DNA of 64,000 bases from positions 434,001 to 498,000 of the forward strand of contig NW_025766869.1 in NCBI RefSeq assembly GCF_003918875.1. Reading direction: 5' to 3'. Below the pieces are notes generated by a model that ran no database searches, was not told where the DNA came from, and worked only from the letters and a program-made list of their open reading frames with translations. The DNA comes from Haliotis rubra. Taxonomy: Eukaryota. The position numbers and the translations under genes are program-made. Of the stretch, positions 1-64,000 are shown piece after piece (positions within the stretch are counted from its first letter, which is position 1; each line of letters begins with the position of its first letter).

Positions 1-144
1 CACCTAACCAATTCCTGCATGAACATTGGCTTATATTTATACAATTTTGCTTTTCAGACTTTGGTGCTCACACCATCATTGTAGAGCTCCATTTGTGGTT
101 AAAAAGCATGTTGGAGTTGTAGTGATGAAACCGAAGTACTGTAC

Positions 145-3100
145 CAGTGATTGTGCTGCCAACCATCTTGAGAGTGTCGTTCTTGAGGGTTTCGAGAAGA
201 CCTTTGCCCACAGTGGCGGCATATGGCACGAAGTCCGTTCCTGTCTGTTTGATAGCTCCTCCGATGGTGTTAAGGTCATCCTTCAGGCCGGTCAAGACGT
301 CCCTTTCTGAGCTACGATTAAAAACATACATGTAACTGTGGTTTTGCATTTGAAAGAGTGGTTCGATGCACCTCAGCATTATAAATTACGTTTTAGGGTG
401 CAATGAAGTGAATTTGGTCAATTTTCAGACATGAAACCTTTGAGCTACTCCCCAAATAGAGCAAGCACATTTTGTAGGCAAGCTTTAGGAATCAAATATC
501 ATGCATACTTACATATCTCTCTTGCCGTGGAATAGGTTTGCAAGTGCCTGACCAAGAAGATCTGAAAGAATAAAAGTGAACGGTATGTTTTTCCATTCAA
601 AGTTTACAAACGTCCCAGGTTGTACTCTTTACTTTACCGTTTGTAATGCTTACATGGACGTATTGACCCTTAAGTGTACATTGTGCTCATGTTCTATACC
701 TGTGAATGTGCCACTACGTTATAACAAACGCGCTTGTAAAGAACAGACGGATAAAACGAACACAGTTGTTTTTCCTCTCTTGGTCACCTGCTGCATTTTA
801 GTCGGATTGCATATGTACGGTTAGGAGGTGAGAAGACGTGAAATTGGGTTTAACGTCGTGCTTGAGAATATTTCGCTCATATGACGACGTGCATGCATGT
901 GTATGTGTATGTGCGGCTGCTTGTATTACCCCAGACTGAAGCTGGTTTTATAGTGCTAGCCCACTGAGATACCATGCCGCAGTGAAGCATGAATACCCCA
1001 CTCAGACACATTATACTGACTCCGAGCCGACCGGTCCTTGTTGTACCCATGAATGCCAAGCGCCAGACAGGGACCAACAAGCACCATATTTAACGTCTTT
1101 TGATTTGACGCGGTCGGGGAACCCGCGACCTGCCGCTCTCCGGGCGGACGCTCTAACCACTACACCACGGATGCGGTCCTCAAAATAGGGAAGTATACCC
1201 AACATAGTGTTCCCCATTGATGAATCAAATGTGTATGTGGTCTCCACATATCCTCTGCAACCTTGTGATAGCTTTCGACCATGTAATATACGTATGCAAC
1301 TTTTGAGTTCCGGAGGACCTCCAAAATTGTGAAATGTAGACAACAAAGGTTCGAATATTTAAGCCTAAAAATGAGTCTTGAAAAGTTTAATTCACATCTG
1401 AAATCTCCCAGGTGGTGTTCATTTTAACAGCGCACTGATTTTTCACGCGTGAGCTCACATGTGAAACAAACATGTTTCACTGGACGTTTTTATGCCTGTT
1501 TGAGATGGATAAATCAGTGGAAGGGAACTGGTCGTTTGACCATCACTGAAAGATATCAGATTATCAATAGACCGGAAGCCTAAGTTTGATTTCAAGGCAA
1601 GATTGCCTTAAATTTCACTTGAAATAGAATAGTATGGTAGACATGGAGTTGTTCAATGCAATTCTCTGCTTATGACTTCAGCTAATTGTATGGTCATGTG
1701 AAGCTAAATGTTCTTCGTAAGTGTTTGTTGTGGCGCCACAGTTTGATAGTGATTCGTAAATATATATGTAAACCATAGGCAAAATCGTGCAATGTGCCTT
1801 GCTTATAGCCGAGATCTGTGAATATGGACAGAGTTTTGCTGCTTTATTTACAGTAACGTATTGGTGTTTATGCACACAATTGTGTGGCTTATGTGAGTGG
1901 TTCATATGATTATGTCTTCAACGTCTAAGTGCACACTGTGTTGTGGCGTTCAAATAATTTCACCATTGCACATCTCACCGGTGATTGTGCCTCCAACCAT
2001 CTTGAGAGTGTCGTTCCCAAGAGTTCCCAGAAGCGGCAGTTGAAATGTGCATTATCGTTAGCTATTTTATAGTTAACATTAGCCGATACAATCAATGAAA
2101 GCGTTTCTTGGTATGTTCAGAGAGTATTTGGAAAAAGTGGAATTCTAAGTTTGTGAATTCAAAGAAAACCTCAAAGGAATTGCTTGGACGTTTGCAATCT
2201 TATAAAAAACAACGACTGACGTCAATGAATTTACGGTCTTAAACGTCTTCTTATCGTCTTTGTGTGCATTTCATCGAATCTTGAAATATTTCCGTCAACG
2301 TATATTTTACCACTCAGTGTTCCTCCCACCATCTTGAGAGTGTCGTTCTTAAGAGTTCCCAGAAGATCTTTGCCAATGCCTGCAGCATATGGTACGAAGT
2401 CCTTTCCTGTCTGTTGGACAGCACCACCGATGGTTTGCAGATCGTTCTTGATGTCCGTCAGGATATCCCTTTCTGAGCTACGAATTCATAATAATTCATA
2501 TGATCTGGTGCGGTATTTGTTAGGGTGTCTTTCTAAATGATCGCTCTAGGTATGTTAACAATATCCAGTGGGGGTCAAGGGGTGTGAATGGTATGTGCGC
2601 ATATCTGAAATGCAGCAGTGTAATTAAGTTTCATCAGATATTGAGACTGACAGCTCCTCCTTAGTAGAACATACACTTGGTACAATACACTTAAAGGTGG
2701 ATCACAATAAGTATAGGATATTGTGTATACTTACAGATCTCTCTTGCCATGGAATAATTGCCCAAAAACATCTGAAACAGAAGAATTTGTTTTGTTTTTG
2801 TGAAAAGTGTTTTTTCACTAGGTTTTCATAAATTATCTTCGTTGTGGTGTTCAAGGTAATGTTAGTATTATATACATCCGGTGTTAGTGAGGGTAAAGGG
2901 ATTAATGTGGTTATTATAATTGCATTGTTTAAATTGCATATATTACCATTGTTATCATTGTTCTAAGGACGGATCAGATGGAACTACACTAACCATCAAA
3001 GGTTTAGACTCACTAGTGTTAATGTAGCCACTTACTTCAGTCAACTGTTCTGAACTAGATTGTGCTAAATATTCCATACTGTTTAAAGGAACTGATGTAT

Positions 3101-6100
3101 TGTAAAACAAATTCGTAACGTTGAAAAGATTATTGTAATGAGTTCAATAAATGATGAAACTGGCTGAAAATTGGCGAATTCTTAACAAAACTTTACACCA
3201 AAACGCAGCTGTTTACATGCACGATACTAGTATTTGCATATGCTTTTCAACATTTTGATGCATAATTCTCGTGCAGTTCACCTGCATAAGGTTTGCATTT
3301 GGTTCCCACAAGTTAGTGGAAAAATTCATCTTCGATGTAACCACATGTATATACATAACATATAGTGAGTGCTTTAAGTGAGTCTAAACTTTTGATGGGT
3401 AGTATACTTTACTACAATGAAACACTGTTGTGTCATACTCTAATGTTGCGTCGACTGTACGGGTGTCTCGAAGTAAAAGCATGGCCCTTATATATTCCTT
3501 TTAAGTGATCATTTTGCGGATGAATGGATCCTAGAAAAAACCCAAGTATACTTCGAAGACAACTTCGATACAATATTGTTTGTCTGCATACTGACTTAAC
3601 CAAAACCCTAAGGGTTAGAAAATGTTTGATTTCAGAGTGGAACTAAGTTGAATTCTGTCAAATGTATCCCCTCTGAAAACCGCTATTCAATATAACAAAG
3701 GTAGCTAGTAACAAGCTACTGAGCATCTTTAAATATTATCTCCTGTCTTTCAGTAGTGTCGATATTTATTTTTTCAATCCTGAATCGTTATGCACAGGCC
3801 TGCATGTGAAACACTCGAGGCGATCTCACTGATCTTTACAGTGGGGCGGTGGGGTAGCCTAGTTGTCAAAGCGTTCGCTTGTCACGCCAAAGACGTGAGT
3901 TCCATTCCCCACATGAGGACAATGTGTAAAACCTATTTCTGGTGTCCCCCGCCGTGATATTGCTGGAGTATTGCTAAAAACAGCGTAAAACTAAACCCAC
4001 TCACTCACTCACTCACGCCTGTATTTTTGGCTTGGCAAATCTGTGGAAGGGAAATGGTCAAGTGTCCGTTGCTGACAGATATGAAAGCATGGTGTTGTGG
4101 TGTTGAAATATTATTGTGTGATAGGACATGATTTACCGCTGACTGTGCCTCCAACCATCTTGGCGGTGTCGGTCACGAGGGTTCCCAGGAAATCTTTGCC
4201 AATGCCTGCAGCAAATGGTATGAAGTCCTTTCCTGTTTGTATGACAGCACCACCGACGGCTTCAATGTCATTCTTGATGTCGATCAGAAGATTCCTTTCT
4301 GAGCTACGAGTTGACAAGAAATATTTGCTTTAGGATTCTGTTTGTTTTCTTTTCCTTTTCGTTGTTGATGGGTCTATTTATAATCTCTCAGAGTATGACA
4401 ACAGTATCAAGTGAAGGTGTATATTTGTATATTTTAGATGATAAGTAATTAGGTTATATCAGTCGTCGATATCTTTAAAGGTACTATTTCACACCACACT
4501 TCTCTAAAAATATATAATGCATTTCTCTCACTAATACTATCAGCCCTCAGAGAAACTACCATATGATATATTCCAAACAAATGTGTATTTAGATTACAAT
4601 ATTAAATTAAAAAGTTCGGATGACTATAATTATAATAATTTATATGATCTAATGCTGTGATTGTTAGGGTTCCTTTCTGAATGAACTCTCTAAGTGTATG
4701 AACAATATCCAGTGGGGGACTACGGGTGTGAATTGTGTGTGCTTATATCTGAAATACCGTAATTAAGTTTCATCAGGCAGTGACATTGACAACTGCTCCC
4801 TTAGTAGAACATACACTTGGTACAATACTCTTAAAGGTGAATCAGAATAAGTATAGGATATTGTGTATACTTACAGATCTCTCTTGCCATGGAATAATTT
4901 CGATAGAGCTTGCCCAAGAAGATCTGAAACAGAAGTGAAGGGGTTTTCGTGAAAATTGTTTTTGCCATAGTTTTCAATAAATTATCTTCGTTGTGGTGTT
5001 CACGTTAGAGTTAGTACTGTCTAAATTCCGGTGTTAGTGATGATAAAGGGATTACAGTGGTTATTATCATTGCATTGTTTATATTGCTGCTGTCTTGCAT
5101 ATATTACCATTGTTGTTATGCTACGGAAAGGCCAGGCCATATGGAACTAATATACTATAGTGGAACAATGTCGAGTCGGACTCGTATGTGTCGAATGTAG
5201 GGTTATCTCGAAGTGAAAGCTTGATCCCTGTACATTCCTTTTAATGACTAATTTGAGGCTCTGTCGAACCTACAAGACTTCAAAGTATTTACGTACGTAC
5301 CTTCACCTTTGATACAATATTGTTTGACTAAACCGAACCCGAAGGATTTGTTAGAATATGTTTAATTTCAGAATGGAATTAAGTTAAATTCTGTCAAATG
5401 TAGTCCCTATCCACCATGGACACCACTATTCCATATAACAAAACTAATGGAACAGTTTGATCCACTGGATATTGTAACTAAACGTGGATACCATAGATCT
5501 GAACAATGTCAGAAAATGTCACAAGCTACTGAGAATCTTTAAGTATTATCTCCTGTCTTTCAGTATTGTCAATATATACCTTATCACTCTAAATCGCTAT
5601 GCATAGGCCTGCATGAGAAACACTCGAGGCGATCTCACTGATCCTAGGACGAGAGCGGTGGGGTATCCTCGTTGTCAAAGCTGGGTACAATGTGTGAAGC
5701 TTTTTCCTGGATTCCCCCGCCGAGATATTGCTGGAATATTGCTAAAAGCGGTGTAAAACTAAACTTACTCAAACCTGTGTTTCTGGGTTGGTTTGTGTGT
5801 GGAAGGGAAAGGGCCATGTGTCCGTTGGTGACAGATATGAAAGCATGGTGTTGTGGTGTTGAAATAATATTGTGTGATTGGACATGATTTACCGCTGACT
5901 GTGCCTCCAACCATCTTGGCAGTGTCGTTCATGAGGGTTCCCAGGAGATCTTTGCCAATGCCTGCAGCAAATGGTACGAAGTCCTTTCCTGTTTCTTTGA
6001 AAGCACCACCGATGGTTTGCAAGTCATCCTTGATGTCGGTCAGAAGATTCCTTTCTGAGCTACGAGTTGATAAAATATTTGCTTTAGGATTCTGTTTGTT

Positions 6101-9100
6101 TTATTGTTTTGTTTATATATGGAAGAATCTCTCACAGTATGTCAGCAGTATCCAGTGATGATTAAGGAATGTCAGGTGTATGCTTGGATATCTGACATGA
6201 AAAGTTAAGTTATATCAATCGTCGATATTTGTAAATGCTTCCAAAGTAGACCCTATGCTGGATAGAATCAGGAGGTTGTAAATCAGGAGATTTAAAGGTG
6301 GATCATGATAAGTATGGGGTGTTGGGTAAACTTACAGATCTCTCTTGCCATGAAAAAGGTTTGCAAGAGCCTGACCAAGAAGATCTGAAACCAAGGAAAT
6401 CGCGGCAGTTGAAATGTGCTTTATCGTTAACTATTTTATTGTTACCATTAGCCGATACAATCAATGAAAGCGTTTCTTGTAATGTTCAGAGAGTATTTGG
6501 AAAAAGTGGAATCCTAAGTTTGTGAATTCAAAGAAAACCTCAAAGGAATTGCTTGGACGTTTGCAATCTTATAAAAACAACGACTGACGTCAATGAATTT
6601 ACGGTCTTAAACGACTTCTTATCGTCTTTGAGTGCATTTCATCGAATCTTAAAATATTTCCGTCAACGTATTTTTTACCACTCAGTGTTCCTCCAACCAT
6701 CTTGAGAGTGTCGTTCTTAAGAGTTCCCAGAAGATCATTGCCAATGCCTGCAGCAAATGGTACGAAGTCCTTTCCTGTCTGTTGGACAGCACCACCGATG
6801 GTTTGCAGGTCGTTCTTGATGTCAGTCAAGATATCCCTTTCTGATCTACGATTTGAAACAAAATGTATTTAATCTGGCATCTCTAAGTACGTGAATGATC
6901 TCAAGTGGGGACTAGGGGTGTGAATTGTATGTGCGTATATCTGAAATGCAGTAATTAAGATTTATTAGACATTGACATCAGCTCAGTTAATAGAACATAC
7001 ACTTGGCACTTAAAGGTGGATCACAATAAGCATCAGATATTGTGTATACTTACAGATCTCTCTTGCCATTGAATAATTTCGATAGAGCTTGCCCAAGAAG
7101 ATCTGAAAAGAAGTGGAGGAGTTTTCGTGAAATGTTTTTTATTCATTAGATTTTCAAAAATTATCTTCGTTGTGGTGTTCACGTTAATGTCAGTATTATC
7201 TACATTTCGGTGTTAGTGATGATAAAGGAATTAATGTGGTTATTATAATGGCATTGTCTATATTGCTGCTGTCTTGCATGTTTTACCATTGTTGTTATAC
7301 TCCTAAAAGGCGGCGTCTTATGGAACTAATATCCTATAGTGGAACACTGTTGAGTCGGACTCGTATGTGTCGATTGTACGGTTGTCTCGAAGTAAATGTT
7401 TGATCCCTGTACATTCCTTTTAGTTAACAGGCAGCTTGGGTTATCCGGGGTAATAATGGCCTTGATTGTTAGCGCTATGAGCATACCTAGTGTGGAGTTT
7501 GGCGCTATATAAATGGACACATTATTATTATTATTATTATTAATATTTTGAGGCTCTGTCGAACTTACAAGACTTCGAAGTATTTACGTACGTACCTTCA
7601 ACTTTGATACGATATTGTTTGACTGCATATTGGCTAAACCGAACACTAAGGATTTGTTAGAATATGTTTAATTTCAGAATGGAACTAAGTTAAATTCTGT
7701 CAAATTTAGTCATTATTCACACTGGACACCACTATTCCATAAAACAAAACTAATGGAACAGTTTGATCCACTGGATATTGTAAGAAAACGTGGATACCAT
7801 AGATCTGAACAATGTCAGAAACTGTTCTTATCTTTCCCCAACGGCGGCACCCGTCACAAGCTACTGAGAATCGTTATGTATTATCTCCTGTCTTTCAGTA
7901 TTGTCAATATTTACTTTTTCACTCTGAATCGGTATGCAGAGTCCTGCATGTGAAACACTCGAGGTAATCTCACTGGCACTACGAGGACACCGGTAGGGTA
8001 GCCTAATGGTCAAAGCGTTCGCTCGTTACGCCGAAGACCCGGGTTCGATTCCCACACGGGTAAAATGTGTGAAGCTCATTTCTGGTGTCTCCCATCGTGA
8101 TATTGCTGGAGTATTGCTAAACGCGGCGTAATACTAAACTCACTCACTCACGCCTCTATATCCGGGTTGGTAAATCTCCGGAAGTGAAATGGCCATATGT
8201 CCGTTGGTGACAGATATGAAAGCATGGTGTTGTGGTGTTGAAATAATATTGTATTATTGGACATGATTTACCGCTGACTGTGCCTCCAACCATCTTGGCA
8301 GTGTCGTTCATGAGGGTTCCCAGGAGATCTTTGCCAATGCCTGCAGCAAATGGCACGAAGTCCTTTCCTGTTTCTTTGAAAGCCCCGAGGATGGTCTGCA
8401 GGTCATTCTTGATGTCGGTCAGAAGATTCCTTTCTGAGCTACGAGTTGACAAGAAATATTTGCTTTGGGATTCTGTTTGTTTTGTTTTGTTTTATGTTGT
8501 TGTTGGGTTTGTTTATAATCTCTCAGAGTATGACAACAGTATCAAGTGAAGGTGTATGTTGGTATATTTTAGATGATAAGTAATTAGGTTATATCAGTCG
8601 TCGATATCTTTAAAGACACTATTTCACACCACACTTCTCTAAAAATATATAATGCATTTCTCTCACTAATACTATCAGCCCTCAGGGAAGCTACCATATA
8701 AATTATTCAAAACAAATGCGTATTTAGATTAGATATTAAATTAAAAAGTTCGAATGACTATAATGATAATAATTTAAATGAGCTGATGCTGTGTTTGTTA
8801 GGGTTCCTTTCTGAATGATCTCTCTAAGCATGTGAACAGTATCCAGTGGGGCACTACGGGTGTGAATTGTGTGTGCTCATATCTGAAATACCGTAATTAA
8901 TTTTCATCAGACAGTGACATTGACAACTGCTCACTTAGTAGAAGGTACACTTGGTGCAATACTCTTAAAGATGAATCACAATAAGTATAGGATATTGTGT
9001 ATACTTACAGGTCTCTCTTGCCATGGAATAATTTTGAAAGAGCTTGCCCAAGAAGATCTGAAACAAAAGTGGAAGGGGTTTCGTGAAAATTGTTTTCATA

Positions 9101-12100
9101 AATTATCTTCGTTGTGGTGTACAAGGTAGTGTTAGTGTTATCTACTTTCCGTTGTTAGTGATGATAAAGGGAGTAATGTAGCTATTATAATTGCATTGTT
9201 TATATTGCTGCTGTCTTGCATATATTACCATTGTTATTATGTTGCTAAACGGTTGGGTCATATGGAACTACTTTACTACAGTGAAACACCGATGTGTCGG
9301 ACTCTAATGTTGTGTCGACCGCGTGTTTGTCTCGAAGTACAAGTATGGCCCTTGTATATTCCTTTTTAGTGATGATTTAGCGGATGTGTGGATCCTAGAA
9401 TAACTCGAAGTATTTACCTACGTACCTTCAACCTCGATACAATATCGTTTGATTGCATATTGACTTAACCACATCCTAAGGATTTGTTAGAATATGTTTA
9501 ATTTTAGAGTGATACTAAGTTGAATTATGTCAAATGGATACACTCTGGACGCAAATATTCCATATAACAAAGCTAGCTAGACTCATGCTACTGAACATCT
9601 GTAAGTATTATCTCCTGTCTTTCAGTAGTGTCGATATTTACTGTTCCACTCTGTATTTCCGGGTTGGTAAATGTGTGGAAGGGAAAATGACCATTTGTCC
9701 GTTGGTGACAGATATCAGATGTTGTAGTGCTGAAATAATACTGTGTGATTGGACATGATTTACCGCTGACTGTGCCTCCAACCATCTTAACAGTGTCGTT
9801 CATGAGGGTTCCCAGGAGATCTTTGCCAATGCCTGCAGCAAATGGCACGAAGTCCTTTCCTGTTTCTTTGAAAGCCCCGCCGATGGTCTGCAGGTCATTC
9901 TTGATGTCGGTCAGAAGATTCCTTTCTGAGCTACGAGTTGACAAGAAATATTTGCTTTGGGATTCTGTTTGTTTTGTTTTGTTTTATGTTGTTGTTGGGT
10001 TAATTCATCAATCTCTCAGAGTATGACAACAGTATCAAGTGAAGGTGTATGTTGGTATAGTTTAGATGATAAGTAATTAGGTTATATCAGTCGTCGATAT
10101 CTTTAAAGACACTATTTCACACCACACTTCTCTAAAAATATATAATGCATTTCTCTCACTAATACTATCAGCCCTCAGGGAAGCTACCATATAAATTATT
10201 CAAAACAAATGCGTATTTAGATTAGATATTAAATTCAAAAGTTCGAATGACTATAATGATAATAATTTATATGATCTGATGCTGTGTTTGTTAGGGTTCC
10301 TTTCTGAATGATCTCTCTAAGCATGTGAACAGTATCCAGTGGGGCACTACGGGTGTGAATTGTGTGTGCTCATATCTGAAATACCGTAATTAATTTTCAT
10401 CAGACAGTGACATTGACAACTGCTCACTTAGTAGAAGGTACACTTGGTACAATACTCTTAAAGGTGAAACAGAATAAGTATAGGATATTGTGTATACTTA
10501 CAGGTCTCTCTTGCCATGGAATAATTTTGAAAGAGCTTGCCCAAGAAGATCTGAAACAAAAGTGGAAGGGGTTTCCGTGAAAATTGTTGTTTCATTATGT
10601 TTTCATAAATTATCTTCGTCGTGGTGTACAAGGTAGTGTTAGTATTATCTACTTTCCGGTGTTAGCGATGATAAAGGGATTAATGTGGTGTTTATATTGC
10701 TGCTGTCTTGCATATATCACCATTGTTATTATGTTGCTAAACGGCTGGGTCATATGGAACTACTTTACTACAGTGAAACACCGATGTGTCGGACTCTAAT
10801 GTTGTGTCGACCGCGCGTTTGTCTCGAAGTACAAGTATGGCCCTTGTTTATTCGTTTTTAGTGATGATTTAGCGGATGTGTGGATCCTAGAATAACTCGA
10901 AGTATTTACCTACGTACCTTCAACCTCGATACAATATTGTTTGATTGCATATTGACTTAACCACATCCTAAGGATTTGTTAGAATATGTTTAATTTTAGA
11001 GTGGAACTAAGTTGAATTATGTCAAATGGATACACTCTGGACGCAAATATTCCATATAACAAAGCTAGCTAGACCCATGCTACTGAACATCTTTAAGTAT
11101 TATCTCCTGTCTTTCAGTAGTGTCGATATTTACTGTTCCACTCTGAATCGTCCTGCATGTAAAACATTCGTGGCGATCTCACTGGTCCTTACGGGGGAAC
11201 GGCGGGGTGTAAGTGGTCGCTCGTCACGCCGAAGATCTGGGTTCGATTCCCCACATGGGTACAATGTGTAAAACGTATTTATTGTGCTCCCCGCCATGAT
11301 ATTGCTGGAGTATTGCTAAAACTAAACTCACTCACTCGCTCACTCACGCCTGTATTTCCGGGTTGGTAAATGTGTGGAAGGGAAAATGACCTTGTGTCCG
11401 TTGGTGACAGATATCAGATGTTGTAGTGCTGAAATAATACTGTGTGATTGGACATGATTTACCGCTGACTGTGCCTCCAACCATCTTAACAGTGTCGTTC
11501 ATGAGGGTTCCCAGGAGATCTTTGCCAATGCCTGCAGCAAATGGTACGAAGTCCTTTCCTGTTTCTTTGAAAGCACCACCGATGGTTTGCAAGTCATCCT
11601 TGATGTCGGTCAGAAGATTCCTTTCTGAGCTACGAGTTGATAAAAATATTTGCTTTAGGATTCTGTTTGTTTTATTGTTTTGTTTATATATGGAAGAATC
11701 TCTCACAGTATGTCAGCAGTATCCAATGAGGCTTAAGGAATGTCAGGTGTATGCTTGGATATCTGACATGAAAAGTTAAGTTATATCAATCGTCGATATT
11801 TGTAAATGCTTCCAAAGTAGACCCTATGCTGGATAGAATCAGGAGGTTGTAAGCCCAGAGGATTAAAGGTGGATCATGATAAGTATGGGATGTTGGGTAA
11901 ACTTACAGATCTCTCTTGCCATGAAACAGGTTTGCTAGAGCCTGACCAAGAAGATCTGAAACCGAAATGAATCACTGTAAATGTTAAACACCATTATCTT
12001 ACATAACAAACTTAAGAAACAGCTTCATCTTTGATCAATGGAGAACGCGTTGACTAAACGTGGAAATCATACATATTGTTACGATCTTTGGCATCAACGC

Positions 12101-15100
12101 TTCAGTACAATTTGTGATATATTAGCAAACAAGTGTAATAAAATATATTTGTGAAATGACGGACTTCCTGATGAAAAGCATCAGTGATTGTTTGTTCTTG
12201 GAAACCACACAACGCAGAGTTACAGGATCCATAAATAATCAAGTTTGCACCACACCACCAAGTGACTGAACTCGCTGTCAGCATCGATTGGCATATGCAG
12301 ACAAGCATCACCAAAGGAGCGAACCTGACCACGCAAGTTTGTTATTCACGTCGTACAACAAGGACAGGTTATTGTGAACCATTTCTAACAAGGATCTTCA
12401 ATGTTAGCATCTATGTAAACCCGGGACATACAACACATTTTTGCTGAAGTTAAAACTGCTTTGGTATTCGCTGCACATGCTCATTTTGATAATGAAACTT
12501 TTGACGCTTACATGGACGTTTGAATCATACTGCGTCTCTAGGTGCATTTTGTTTTCGTGGCATGTGAAATGTTTCCGTCAACGTATGTGTTTTACCAGTA
12601 AGTGTTCCTCCAACCATCTTGAGAGTGTCATTCTGAATAGTTCCCAGAAGATCTTTGCCGATGCCAGCAGCAAATGGTACGAAGTCCTTTCCTGTCTGTT
12701 GGACAGCACCACCGATGGTTTGCAGATCGTTCTTGATGTCCGTCAGGATGTCCCTTTCTGAGCTACGAGTTAAAGCAATATATATCTGGCCTTGTGTTTC
12801 CTTAGGTTCTTTCTCTTTTAATAGTAAAGGACAAGGGTAGTAGTACAACTAACATGCGTTGAGTACCTATTCTATCAGACATTGATTTGGTAACTGCTCC
12901 CTGTCCTGGGCAGACCATACATTTGGACACTAAAGTGTGGATCAGAATAAGTACCGCATTCTGTGTCATTCTTGATGTCGGTCAGAAGATTCCTTTCTGA
13001 GCTACGAGTTGATAAAAATATTTGCTTTAGGATTCTGTTTGTTTTATTGTTTTGTTTATATATGGAAGAATATCTCACAGTATGTCAGCAGTATCCAGTG
13101 GTGCTTAAGGAATGTCAGGTGTATGCTTGGATATCTGACATGAAAAGTTAACTTATATCAATCGTCGATATTAGTAAATGCTTCCAAAGTAGACCCTACA
13201 CTGGATAGAATCGGGAGGTTGTAGACCCGGAGTGAGTGAGTGAGTTTGGTTTTACGCCGCTTTTAGCAATATTCCAGCAATATCACGGCGGGGGACACCA
13301 GAAATGGGCTTAACACATTGTACCCATGTGGGGAATCGAACCCGGATCTCTGGCATGACGAGCGAACGCCTTAACCACTAGGCTTCCCCACCGCCCCTTG
13401 TAGCCCGGAGGATTAAAGGTGGATCGTGATAAGTATGGGATGTTTGGTAAACTTACAGATCTCTCTTGCCATGAAACAGGTTTGCAAGAGCCTGCCCAAG
13501 AAGATCTGAAACAAAAATGAACTGATGCAAAATAAAACAAGGTTTATTGTTAACATTTATGTTGTTCACGTTTATCTGTTATAACAACTACACTAGAGAT
13601 TACATAAGGTTTCTTGCGTATTTGTTACTGTGTAAATAACAAAAACAGTAATTCTACAAAATTCAGGGAATACAAAATATATTAAATAGAAATACAAAGT
13701 GACTGGTGCATTTTGTTGTCATTTGGCGTCATTTTCATATTTTATATGGTTCAGTCTTTGTTGTCTACTTTTCATTACTTTTGGGATAGATTCGAGTAGG
13801 CACATTTCGACGAAAATTCAAAACACGTCCTAAGGATCCTGGTCGAAAGTCGTTACAATATTCAAGGCCATGGAAAACTATCAAAAACAACCTTGCTATG
13901 TTCTGGTATTATGTATTTGTTCTGTGGTGTCTGTTCCTATATATTATTTATGATTTATGACACGATTTTGTCACTAACATTCATATGATCATTTTAATGA
14001 GTGAGCGTTAATAACATAATGTATTGTGCTGTTGTGGTGAAACTTCACTCAAATATTTGTGTTACCAGTGATTGTTCCTCCGACCATCTTGAGTGTGTCG
14101 TTCTCAAGAGTTCCCAGCAGATCTTTGCCAATGCCTGTAGCAAATGGTACGAAGTCCTTCCCTGTCTGTTTGATGGCACCACCAATAGTTTCCAAATCGT
14201 CCTTGATGCCGTTCAGGACATCCCTTTCTGTGCTGTGTCAAAAATGTACAACTGTACTTTGCTTTTCTTAAAAAGGTACTTTGTGGATTGCAACATTTAC
14301 ACCAATACGCATTTATGCTAGTGGATTGATGGCCAAATAGAAGTAACTTGGATTTCTGTCTGACATCAATCTTTTGAGCAACTTCCCAAATATATTTACA
14401 TGCGAAGTAATATTTCTTCATATATCATTGGAAATACGTTTTAGGCGTTGTGCGGCTGAAATGTTGAGTAATATGCTGTATATCAAACATTTCAACTGTT
14501 CCCAAATTAGCACCTATATCTGATGCAGTTAGAGGTGTGGAAACATGCATGTTATGTGATAGGGTGGATGATAATCTTAAGTGATAGACTACAGTCTGTA
14601 CATACACCGTATCTCTCTTGCCATTATGGAACAGTTTAGAAAGGGCCTGTCCAAGAAGATCTGCAAAAGAAATGAGTGAGTGAGTGAGTTGAGATTTACG
14701 CCGCACTCAGCAATATTCCAGCTATATGGCGGCGGTCTGTAAATATTCGAGTCTGGACCAGACAATCCAGTGATCAACAGCATGGGCATCGATCTGCGCA
14801 ATTGGGAACCAATGACATGTGTCAACCAAGTCAGCGAGACTGACCACCCGATCCCGTTAGTCGCCTCTTACGACAAGCATAGTTGCCTTTTGTGGCAAGC
14901 ATGGGTTGCTGAAGACCTATTCTACCCCTGATCTTCCAGGGTCCCAAAAGAAAAGAAATGCATGCAGTGAGTGCTGGCACTGAAATGAGTGAGTGAGTAA
15001 GTGAGTATGGTTTTAAGCCGGTTTTAGCAATATTCCAGCAATATCACGGCGGGGGACACCAGAAATGGGCATCACACATTGTACCCATGTGGGGATTCGA

Positions 15101-18100
15101 ACCCGGGTCTTCGGCGTGACGAGCGGACGCTTTAACCACTAGGCTACCACACCGCCCCGAAATTTATGTTGAAATTCATATTGTCGTGTGTGTAGAGTTC
15201 AGCTCAAGTATCATCTGTCGAGTGTTAAATATGAAGTGCTTATATGTCCTTAGTTGTAATCATAAGATTCATGTGCAGTGGTTTCTGCATTACCACTGTG
15301 GTATCACTACTGACATTGAAAAAGTACTGCTTACATTCCTACGCGGTGCTCAGAATGTGGTTGCAGTTATTACATTTAGAGGGTGGTGCTTACATATGTT
15401 TACGGTAAGGTTGAAGTAGTACTTATGTTTTTGTAACAGAGCTTAAAATACCTCTCTGGTGCTTACAGTGAGACTGCAGTGCTTACATTTATGTCGCAGT
15501 TTTTAAATATCACTGTGGTTCTTGTATTACTGGGTAACAGTACTTAATGAATGGCATTCATAAGTGTTACACGTAAGGAAGAGGGTTTTATGGTTGTCAG
15601 CTTCTTTATCATGAGGAACACAACGTTTCGGAGTATATCCTTACTCCTTACGTAATAATGCTTTGGCACCTTACTGTGCTTATATTGATGTTGATGATCT
15701 TACGATAACTGGGTTGGCACCTTACTGTGCTTATATTGATGTTGATGAGCTTACGATAACTGGGTAGGGCTTAAGTGTTACTATTATGCTTACATTTAAG
15801 TTACACTACCTACATTTTCGTTGCAGTGCTTACATTTACGTAAACGTTCTTGGCGGTGCCTGCTGTGAGGTGGGTGTAATTAAATATCTGCAGTAGTGCT
15901 TAAATACCCCAGTCGTGATTATCGCAAGTATGCAGTGCTTATATCTTCGTAAAAGTGTTTAAAAACCTTCACTTTGCTTACAGTGTCATAATAACGTTTA
16001 AATAACCCTGTGGTTTTCATCTTAGGCGAACGGTATTTACATTTACGCAGTAGTGCTTTAGTACTCTTACTATGCTTACAGTGAATATGCTGTGCTTACA
16101 TGTACGTAGTACTGGTTCAGTTTTCTGAATGTGCTTACATTTAAGTTGCAGTGCTACATTTAGGTAGTAGTGCTTACATACCTTTATGGTGCCTGTAGAG
16201 GTTGCCTCGTCACTATATGGCTGGAATAATGCCGATGTAACATAAAGCCCAACTCAACTGTAGAGGTTGTTGACATGACATGTGTAGTAACACTTTAAAA
16301 CCCTTGTGGTGCTTACAAAACGCATTGCTGATTATGCGTTTGTGCGCTCCTTGTGCTGTCGTAATGCTTAACGGATGGAGGCATGTGCATGTCTTACCCG
16401 AGATAGTGCCCTCGGTTATCATTTTGAGAGTGTCGTTCTTAAGGGTTTCGAGAAGGTCTTTGCCTACGCCGGCAGCAAATGGTACAAAGTCTTTTCCTGT
16501 CTCTTTCTTAGCTCCTCCGGTGGTTTGCAGGTCGTCCTTGAGACCGGACAAGGCATCCCTTTCTGTGCTGTGGGTTGATAAAATTATATATAACAATACT
16601 GTAATTTTATTTTTGACACAAGAAAATATTTGTGGATCCCAATATGTACACAGTTACGTTTTAAGGAGGATGAGTTGAGGGAATTGTAACAAGTTGCTGA
16701 GCTTTCTAAGCGACATCGAACCTTTGAACAAATCCCTAAGTTAGTCATGTGTTTTTTTCTTAAAGACTTTTTATGACGATGCGAACATATTCATTTTAGG
16801 GTGAGTTTGACTTTGAAATTTGTATTTTATCGTATATCGAACTTTTGAAACCACCTCAGTTGACGTATACCTAGGACCATCGGAAGGGTGGAAAGTCTAA
16901 TTCAAGTGACACAATATTGCCAGTACATACACCGTATCTCTCTTGCCAGTATGGAACAGTTTTGAAATAGCCTGTCCAAGAAGATCTGGAACAGAAAGAA
17001 CTGTTATGCGTGATGTGCTTTTGCTCTCAAATTTATGTTCAAATATATTGTCATGTATATAGTGTATATGTAAGGTTGTGCTTAATGTGCCTTGGATGTG
17101 CTTAATGTTGGTAGTGTACCTAACTGTTGTATTCCCGTGGAAGTGTTTAAATACCACCATGTGCTTATATCAAGGTTGCATTGCTTACATTTATCGTTGT
17201 ATCGCTTAAACACTTTGTTGATGTTTACATTGACGTTAGGGTGTAATTCATAAATACCATTTTGGTGCTTATATTGAGATCCAGTGCTTACATTTGAACA
17301 GTACGACTAAAATACCATGTTTGTGCTTAAAGTGATGTTACAGTGCTTACATTTACATGGTGTTGTTTAAATTCCCTACTAGTGTTTACATTAAGGTTGG
17401 AGTGCCTTATCTTACACAGTGCTTAGTGCTTAGATAGTATTGCCATTCAGGTGCCTGCAGAAGATAATGTGTTATCATTTTAGTGCTTATTTTGCCGTTG
17501 TGGTGCTTAGATAGTTTCATTCATGTGGTGGTGTGTAGTCCTGTGGATAGAGCTCATGTCACAATCAGTTGTGAACTTTAGCAACATTGGGCGCGGAGAG
17601 TCTTTGGATGGGTGACAGTGTTTGGCAGCTTGACTCCTGAGAGTTTCTAGGACTTCAGTCCTGCCCTACAACGAAGCACATGCGATACACGTGATCTCAC
17701 CTTAGGCAAGTGAGTTTGTTCAAATTTGCCTCTGTTCATCCAGCAGAAAATGGGTACCCGGTGAAATAAGTCGTGAGACTATAACCTTCTAGCGCCTAAC
17801 AGGCAGAATGAGTTATCCGGGTTAATAATGATCAGATTGTGCGCTTTGAGCAGGATACCTAGCATAGAAAAGGCGCTTTATAAATATCCTTATTCTCATT
17901 ATCATGTATGTGTCGTACCGGAGATTGTGTTCCCGACCATTTTGAGAGTGTCGTTCTTTAGGGTTCCGAGAAGGTCTTTGCCAACGGTCTGGGCATATGG
18001 TACGAAGTCCTTTCCTGTCTGTTTGATAGCTCCTCCGATGGTTTGGAGGTCATCCTTGAGGCCGGTCAAGACATCCTGTCCGAGGGCGACACTCAGCGTC

Positions 18101-18129
18101 AAGGCCAGTACCACTATGAAAACCTTCAT
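145..18129 (-). CDS. Secreted multi-copy peptide precursor (gene 1): signal peptide plus at least 12 tandem 72-aa modules, each encoded by an exon A/exon B pair; 3' end lies beyond the window start
   Basis: Exons in transcription order: A1 18129-17919 (MKVFIVVLALTLSVALG-QDVLTG..TIS), B1 16985-16931, A2 16567-16398, B2 14660-14606, A3 14232-14066, B3 13505-13457, A4 12762-12596, B4 11955-11907, A5 11629-11463, B5 10550-10502, A6 9930-9764, B6 9057-9009, A7 8438-8272, B7 7102-7054, A8 6845-6679, B8 6384-6336, A9 6059-5893, B9 4923-4875, A10 4303-4137, B10 2771-2735, A11 2477-2311, B11 561-513, A12 311-145. All have AG/GT borders. A is phase 2->1 and B phase 1->2; the splice gives 2590 nt (863 codons) with no stop. 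Module consensus: (L)SERDILTDIKNDLQTIGGAxKxTGKDFVPFAAGIGKDLLGTLKNDTLKMVGGTxS-DLLGQALSKLFHGKRD. Confidence 0.88.
836..1175 (-). mobile_element. tRNA-headed V-domain-like SINE (second copy ~27525-27812)
   Basis: tagtggttagagcgtccgcc head, then aaagacgttaaatatggtgcttgttgg..ggctcggagtcagtataatgtgtctgagtgg..gctagcactataaaa; two similar copies. Family assignment is from recall of molluscan V-SINEs. Confidence 0.7.
1979..2033 (-). pseudogene. Truncated exon A remnant (3' part only)
   Basis: LLGTLGNDTLKMVGGTIT with a G|gtgag donor but no acceptor; fused to the intron sequence cggcagttgaaatgtgc also seen at ~6403, just before exon B8. Confidence 0.8.
12955..13001 (-). pseudogene. Truncated exon A remnant (5' part only)
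   Basis: Intact acceptor plus SERNLLTDIKND, then fused to sequence matching the intron that normally follows exon B (gtggatcagaataagta). Confidence 0.8.
13233..13397 (-). mobile_element. tRNA-derived SINE family 1 (~170 bp), representative copy with TSD
   Basis: A/B-box head (ggggcggtggggtagcctagtggttaa..gggttcgattccc), tail gctggaatattgctaaaagcggcgtaaaac(tcac)n, TSD ttgtag(a)cccggag. Other copies at approx. 3843-4016, 5648-5770, 7984-8151, 11193-11347, 14986-15158, 25690-25830, 27217-27389, 31891-32042, 35107-35263, 36265-36405, 44520-44670, 47234-47402, 49514-49665, 51252-51418, 58709-58878, 63791-63919; many have 7-14 bp TSDs. Confidence 0.9.
17527..17900 (+). mobile_element. CORE-like SINE with L2-type 3' tail (5'-truncated copy at ~7423-7545)
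   Basis: ccttaggcaagtga..gcctc..aaatgggtacc core; tail tgtgcgctttgag..aaaggcgctttataaat. The 7423 copy is absent from the paralogous intron at ~5243. Confidence 0.65.
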
Positions 18130-18857
18130 CTTTGCTGTTCTGTAGTAACAAAAGTAGAGGGAATGTAGAAGCAAAATCATATTTGTCATCATATGTTAAT
18201 AAACGTCTATAGAGTCATTATTAGCATGCACCTGTGACATATTTACCGGAAAAAGTGCTTCAATTGCAGGCGAGACTGTTAATTTTACAAATTTCAAATC
18301 GAGCACTTTGTCAAAACATTTTGCAGTGCGTAGTCTCTTGTCGAGCGGCTGATTTGAAACTGGAGCCGTACAGCTCGAAAAAGCGGTCTTCTGGTTGTCT
18401 TCTGATTTTATTTGGAATGTAGTATTTCTGACGTAACCTGTATTGACAAATCCTCATATCCTAGTTTAGCGGTGGCGAGCGTTATTAATGGGACTGAGGC
18501 TCTATGACCTGGTTGAGTGCATGTCATTGTTTCTGATGTGCGTGGATTGATGATCACGATGTCATTCACTGGATTTTCCGGTCCAGGTTGTCGAGATCGA
18601 ATATTTACAAACTGTCGCAAAGGAGTTGAATGTTGCTTAAATGTGGAAATAATAACTAACAAACAAAAAGTATAGCATATATTATATATCACTATGTTAC
18701 CATTAATAATACCATGGGGACGTGCGATACGTGCACGGTGTGGCCTGGAATTGCCGTACATGAAGACAGGCCAAACGGTTCAATGTTTTCTTGAAAGGTA
18801 TTATTCTGCTGAATGATACTTTATCAATGAAACCCAAAGTTACCAATTTATTTATTT

Positions 18858-19959
18858 GACACCCCAACATGTTCTATTGATTGCCATATGACACCCCAAC
18901 ATGTTCAATTGATTGGCAAGTGACACCCCAACATGTTCTATTGATTGGCAAGTAACACCCCAACATGTTCTATTGATTGACATGTGGCACCCCTACATGT
19001 TCTGTTCTTTGACATGTGGCACACCAACATGTTCAGTTGATTGGCAAGTGACACCCCAACATGTTCTATTGATTGGCAAGTGACACCCCAACATGTTCTG
19101 TTCATTGACTGGTGGCACCCCTACATGTTCTGTTCTTTGACTGGTGGCACACCAACATGTTCTATTGATTGACAAGTGACACCCCAACATGTTCTGTTCA
19201 TTGACATGTGGCACCCCAACATGTTCTGTTCTTTGACATGTGGCACACCAACATGTTCTATTGATTGGCAAGTGACACCCCAACATGTTCTATTGATTGA
19301 CAAGTGACACCCCAACATGTTCTATTGATTGACAAGTGACACCCCAACATGTTCTATTGATTGACAAGTGACACCCCAACATGTTCTGTTGATTGACAAG
19401 TGACACCCCAACATGTTCTGTTCATTGACAAGTGGCACACCAACATGTTCTATTGATTGACACGTGACACCCCAACATGTTCTATTGATTGACAAGTGGC
19501 ACCCCAACATGTTCTGTTGATTGACAAGTGACACCCCAACATGTTCTATTGATTGACAAGTGACACCCCAACATGTTCTATTGATTGACAAGTGACACCC
19601 CAACATGTTCTATTGATTGACAAGTGACACCCCAACATGTTCTATTGATTGACAAGTGACACCCCAACATGTTCTGTTCATTGACATGTGGCACCCCAAC
19701 ATGTTCTATTGATTGACAAGTGGCACACCAACCAACATATTCTTTGACATTGCCCACCAACATTGATTGACAAGTGACAACATGTTCTATTGATTGACAA
19801 GTGACACCCCAACATGTTCTATTGATTGACAAGTGACACCCCAACATGTTCTATTGACTGACAAGTGACACCCCAACATGTTCTATTGATTGACAGTGAC
19901 ACCCCAACATGTTCTATTGATTGACAAGTGACACCCCAACATGTTCTATTGATTGACAT
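18858..19959. repeat. 32-bp minisatellite (~34 copies)
   Basis: Unit tgacaccccaacatgttctattgattgacaag; contains the palindrome aacatgtt. Confidence 0.95.
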
Positions 19960-21090
19960 TTAACCCTTGGTGCTTCTCTTTTGTCTAATCCATTCAGCAC
20001 CATTTCATCATTCAATACCTCTTTGTATTTTTGCAACTATGTATTATTTTCGATTTGAGGGAACATTTAAAGAACATATTTTAAGTTCTATCCATCCATA
20101 CGATGCTTAATTGTAAGACCATATATTGCTGCAGTTCACAAATATTACAGACAAGTTTTCCCATGTGTGAGTATGAGTGAAATCAGAAATTGTTGCAATC
20201 ATTTGTAATGAATAGGAACCTTCTCACTGTATTCAATTGGCGTTTCTCATCCTAGATTTATGAGGGCCCAAAACAACGATTATCTAACGAAAACTATAAT
20301 ATTATGTGATATCATTACCCTCAATGATTTTATTAAATGTTAACAGGGCTAGAATATATAACCAAAGGGTCGCATTAACCCTTTGTTACCAACGATTGTA
20401 TGACCATTTCCACACAACAACACGTTATCTGTATTCAGTATGTCAGACTCCAAATATTATCAAAATATTATCCAGAAATCATGGTTCGAAAAAGCCATAT
20501 GATTTTGTTTAAAAACGTATATAATTTGAAAAAAAATACAATACTGGGTTTTCAATTTTGTATGTTATTATTCTTAAGGGTCCTCACGAAAAAAAAAAAT
20601 ATTTGGTCAAATTGAACAATATTGACATTTTCAGTTGCATTGGGGTCCCTTTCCATAAAGCGCCTTTAGCTATTTGGGTTCTCAAATATTACCTCAGCAC
20701 CGAGGTCGCTTTTTGAACGGGGCCCTTTGGAGGCATTCATCCAATGGGCGTTCGCCGTTTGGTCACGTGAACAAAAGTTATTTCGCAATATTAATTCTCC
20801 ATTAATGGAAATGCAATAATCCAGCGAAAGGCTTCCAGATCCACTTTGATCCAGACCCTTTGACAGGGAAGTACACAGACAGTCTCAGAATACGTCCTAA
20901 GCACTCCATTCCTGTCGTAGGGGCGACTAACGGGATCGGGTGGTCAGACTCGCTGACTTGGTTGATACATGTCATCGTATCCCAATTGCGTAGATCGTGC
21001 AGGCCGCCGTCGTATAACTTGAATACTGTAGAATTTTACAGCGTTAATGAAAAACAAAACCTAAAAGTACGGATGGGATGTTTGTGACTC

Positions 21091-21165
21091 TTACCTGAGA
21101 CTGCTTGTTGTAGAAGTCTAAAACTAATTATATAATCAGAGGACTTTATTGAGTGTAATCACGTG
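21091..21165 (-). promoter_or_regulatory. Candidate TATA promoter and tiny 5'UTR exon of gene 1
   Basis: A1 starts with an acceptor 10 nt before the ATG, so an upstream non-coding exon is expected. Minus strand shows TATATAA (21134-21128), CAGT about 30 nt downstream, a strong donor CAG|gtaaga at 21094, and CACGTG upstream. Confidence 0.35.
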
Positions 21166-23337
21166 ACATACATAACACGCGCTCTGCCACCGCTCCTAGG
21201 GAACTGAGCATATGCTTGGCATAGGTTGGTATTAAGATAAGGTGTGGCAAGATAACGGTTGTATCTCGGACCAGTGGTCTTTGTATATAAACTGAACATG
21301 TATACAAACTGAAAGTCTCCGGACTTACGGGCGGGAGTTCGTTGTTATAGTGACCTACGTCTGTCTCAAAAGACGACCAACTGGATCGAGAGGTCAGGCT
21401 TGTTGATTGCGTGTCATCCCGGAGGCATGAATCGGTGCTCATAACATCGATCACTAGATTTTCTGTTCCAGACGTATTGTTGTACATGGCGCTCTTGTAT
21501 ATACGTTTAGAAAAGTAGGGGTAGTGGGAAATAAGTTATGATTTCCACAATTGTAAGAGATATTAGTTGTTTGATACTAACAGAGTTCGGAACGCATTAC
21601 AACTTGCAGGCGCGTAGCAAGCTAATTTTGACGTGTAAGCCCGATAGGTTGGAAAGCTTTACATTAAGACAGTATAGACCGCCCAAGCTTTTAGCAACAA
21701 TCATGTGTAAGCCCGGTATTTTTTCATAATGGTAAGTACACCCCTGACTTGCCATGAAGTAGGAGAGGAAATGTTTGACCTATAGAGCTGTTTAAGGACG
21801 ATAGAGACGGGAAATTTAACACTTGACGTTTCGGGATCAGGAGTGTGGGTGTCCTCCCATCACCCAGACAGGCAGTTCGCAGACGCCTTAAAACAACAAC
21901 ATTTACGGTTCAATGAACAGATTAGCTACTCCCTGTTACCTACACATTATAATGGAACAGTTCAAATAAAAACAAAAGAACAAAGCTGAAACTATATTAT
22001 TTACTTTGAAATGTGGCCGAAAAGACAATTATTTGAAATTTGATTGCTGCAATATTTAAAAACAGTTGATTTTCATAAACATTACGGTTTAACCTTGTCG
22101 TCTAACGGGAGTTATCATCACATTGAAAACATTGTCAAGAAGACATGTAGAATTATTGAAGCATTTCAGAAATTAAAGTTCCTACTATCTAAATAGAACA
22201 ACACCAGTTTTTCTTCAGGATTTACTCCCACCTGTACTAGTCAACCGGACAATCTATGAGTTAAGAAACTAGGATAATTTTAGCCAACCATGTACAAGAC
22301 TGAGGTACTCAACATCATCTTTTATTCCCCTAGCTATTAGAAATTGCGACTGTGTTGCATCATTTAAATCTTATATCAACGTGAAAGAAAACTGTGTACC
22401 TATATCAGGATCAGGAACCTGATGATAAAATGTGACACCCTGAATCTTTGGTGTTGTTCTTTTTCTTTTCACACTTGTAACATACCAAATAACCTGAATT
22501 GAGCTTGTTAAGCAATGAATGGAAAGGAGTTGACGATGTTTTGATTACGCTGCCATGTTTGATCACGTGATTGCTTGCTACTACTTGTCTTATGACAACA
22601 TGTATAAACGTAATCCGACTTGAAAGACGCAAGTCATCTACCAAGGTACAACAAACACGTGGCTGGAGAATGTCTGGTCTGGCTGATGTGCTTGAGTGAC
22701 TTTGAACAATGACCAGTGATTGTAACCAGTGATAATTACATGTGGCTTGAGATACCTGTAATGAGGAAGTTACCTGTATTGGTGTAATGTGTAGTGTCAA
22801 CAGATTTACGTTTTCTGTCTTTTATCAAGTAGACATCGTCAGACTGAAATGCGTTATTATAATAATGCGAGAAGAGTACAGACGCATTTTTCGCATTAAT
22901 AAAATCAGTATACGTGCGACCAATAGCTTCTGAGACATTGTGTCAAGCATGTGCTTTATATGTGCATTGCAGTATGGTAGGGTATAATCTACATTTAAGT
23001 AGTCGCTCTTGGATTCAGATGTTTTAATTACGGCTCATGTGAATATTTATCATTAACAAAAGTGGGAGACACTCAGTTTCAGAGTGATACTATTTGAGAA
23101 CCAAGCTTCATTATCGTATACTGATTCAGAAAATGATTATTCCATTCAATACGTATCATGAATTACGTGGAAGCATTCTTCACCACGTGCACATGGTCGG
23201 GGTAGAATTCGAAATTACCAGTATCAACTGACATTGTCTTGCCGTATTGTTTAGTGATTAAAAACATATTATAAGTGTTTCTGATATTTTGTGTAAACGT
23301 TTGTCATGTCACAAACGGGTCTGGCTGGTTGGAAGCA

Positions 23338-23338
23338 T

Positions 23339-23381
<43 letters not shown>

Positions 23382-23446
23382 CATTGATTGAATATTCCAA
23401 TTGAATGAAGTGTGGACAATGTCATGATTGATTGATTGATTGATTA

Positions 23447-23484
<38 letters not shown>

Positions 23485-23549
23485 ATATTTATATGAAAAG
23501 ACAAAAAATTCAAATGCAACATCTTGATTGTTGTGACACACATGATTGA

Positions 23550-23587
<38 letters not shown>

Positions 23588-23590
23588 CCA
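23338..23590. repeat. Interrupted (GATT)n microsatellite
   Basis: Three GATT runs. Confidence 0.95.
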
Positions 23591-24779
23591 GCATGAATCG
23601 TTGTTTTCAAGAACATTGGTTGGTTTGGTTGTGTTGATTTGATATTGGTGGTTGGTTGGTTGGATTATTGGTTGGTTGAATGGGGTCCATTCCCATCGTA
23701 AAGGTCTTACTATTGGTTAGAGGTTGATGTTGGTTGATTGATATACTCAGCAATATTCCAACTATAAATAATCAGTGTGGACAATCCAGTGATCAACAAC
23801 ATGAGCATCGATCTACGCAACTGGGATACGATGACATATGTCAACCAAGACAGCGAGCCTGACCACCCGATCTCGTCAGTCGCCTCTTACAACAAGCATG
23901 GGCTACTGAAGACCAATTCTAACCAGGATCTTCACGGGTCCATGTTGGAAGCAGGAACAAGAGAGACAGGATGCCTTAACATTTCACAGTCAGCAGTTAA
24001 CAGGTTTCAAGTGATCAGCCCTGACCCAAATCAATCAAATGATTTTACCTATGATTGATTTTAACCTTTTACGCCGCTGTTCGTGTAGTAAATGTCGAAT
24101 GTGGTGTTGTTTTCTTGGTTTTGTTTCGTGTTTGACAGTAGCATTAAATAAATACAAAGCCACAGAACTGCACAGTGATAATTTGACCATTCCGCATTCG
24201 TCACCATTCGCACGATTCCCTAACCTACAAGAAGACTCGTCTGTTGAACATAGAGGTAAATAGGACTTTTTTGACAGGTGACCTACTTCATTTGATGAGT
24301 GTGATTAATGAGTTTTTAATCCCTCTCACGTGACCTCTAGACTAATGCTTAGTCTCTGAATATATATAAGTTTGATAGTAACAAACAAGCCCATTTAAAT
24401 TGAAAAGGAGCCCTAGGGAGACCAGAGATTCAGAACCTGAACCTGAGGAAATCTAGACTTGCTTTATTTAGGGCTTTAGCACTGCAGAGAGGAGCTTGGC
24501 AGTGGGGAAAATAATGTGGTTCAGGGACTGTGAGACAGACTAACGTGACCTCATACGTGGGTTGCTAGGTGACCTAATGGAAAAACCCATCCTTATCAGT
24601 TCATGACACGCATAAGGACATGACATGACATGACAAATAAAATTGTATCACCCAATCAAAAACAGTATCCATCAATGAATAGTTGTTTCTGTGACAACTG
24701 AAATAGGTGAATACTATGTAACTGATAAGATACATCATATAATCGGTTGATATATGACTTTAAATAACCCTATTGAGTC

Positions 24780-24975
24780 CACAGGCCCTTGTGTCTTTGC
24801 GAGGATAAATGATTAAAAAGATATTGTTTGTGAGATGACCCCCGACTCGAAATGCTCCACAGTACAATACATCATAATGTATTATACTGTGAAGCATTTC
24901 GAGTCGGGGGTCATCTCAAACTTTTGTATATGTTTTATAAAATCTTTAATCCTCGCAAAGACACGAAGGCCTGTG
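24780..24975. repeat. Foldback palindromic element (~195 bp)
   Basis: Arms cacaggccc..tctttgcgaggat..tgagatgacccccgactcgaaatgct / agcatttcgagtcgggggtcatctca..atcctcgcaaaga..ggcctgtg. Confidence 0.85.
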
Positions 24976-25483
24976 ATTGGGTCCTCAAATAGATAAGCCC
25001 CTCACGTGACCCATACTCTGTTTGCTAAGTAACCTAAAACCTAATGGATAATCCCTCCAGTACATTATTGATGATTGTATTGACAAGAAAAATAACCTAA
25101 AATACAGAGACGACAACCCAGTGTAATCAACACAGTTTAGCATAATTCCACTTGTAGTGTTACTATACGTCCTTTACATGCAAATATCAAAATAGCAGTC
25201 TAATTCTTTTTGGTCTGAAAAACGTCTGACAGTTCTTTAACAGTTTTGTATATTTCTTAAAATATGCTGATTCGAATGGCCAAAGGGCTCCTTAGCACAC
25301 CGTCCGTTCCTTTCCAACAAAGACTAAATCTTCTTGGCTGCTGCAGTAATGTGTTTGAGCAATGGCTAGAAAATATCTAAATACTACCTTTATCACTGAC
25401 TAACGGGTGTAAAGTCCAGGACAAGACCATGCAGCCTTCACGTGACAAGAAGTTTAACACACAAGGTCGTTAAGGCAAGAGTG

Positions 25484-25489
25484 TTTATT
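25484..25489 (-). terminator. Polyadenylation signal AATAAA of gene 2
   Basis: tttatt on + strand, 20 nt downstream of the gene 2 stop codon. Confidence 0.6.
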
Positions 25490-25508
25490 GCCGTGACGGT
25501 TTTGATCT

Positions 25509-28500
25509 TTACAGGGAACCAGCAAGCTGTTTGACAATGGTTTCACCAGCGTTTGCAGCAGTCTGGGCCATGCTGCTGAGGGCGGGCTTGGCGTTTTGTA
25601 GAGTCTGACCTGTAAAAGTGTAATAATGGAATCAGAAATAGGGTAAAATGTTCCTGGTGTATAACCTCAAATATACATCGTGGGTGTGATGGGCAATGGG
25701 GTAGCCTGGACCTGGGTTCGATTCCTCACATGGGTACAATGTGTGAAGCCCATGTCTGGTATCCCCGGTTGCGATATTGCTGGAATATTGCTGGAATATT
25801 GCTAAAGCGGTAAAACCGTATTCACTCACAATTGTGGTTGTGAAAGGTGATTAAATGCAATGCTTATTCATAACGTTGTGTTTTAATGAATCAAGGTTGG
25901 TCGTTAGGTTGCCACGACTTTCCTAAGCAGTGTCGGGATCATCTGAATTGTCAGCGTCAGGCAAACATTTTTGAGTCTTTTGTGAATGGCGGATGCTACT
26001 GGCAGCGCAGGACATGCCTACTTCTATCGCAAACACCTATGTCATCACGCTTTTTAAGTGATCCATTCATATAATTTTCTCAGCTATTTTTGCCTGTAGG
26101 CCAAACGGAGTCTGTTTCTGAGGATAGACAAGACTTGGTATACTTTTGCACTGACGCTCTATATCTAATACGACCCGATTGTGATTCTTCATCAGGAAAA
26201 TCACCATTTAACCTGAGGGCGTTTCTCCTCCAGTAATCTGGCACCACGTCACTGTAGTGAGTGAGTTTAGTTTTATGCCTTTATGCATATCCAAGACATG
26301 GCCCGTGAAGATCCGGTTTAGCATGAACCTTCAGTAACCCATGCTTGTCGCAAGAGGCGACTAACGGGATCGGGTGGTCAGGATCGCTGACTTGGTTGAC
26401 ACATGTCATCATATCCCAATTGCGCAGATCGATTGCTCATGCTGTTGATCACTGGATTGTCTGGTCCAGGCTCGATTATTTACAGACCGCCGCCATATAG
26501 CTGGAATATTGCTGAGCGCGGCGTAAAACTAAACTCACTCACATATCCACGACATAGGCTATCAACCTGGTCGTTGTAGTATTGCGAACGGAGTTGGACT
26601 AAACTGGTGCCAGGATGGGGTAACTCACTGAAGATGTCCTTCATAGCGTCTTTCATGGCGTTGATGGCGTTGGTGCCGTGTTGGGTGAGCTGACCGATCT
26701 GGGAGGAGAGAGCGACGACGTGGGGCTTCAGCTGTTCCCCGAGCTGGGAGATGGAGTCCTTGGCAGCGCTCAGGAGGCCATTAGCCGCGACGCTGATAGC
26801 AGATCCTGCTCCGTGGACCATCTGCAAACAAAACGTACATGAACCAGACACTGGGCGAGGAATCAACGTTCCTGGAGAGACTTTGGGGTCAAGCAAGAGG
26901 TATGTTCCCCATAGCACCAACTGTGCACCCCTTCGAGCTGAAAACCGTTCGGTTTACACATTTAAGCAAGGAGTGGGCACGCCAATGAGAACCAACCGTG
27001 CGAGCCTTCTTGCTGAAAACTGTTCGGTTTACATATTTGAGCAAGACACCGGCACGCCAATGAGCACCAACTTTGCACCCCTTCGTGCTAAACAATGTTA
27101 CACATTTAAGCAAGATGGAGACTTGTCCATGGGCTATGATTATGCTCGCCTTCTTCCTCATCATTGTTTCTGTACGTATACAATTATTTGCTTGAATTGG
27201 CAAAACCAAAACTAAGCGAGTGAGTGAGTGTGTTTAGTCTTACGCCGCTTTACGCAGTATTCCAGCAATATCACGGCGGGGGACACCAGAAATGGGCTTC
27301 ACACACTGTACCCATGTGGGGAATCGAACCCGGGTCTTCGTTGTGACGAGCGAACGTTTTAACCACTAGGTTACCGCTCCCAACGCCCCAAAACTAAGCA
27401 ATTTAGCCAAGAAGGTTCACTTAAACTTCATTTACGCGCCTAAACAATAAATAATAGTTTGAAATGATGTTGTTTTGATCGAATGATGCATAGGCTATCG
27501 ATAAGAGTCATCAGGAAAGGGTGAGGTGAGGTGAAATTGGGTTTAACGTGGTGCTTGAGAATATTTTGCTCATATGACGATGTGCATGCGTGTGTATGTG
27601 TATGTGCGGCTGCTTGTACTAGCCCAGACATAAGCTGGTTTTATAGTGCTAGCCACTGAGATTCCATGCCGCAGTGAAGCAAGAATACCCCACTCAGACA
27701 CTTTATACTGACTCCGAGCCGACCAGTCCTTGTTGTACTCATTAATGCCGAGCGCCCGGCAGGGACCAACACGTACCATATTTTAACGTCTTTTGGTATG
27801 ACGCGGCCGGGCATCAGGAAAGGGATTAAAATAGTACCCATAACCGAACCCCAGCCTCCGAGATAATGGGCGAACGTTACATCCACTTAGCTACCACTTA
27901 GCTACCCTTTCTTTGGGCTAACACTAGGACATGCGTCCTGACAAACCCGTGATGATTCTCTATAGAATTAGTCTTCAGCAACCCATGCTTGTCGTAAAAG
28001 GCGACTAACGGGATCGGGTGGTCAGACTCCCTGACTTGGTTGACACATGTGATCGTACCCCAACTGCGTAGATCGATGCTCGTGATGTCAATCACTGGAT
28101 TGTCTGACCAAGACTCGATTATTTACAGACCGACACCATGTAGCTAGAATATTGCGGTCCGGTCTCGTGCACGCACCCAAACATGAAAACACATACACGC
28201 ACGTCGCTGTGAACGTTGTCACTTCAACCACGTTTCCATCTCATACCTGTGAAACAGAATCAACGGCTGGCTTGAAGGCAGCTGCGATGGCGCTCCCCAG
28301 GGAGCTGAGGGTGTCGGTGACGACGTTACGCTTCTTCAAACTGAACACCGACTTCACGACTTTGGTTGTGTCTCTCTCCAGGGCTTGTAGGAACTCTTTA
28401 GACAGAGATGTGTGCTTGGCTGGGAACAGAAACCAGCAGGTCATCTACATAAAACAATAATGGTAAGTGCCAAGGAAGGTCAAAGCGTTTATCATGTAAC

Positions 28501-30864
28501 GGCCAGTGTCATCGACACGATTAATTCATTTAAGTTATAGTTAATCAATAATTATAATTAAATTTGGTATCAGATATGACCCCGACAAATCGGAAGTGAA
28601 AAGATTATTTTTCATTTGGAAATGGTTAAACCTTTATTAAACCATCCCTGTTATTCATGGAGCTGCCTCCTTTGTCTAGTCTGCACAGAAAGCGGAAGTG
28701 GTAGTGGTTCGATATTCAACCGCGTCATACCACGATATCGGGTACTTGATGTTACCCTGCCTGGCACATTTAGGGGATAAACGGACTGGTCAGCTTGGGT
28801 CAGTTTTGTGTGTCTGAGTAAGGTATCCTCGTCAATCAATCAGTCAAAATACTCAGTATATACCCGGCAACAGATTGCTGCTCAAAAGCGCTTTAGACCC
28901 GTGAAGATCCGTGTTAGAATTGATCTTCAGTAACCCATATGCTTGTCTTAAGAGGCAACTAACTACACAGATCGGATGGTCAAGCTCACTGACTTGGTTA
29001 ACACATGTCATCGTATCCCAATTGCGTAGATCGATGCTCATGCTGTTAAACACTGGATTGTCTGTTCTAGTTTATTTACAGAATTATTTATTGCTGGAAT
29101 ACTGCTGAGTGCGGCGTAAAACTAAACTCACTCACTCACTCAAAATCGCTTTGAATCATGGGAACTTATTAGTCCTTGAACAGCCGGGGTTTGAGCAGTG
29201 ATTTAAAAGTGTTTAGTTCATTTTTTTTAGTTCTCGTGGTAAATTATTCCCTGATGTTTTCATGTCCAGATGATTTTGCACAGGACTTGGATGTTAGAAG
29301 AAGATTTCGACCCCCTTACCGTGTTCGTAAAGGTTCATAGCCCTGAATGTAGACTGGGGCCTGGTATCTCAGTAAGCTGGCACTACAATACCGGCATTAG
29401 TTGGGGCTAGCAGGCACATACGCAAGCACACATACGCACGCACACATGTGCAGGCACGTCACTATATACATTGAGTAATCTTGACAGCCACCCGTTAACA
29501 TGACCTCTTTTCTCATTCTTTGTTTCTACCCGTGAAGGTCCGAGTTAGAATATTGATCTTCAGTAACCCATGCTTGTCGTAAGAGGCGACTAACGGGATC
29601 GGGTGGTCAGGCTTGCTGACTTGGTTGACACACGTCATCGGTTCCCAATTGCGCAGATCGATGCTCATGCTGTTGATGACTGGATTGTCTGGTCCAGACT
29701 CGATTATTTACAGACCGCCGCCATATAGCTTGAATATTGCTGAGTGCGGCGTAAAACTAAACTCACTCACTAACTCTTTTGTTTCATTTCAGGCATAGCA
29801 TGCCATTAGGGCGTGGAGTCATCAACTGCTATACGACCTTGACATATACCTCCTGGATTCAATCACGCTCAGATTTCACTCTGGCGCCTACAAGAAAATA
29901 TGAAACCTACCAAGAAGAGCCTCGACCTTTTTGAGAGCATCCTCGGGGTGAATCTGAAGGTTCTTCAGCTGGGTGTAGATGGTCTGGATCTCTGTGAACA
30001 CCTCGTCGATGACGTCAGAGAACTGGGAGGTGCCGACGTTGAGGAGGTTCTTCAGCTTGGATTCCAGAGTCTGCATTTGAGTCATGATCGCGCTGAAATG
30101 AAGTGAAGAAGTAAATATTTTAATGAATCTTCAAGGTATCTGGATCGGAATTGGTCCCCAACACTCTGACCTTGTCATGAGAAGGGGCCAGACAGGAACG
30201 GGTTGACTGTCACTGTGATTTGGTTGACGTCCTTGTACCTCGAATCGATATCAACCCCTGCCTTGTTCTGGGTTAGTTTCATTAATAAAATAGACCTGAC
30301 TATGAGTAAAATATAAATTTCAATAACCAGTTATCTGTATCGACGCCACTATTTCGCGTTCCTTTTTGTCTGGTGTGTCTTGGTAAAGGAGGGGGAGAGA
30401 AGGGAAGAGAGGAGAGGATGCAGACATAATTTAGAAATCATTCCCCCATGTCTAACACGACACAGTCAACTGTACACAGGCCACTTATTCACTCAGTATC
30501 TGTTGAAATTCTTCTTGTGTAGATTCAATACATTTGGATGAATGTATATCCTGATATATCAAAATACGTGTTTCATTATCAGTGCATATTTTGTATAGTT
30601 ATGCATTTATTACAAATGATAGCAATAATAACAGATTTGTTTAGTTTTTGACTTACGGCATGTCTCTTTGATGATGAAACAGTGATGCAAACGCCTTGCC
30701 AATCAGATCTGGAATCACAGACAACAGAATATAACCGATCCCGACGTTGGAAACACGTGTTTACACCTGGATTTACACCTGGACAAAAACGTTAAGAACC
30801 GATATTTATTTATCTATACTTTTACTGGACGTTCGTGTACGAGTTTACATTGATTCACTTTAAG

Positions 30865-30900
<36 letters not shown>

Positions 30901-31816
30901 AGCCACAGCATCATCACCATCATCATCATAGAGTCACAGTATCATCATCATCATCAAGCCACAACATCATCACCATCATCATCATANNNNNNNNNNNNNN
31001 NNNNNNNNNNNNNNNNNNNNNNNNNNNNNNNNNNNNNNNNNNNNNNNNNNNNNNNNNNNNNNNNNNNNNNNNNNNNNNNNNNNNNNNNNNNNNNNNNNNN
31101 NNNNNNNNNNNNNNNNNNNNNNNNNNNNNNNNNNNNNNNNNNNNNNNNNNNNNNNNNNNNNNCATCACCATAATCATCATCATAGAGTCACAGTATCATA
31201 ATCATCATAATCATCATCATAGAGTCACAGTATCATAATCATCATCATCACCATCATCATCATCACAGCATCATCACCATATCATCACAGCATCATCACC
31301 ATATCATCACAGCATCATCACCATAATCATCNNNNNNNNNNNNNNNNNNNNNNNNNNNNNNNNNNNNNNNNNNNNNNNNNNNNNNNNNNNNNNNNNNNNN
31401 NNNNNNNNNNNNNNNNNNNNNNNNNNNNNNNNNNNNNNNNNNNNNNNNNNNNNNNNNNNNNNGCTAACATACTCTCAGCGCATGTTCATTCTCAGCCCTA
31501 TCTTTTCATTCCCATCCCCCTGTATACAACCCAATATGCATGTGAAGTGCTGGAACGTCAACAGCCCAGTCACACACAAACTAAGATGAACTTTGTTTTT
31601 CTTACCAGACAGAGTGCCGCTGACCATCTTGACGGTGTCATTTTTCAGAGTCCCAAGCAGATCCTTGCCAATGTTAGCAGCAAAGGGAACGAAGTCCGTG
31701 CCAGTCTGTTTTACCGCACCGCCGATAGTCTGTAGGGAGTCCTTGATGTTATCAAGAAGGTTGCCTCCGCTGGCAGCACTGAAGGTGAGGACGAGGACAA
31801 GCACGAGGACCTTCAT
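25509..31816 (-). CDS. Secreted 303-aa paralog (gene 2): single A+B module followed by an amphipathic, apolipoprotein-like helical region
   Basis: Exons 31816-31606 (MKVLVLVLVLTFSAASGGNLLDNIKDSLQTIGG..GTLS; 211 nt, same as gene 1 A1), 30708-30657 (DLIGKAFASLFHHQRDM), 30092-29911 (AIMTQMQTLESK..VEALL), 28419-28247 (AKHTSLSKEF..KKRNVV..SVSQ), 26821-26629 (MVHGAGSA..KDIF), 25609-25509 (SQTLQNAKP..AGSL*). Phases 1,2,1,0,1 are all compatible; 912 nt open. Confidence 0.85.
26300..26541 (+). mobile_element. SINE family 2 (~240 bp, no tRNA head, Meta/MESC-like core), representative copy
   Basis: Starts gcccgtgaagatccgg, core gcttgtcg(t/c)aagaggcgactaa, 3' tail shared with family 1, 14-bp TSD catatcca(a/c)gacat. 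Other copies at approx. 14673-14944(-), 20910-21050, 23745-23940(-), 27945-28155, 28896-29138, 29528-29774, 33645-33790(-), 46640-46970(-), 50805-51040. Confidence 0.85.
30867..31462. repeat. (CAT)n-rich low-complexity tract with assembly gaps 30987-31162 and 31332-31462, inside the intron after gene 2's first coding exon
   Basis: ATC repeats flanking N runs. Confidence 0.95.
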
Positions 31817-32201
31817 GTCTGTTGAGAGATTCAGGACAATTTATTAAAAATATGAGCATATGTCATCATCAGAGGTAATCCAAGAAAACTGTGAGTTTGG
31901 TTTTATACCGCTTTTAGCAATATTCCAGCAATATCACAGCGGGGGGGGACACAGAAATCTACACATTGTACTCATGTAGGGAACCGAACCCGGGTCGTCA
32001 GAGTGACGAGCGAACGCTTTAACCACTAGGCTACTCCTCCGCTTAAATACTTGGAATGCTATTAATATGTACTGGACATAAAAGAAAATTACCCACCCTG
32101 ACTTATATTTAAGCTTAAATAGCGTGAAATAAAAGTATCAACCAGATTTTGGACTGAGGAGATTATTTTAACTTTAGTAAATTCCACTTTCCCTGATCCA
32201 A

Positions 32202-32233
<32 letters not shown>

Positions 32234-32536
32234 ATATTTATGAAGCAATAATCCAATAATCCTTTGGTGGTTACATTTTACAACGTTTGACTAACAATGA
32301 AGCATGTTCTGTTTACGAAGATGTCAAAGAACGTCATACGACTCTTGTCCAAAGGCTGCTTGATCAAGTTTACAATGCTCAAAGCCAAGTAAAGCTGTGA
32401 AAATATGTAATGAAAGACGTGTGAAGTACAAATGTCACTCAACTGTGACAAAACTGCATTTACTTATCTTAAAGGCACAATGTCACACATTTTCGACAAT
32501 ATTTTGGCGTATATTTTATATATTGGGGGCACATGC

Positions 32537-32580
32537 ACTCACTTTAGCTTCCTACTGATGCAACAAAAGACTTATTATCC
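32537..32580 (-). promoter_or_regulatory. Candidate Inr and short 5'UTR exon of gene 2
   Basis: TCAGT at 32558-32554 followed by donor |gtgagt at 32542; the gene 2 first coding exon has an acceptor 2 nt before the ATG. Confidence 0.25.
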
Positions 32581-33320
32581 CTTACGACATGCCTGAAATC
32601 GATAATTGAAACTTCGAGGCGAACAGCTTCCAAATAGGTAACACTTGCCATATATGGAATGTAAATGATTGCTCCGTACATCGAAACCTGTCGCACGCGG
32701 TGTTGTTGGTGTTTGCCGAACTGGTTTTAATCACAAGTTGTGCGTAGGATATTCGTAAAGAGCGCCCCAAGGGACATAACTCTACGGGGTTCGCTTGAAA
32801 TAATGTTCGACCCGTAGAGGGCGCTAGAGTCGATTTAATGCAGCGTTGCATTAATTCATGCGAACCTTTTATTTATTATTGTAATCTAAATACTTATTTT
32901 TCTTTGGAATAAATTATATGTCAGCTTCCCTGAGGGCTGATAGTATTATTGAGAGAAATGCATTATGTATTTTTAGAGAAATGTGGTGTGACATTGTGCC
33001 TTTAACAATATGTTCCTGCGCCTTTTCAAGTGACCAATTGACTTGCCGTTGCGTGTATTTCTTACGTGTGGCGAACGCCAAGTATCTTCACTGTTTTGAT
33101 GCTGATTTATAAACATACGTTTATGATATAGTGATAATCATACAGTGGACTTATGATTATGGAAATGTGTCTTTTCGCTTTTATATATTTTATGTGGGCA
33201 GTTATGTTCCACCTTTGCAGTGGGGGCATGTAAACTGTCTAAGCATGCAAACTTGTAAAAGCTCCGTCATAGGCATTTTAGAAGTTGAGTTATGGATATA
33301 CAACTTTTTTATTGTGAAAG

Positions 33321-33579
33321 GCGACGTTTCGACATAGGTTCTAATGTCGTCGTCAAGCAAGTGATACATGAGAAACAAATTGAGAGAATATATACATGGG
33401 TTGTTATTACAGTAGACTGGGAATGAGTTGTTTATACAATAAGTTAGGTTGATGTACAACGCTTGTTTTGGAGATTAAGTGAATTGTACATGTATAAATG
33501 TTTATATACTCTAAATTTGTTCCTCATGTATCACTTGTTTGACAACGACATTAGAATCTATGTCGCAACGTCGCAATTG
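33321..33579. mobile_element. Penelope-like inverted pseudo-LTR pair with a minimal hammerhead-like motif
   Basis: ~78-bp inverted arms (33321-33398 / 33498-33574), each carrying a TGACGA-stem-GAAACGTC-like motif. Confidence 0.55.
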
Positions 33580-35570
33580 ATTATGCATAGTTACGTCCCT
33601 TATACGTGCAAGGATCCAGTGGTTGTGGGTTCGAATCTCAGATTCAGCAATTAACATCAATCTACGCAATTGGGATACGATGACATGTGTCAACCCAGTC
33701 AGCGAGCCTGACAACCAGATCCCGTTAGTCGCCTCTTACGACAAGCATGGGTTATTGAAGATCAATTCTAACCCGGATCTTCACAGGTCCGATTCTGACG
33801 TGAAGTAACATATGAAATGAAAGAAAGTGAAAAGGAGGGTTAATTGCAAGCTTATGGATGTATCAAAAGTGATTAAGAGTTATCTGATAGAACAATTAGA
33901 ATACCTACAACCAAAGCTTAGACGTAGTTATCGGCCATGAAGCATAGTTTTCAAACACGTTTGGATAATGTTGTTTCATCAAATATTTTAGGAGTGTGAA
34001 GCTTTGATTGACCATATCATTGAAGTTTAGCTCTATTCCTATACTGTATTAAACATGAGACCCCAAATGGGTTGTTTGGATTTCATATCAGTACAAATTT
34101 AGTCCTCCACTAAGTATATGTAGTTAAAATACAATGGCGGACGTTTTGGCGGCCATTTTGAATTCTGGGTAATATATAAAAATTCCTAATAACATGCCGT
34201 CACTCTAGAAGTAAAGAGAAAACAAAACAACTTGTTTTAGTAACAAAAATAATGTTAACATTAAATAAATCACCGTCACACATTTCCATGAAAAGTCGGG
34301 GAATCGCTAAAATACCCCTGTCTCAAAGAATAAGCTGTAAAACATTAAATTACCACAAGATGACCGTACAAAATGATTTGTTTTGTGCCCTAGCCATCAC
34401 TCTAGGAGAAACCAATGTCAAAAAACATCAAAAGTATCAACTTTGGATGTAAATGGAAACGTTCGGTGTACATTTTTATGTAGATTTAAGTGCTGAGAAG
34501 GCAAAACACAACAAAACAAAATGGCGGCCATTTTGACTTTCTTTTTCAAAACAAAATTATGTCCAATAATATCAATCCTTTAGCAGTACACAGAAGTCAA
34601 AATGAAAGTGATCAGATTGATAGTAGTAAAACCATCAATGATTAACTTTGAGGTGTTGTCGGGCAGCAAACCAAATGTGACGAAAATGCTCGCAGACCCC
34701 AACCACATATAATGGCCTGTAAAAAAACCTGATACCACAATCTGAGAGTATTACAGGCCTTTTCATGAGCCCAAGACATCATACTAACTGAAAATAGTGT
34801 CAAACAAAATCAGTACTGGGGAGGCTACGAAATCCTATTTCTAGGCCCCTTTTGAGGTTCTCCTCCTGGACTAAATGATCTTTCGTTTTCAGCATCATAC
34901 TGTACAGCAACGTGATCAACGTATCCTCACAACCTGGCCCATTTCTAGTGTCCCACGCCGTCATAATGCTGGAATATTGCTAAAAGCGGCATAAAACCAT
35001 ACTCACTCACATTTACAACTGACCTGATACAGCTAGATTAATTTTCAAAAATGTGCTGAATTCACTCACACAAGTACCTCAATTATTCACTATCGCAGTT
35101 CATACTACTGACTGAGTTTTACGCCGCTTTTAGCAATATTCCAGCAACATCACGGCGGGGGACACCAGAAATGGGCTTCACCCATTGTGCCCATGTGGGG
35201 ATTCGAACCCGGATCTTCAGCGTGACGAGCCAACGCTTTAACCATTAGGCTACCCCACCGCCCGCAGTTCATACTAACACAGACACTACGCAAATAACGT
35301 ACCTTAAGCCTTGTTTTTTTTCTCAAGCCTGTGAGACGTATCAGCAAAAAGTAATATATTAAGGTCGCGGCAAAAGTCACGTGATTGGTCAGTTTGATAA
35401 AATAGTTCCACACCCCGAGGACAGGGAAAAAACACATGGTGAAGGTGTGACCATGTCATTGATAAGATTGTATTTTAGGACGATGTCGTATAACGTAGTG
35501 CCCTACATTACACGTTGAGTATATGCTGACAGTGTGACCTTAACGCCAGTAGGGGAGTGGGGTAGCTTAA

Positions 35571-36015
35571 AGTACTGTCGGAAATAGAAAATAACTGTTT
35601 TTAGGCTGTTACTCTGTATCCCTAAAATTTACACACCTGCAAATAGCATATGTCGAAATAACCCACATCGGCCTAACTGGGCGTTCAGTGGGATGCGTAA
35701 TAGGATATCCAGAAAAGCATGTTTACTCGTAAAATCGGGCAAAACTTAGAAAAAATACGAATGGCTGCTGAAAACAATAGATCAGACTATAGATGGCAAT
35801 TTGGTCGCTCAGCCAGGTATGACGTCCGTCGACTCACCTGGCATGAAATGCATGTACTGCATATAGGCACAAGGGGTCATCTCAAAGATATTAGACTGAA
35901 CTGCAAAATAGGCCGAATTTAGTTTAACAGATATTTCACACTTTCACATATTAACAACATAAATTATTGGTATAAATGCGAAAAAAACAGGATTTTTTAC
36001 TATTTCGACAGTACT
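35571..36015. mobile_element. Non-autonomous DNA transposon (Kolobok/piggyBac-like TTAA target) inserted into a family-1 SINE
   Basis: TIRs agtactgtcggaaatag / ctatttcgacagtact flanked by ttaa/ttag. The SINE head (ggggagtggggtagc) lies on the left and continues on the right (gtgaaagtgttcattcgtcataccgaagacccggg). Confidence 0.75.
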
Positions 36016-37983
36016 TTAGTTGTGAAAGTGTTCATTCGTCATACCGAAGACCCGGGTTTGATTTCTCACGTTGGGTTTAAATGTCTGATGCCGATCCCTC
36101 GTGTCCTCCACCGTGATATTGCTGGAATATTGCTAAAAGTGGCGTAGCAAAACTAACCTCACTAACACCGAATACCCGGGTTTGATTGCCCACTTTGGTA
36201 CAATCTGATAAGTTCATTTCTGCCGTCACCCGCCGTGATGTTGCTGGAATATTAGTAAAAGCGTGGTGGTGGGTAGCCTCGTGGTTAAAGCGTTCGTTCG
36301 TCCGTAAAGGGGTTCGATTCCCCACAAGTGTGAAGCACATTTCTGCTGTCCACTGATGTGATATTGATGGAATATTGCTAAAGCCATATTCACTCATTCA
36401 TTCACTAAAAATCGGCTTACCATCACACTCACTCACTCACTCTGAAGTTTGTTCTATAATGGCTGGGATGTTTCAGTGGCCATACTGTCAAATGTCGACA
36501 GTTTACAAATATAAACTAAGGAACAAAAGAAAGGTACCGACATATTTATAAAAAGTAACAATTTTGAAAGGTCTTTTATTGTAAACAATACCAAATCACC
36601 AGGCGTGAAAGTCAGTTTATATCTGTAAACGTATTGTTTCAATTTTGTTAAGTCGACTCAACAGTATAGAACCCGTAAATAGGTCACGACACTTTGGGAA
36701 ACCTTACGTTGTTTAGTACTTCCGGTGGCAAACAACGTTTCATACCTTTTCGAATGACCTCGTGGTTGTCACTGACGGTAAGGAACCGATAATCCTTGCA
36801 GAAATAACACATTTCTAGCCAGCCCCAAATTAGCCAAGTATTACAACTGTCATCAGCAGTGACAGCCAAGCATGGCTGTACACTTGGTCAGGTCTAGTAA
36901 AGTCATATTTGGCGGTCGCGCAATTTGGAGCCAGAACTAGTTCTTGAATATACGCCTGTCACCGGAAATCTGGTACCGGAAGTAGCTCCTTGCGAGACTT
37001 ACGGGCCCTATTAACAGAAATATAACCAAAATTTAGATCGTACGAAGGTCTCCTACAATGTTGTCAGAACACGTGATCCTTCAGTTACCTCCCACCCAAC
37101 CGGTAACTGAACTCAGATAACTGCATCACTCAGTACTTGGGATGCAATGACATACATCATCCCGATCTCGTCGGTTGCAGCATCCCACAAGAATGGGTTG
37201 CTGAGACAAAATTTATCCCATCTCCAAAGGTGATTTTCGGGTGTGTCAAGATGGTAAAGTCTTTCACTCGATTCGTTCAAGATAATGCCCCATTTGTTAA
37301 AGCGTTGGCTCGTCACACCGACTACAAAGGTTCGATTCCCTTATTTTTTAGAATGTGTGAAGCTCATACCTGGTGTCTTCCGCCGAAATATTCCTTAAAA
37401 ATGCGTGAAACTATTCTCGTTCACAAGCTCTCACACCCAGATTCCTTTGGCAAAGATGATTCATAGACCTTATCACGTAACTCCCCTAATTTGAGTCTTT
37501 TTTGGTTCCTTTTAGAGTGTTTGGTAATGAAAGAAAACACGGCATGTGTTTATAAATAACGTGATTGGGTGGACACGTTCGCAGTCGTGCTTGATGCATG
37601 TTATCGCATACCAGCTGGTGCAGATAGCTCTTGTCGTCAATCACTGGATTGTCTTGTTCAGACTCGATTATTTACAGACCGCCGTCATAAGCTGTAATAT
37701 TGCAGATTGCAGCATTAAGCAACAAACTTAAAGAAATATCACAAAATTGACTTACTGGTTCGTGATGAAATTAAACCATAGTGTGAAGAGATATGTTATG
37801 AAGGCTTGCGGTAAAATGTATGGATTCAGACAGCGTACAAAACATACATTGTGAAAATATATTTCTCTTTTTTTAATCCAGATTTGAATTTCCCACTGTA
37901 TCATTCAGGTGGCCAGAGGAGGTGCGTTTCCAAGCCTGTGAGTCATAGGCCCCCACTGCCAGTCAGAAAATCGATAAACTAAG

Positions 37984-38045
37984 CCCCGGTTTACTATCCA
38001 GCCCCCTACTATACTATTGTAGAAGGACTGGATAGTAAACCGGGG
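37984..38045. repeat. Short hairpin/MITE remnant
   Basis: ccccggtttactatccag ... ctggatagtaaaccgggg (18-bp perfect arms). Confidence 0.8.
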
Positions 38046-50274: not shown

Positions 50275-53200
50275 TCACAAAAACACCTGTCTGGAGCCAT
50301 TGCTGGAAGACCGGAGCTGTCCGGAACCTCTCATTTAAAGGAGCATTGGTCTGAATCAAAGAATACAGGAGTGAGCTGACGTTGGTTATTTCAAATTGCA
50401 CACAGTGAGTCAACTTGATGTTGCAGAAATCCAATGTTCAAGTTCAACAGGTCACTGACATTTACCACTTTCTCAAAAACTCACCAACTTAGATATTGTG
50501 TTAAACATGGATAAAGGATCATGGTCAGATCACATGAATAACTTTAACCATACATGGCAGCTTGGTTTGTATACTCCCCAGGGGGTTGAGAATGACAAAA
50601 GAGTAATTACACAGTTGCACCATGAGATTCTGCTTCATGAACATTTACTTCATGAACAGCCTGCGAAGATCCGGGTTGGAATTGGTCTTCATCAACCCAT
50701 GCTTGTTGTACTGCTTGGGTAAGGACAAGCACGATAGCCTGTTCAAGAAGTTTGGACTTACGTACTCTTCGCCTTAATTCTGAGCTAGTTCCTTTGTATA
50801 ACACCTGTGAAGATCAGGGTTAGAATCAACCTTCAGTAACCCTTTCTTGTCCTAAGGGGCGACTAACATGATCGGGTGGTCAGACTCGCTGACTTGGTTG
50901 ACACATGTCATTGCATTCCAATTGCGTAGATCGATGCTCATGCTGTTGATCACAGAATTGTCTGGTCCAGACTCGATTATTTACAGACCGCCACCATATA
51001 GCTGGAATATTGCTGAGTGTGGCGTTAAACAACAAACCAAAACACTTCATGGACAGAATCAAAGAACATATCAACATAACAGTAAATAAACTAAGGGATG
51101 TAACTCCACATGCACATGAGATGGAGGCAAACTTGGATGAAGCATCAAATGGCTTAAAATTGGAATTTCAACAAGCACTATCAATGTCCGTTGTCGGGTG
51201 CCGCAGGAGATCTAGCACTGACCATCCACTCTCCAGGCAGAAACTCTAACAGTGAGTGTGTGTGAGTTTAGTTTTACGCCCACTTTCAGCAATATTCTGG
51301 TAATATCACGGTGGGGACACCAGAAATGGGCTTCACACATTGTACCAATGTGGGGAATCAAACCCGGGTCTTCGGCGTGACGAGCGAACGCTTTAACCAC
51401 TAGGCTCCACCACCGCCCTAGACACTCTAAGAATAGCTAATAAAACACTGCATCAACAAACAACTTACCCCTGACTGTGCGAAGAGCCTTTTGTTGTAGT
51501 TATACTTCTTGGACTGTAAAGACAAAAGCAATAGTCAGTTACCATGGTAACTAGGAATGACAAATCTTTATGGATGATCAACTTCTTTATTGTACAATAC
51601 TTGATTATCAATAAAGACTTGTCATTCCCATTGCTGACAACTTCTAGAATGCCTCTCGAACAGACCATGGTTACTGTTGACACCATTTCTATTATTATTT
51701 AGTACAGCTTGTTCAGCTTGACCTGAGCTACTCTAGCTGAACAAGCTGTAGGACTGCAACAAATACACTATGTGGCGAATATGATATGTATCATGAATAT
51801 TGGGTAACGAATATGAATAATTATTCACGAATACAATATTGTAGTTAAGTGACTGATGTACAATATGGAATATTATTTAGGTTAACTAATAAAATCAAAG
51901 GACTCATATCTGTATGTCCAGAATTTTTAGGTATTAATTAGTCAGAAGCTGGAGGGAGAGTGGACAGGAGACCATTAAATATCTCACATCTTTAGAAAAT
52001 GCCTTTCAGGCACATACATTGTGACACACCTGGCTTACCGATTCTTGTTGTGGAGGAGACTCATAGCTGAAAGGCAATGTGAGACTGGTTAGTGAGAGGC
52101 AAAATAGTCAACGATTCTGCAGAAATATCTCAGAACTGGCCACACAAACGAACAAACATGCCCTGAGTCTTTCTCACAAGAGTAATAAGTTGTGGGTTTT
52201 CTGGTAAGTTATCACAGTTCTCAGCAGTATTCCAGGTACACATGGTCTCAAGTCTGGACCAGGCAAGCCAGTGACTACAGGGTTCATACAGCCAATTAGA
52301 TTCAAGGGCTTTTCAAAGAATTTTCATGGACATATGATGTGTTTTTCGCGCTGCACTTTCTTCCCAAAGTATCTTGAGACAAGTTTCACTTTTAGTTTCG
52401 ACATTGTCGCTTCCAGCATTAACAACAATCTATCAGAACGCAGTGCGAATGCCCTATTCACAGAAAGAGCCCTTTTTCTTATTTTATGATTCAAGGAACC
52501 AGGAAATAGACGCAATTTTATCAAAACAATTGATTGATCATCAGTGCAACCACAACAAATATGTTAATGAAATTTCAAGTACTTTTCAAGGACATGATAA
52601 AAAATCCAGCACTTTTTAAGTACTATCGTGGTAAATTTCTTTGAACATAGTTAAATTCAAGCACTTTTCAAATCTGTGCGAACCTTGGACCATAACATCA
52701 ACTAACACACATGAAACACAATGGCATGCTTTAAGCAGCTGCATGCTATTGGGGATAACTCTGAACTGAGTCAGACAAGTATCCTGATGGAAGTACACTT
52801 TAACCACCAGGCTATATGAAAGACCATGGGTTCAGAGCCTGGTTGATGACACTATCATAAAGCTCATGTCACCATTGTAAAATGATGGAAATAATCAAAT
52901 AAATGTTTCTGCAGTTTGCAGTGACAATTGTTCATTTGTTTCATAAATATTCATTTCGTGTAGGCTGACACATGTGACCGCTTCCATCAGACTTATTGTT
53001 GTCCAGTAATGATCGCTTACTGACCCACGGTCAAGCTTACCTTGGGTTTTGTACGGAGATCGTCAATATTCCATCGTTCTGTGATGAAGGAGCTTGAACA
53101 GGCCGACTGCGCCATCTGAAATAGATCAAACATGAATGCTTAGGGAAAAAATGAAATGCTTTAATTCTCATTCATGTACTAATATGTATGGTACATGTCA

Positions 53201-56200
53201 ATACTAAGTTATGCTTTTCAAATACTAGTAGCCCATATGGGTGGAGTTGTAGCTGTATCAAACCATTTCCTTATGTCATCGAGATACAAGTCATGTCCAC
53301 CAGCGTTCCAGGTGAGCTGTGTACTTGCATAAAATACGCACAATACATCACGATTATGCAAAACAATTCGAAGTTGCTAACATACCAATACAGGGCACTA
53401 TCTTTATAATGCCACACTGATAATAAACTGATGAACGTGAACAAACTGTTTTCATCCCGGATCCCCTTTCACAAAGCACTTAAGGTGTTCACAAGTCACT
53501 AAGGTGTTCACAAGTCACTGAGGTGTTCACAAGTCAATGAGGTGTTCACAAGTCACTAAGGTGTTCACAAGTCACTGAGGTGTTCACAAGTCACTGAGGT
53601 GTTCACAAGTCACAGGTGTTCACAAGTCACTAAGGTGTTCACAAGTCACTGAGGTGTTCACAAGTCACTGAGGTGTTCACAAGTCACTAAGGTGTTCACA
53701 AGTCACTAAGGTGTTTACAAGTCACTGAGGTAACCTTAGTGCAGTAAGTTAAAGAATGAGAGTTAAGGTTAACCTCAGTAAAGGTTGTTTCGTGAAAGGA
53801 GCTCCTGGAGACTTGCGGAAAGTTTAGTTGAAATGCAAATAACAAAACACACACAACTTAGAGGCCCTTGGAGTGCATTATGAATTTTACAAAAGACAAT
53901 AGTATGATGGGTACAACGATCAAGCAAATTACCCAATATAGCCTCTAAATTGTGCACCTGTAATTCTTTAAATACCTTTGCTTATTGATCCAAAGTAGCA
54001 ACACCTGTCTCAGTGATACGGGCGTAATACGGATAACAAATATGCACGCGCATACGGTAGGAAATAATTTAGAAAAGCGAGCACATACACACCACGGTCT
54101 TAGAATCATTTACAGGCGTATTTATCTGATAAAGTATTGTTTTATTGTTTATTGACCTGTTTACACAAGAGTAGAAATGCTGTGGTGCATATATGACATG
54201 AAACACAAGATTACTGATATTCAGTACTCTAAATGTACTCTTAAGGTTCTCGAGTACTCCTATATTGAAAAATAAGGAGTATGCGTTACTCTGATGTTGA
54301 AAATTATCTGGAGCCCTGGCCACTACTTACTGCCTCTTCTTCTGCTTGACAGTGCCACTTGACACAGAGGAGTTGAGAGATAAGGTGCTGCTGTAGTTGC
54401 TGCCAAGACGACGTAGTTTGCCACGTCCTCGACCTCCCCCTCGACTCACGTTCTGATAAGCAAACCCATATGATGCGACATCGACCTGATTCTGTACTTC
54501 TGGTTACCTCCCCTTGCATTGTAGTTTTGTCGATTGAGACCTGACCCGATCCACCCGCCCCTCCCACGGCCCGCGGCCTCGTTAGTGTTTTGATATTGCT
54601 GCTGCTGCTGTGATGATGTCTGAAAGAGAAAACAGCAAGCGAAAGTTGAGAATACTGACAAACATTGTCATCACATCTCAAATATATATATTTGACATCC
54701 AGTAATCTGCCATTAATAATGGACTGCCTTTGCAGAGACATAACAATTGATTTATTGGATATAAATCAGAAACTGCAAACATACAATCAAAAACATAGTG
54801 CCTCCACTTGGATCGCAAGGCCATATCTTCTGTTAGGGATAAATAGACATGATTCTATTGAAATATGCATAGACATGGTATAGATGACATTTGTGTATCA
54901 TAGCAAGGTAAAAGTATCCTTATGAAAAGTGGACTAGTATACATTCAACTAAAGGCCTCTGATCTTAAGCGATTAAAGACTCCGGCCCCTTGTTGAACAA
55001 ATCTTTATGCTTAAGGTGATTGTAACTTCCAGGGATGAGAATGGGTAGGAGTGAGAAAAGAGAAAAATGAGCCGGGGTCAGTCTAGGTGGCTGCAGATCC
55101 CCACGCCAGATCCAATGACCCCAGCATGATCAAATCTGAGAAATTCCTCAGAGAATTCTCATCCCTGAACTTCCATATGTTAACTGGGGCATACAGTATT
55201 CAGGGCTCCAGATAATTGTTCATGATCAGGAGTACGTACTCCTTGTTTTTTCAGTATAGGAGTACTTGAAAACAATAAGAGTACATTTAGAGTACCGAAT
55301 GGAATTTAATGGAGCATCAGTAATCTTGTGTTTCGTTTCATATATGCACCACAAGATTGCTCTCTTGTGTAAACAGATCAATAAACAATACTTTATCAGA
55401 TAAATACATTCTAAGACCGTACACCATTGCTGTGGTGCGTATCTGATTCACGCTTCTCACGTTTATTATTTCCTACCCATACTTATTTTATATATATATA
55501 TCGCCTCTTTATCTGGAGCCCTGAGTAGTCATGGCCCTTAGCTTGGTTTGTACAATGATCCCTGGGGTACTATGTTTAAGTTTTTAAACATGTCCTAGAC
55601 TCATATATTCTAACTGAGATCGTTCCAATCGAAGGCTTTCACTACTTCTCCCCAAAAATAGATAGAGATATTGCTGAACAAGACAAGAGAGAGAGTGAGC
55701 CTAATGTTTGTTGTTTAATGCTGCACTCAGTAACATTCTAGCTATATGATGGTCTATTTATTCAAGGCACACTATCCCCACAGTCCAGGCCTGCCAAAGA
55801 AAACTTTGCCACTGTGCAGAAAAACGCAGAAAAGCCCACATTAATCGTGGAAATAGCAACATAGACATAATACCTCGCTACTGAAACAGTAAAAACGGCA
55901 ACGAAAGACTATGAAACTGCAACATTCTTTATCAGCGAGCTTTGACCTCTACTGTGCATGCACACTACGATCAAGCTTCTTTCCAATTCTCCAAGCAACC
56001 GTGGAATTAACACATTGTTGTGCCCATGTGTAGAAAGTATTAAATATGTCAAATAATTGCTGTGAATCATTTCATACTTGAATGGATAGTAAATTAAACA
56101 AGTGTGCACACAAGTATCATGGATGATAAATGCCAAATAAACAACAATAGAAATACTTTAAAAGGGAATGTAACTTTTGTCCAAGCTGGAAAATGTCACA

Positions 56201-59200
56201 ATGCGGTCAAGACTTCCTCTTCCATGTGCGCATGCGCAAAATCCAAGTTGCAGGCTCTTCGTCTTTTTTATGCAGTTTTAGCGATTTATAGTTGCCGCTT
56301 TTACTGTTTCAGTAGCGAGGTATTATGTTTATGTTGCTATTTCCATGATTAATGTGGGCTTTTCTGCATTTTTCTGCACAGTGGTCAAAGTTTTCTTTGG
56401 TAGGCCTGCAGTCACCTAGTCTGATTCTTACCTGGGCACAAGCCCATTTCAAAGTCACTTGCTGGAATACTGCTAATGGCTGCTCAGCAGACAGTCCAGT
56501 CCAGCATCCCAGAAGTGATAAAAGTGTAAAGTGCACACAAGGATCTTCATGAACATCTGACAAGACGAGAAGCTATTTGTCGACTGTGGTATTACCTGAA
56601 GCCCTCGGCGCTGGTTGACGTGATTCTGTCTGCCAGCTGCCTGTGCGCGTCTATTCGAGCAAGCTGGTTCTTTGCTTTCTTCAGGGCTAAGACGGCCTTC
56701 AGCCTCTGCTGCTTGTAAGACTGTTGTTGCTGCTGCCGACCTTGACCTTGGTTGAACTTGCCACCTCTAGTTGACTTAGGATTTGTAGAATTCTTCAAAC
56801 TTTGCTCCTGAAAGCCAATGACATCTTAGATATGATCAAGGCCAACATCAAGACTATGTAATAGAGGGTTAAGGTGAACATCTTGTCTGCTATAGTATAA
56901 CATGGACTTAGGGACCCGCTCATAATCCATGGCTAGGGAGATGATGATGATGATGATGATGATTTTATGGAGAAGCATGTACAATGTGAATGACCCCACC
57001 TAATATCTATGTACAAAATAAGTGATACTTCCACCACCACATGCCATCTATGATCTACATAATCAATGACACCCCCCTCTTGTCCATGTGTACAAAATTG
57101 AATACAACCCCACTCCCACCCCACACCCCAGAAACAAATTGGTGACCCCCCTTACAATCAACATCTTAACATTTAAATACCACAAAACCACACTCAGAAA
57201 TATTCCAGCACACAATAAATGGCAACAGGGCAAACAATCAGTAGTGGACCAGGCAGCTATCCACACTTCTGGGGTACAATTACATACAAACAGCCAGAAA
57301 ACTGAGGTGGGCCATCCCATCAATCTACCACCTCATACAAAGTGCTTGTGATGCAATCAGTAGTACCTGTGTTCTATTGAGGGGACTAATTCCAGACAGC
57401 CTCCGCAGTCGCCCCCGTCCACCACGTCCTCTCATTCCTCCTCTCTGTAGGTTGGTGCGGAACTGTTTTACCTTGCTCACTCCTGCCCCTCCTCCTCCCC
57501 GTCCTCGGCTGGACCCCCGATTCAGGCCGCCACGACCTCTACCACCACGATTCTGCTTCTTGTTCAGCTTAATGATGTCATCTGGGGCAGAGAAACAACC
57601 ATTCCATGTCATGTTTCTACTCTAAACGTCCTTTCCCATAAAAATAGAAAAATACTGCCAGTGTACTGTAGTTCGTATGAAATTGAGACGGTTTAAAATC
57701 CTCATTGTCTTTATATCCATGTCCATGATTCCAGACATGTCAGGGGTTCAAAAATCCCATCGCCCAATACAAGTCAGCTTTCATTTTGGGCAATCAAATA
57801 ATGGTACCTTACTAGTCTGAGGGTTACTAGACAATTTCCACTTATGGTTTCAAACTGCAAATAAACTTGGATTTAATTTCATATCTGCTCAAAATGTAGC
57901 TATTAAATTTTGCAAGGATAATAAAGTAGAGTTATCTTTCTTTGCTATTTATCACTTTTCAATAAATAGTCCAGTAAACATTAACATCAAATACCATGTT
58001 GATTTATTATTTAATAATTACATCATCATAATTATGTCATAAAACAGGACAAGTGGAAAATTAGTCAACACAAGTTACTAGTACTTTCTTAAAGTCACTT
58101 TGCCATGTGGCAGTACATTTTTTATTAAAAAATTGAACTGATCTACTGCATGTCTCGATTTAACATGGAATTCATCTAAGCATACATTTGAGTATGTTAT
58201 AATGCTGGAGTGACTGATCTACTAAGCAGGACTAACTTCAATCGACCACCACAGCTTCCACAAAAATGGAAGTCGGACAACTGGTTGTCTGGACCACGGG
58301 CTGTGTGTTCCCTGCTGATAAGTGTAAATTGGCACGGGTCCCACAGCCGATAGGTATGAAAACACATTGTAATGCCATTTACAAAGTGGTCAAATTTAAC
58401 AAATGTTAGATTTAGGATTACACTTTCTCAACAAAGTACTGATTACCATGATCAAAAATTGCGATGATTGCTTAATGGTACTTGGAAATGGAAGTATACA
58501 TGTGTTATATCCATGCATTGTGGCTCGGATCACTGGTTGGATGTCTTGGTAAACACATGATACTGTTTGATTTTATATTACTTCACAGCATATCTAACAA
58601 AATTCAATCTACATGATGCTAACAAGGAATGATGACATGTTGTCAACCAAGTCAAGGAATCTGTCCATCCAGTCCATTGTGTCACCTCTGTCAGCATAGC
58701 TTGTCCATAGTGAGTGAGTTTAGTTTTACGTCTCTTTTAGCAATATTCCAGCAATATCACGGTGGGGGACACCAGAAATGGGCTTCACACATTGTACCCA
58801 CGTGGAATCGAACCCAAGTCTTCAGCGTGACGAGCAAAGCGCTTTAACCATGTTAACCACAAGTCTACCCCACCACCCCAGAGTGTCCAGAATGTATAGA
58901 ACAGACACATAGCAATTCTTATTGTACCACATACACCATAACAGTGACCTGAGAAGTAAGAGGGAATTGACAAATGAGGGTGCTTATTACAATGACAGCT
59001 AAGCTAATATATTGTCAGAGATCATGTCTAGTAACCTAGTCTAACATGTTTGAATGTTCATGCAACTATTACAGTTTGAATAGTAGTCATCTGGCAAAAT
59101 ACCCAATTGAGTTTGAGTGAGGTGGGTACAATTTATTTGGTTACTCAAATGAAAATTAGGATACCCAAATGAGATGAACACAAGCGAAAGTACATAACTC

Positions 59201-60684
59201 AATGACCCAAAATAATCAACAAAATATGCCCCATGTTAATTTCTCAATAATGCATGGTGCTTATAAAGATTAAATACATACTTGCTGGTTTGCCCAGAAT
59301 TTGAGGCTTGTATTGATGCATGGCAATAATACAGCAAATATTATATCAAGGAAATATCTACGATTCCAAACGATGTATTCTTCACAGGCAAACTCTTTAT
59401 TCAAAATCAAATTTTATACATTTGGTATATTCTCAAATAGGATGCATTTTATGCGCTATATCGGGGGAGCATGCGTGCGATCGGAGTGCACAAGCAGTTT
59501 CGGATACCCAGTCGCTGCCATGAGAAGTTTTATTGACAATGGAAATCGGGAAGTAAAGTTATATAAAAAGCAAACAAACATCAATATCATTTACCCGAGA
59601 TTATTAATAACACTTCAGATGAAAAATCGAAAACCCATACAAAATCCCTGGATGTGGCAAGCAGCAACAGTTTAGCCCGATATGATGTCATCAAGCGCTA
59701 TTTTTGTAGGAAACACTTGATATTTTTGTGTGAAATAGGTGAACATATCCTTTATCACTCAAGGTTAGTAAAACATAAACTTTAAACATGGTAAATGATA
59801 TTGCAGATATAAATGTCGAAAACTCCTGACACCGGGATATGTCATCATTATATGTCATCATAACAATAGCAATTGGTGTAAATGGAACTCCTAAACATGG
59901 CACTCTAAGGATCAACTGTTGCAACTCATAATTCACAGAAAACATAATGAATTTTGTGTACTTTCTAGTGCCATTTTTGTATACAGCTTGCCCTGGTTTC
60001 TTCGTGTCAGCCCAATGTGCCCTGGGTTCACTATTGACACAACCTGTTCCACCCGACTAAGTGTTTGTTCAGCGGGTGTGGCCCTATTCATATGGCAACA
60101 GCTATGCCTGAATGATGGTGAGGTGTATTCGTGTATAACGATCTCCACCTATTGATCGCAGCAACATGTGTTTGGAGAGTGAGCATGCATTTGGTGACGT
60201 TGTCGAAAACACGAGCTCTCCTGTGATATCCCTATGATTAGTAATACCATTACACACAAAAGAGAATTCTTGATTTCGGGCTATTCTGTTGAAAATTACT
60301 ATCATATTCCTATGAAACTGTCCAAATATCACATGATGTCTTACGAAACGGATTAGTTTGACGAGAATCCCTCAAAATATCACCTCAGTTGCAATCATGG
60401 ATGAGCATGTTCAAAATGTACATGGCTACACATAAACAGTTTATTTTTGGAAGTAACACTACTGTATAAGGTAGTCAATAACATAATAGGACGAAAACAA
60501 TGTCAAACTTTGACGCCAAACGAGGTTGATTTGTTCACTTGGCCAAGTAGCGAATATGAGAATATTTCAGACACCAGCGGAAGTAAGAACTGTTGCATTT
60601 CAAATTAGCGTATTATATTAACAACGCATCATTTCAGATTTCATACATACCAAGTGACATGTCCACTTTGTTTATCGTAGACAT
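50275..60684 (-). CDS. FYTTD1: UAP56-interacting factor / forty-two-three domain protein 1-like (~324 aa after correcting three 1-nt indels)
   Basis: Exons 60684-60651 (MSTINKVDMSL), 57581-57367 (DDIIKLNKK..RGG-rich), 56807-56596, 54619-54331, 53115-53041 (QWRSRP..DGILTISVQNP), 52066-52039 (YESPPQQES), 51513-51469 (SKKYNYNKRLFAQSG), 50350-50275 (TNAPLNERFGQLR..GSRQVFL*). The N-terminal UAP56-binding motif DMSLDDII, the WR..GILTxSxxNP and LNERF motifs, and the absence of an RRM fit FYTTD1/UIF rather than ALYREF. Confidence 0.8.
53458..53807. repeat. Small MITE-like element with an internal 19-bp minisatellite (~13 copies); related short copies at ~20643-20725, 49157-49246, 54984-55565
   Basis: Unit aggtgttcacaagtcact(a/g); ends ccctttcacaaagc / gtttcgtgaaagg. 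Confidence 0.7.
55030..55167. mobile_element. 138-bp MITE, TIR CAGGGATGAGAAT, 6-bp TSD AACTTC
   Basis: Perfect TIRs and TSD. Confidence 0.85.
55201..55523 (+). mobile_element. MITE, TIR CAGGGCTCCAGATAA, imperfect 6-bp TSD; inverted partial copy at ~54050-54318
   Basis: TIRs at both ends; agtatt/agtagt flanks; internal identity with the reverse complement of 54050-54318. Confidence 0.85.
55786..56408. mobile_element. MITE with ~135-bp TIRs and 5-bp TSD (CAGTC), hAT-like
   Basis: caggcctgccaaagaaaacttt.. / ..aaagttttctttggtaggcctg, flanked by cagtc on both sides. Confidence 0.85.
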
Positions 60685-61629
60685 GTTTGGGTAATCCGCG
60701 ATATCAATTTCACTGCCAAACTTAGGAAAGTTTTATCAACGTCCGGCAGACGGCGCTCTTGGTGCTATATGGGGTACGACTAGTAACCATGCTAAGATTT
60801 TATAGCAACTCCTGTTGACGTGTTCATTATCTCAACGTCATAAAGGGACTGAAAGAAAGCATACATTCGTTCATGCATGAAGGACATTTCTCCTTATACA
60901 ATTACAACGGACACATACTTGATATGACGTTTCTCTGAAATGTCTGCGGGAAGAAAAAAAATGAAAACTACCAAAGATTAATCAGAATTAATATATTGTC
61001 GACAAAAAATCTAAAATTTGTGTGTAAATTTAGGGTTTACTCACAATTAAATTTCACCCCGTTTGGATGTACATGTATTTACATATATGCAAAATGACAT
61101 ATTGTTGTTCACATGTGTGTTATTGATTATAATTCATATCATAAGTCAGTGTATTACCCTTTGTATACTGTTGTAATTCCCCATGTATTTCCTATGAAAC
61201 AACGACAAGAGTTAGTTGTGCTTTAATGGGGAAATAGTATCGGTTTAACTGTTATTTAAAAATTAGATATGATAACATACAAATAAACAATATCATTATC
61301 ATAACAACTTTTCTAGAAGCATCATATTGTTGAAACAATTAAATACACCATTACAATAATTATTTGAAACCGTCTATTAACAGTACTGATACATTGCCGA
61401 AGGGCGAAGAAACAAGAGGTGACGTTGATAGAGACGATAGTTAACACGGATTAAAGGCGGATCAACACCTTTGATCATTGTTAACGTAAAACGATAAACG
61501 TCAAAAGAAGATACAGATGTTAATATCTGTAGGTACAAGGTTTGTGGCTGTGATTGACAGTGAGTTATGTCCAACGTCACTTTGAGCAGTATTTAGGTAT
61601 GTCAGGCCGTGTCAGCTTGAGGTAGGGTG

Positions 61630-61717
61630 CATCCTCGATAATCTCCAGGGTATACGTTACGATCACTCTCTATAGTGAGAGTGATCGTAACGTATACCCC
61701 GGAGATTATCTAGGATG
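61630..61717. repeat. Near-perfect 88-bp hairpin
   Basis: catcctcgataatctccagggtatacgttacgatcactctc-tatagt-gagagtgatcgtaacgtataccccggagattatctaggatg. Confidence 0.85.
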
Positions 61718-61838
61718 GGTGGGGTGAAGTGATGGATAGTTCTGGCGTTTACCACTTTTTCATATTGTGAGGCTGGAGTTGTTCGCTCGTTAGTTCTGGG
61801 TTCTTGTATTTTGTTTTGTTTTTTTGTTTTTTATGTTT

Positions 61839-61973
61839 NNNNNNNNNNNNNNNNNNNNNNNNNNNNNNNNNNNNNNNNNNNNNNNNNNNNNNNNNNNNNN
61901 NNNNNNNNNNNNNNNNNNNNNNNNNNNNNNNNNNNNNNNNNNNNNNNNNNNNNNNNNNNNNNNNNNNNNNNNN
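61839..61973. other. Assembly gap (a single N also lies at 43838)
   Basis: N run. Confidence 1.
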
Positions 61974-62799
61974 CGCTGCACGCGGCAATATTCCAGTCTG
62001 CAAAATGGCTCAGACAATCCCGTGATTGTCATCGGTTTATGGGTTGGGAAAATGATATATGATGATATGTGTCTTTTAAGGTAAGAAATGCAAAATGTAC
62101 GCAAGTTCAGTTTCAGAGTTTGTTTATTCTGAAGTCCAATAGACGTCTCTGTTCACGTTGTGTTACAAATGCCGCGTGGAAGATATTACTAAAGCAAATT
62201 ACTCATAGGATTTCTAAAACGAAATATGAATACATAGACATTGAGTTTATAGAAAATGCACGAAATTGGTGTGTTTTAAATGAAATATGTTACATTTCAC
62301 TTCTTGGTTTACATTTGTCATTTTCATTGTTCAAGCAATCGTCACGACTGCTGACATTATCCCATGCACAGTCATGGCGATTTTATGTGCGTTTACTGTA
62401 GTTATATTGTCACTTCACAGTCAACAGGTCAGGAAGGTCTTTGGAAATACCCCGACATTTTGCGTAAATGTCTGTAAGTATAGCAGAACAAATATTACAC
62501 AACCTTCGATATTCCTTCTCGCAATAAATGGGCTAAATTTATAAAGTTGTGATTCTTTTATTAACATACATCTCGGATAAAAATTCACCGAACTCATATA
62601 TACTGATATTCGACATTTTGATCAAATGTAACCTGGGTGATATAGTCATATTGGGTTTGTTTTGGTCTTTTAAAATTATGACTGAAATTTGGGGACTTTC
62701 GGAAATGTCAAACTATGACGTTACTGATATATACACATTGTGTTTTCAGTGCAGGGCTGGTAACCACAATATTTTAACTAAACTGAATTTGTGCAGGAC

Positions 62800-63190
62800 A
62801 CTTGGATCGCTGCCATGGACGAAGGCCCGGAGACAGAGAAGGTCAGGAACTTCAACGACTACGTCACGAGTACATATGGACTATGAGGCACGTTTCCGGT
62901 ACGGATCTGGACGCAGTATGGAAATATTGGCCCGCGGACTAACAACCACCTTGAGGGGTGGCACCTGAAGCTGAAAAACCTTATTGCCAAAGCCCACCCA
63001 AACATCTACCTCTTCATCTGCAACATCAAGAAAATCGAAGCCGTAGACAAAGCTAAACGTGCTCAGCTCGACTGTGGTGCCCTCCCAAGTCATGCAAGGG
63101 TGTTACAGAGAGCTCGATGCGAGACCTCCAGAGCGGCAGAAAACGCCTCTTCAGGACCTTGATACTGCTGGACATCTCATCAAGTTTGCA
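62800..63190 (+). mobile_element. Degenerate Mutator/MULE-type transposase fragment
   Basis: FNDYVTST..FPVRIWTQYGNIGPRTNNHLEGWHLKLKNLIAKAHPNIYLFI; RTNNxxEGWH is the MULE C-terminal catalytic-Glu motif. Frameshift near 62893. Confidence 0.8.
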
Positions 63191-64000
63191 AAGTGATTGT
63201 CAGTTGTGTGTAATTGTGAAACAAGTAAAGACTGTAAAACCAGTGAAAGACTGTCAAACCACTGAAAGACAGTAAAACCTATTAGTTTTTTTCATGATAA
63301 ATCCATGTCTCCATGCAAAGTCTGAGAATTCTCAGAATGAATAAAGATGTCCTACCAACCAACACTGTCATTTTTGGAAACTTCTGTAGGCAGAGTGGGA
63401 AGACATCATAGAATTAACCAGCTAACTAGTCAAGTTCATTTTAGCAAGGGTAGAACAGGTCAGATCGGTGTATTCACTTCCTGATCACTGGACCGTATCA
63501 TGTTGTTTTAACCTGTAGGCAATATGGGAATACACCGAATAATGACAAAATTTAATGCACCCTCTTCGATGTTAGTCAAAATATTGATTTTAACTGGAGC
63601 TGTGTCCAATACTTTGAATGTGTTGTGGATCTCTTCAAGAAAGCACCGAATATAGCCTCAAAAACAGTATTTATTTTAAAATAGTCTTTGTTAAAATAGC
63701 TAAAGCGAAGGAGGCACAAACGAACGTTGAACACTAGACTAACAACTAGTCTCTGAAATGAACATATTTTACTGAAAAAAGTTCAGAGTATCACGCCGAA
63801 GACCTGGGTTCGATTCCCCACATGGGCACAATGTGTGAAGCCCATTTCTGGTGTCCCCGCCGTGATATTGCTGGAATATTGCTAAAAGCGGCGTAAAACT
63901 AAAACTCAGTCAGTCAGTCAGTTCATAGTAAAAAAAAAATAATATAATGAAAAAGGAGCCCTGAGACTTTCTTCATTTTCAGACTGAGGAAATCTAGACT

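Follow-up and report, generated by a model that had tools for sequence, protein, structure and literature searches.

What becomes of a secreted protein that repeats the same 72-residue module at least twelve times, with a Gly-Lys-Arg at the end of nearly every copy? The question is posed by a gene of the blacklip abalone Haliotis rubra, found in the stretch of DNA analysed here (64,000 nucleotides, hereafter the window). A sequence-only reading of the window had taken this gene for the precursor of long amidated peptides.

The gene, like all the features listed below, is on the minus strand. Its first coding exon (17919..18129, with the ATG at 18129) encodes a 17-residue signal peptide, MKVFIVVLALTLSVALG, which, judged by rule, has a hydrophobic core, Ala at -3 and Gly at -1, and is followed by the A part of module 1 (QDVLTGLKDDL...GNTIS plus one nucleotide). 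A candidate acceptor, ttgttactacag, is located 10 nt upstream of the ATG, which suggests an untranslated upstream exon. The array that starts after the signal peptide consists, within the window, of 12 A exons and 11 B exons. The A exons are 167 nt long, except for A2 (170 nt), and the B exons are 49 nt long, except for B1 and B2 (55 nt) and B10 (37 nt). All 23 exons conform to the GT-AG rule and are mutually phase-compatible; the acceptors are AG with pyrimidine tracts, and the donors are of the GTAAGT-, GTATGT- or GTAAAx-type. The phases are 1+3n+1 in A exons and 2+3n+2 in B exons, and an A+B pair amounts to 216 nt, or 72 codons. When joined, the exons give a stop-free frame of 863-865 amino acids.

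Module 1 is completed by B1 (16931..16985, 55 nt), which encodes (D)LLGQAISKLFHT-GKR-DT(V). A2 (16398..16567, 170 nt) has a canonical AG acceptor; in RefSeq the same exon begins at 16573, 6 nt upstream, behind a non-canonical AC. Next come B2 (14606..14660, 55 nt; LFHN-GKR-DT(V)), A3 (14066..14232, 167 nt) and B3 (13457..13505, 49 nt; LFH-GKR-D(L)), followed by A4 (12596..12762) and B4 (11907..11955), A5 (11463..11629) and B5 (10502..10550), A6 (9764..9930) and B6 (9009..9057), and A7 (8272..8438) and B7 (7054..7102), the latter with LFN-GKR. Module 8 is formed by A8 (6679..6845) and B8 (6336..6384), and module 9 by A9 (5893..6059) and B9 (4875..4923). Module 10 is the most divergent; in A10 (4137..4303) the conserved sequon NDT has become TDT, and B10 (2735..2771, 37 nt) has sustained an in-frame deletion of 12 nt, or 4 amino acids, and encodes (D)VFGQLFH-GKR-D(L). 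The series is continued by A11 (2311..2477) and B11 (513..561; LFH-GKR-D(I)), and A12 (145..311) is the last exon in the window. Two A-exon relics accompany the complete copies. The first (12962..13001), absent from the RefSeq isoforms that we retrieved, keeps the 5' 40 nt with an intact acceptor and is truncated after ...IKND; the second (1980..2033), inside the A11>B11 intron, keeps a 3' part (LLGTLGNDTLKMVGGTIT) with a GTGAG donor.

The sequence-only reading had correctly described the signal peptide, the two-exon 72-residue module in at least 12 copies, the G-K-R at the copy ends with its DLSER, DISER or DTVTER spacers, and the register of the modules after the spacer Arg. The array is not complete in the window, nor is the gene unannotated. 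RefSeq already models it as Haliotis rubra LOC124281015 isoform X1, "uncharacterized protein", and our 23 spliced exons reproduce residues 1-865 of XP_046572980 (865/865), the A2 acceptor being the sole difference. The 17 RefSeq isoforms of LOC124281015 differ by whole 72-residue modules (module 8, for instance, is skipped in isoform X5). The 12th B exon lies beyond position 1 and encodes LFH-F-K-R-DTP, without Gly; it is followed by the exons of a helical C-terminal domain of about 130 residues, which makes up the tail of the polyprotein past module 12.

The locus is a real gene; a pseudogene or a set of chance open reading frames is rejected in view of the dN/dS ratio, the unbroken frame and the conservation between species. 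Among A exons the median dN/dS is 0.22 (62 pairs, in which dS reaches values above 1), i.e., the modules are under purifying selection. The introns of modules 1-3 and 12 have no detectable mutual similarity, although the exons of these modules are still 65-85% identical in protein. Orthologues are present in H. rufescens, H. cracherodii and H. asinina; the RefSeq name of the latter, "trimeric autotransporter adhesin AtaA-like", is an artefact of automatic naming on a repeat protein.

Searches for relatives of the module support the earlier impression that the family is not a recognisable one. A Pfam scan of the modules, the polyprotein and a neighbouring paralogue (see below) produced only sub-threshold or repeat-inflated matches and no consistent family. 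The modules do not match the HMMs of PF01442, PF07464 or PF04691; the paralogue scores 20 bits with PF01442 and 15.6 bits with PF07464, where the cut-offs are 90 and 36.3, respectively. Matches of the repeat-protein query (P0002) to CHD1-like_C, Mu Gam and similar families were rejected, as they have 0-3 passing stretches and are made of weak matches summed over repeats. Searches of PDB sequence profiles gave no match below E = 0.1, and a profile HMM of the A exon, compared with 1.84 billion representative proteins, found no relative outside Haliotis, the remaining matches (TPR, repeat and low-complexity proteins) being judged spurious. Thus, the protein has no relative in Pfam or PDB and no characterised relative at all, only Haliotis "uncharacterized protein" models, and the gene, though annotated, is uncharacterised.

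In the literature, neither the LOC and XP identifiers nor the eleven peptide strings were found in any paper. An identity with HGAP ("haliotid growth-associated peptide") was rejected, as this is a 96-residue Cys-rich protein. Five conserved motifs of the module do not occur in 28 supplementary files (6.2 million characters) on the nacre and prismatic shell proteome of H. laevigata, and conserved motifs are likewise absent from the supplements on the mantle secretome of H. asinina and on the ganglia transcriptome and peptidome of H. discus hannai. The protein is thus not among the shell-matrix components in those supplements, which is negative evidence only.

The boundaries between modules have the layout of processing sites. 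Gly-Lys-Arg is the signal for cleavage by a convertase, trimming by a carboxypeptidase and amidation, and the rule that monobasic cleavage is accompanied by a basic residue at P4, P6 or P8 is well established. Each of the 11 B exons in the window encodes LF(H/N)(T/N)?-G-K-R-D, the dibasic pair at the C-terminal flank and the Gly directly before it being present in 11/11 copies. The spacers, which are read across the splice, are DLSER in eight cases, DISER in one and DTVTER in two, and cleavage after the spacer Arg would expose D/N-[VIL]-L, a start that lines up with that of module 1 once the signal peptide and a single Gln are taken off. The spacer codons (C TCA GAA AGG GAC) also resemble the 3' coding end of the signal peptide (CTC GGA CAG GAT), with an offset of a 1-nt indel, a possible homology that is too short to serve as evidence.

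The same layout recurs in other species. Across the four Haliotis species we collected 34 distinct full modules, in which the site reads GKR 29 times, RKR once (with Gly before it), FKR three times and GKS once, so that Lys-Arg is kept in 33 modules out of 34 and Gly precedes the basic pair in 30. The P1' residue is Asp or Glu in every module counted, the last spacer residue is Arg in 29 of the 32 internal modules and mostly Lys in the others, and these sites are retained between positional orthologues of H. rubra and H. asinina. In conservation, the columns of G, K and R do not stand out clearly from the rest of the module, whose mean column identity is about 80%. In H. rubra the codons for GKR, GGCAAGAGAGA, are nucleotide-invariant in 11/11 B exons, and the adjacent codons vary synonymously; GKR conservation within the species may therefore come in part from a purine-rich splicing enhancer in the 49-nt exon, or from gene conversion, and not from selection on the protein.

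We assign a probability of about 0.55 to the reading in which the polyprotein is processed into eleven long amidated helical peptides. A prohormone convertase in cells with regulated secretion would cut after each Lys-Arg, an enzyme of the carboxypeptidase E type would remove Lys and Arg, and peptidylglycine alpha-amidating monooxygenase would turn the Gly left at the end into a C-terminal amide. The resulting C-termini would be LFH-NH2, with the amides of Thr, Asn and Asn in modules 1, 2 and 7, respectively. The spacer, DLSER or DTVTER, would be taken off by another cut, behind its Arg (E-R, basic residue at P6 or P8). The yield would be eleven Cys-free peptides of three amphipathic helices each, probably with an N-glycan at N-D-T, and a larger C-terminal product, made of module 12 and the helical domain, would be left over and perhaps divided at F-K-R.

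The predicted peptides are 60-66 residues long (6.2-7.0 kDa), Gly-rich and free of Cys, with K+R-D-E between 0 and -4; amidated peptides of 64 residues are unusual. The near-neutral to acidic charge thus agrees with the sequence-only reading, but its helix-Pro-helix peptides do not: an AlphaFold model of a two-module segment has three helices per module, with the linker and spacer as predicted coil between helices (pLDDT 33, a very low confidence, so that the model is taken for secondary structure alone). Helices 1 and 3 are amphipathic, with hydrophobic moments of 0.46 and 0.42 (shuffle p of about 0.01) and a periodicity peak at 90-100 degrees. At the level of the whole peptide, the maximum moment in 18-residue windows is marginal with respect to shuffles (6%), and the per-helix test is clearer.

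The origin of the array is seen in a paralogue at 31816-25515, on the same strand. Its first coding exon (31606..31816) encodes a signal peptide and a single A-type module; the B-type exon (30657..30708, 52 nt) encodes (D)LIGKAFASLFHHQRDMP, without Gly and without a dibasic site; and the C-terminal helical-domain exons (25515..30121; tblastn HSPs at about 30121-29906, 28420-28240, 26830-26624 and 25607-25515) are homologous to the off-window tail of the polyprotein. From this homology it follows that the polyprotein is a gene of the paralogue type with its N-terminal module amplified. In the single-module paralogue proteins the module is a domain of a helical protein of 285-303 residues, and the sites at its end are HQR or IKR, the Gly being missing. 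Judging by these sequences, the module within a larger helical protein is the ancestral state; a helical secreted protein would have had its N-terminal module of two exons amplified about 12-fold, giving a secreted polyprotein specific to abalones, with the neighbouring paralogue as the single-module form still retained. The sequence-only reading, sound on module structure, signal peptide, register, G-K-R and charge, had missed this larger-protein context, along with the C-terminal domain and the sequon, and these features weaken its picture of released peptides. Three stages in the birth of a polyprotein, i.e., a single-module gene of the parent type, an array whose modules differ in age, and truncated relics of exons, are preserved in one 64-kb window, which makes the locus a clean natural example of how such precursors arise.

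The paralogue also provides an argument for the main alternative, which we regard as less probable: a secreted repeat protein of amphipathic helices that works intact or lightly trimmed, in a role akin to that of apolipoproteins, LEA proteins or a surface coat. The producing cells would then lack neuroendocrine convertases, Gly would cap the helix at its C-terminal end, and splicing-enhancer constraint would keep the GKR codons fixed, in keeping with the nucleotide invariance of the purine-rich GGCAAGAGAGA. In the paralogue and the terminal module, the module is fused to a helical domain of about 200 residues without a G-K-R site, from which it follows that it can function unreleased. The N-D-T sequon, conserved in each module with the exception of A10, fits a glycoprotein as well as a peptide, and Lys-Arg does not make a furin site when Arg is missing at P4. 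The neighbours of the protein in a protein language model (ApoC-I, apoLp-III, ApoA-I, type-4 ice-structuring protein and a rotifer repeat surface protein), the weak sub-threshold Pfam matches (Apolipoprotein, ApoLp-III and Gp-FAR-1) and the best Foldseek matches of the paralogue model (pLDDT 61) among AFDB clusters, which are LEA proteins and ApoE (ApoEb) with generic long-helix TM scores of 0.31-0.45, all point in the same direction; however, each of these signals is under the reliability mark of its tool (atlas scores below 0.9, TM below 0.5, Pfam bits far under the cut-offs). Exchangeable apolipoproteins and LEA-type proteins (ApoA-I/ApoE, PF01442; apoLp-III, PF07464; ApoC-I, PF04691) are likewise secreted, Cys-free, amphipathic-helical and poorly ordered alone, but the abalone proteins have no significant sequence match to them and a merely putative lipid binding, and the resemblance is at class level only. 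An intact protein also leaves unexplained why Gly-Lys-Arg and an acidic spacer ending in Arg or Lys stand at nearly every internal boundary in four species, why the variants seen (KR, KK and RKR) are still cleavable, and why the residue before the basic site is Gly only where another module follows, its place being taken by Phe, Ile or His in terminal modules and paralogues.

Cleavage at the same basic sites by a furin-like or extracellular protease, with Gly-extended or ragged helical units as products, is distinctly less probable. The basic sites are conserved, the terminal F-K-R is unable to give an amide, and the units resemble those of lipid-binding polyproteins in being long and helical; yet Gly stands before the dibasic pair in most modules, as counted above, and the R-X-X-R consensus of furin is missing. 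The lipid-binding polyprotein allergens of the ABA-1 type in nematodes are made of four-helix-bundle units of about 130 residues, cut at R-x-K/R-R and without amidation. They are similar to the abalone protein in being tandem helical units with regularly spaced basic sites, but the abalone module has no homology to them (no Pfam match).

Multi-copy amidated precursors, such as those of the FMRFamide type in molluscs and other animals, release products of 4-15 residues. They share with the abalone protein a signal peptide, tandem copies ending in Gly-Lys-Arg, short acidic spacers and predicted processing by convertase, carboxypeptidase and PAM; by contrast, the abalone products are anionic helices of 60-66 residues without sequence relationship to these peptides, two exons make up each copy, exons were the unit of amplification, and a large helical C-terminal domain is kept. 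A neuropeptide or hormone precursor with receptor-acting products, which has formally this architecture, is very improbable, given that the products are long amphipathic helices and not short ligands, that the module is also a domain of a larger helical protein, that its motifs are missing from the H. discus hannai ganglia supplements, and that the family is restricted to one genus.

A formal parallel to the predicted release of many helical peptides is found in the complex precursors of cupiennins and latarcins in spider venom, where amphipathic helical peptides are strung together in large number on one transcript, with short anionic linkers in between (PMC7889660, PMC8290080). The spider linkers have a C-terminal processing quadruplet motif (PQM) with Arg at -1 and Glu at -2 to -4; the peptides are cationic, about 20-35 residues long, and the linkers, of 11-13 residues, carry an inverted motif as well, Arg then Glu (PMC7889660, PMC8290080). 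The abalone LSER, ISER and VTER fit the PQM, although the match is formal only: RDLS has Asp instead of Glu and does not make the inverted motif, the peptides have charges of 0 to -4, and the spider system is that of an arthropod venom gland, without homology.

The predicted peptides most likely act at a lipid or membrane surface, and, by analogy, they might serve in mucosal or haemolymph defence, as anionic amphipathic peptides do, or in lipid binding, as exchangeable apolipoproteins do. For the former, human dermcidin-derived DCD-1L, a peptide from a single-copy mammalian precursor that is not amidated, offers a lead by description, being a secreted Gly/Lys/Asp-rich, net-negative amphipathic helix of about 50-60 residues in an epithelial secretion. 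More tentatively than the processing itself, we suggest that abalones may mass-produce a previously unseen class of long, anionic, amidated, possibly N-glycosylated three-helix peptides from an exon-amplified polyprotein that was born in the genus from secreted ancestors of the apolipoprotein or LEA kind, as a lineage-specific effector family in mucosal defence or in surface-active or lipid-carrying functions. If the peptides are released, they would form a new molluscan peptide family, unlike known neuropeptides and cationic antimicrobial peptides in size, charge and copy number, in animals that are farmed and in which mucosal and haemolymph defence (against Vibrio, herpesvirus and withering syndrome) is of economic importance. 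An intact protein could instead represent the first secreted family of an exchangeable-apolipoprotein-like or LEA-like kind to be described from a mollusc.

The minus-strand repeat gene LOC124281015 opens with a coding exon at 18129-17919, which starts MKVFIVVLALTLSVALG, a stretch with a hydrophobic core, Gly at -1 and Ala at -3, and continues QDVLTGLKDDLQTIGGAIKQTGKDFVPYAQTVGKDLLGTLKNDTLKMVGNTIS. The window holds 12 exons of type A and 11 of type B. A exons are 167 nt long (170 nt in A2), with one nucleotide closing a codon at the start and one opening a codon at the end; B exons have 49 nt in phase 2+3n+2, with 55 nt in B1 and B2, and 37 nt in B10, the result of a 12-nt in-frame deletion. 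An A and a B exon together make a module of 216 nt, or 72 codons, whose consensus runs from (S/T)ER across the junction into D/N-x-L...GGT(V/L/I)(S/T)-D-LLGQAL(S/A)(K/N)LFH-G-K-R-D-(L/I), and across the next junction into SER. All exons have a pyrimidine tract with an AG acceptor, and donors of GTAAGT, GTATGT or GTAAAx type. Spliced in silico, the 23 exons give a single stop-free frame that equals residues 1-865 of isoform X1 (P0017, RefSeq XP_046572980) with zero mismatches when the start of A2 is moved 6 nt upstream, as in RefSeq; the gene structure proposed in the sequence-only reading is thus borne out in all its details.

At the A2 acceptor (16563-16580, minus strand), all retrieved RefSeq isoforms read GKRDTVHSTER, which needs an exon start at 16573 after a non-canonical AC (a GT...AC intron). 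The alternative start at 16567, at a canonical AG 6 nt downstream, gives GKRDTVTER, the form of module 2 and, as DTITER or DTLTER, of the orthologues from H. asinina, H. rufescens and H. cracherodii. In isoform X3 (P0025), GQD of exon 1 is spliced to sequence upstream of A2, likewise without canonical sites; this may be an artefact of template switching or of mapping within the repeats. Since a pyrimidine tract and CAG lie a few bases 5' of the ATG both here (18139-18150) and in the adjoining single-module paralogue (31818-31830, both minus strand), an untranslated upstream exon is suggested in each gene, and the "first" coding exon would really be exon 2.

The residue-for-residue match to P0017 identifies the window as H. 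rubra, and means that the gene had already been modelled in RefSeq, without functional annotation (17 isoforms of 872-1016 aa, "uncharacterized protein"). When 1.84 billion representative proteins were searched with an A-exon profile (alignment A1, 12 exons), no more than three hits were true relatives: a 742-aa protein matched in 11 stretches, a 285-aa protein matched in one, and a genomic fragment of 75 aa, taken from a Logan assembly. Names came from look-ups of clusters and from word-based searching: orthologues of the polyprotein are LOC124112657 in H. rufescens, a 786-aa protein in H. cracherodii, and P0015 (XP_067668589) in H. asinina, 944 aa long with 11 modules and a helical tail; the same three species have the single-module paralogue, of 285-303 aa. 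The RefSeq name of XP_067668589, "trimeric autotransporter adhesin AtaA-like", is a misleading automatic label for the abalone polyprotein. As far as these databases show, the family is restricted to Haliotis; the searchable literature yielded no mention of the gene identifiers or peptide strings.

The polyprotein extends past the array. RefSeq adds a 12th B exon beyond the first base of the window, with the site LFH-F-K-R-D-T-P, where Gly is absent, and then about 130 residues (NLVQQSQAFMSELKNLLDLGTSQFSDVIDEVF...). This tail aligns over its full length with the middle of the paralogue (alignment A3), whose H. rubra copy shares both window and strand with the array: the signal peptide and the A-type exon are at 31816-31606, a B-type exon follows at 30708-30657, and the remaining exons run down to about 25515. 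The polyprotein is thus a paralogue-type gene with an amplified N-terminal module. The paralogue boundary reads LFH-H-Q-R-D in H. rubra and H. asinina and LFH-I-K-R-D in H. rufescens and H. cracherodii, with Gly in none of the four. Because Gly is missing from these sites and from that of the terminal module, the Gly-Lys-Arg boundary is confined to internal copies.

Paralogue intron 1 (30867-31331) is full of (ATC/CAT)n-derived microsatellite sequence and of repeats of 22-37 bp, with breaks at N runs (masked or gap) at 30987-31162 and 31332-31462. About 730 bp upstream of the polyprotein ATG begins a minisatellite (18857-19958; 32-bp unit, about 34 copies, higher-order unit of 96 bp with 88% identity). 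At 39004-41278, a tandem array of 40-bp units (about 20 copies, with a higher-order unit of 120 bp) borders another made of 44-bp units (about 19 copies), and the core CACTCCAGACTATTGGG is common to the two; a short internal array at 46090-46251 has 26-33-bp units with TTAGGG-like, telomere-type motifs.

In pairwise Nei-Gojobori comparison of the 53 codons common to A exons, the 62 pairs whose dS exceeds 0.1 have a median dN/dS of 0.22; comparisons of modules 1-3 with the others give dS of up to 1.0-1.5. By blastn, the introns beside modules 1-3 and 12 resemble no other intron. Among modules 4-11, intron similarity is 70-98%, and its pattern indicates segmental duplications that each took in several modules. 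Two truncated A-exon relics sit inside introns (13001-12962 and 2033-1980). A maximum-likelihood tree was built from the 34 distinct modules of the four species plus three paralogue modules; with only 73 columns, many of its forks are unresolved. In it, modules of H. rubra and H. asinina are orthologous by position: the first modules pair, as do the last ones, A10 goes with asinina 9, and A11 with asinina 8. The tree also has bursts specific to one lineage, H. rubra modules 5-7 and 9 being an example. Taken together, dN/dS, intron divergence, relics and tree point to an array that is old, still turning over, and under selection at the protein level.

We put at roughly 0.55 the probability that modules are released through cleavage at G-K-R, with amidation likely. 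Over 34 distinct full-length modules from the four species, the boundary is GKR in 29, RKR preceded by Gly in one, FKR in three and GKS in one, and the position after the basic pair is always Asp or Glu. The spacer ends in ER (24 modules), KR (4), QR (1), KK (1), and EE or KD (2). In a degenerate module of 43 aa, present in H. rufescens, H. cracherodii and H. asinina alike, the site is gone (GKI, KKK). Monobasic cleavage follows an established rule, with which the basic residues upstream of the spacer Arg agree, as had been proposed: P6 is Arg with DLSER, and P8 is Lys with DTVTER. An AlphaFold model of a two-module segment places three helices in each module (residues 2-19, 28-43 and 51-64) and GKRDLSER in coil; its confidence is very low, with pLDDT averaging 33, and that of the ESM Atlas model is just as low. 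Module structure, G-K-R and the P6/P8 rule of the sequence-only reading stand, and its claim of release is partly supported, weakened by the lack of Gly at the site of the last module and the paralogue.

That the product is an essentially intact amphipathic repeat protein is the main alternative, and a less likely one. Caveats apply to the processing signals. The G, K and R columns do not clearly exceed module-wide conservation (mean column identity about 80%), and since all internal modules go back to a single founder, the presence of Gly counts as one event plus retention. The purine-rich 11-mer GGCAAGAGAGA, which encodes G-K-R-D, is base-identical in 11 of 11 H. rubra B exons (e.g. 13471-13461), while close by, within a few bases, codons for Gly, Gln, Leu, Phe and His differ synonymously; its purine run lies 3-9 nt from the donor of a 49-nt exon, and it could be an exonic splicing enhancer, fixing these amino acids for a non-proteolytic reason. 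Non-amidating cleavage or a signalling role share the small remainder. The spacer codons C-TCA-GAA-AGG-GAC align, with a 1-nt indel, with the signal-peptide end CTC-GGA-CAG-GAT (18114-18103 against internal A exon starts, e.g. 311-299), in stretches too short for significance; spacer SER may come from the same nucleotides as LGQ, in another frame.

Released by cleavage at G-K-R, the predicted products would have 60-66 aa and 6.2-7.0 kDa as amides, K+R-D-E of 0 to -4, calculated pI 4.5-6.8, 14% Gly and no Cys. The C-terminal amide would be on Thr in module 1 and on Asn in modules 2 and 7, instead of on His. Hydrophobic moments, maximal at 90-100 degrees per residue, are 0.46 for helix 1 (shuffles 0.21 +/- 0.11) and 0.42 for helix 3 (0.19 +/- 0.09), values attained by about 1% of shuffles in either case; helix 2 is less amphipathic. 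An N-D-T glycosylation sequon, missed earlier, is conserved in 32 of the 34 modules and in the paralogues (in module 5 at 11505-11497); if used, products would be glycopeptides, and mass-spectrometric searches must allow for glycans.

The family had gone unrecognised, in keeping with a Pfam scan without any family at or above cut-off and a PDB sequence comparison without a match. Protein-language-model neighbours, all scoring below 0.9 and thus leads only, are ApoC-I, ApoC-II, ApoC-III and ApoA-II clusters for the first exon (0.83-0.71) and a rotifer mate-recognition repeat protein for the mature peptide (0.82); the paralogue comes closest to an unnamed rotifer cluster (0.86), with apoLp-III, type-4 ice-structuring protein and ApoA-I next (0.70-0.59). 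With its long helices, the paralogue model (pLDDT 61) resembles LEA proteins and ApoEb among AlphaFold DB clusters (TM 0.31-0.45). These pointers agree on a secreted protein of amphipathic helices, probably poorly ordered in isolation, family membership not being established. By architecture, the closest systems include nematode polyprotein lipid-binding antigens, multi-copy amidated peptide precursors and spider linear-peptide complex precursors. The spider "processing quadruplet motif" has Arg at -1 and Glu at -2 to -4 (PMC7889660); the end of the abalone spacer fits it formally only, and its start lacks the inverted motif.

The processing mechanism, if true, would be a conventional variant of a well-known one; the peptide class would nonetheless be new, and the locus preserves the record of its own origin.

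Follow-up and report, generated by a model that had tools for sequence, protein, structure and literature searches.

Genes and features at the locus

The window analysed here, a stretch of 64,000 nt from a Haliotis rubra contig, carries two neighbouring genes of related structure, termed gene 1 and gene 2, both on the minus strand. Gene 2 lies at positions 25509-31816 and consists of six exons with GT-AG at all junctions, giving a coding sequence of 912 nt (exon lengths of 211, 52, 182, 173, 193, and 101 nt) and a protein of 303 aa that contains no Cys. Its features are as follows.

31606..31816, minus strand: gene 2 exon 1 (module part A), 211 nt, from ATG to G/gtaaga, ending in phase 1
30709..31605, minus strand: gene 2 intron 1, containing both assembly gaps
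30657..30708, minus strand: gene 2 exon 2 (module part B), 52 nt, phase 1 in and phase 2 out, reading (D)LIGKAFASLFHHQRDM(P)
30665..30670, minus strand: Gln-Arg codons CAA AGA within gene 2 exon 2, at the position of the gene 1 Lys-Arg
29911..30092, minus strand: gene 2 exon 3, 182 nt, helical tail
28247..28419, minus strand: gene 2 exon 4, 173 nt, helical tail
26629..26821, minus strand: gene 2 exon 5, 193 nt, the best-conserved exon of the family and without a homolog in gene 1
25509..25609, minus strand: gene 2 exon 6, 101 nt including the TAA stop

The first exon encodes a hydrophobic, signal-like N-terminus followed by a helix of ~53 aa; residues 1-17, Met-Lys and then a Leu/Val-rich hydrophobic run, are kept in the orthologs, as judged by inspection only. 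Both assembly gaps (30987-31162 and 31332-31462) fall inside intron 1, in a microsatellite of the (CAT)n type, and leave the exons untouched. Across these gaps, the continuity of H. rubra gene 2 is taken from synteny with H. asinina and H. rufescens only. Exon B is homologous between the two genes, reading DLIGKAFASLFHHQRDM(P) in gene 2 and DLLGQALANLFHGKRDL in gene 1. The preliminary description of this DNA, which had reported a shared orientation, matching exons, a homologous exon B, and a Cys-free helical tail for gene 2, is borne out.

Architecture of the amplified neighbour

Gene 1 (LOC124281015, RefSeq protein P0031) contributes two features to the window.

17919..18129, minus strand: gene 1 first coding exon, 211 nt, from ATG to G/gt
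146..16993, minus strand: gene 1 amplified region, 11 internal A exons alternating with B exons that end in GKR

The first exon matches residues 1-70 of P0031 at 100%, shares 66% protein identity with exon 1 of gene 2, and has the same length (211 nt) and end phase, as had been noted from the letters. Internal A exons measure 167 nt (170 nt in A2) and B exons 49 or 55 nt, so that the internal unit enters and leaves in phase 2 (167+49 = 216 nt, with 170+55 and 167+55 nt in the first units); this is the symmetric A+B unit that had been proposed as free to amplify. Gene 1 comprises 12 A+B modules, the internal ones all closing with Gly-Lys-Arg in each of four species, and the gene runs on to the left of the window.

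That leftward continuation, which the preliminary description had singled out as the place to look for homologs of the gene 2 tail, supplied them in part. The terminal B exon of gene 1 (C1979:433115-433064) has the 52 nt and the CC/gt end of gene 2 exon 2, and two tail exons are homologous to exon 3 (C1979:432789-432616, 67% identity) and exon 4 (C1979:430253-430095, 53% identity) of gene 2. P0031 itself carries ...HFKRDTP and then these two homologs. Searches of the gene 1 3' region by tblastn and profile HMMs yielded no homologs of exons 5 or 6, and the last exon of gene 1 (C1979, about 428325-428264) is short and unrelated. This last exon was considered as a relic of exon 5 and set aside, since only its first 7 nt are shared and the alignment is no better than those of shuffles.

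Relative to the frame of the first exon, the internal A exons start at nt 45, the signal-peptide boundary, and no signal-peptide coding remnants were found upstream of their acceptors (14-27% identity). The earlier proposal that a signal-peptide exon was converted into an internal exon keeps its positional half, namely an acceptor at the signal-peptide boundary and a phase 2/2 unit. As the internal acceptors have no signal-peptide trace in front of them, such a conversion is argued from position only.

Conservation and expression of gene 2

The exon lengths and splice sites of gene 2 are identical in H. asinina and H. rufescens, and exon 1 shows 80-84% nucleotide identity with equal length in both species. 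The H. asinina ortholog is annotated at 303 aa and is collinear with the H. rubra model, while the H. rufescens gene stops 18 codons earlier, in exon 6. Intron 1 of the orthologs spans 465 nt (H. asinina) and 544 nt (H. rufescens) with no exon inside, and the annotated proteins of both species join exon 1 straight to exon B. Synteny is also maintained, with gene 2 followed by gene 1 on one strand in both species as in H. rubra. Profile searches gave one A match for gene 2 in 4/4 species, compared with 9-11 for gene 1. Ka/Ks values of 0.26 against H. asinina and 0.18 against H. rufescens were obtained with the tail included.

The expression and annotation data for H. rubra were examined alongside these comparisons. 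Contigs of four RNA-type H. rubra runs had zero depth on gene 2 exons 1-5 within the 6-kb stretch that was checked (exon 6 lies outside it), and the contigs at the locus covered only intronic SINE/TE stretches. Gene 2 was likewise not found among the annotated H. rubra proteins, unlike four neighbouring family members, which are annotated there. Both observations would fit a gene that is silent or becoming a pseudogene in H. rubra, with its Lys-Arg to Gln-Arg change and its missing annotation as signs of relaxed function. However, the frame of 303 codons is open with canonical splice sites throughout, the Ka/Ks range of 0.18-0.26 extends over the tail, and H. asinina, whose gene has a full-length annotation, shows Gln-Arg as well. 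A gene model could have been missed in H. rubra simply on account of the assembly gaps in intron 1, and the RNA-type runs are few, of unspecified tissue, and available as contigs only. We therefore regard silencing or decay of gene 2 as improbable.

A Cys-free amphipathic helical tail

Exons 3-6 of gene 2 have a mean helical hydrophobic moment of 0.37, compared with 0.19 +/- 0.02 for shuffled sequences (z = 8.7), and their hydrophobic periodicity peaks at 95-100 degrees, so the four-exon, Cys-free amphipathic tail described earlier holds up in quantitative terms. The tails of P0027, the annotated H. asinina ortholog, and of P0009, an H. rubra paralog, similarly show a broad peak at 98 degrees (3.67 residues per turn). 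For whole-protein searches and folding P0027 was used, and H. rubra gene 2 was searched exon by exon. The AF2 model of P0027 is all-helical and of poor quality (pLDDT 50, pTM 0.42); it places the B-end motif in a helix break at residues 84-87. A Foldseek comparison of this model with the PDB returned no fold match, the best hits being designed helical bundles with a TM below 0.3, and the ESM Atlas contained no related cluster (Atlas model pLDDT 0.49).

Pfam membership was examined with single exons and with full orthologs, and was rejected since the matches were helical look-alikes that all fell below threshold. P0027 scored 23.4 bits against PF01442 (Apolipoprotein A1/A4/E; cut-off 90) and 18.8 bits against PF07464 (ApoLp-III; cut-off 36.3), and a sub-threshold match linked the tail to the apoA-IV chain 9hx4_F (E = 0.004). 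Gene 2 has in common with the exchangeable apolipoproteins of these two Pfam families a predicted secreted, Cys-free product of long amphipathic helices, in whose tail the periodicity peaks broadly near 3.67 residues per turn, but its scores lie far below the curated cut-offs and there is no fold match. The tail helices resemble those of these apolipoproteins and may bind lipid.

A tandem array of single-module paralogs

On the H. rubra contig gene 2 belongs to a tandem array of nine paralogs, all on one strand and with six exons. In each of them an exon for the signal and part A precedes one short exon for B and four exons for the tail; gene 2 and seven array paralogs show this layout with a first exon ending in phase 1, and the six-exon model of array paralog g0 is confirmed by the P0009 protein. 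At least seven further single-module paralogs lie in the array of gene 2 and gene 1, with others on C2479 and C898, and the Haliotis paralogs outside the array (the P0016/P0045 and P0044 groups) are single-module too. Exon 5 of gene 2 aligns with six array paralogs at 48-57% identity (E = 4e-14 to 2e-10), exon 6 reaches up to 56% identity, and profile matches range from E = 1e-104 to 1e-135. By these sequence criteria gene 2 is a member of an uncharacterised Haliotis family of predicted secreted helical proteins with an A-B-tail layout of six exons, for which there is no Pfam model; a literature search by accession returned no paper.

Within the family, paralogs of the LOC124281009 type (H. 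rubra P0009, 313 aa) have the six-exon layout and a single B-like exon ending in Arg-Asp, as gene 2 does. The six-exon paralogs differ from gene 2 in part A, which is only 19-28% identical and in most of them four codons shorter (199 nt; 214 nt in gE), and in part B, which mostly ends in TRD or SRD. Gene 1, together with its orthologs in H. asinina, H. cracherodii, and H. rufescens, is closer, sharing the first exon, B, tail exons 3-4, and the strand with gene 2, which it adjoins in three species; it differs in its 12 modules, in the Gly-Lys-Arg of the internal modules, and in lacking exons 5-6.

A phylogeny of the modules had been put forward as a check on the order of events, and its outcome was divided. 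In the module tree, rooted with a very distant outgroup whose branch measures ~2.8 substitutions per site, the gene 2 module falls inside the gene 1 polytomy (delta lnL 0.53, p-AU 0.038), and the module sequences alone therefore do not show gene 2 branching first; concerted evolution could hide the module history. The tail tree is more informative, joining gene 1 and gene 2 in a clade supported at 100/100 against at least seven single-module array paralogs, with each of the two genes monophyletic across species (98/94). Given these single-module outgroups, the amplification of gene 1 is probably the derived state. The view that gene 1 arose as a duplicate of a gene 2-like gene gains from the same clade and from the retention of tail exons 3/4, and gene 2 probably keeps the ancestral single-module layout.

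The relationships of this family extend beyond Haliotis. A whole-library HMMER search recovered the module in multi-copy proteins of Mytilus and Mizuhopecten whose modules end in KR. Mytilus galloprovincialis LOC143069352 (P0007) and Mizuhopecten yessoensis LOC110458036 (P0015) have a signal peptide and helical modules of ~70-75 aa that are ~30% identical to Haliotis A+B; the KR at the Mytilus module end aligns with the Haliotis Arg, and the Mizuhopecten modules end in KR as well. In contrast to gene 2, these bivalve proteins have 6-7 modules, no Gly before KR, and no tail of the exon 3-6 type in the isoforms seen. With relatives of this kind, the family may have started from a single-module or from a multi-module state.

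The multi-module mussel and scallop relatives, the placement of gene 2 within the gene 1 modules, and the resemblance of the gene 2 B exon to the last B of gene 1 (52 nt, Pro end, no Gly) are what one would also expect under the reverse order of events, in which a multi-module ancestor with GKR collapsed into gene 2 when a deletion joined its first A to its last B. Such a history would require amplification plus deletion rather than amplification alone. Moreover, all other Haliotis paralogs are single-module with gene 1 and gene 2 nested among them, gene 2 is single-module in 4/4 species, and no module remnant was seen in its introns 1 or 2. With single-module outgroups, amplification after the duplication is one event and collapse is several, which favours amplification and leaves the reverse order with a very small probability.

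The basic site at the end of exon B

The end of the B exon of H. rubra gene 2 reads HHQR, with neither a Gly nor a dibasic pair, exactly as first described, and the H. asinina ortholog reads the same. H. rufescens and H. cracherodii instead have HIKRDMP, a dibasic site without Gly; the H. rufescens codons are AAA AGG (Lys-Arg) against CAA AGA (Gln-Arg) in H. rubra. The terminal B of gene 1 reads HFKRDTP in three species, again KR without Gly. Across the Haliotis paralogs Arg-Asp/Glu is near-invariant at the B end (HHQRD in gene 2), with one subgroup (P0016) showing KR-Ala.

These motif states, compared over four species and the paralogs, separate the two parts of what had been described as a gain of GKR in gene 1. 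Lys-Arg is present in the gene 1 terminal B and in gene 2 of two species and is thus probably ancestral, which leaves only the Gly as new. The HHQR shared by H. rubra and H. asinina would then probably be a secondary K-to-Q loss. The idea of a plain larger secreted protein as the starting point is not supported by this comparison, since KR without Gly is common to the gene 1 terminal B, two gene 2 orthologs, and the bivalve modules; with an ancestral Lys-Arg, the ancestor was probably precursor-like already, a basic site separating its A+B peptide from its tail.

The basic motifs might alternatively be conserved helix-break linkers rather than cleavage signals, with both genes encoding intact long helical secreted proteins that bind lipid, mucus, or surfaces. 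Several paralogs carry TR, SR, or QR in place of KR, the tail gives weak apolipoprotein-like signals, and the peptides predicted from gene 1 would be acidic (pI 4.4-5.0) and measure ~69 aa, which sets them apart from typical amidated neuropeptides and from antimicrobial peptides of the cationic kind. Classical molluscan precursors of amidated neuropeptides, of the FMRFamide, pedal peptide, and myomodulin type, contain tandem units of 4-20 aa that usually lie in one exon. Gene 1 alone resembles them in its putative signal peptide and its tandem units ending in Gly-Lys-Arg, but its units are ~72 aa, acidic, helical, and spread over two exons, with a helical domain after them; gene 2 contains a single unit and lacks GKR. 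Against the linker interpretation, all internal modules of the four species close in exactly Gly-Lys-Arg, KR is found at the module ends of bivalve proteins that are otherwise only ~30% identical, and a helix break is predicted at the motif. On balance we consider linkers without cleavage unlikely, though deserving of some weight.

A probable route from single-copy sister to amplified gene

The explanation that we prefer, and hold to be likely as a whole, is that gene 2 is an intact, selectively maintained H. rubra gene for a secreted, Cys-free, all-helical amphipathic protein, the single-copy sister that preserves the ancestral layout, next to an amplified gene 1 and with an old Lys-Arg site. 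Under this scheme, the duplication giving gene 1 and gene 2 would predate the split of H. rubra/asinina from H. rufescens/cracherodii. In gene 1, the downstream neighbour of gene 2, a signal-less A exon plus B would have been copied in tandem to 12 modules, a Gly would have been placed before the pre-existing Lys-Arg, and tail exons 5-6 would have been lost. The basic site at the B end, in the helix break at the junction of B and exon 3, is probably an old processing site, at which cleavage would part an N-terminal helical peptide of ~70 aa from a tail of ~215 aa; the change from KR to QR would have weakened this site in the H. rubra and H. asinina copies of gene 2. Of this scheme, the gene model and its conservation, the paralogy and tail homology, the array, and the motif states are observed, whereas the direction of change, the ancestral Lys-Arg, and any cleavage or lipid binding are inferred.

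The origin of multi-copy peptide precursors is generally worked out from nothing but the end products. At this locus one array, kept in four abalone species, brings together a single-copy sister gene, its amplified neighbour, and single-copy outgroups, and the steps should therefore be readable directly: an acceptor at the signal-peptide boundary, a phase-symmetric unit, a Gly before an existing Lys-Arg, and the loss of tail exons. A broader reading, which we offer tentatively and regard as somewhat less probable than even, is that A+B (a helix of ~70 aa with a basic site at its end) represents an ancient secreted peptide module of molluscs, common to vetigastropods and pteriomorph bivalves and made into polyproteins by exon amplification more than once, with gene 2 and gene 1 as a before-and-after record. 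If true, the gene pair would record a one-codon Gly insertion adding amidation together with the onset of ancestral tail loss. The value of the gene 2/gene 1 locus is evolutionary and hypothesis-forming, and the locus delimits an as yet unnamed family of molluscan proteins that includes bivalve representatives.

Gene 2 model and conservation

The window, from Haliotis rubra, spans C1979:434001-498000. Gene 2 was rebuilt as six exons with canonical AG/GT at all junctions, exactly where the preliminary description had placed the gene.

Window 31816-25509, minus strand: gene 2, six exons
Window 30987-31162 and 31332-31462: N runs, both in gene 2 intron 1 amid a (CAT)n-type microsatellite, touching no exon

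The exons, of 211, 52, 182, 173, 193, and 101 nt, give a 912-nt coding sequence and a 303-aa product that has a signal-like hydrophobic N-terminus, lacks Cys entirely, and is strongly amphipathic (mean helical moment 0.37 vs 0.19 ± 0.02 in shuffles, z = 8.7). All six exons were recovered without gaps or any change in length, and with canonical splice sites, in Haliotis asinina (L028, 84-96% nucleotide identity) and H. rufescens (L029, 75-88%), with Ka/Ks values of 0.26 and 0.18, respectively, that are similar for the A+B part and the tail. The annotated H. asinina ortholog (P0027, 303 aa) is collinear with the rebuilt H. rubra gene. Because intron 1 is short in the orthologs (465 nt in H. asinina, 544 nt in H. 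rufescens) and the annotated proteins join exon 1 straight to exon B, a hidden exon in H. rubra intron 1 is unlikely; continuity of the gene over the gaps rests on synteny with these two species. In H. rufescens, an in-frame stop in exon 6 (L029:14632-14732) lies 18 codons ahead of the H. rubra and H. asinina stop, accounting for gene models of 285 aa in that species and in H. cracherodii.

In the RNA-type runs found, just 5-7% of sampled words were present. Four such runs gave zero depth on gene 2 exons 1-5 over window 25900-31850, where their depth was confined to intronic SINE/TE copies. These copies (window 26300-26540, 27100-28120, 28890-29140, and 29530-29780) are the sole contig-covered parts of the locus in the RNA-type runs, and the summed depth on them is very high in two organisms. 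The H. rubra gene 2 protein was absent from the annotated proteins returned, among which four neighbouring family members were present. The predicted exon joins are backed by comparative evidence, not by transcripts. In searches and folding, the exons were used singly, and P0027 took the place of the joined H. rubra protein.

Modular structure of gene 1 and its gene 2-like tail

In gene 1 (LOC124281015), the first exon is followed by 11 internal A exons of 167 nt each (A2 is 170 nt by the canonical AG), alternating with B exons of which the first two are 55 nt (H[T/N]GKRDTV) and the others 49 nt (HGKRDL). Every A+B unit divides into whole codons and both starts and ends in phase 2, in support of the symmetric unit proposed earlier. 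Left of the window on the same contig (C1979), the gene ends in a tail related to that of gene 2.

Window 18129 (start): gene 1 first exon, 211 nt, phase as in gene 2 exon 1
C1979:433115-433064: gene 1 twelfth B, 52 nt, ending HFKRDTP, with CC before the gt as in gene 2 B
C1979:432789-432616: homolog of gene 2 exon 3, 67% identity
C1979:430253-430095: homolog of gene 2 exon 4, 53% identity
C1979 near 428325-428264: short last exon, from P0031

The RefSeq protein P0031 (LOC124281015 isoform X5, 944 aa) joins precisely these pieces. The check proposed in the preliminary description thus found homologs of gene 2 exons 3 and 4 at the end of gene 1, and none of exons 5 and 6 in the next 15 kb, even by profile search.

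P0031 skips A8 (window 6680-6844) and its B, so that it has 11 modules against 12 genomic A exons, and among H. rufescens isoforms the length difference is exactly 72 aa; cassette-like skipping of the symmetric units seems to occur. At the A2 start (window 16560-16575), the DTVHSTERD of P0031 implies that the exon begins 6 nt before the canonical AG, at a place preceded by no AG. Between modules 11 and 12, a short A-like fragment (window 1980-2033; C1979:435980-436033) with 72% identity to exon 1 residues 53-70 may be the counterpart of the truncated module 4 in H. asinina, H. rufescens, and H. cracherodii.

The preliminary description derived the internal A exons from the signal-peptide exon. 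The acceptor position fits this proposal: the internal A exons become homologous to the first exon almost at the acceptor, to within a few bases (61-74% identity on its downstream side), and the internal exon starts at the third base of codon 15, keeping frame with the two trailing bases of B. A signal-peptide coding remnant that would prove copying of the whole first exon was not seen in the intron upstream of the internal acceptors, where identity is at chance level (14-27%).

Amplification of gene 1 as the probable derived state

With gene 2 exon 5 as query, six more copies were found downstream on the same strand of C1979 and others on contigs C2479 and C898. Exon-by-exon mapping revealed seven further complete six-exon single-module genes at C1979 ~415-336 kb. 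They carry a single signal-plus-A exon (199-214 nt, phase 1 end) and a single B-like exon apiece, and four abalone species have RefSeq proteins of 311-315 aa that confirm this layout. A tail tree was built by maximum likelihood from the exon 3+4 region. In it, the gene 1 tails group with gene 2 to the exclusion of all other paralogs (100/100), the sequences of each gene fall together across species (98/94), and H. rubra pairs with H. asinina within each gene. These groupings, together with the gene 2 to gene 1 order kept in H. asinina and H. rufescens, place the gene 1/gene 2 duplication before these lineages. Since every outgroup is single-module, gene 1 amplification is the parsimonious derived state, and the proposed origin of gene 1 by duplication is likewise supported.

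The module tree, whose outgroup is very distant, is a polytomy in which forcing the gene 1 modules together costs only 0.53 lnL units (p-AU 0.038), and the direction of change cannot be read from it. Orthologous modules across species include the first, the last, and module 9 of H. rubra with module 9 of H. asinina, so several modules were already present in the common ancestor, with species-specific copies added later. Overall, the two genes make a sound evolutionary case of moderate interest, within a family that is uncharacterised.

Origin of the basic motif at the end of B

Codons of the motif in the two genes are as follows.

Gene 2, H. rubra and H. asinina: CAT CAT CAA AGA GAC, HHQRD
Gene 2, H. 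rufescens: CAC ATT AAA AGG GAC, HIKRD
Gene 1 terminal B, H. rubra: CAC TTT AAG AGA GAT, HFKRD

HIKRD also occurs in H. cracherodii gene 2, and both H. asinina and H. cracherodii share the gene 1 terminal motif of H. rubra. If KR was ancestral, the tail tree requires one substitution, an A-to-C step turning K into Q on the gene 2 branch of H. rubra and H. asinina; if QR was ancestral, it requires two. In other paralogs, Arg followed by Asp/Glu is near-invariant (KR-Ala in the P0016 subgroup), preceded by K, T, S, or Q. When the whole library was searched by HMMER with an A-exon profile, true relatives were confined to Haliotis, Mytilus galloprovincialis (LOC143069352, P0007, seven modules), and Mizuhopecten yessoensis (LOC110458036, P0015), the bivalve proteins being ~30% identical to Haliotis A+B. 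In Mytilus, the KR closing the modules aligns with the Haliotis Arg; scallop modules also carry KR at their end, short of which the pairwise alignment with Haliotis stops. Given the KR states on the tail tree and at bivalve module ends, the dibasic site is probably old. The Gly in the 55-nt gene 1 B exons is a one-codon insertion relative to the 52-nt form. Motif codons and bivalve KR thus revise the gain of GKR attributed to gene 1: judged from sequence, its gain was probably Gly alone, ahead of an older KR.

Predicted products and their possible processing

The gene 2 product would be secreted, with ~70 aa of helical peptide at the N-terminus, a tail of ~215 aa, and between them a basic linker, a possible convertase site where it reads KR; the predicted cut in H. 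rubra, with QR, is probably weakened. The plain larger secreted protein earlier taken as ancestor is corrected accordingly, along with the origin of the cleavage site. An AlphaFold2 model of the H. asinina ortholog, built with 14 family sequences, has five long helices at low confidence (pLDDT 50) and a helix break at residues 84-87, exactly where the HHQRDTP motif lies and B meets exon 3; a fold search with this model returned no meaningful match. The tail resembles apolipoproteins in its amphipathic helices, with a hydrophobic periodicity peak at 98 degrees (3.67 residues per turn) and sub-threshold matches to Apolipoprotein A1/A4/E (E = 6e-5; 23 bits, cut-off 90), ApoLp-III, and the apoA-IV chain 9hx4_F.

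Alternatively, the basic motifs may stay uncleaved and neither product be processed, a reading kept alive because the predicted gene 1 peptides, at 69 aa and an acidic pI of 4.4-5.0, have a length and acidity unusual for amidated signalling peptides.

Additional observations

A plus-strand tandem array at window 39000-40400, with units of ~38-40 codons open in several frames, looks like a satellite, not a gene. Two of the paralogs on C1979 (380053-375097 and 354411-348875; L016, L018, L019) have identical exon 5 translations and BLAST statistics, which points to a recent ~25 kb segmental duplication. In a third, C1979:365651-359603 (L017, L018), exon 5 matches as two separated pieces only; this paralog may be disrupted, and the aberrant 259-aa H. 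rubra family model P0046 (LOC124281010) may belong to it. Three or four more distant members lie at C2479:462-486 kb and C898:68-71 kb (L022-L027); the C898 copy has the statistics of one C2479 copy and may be an uncollapsed haplotype.
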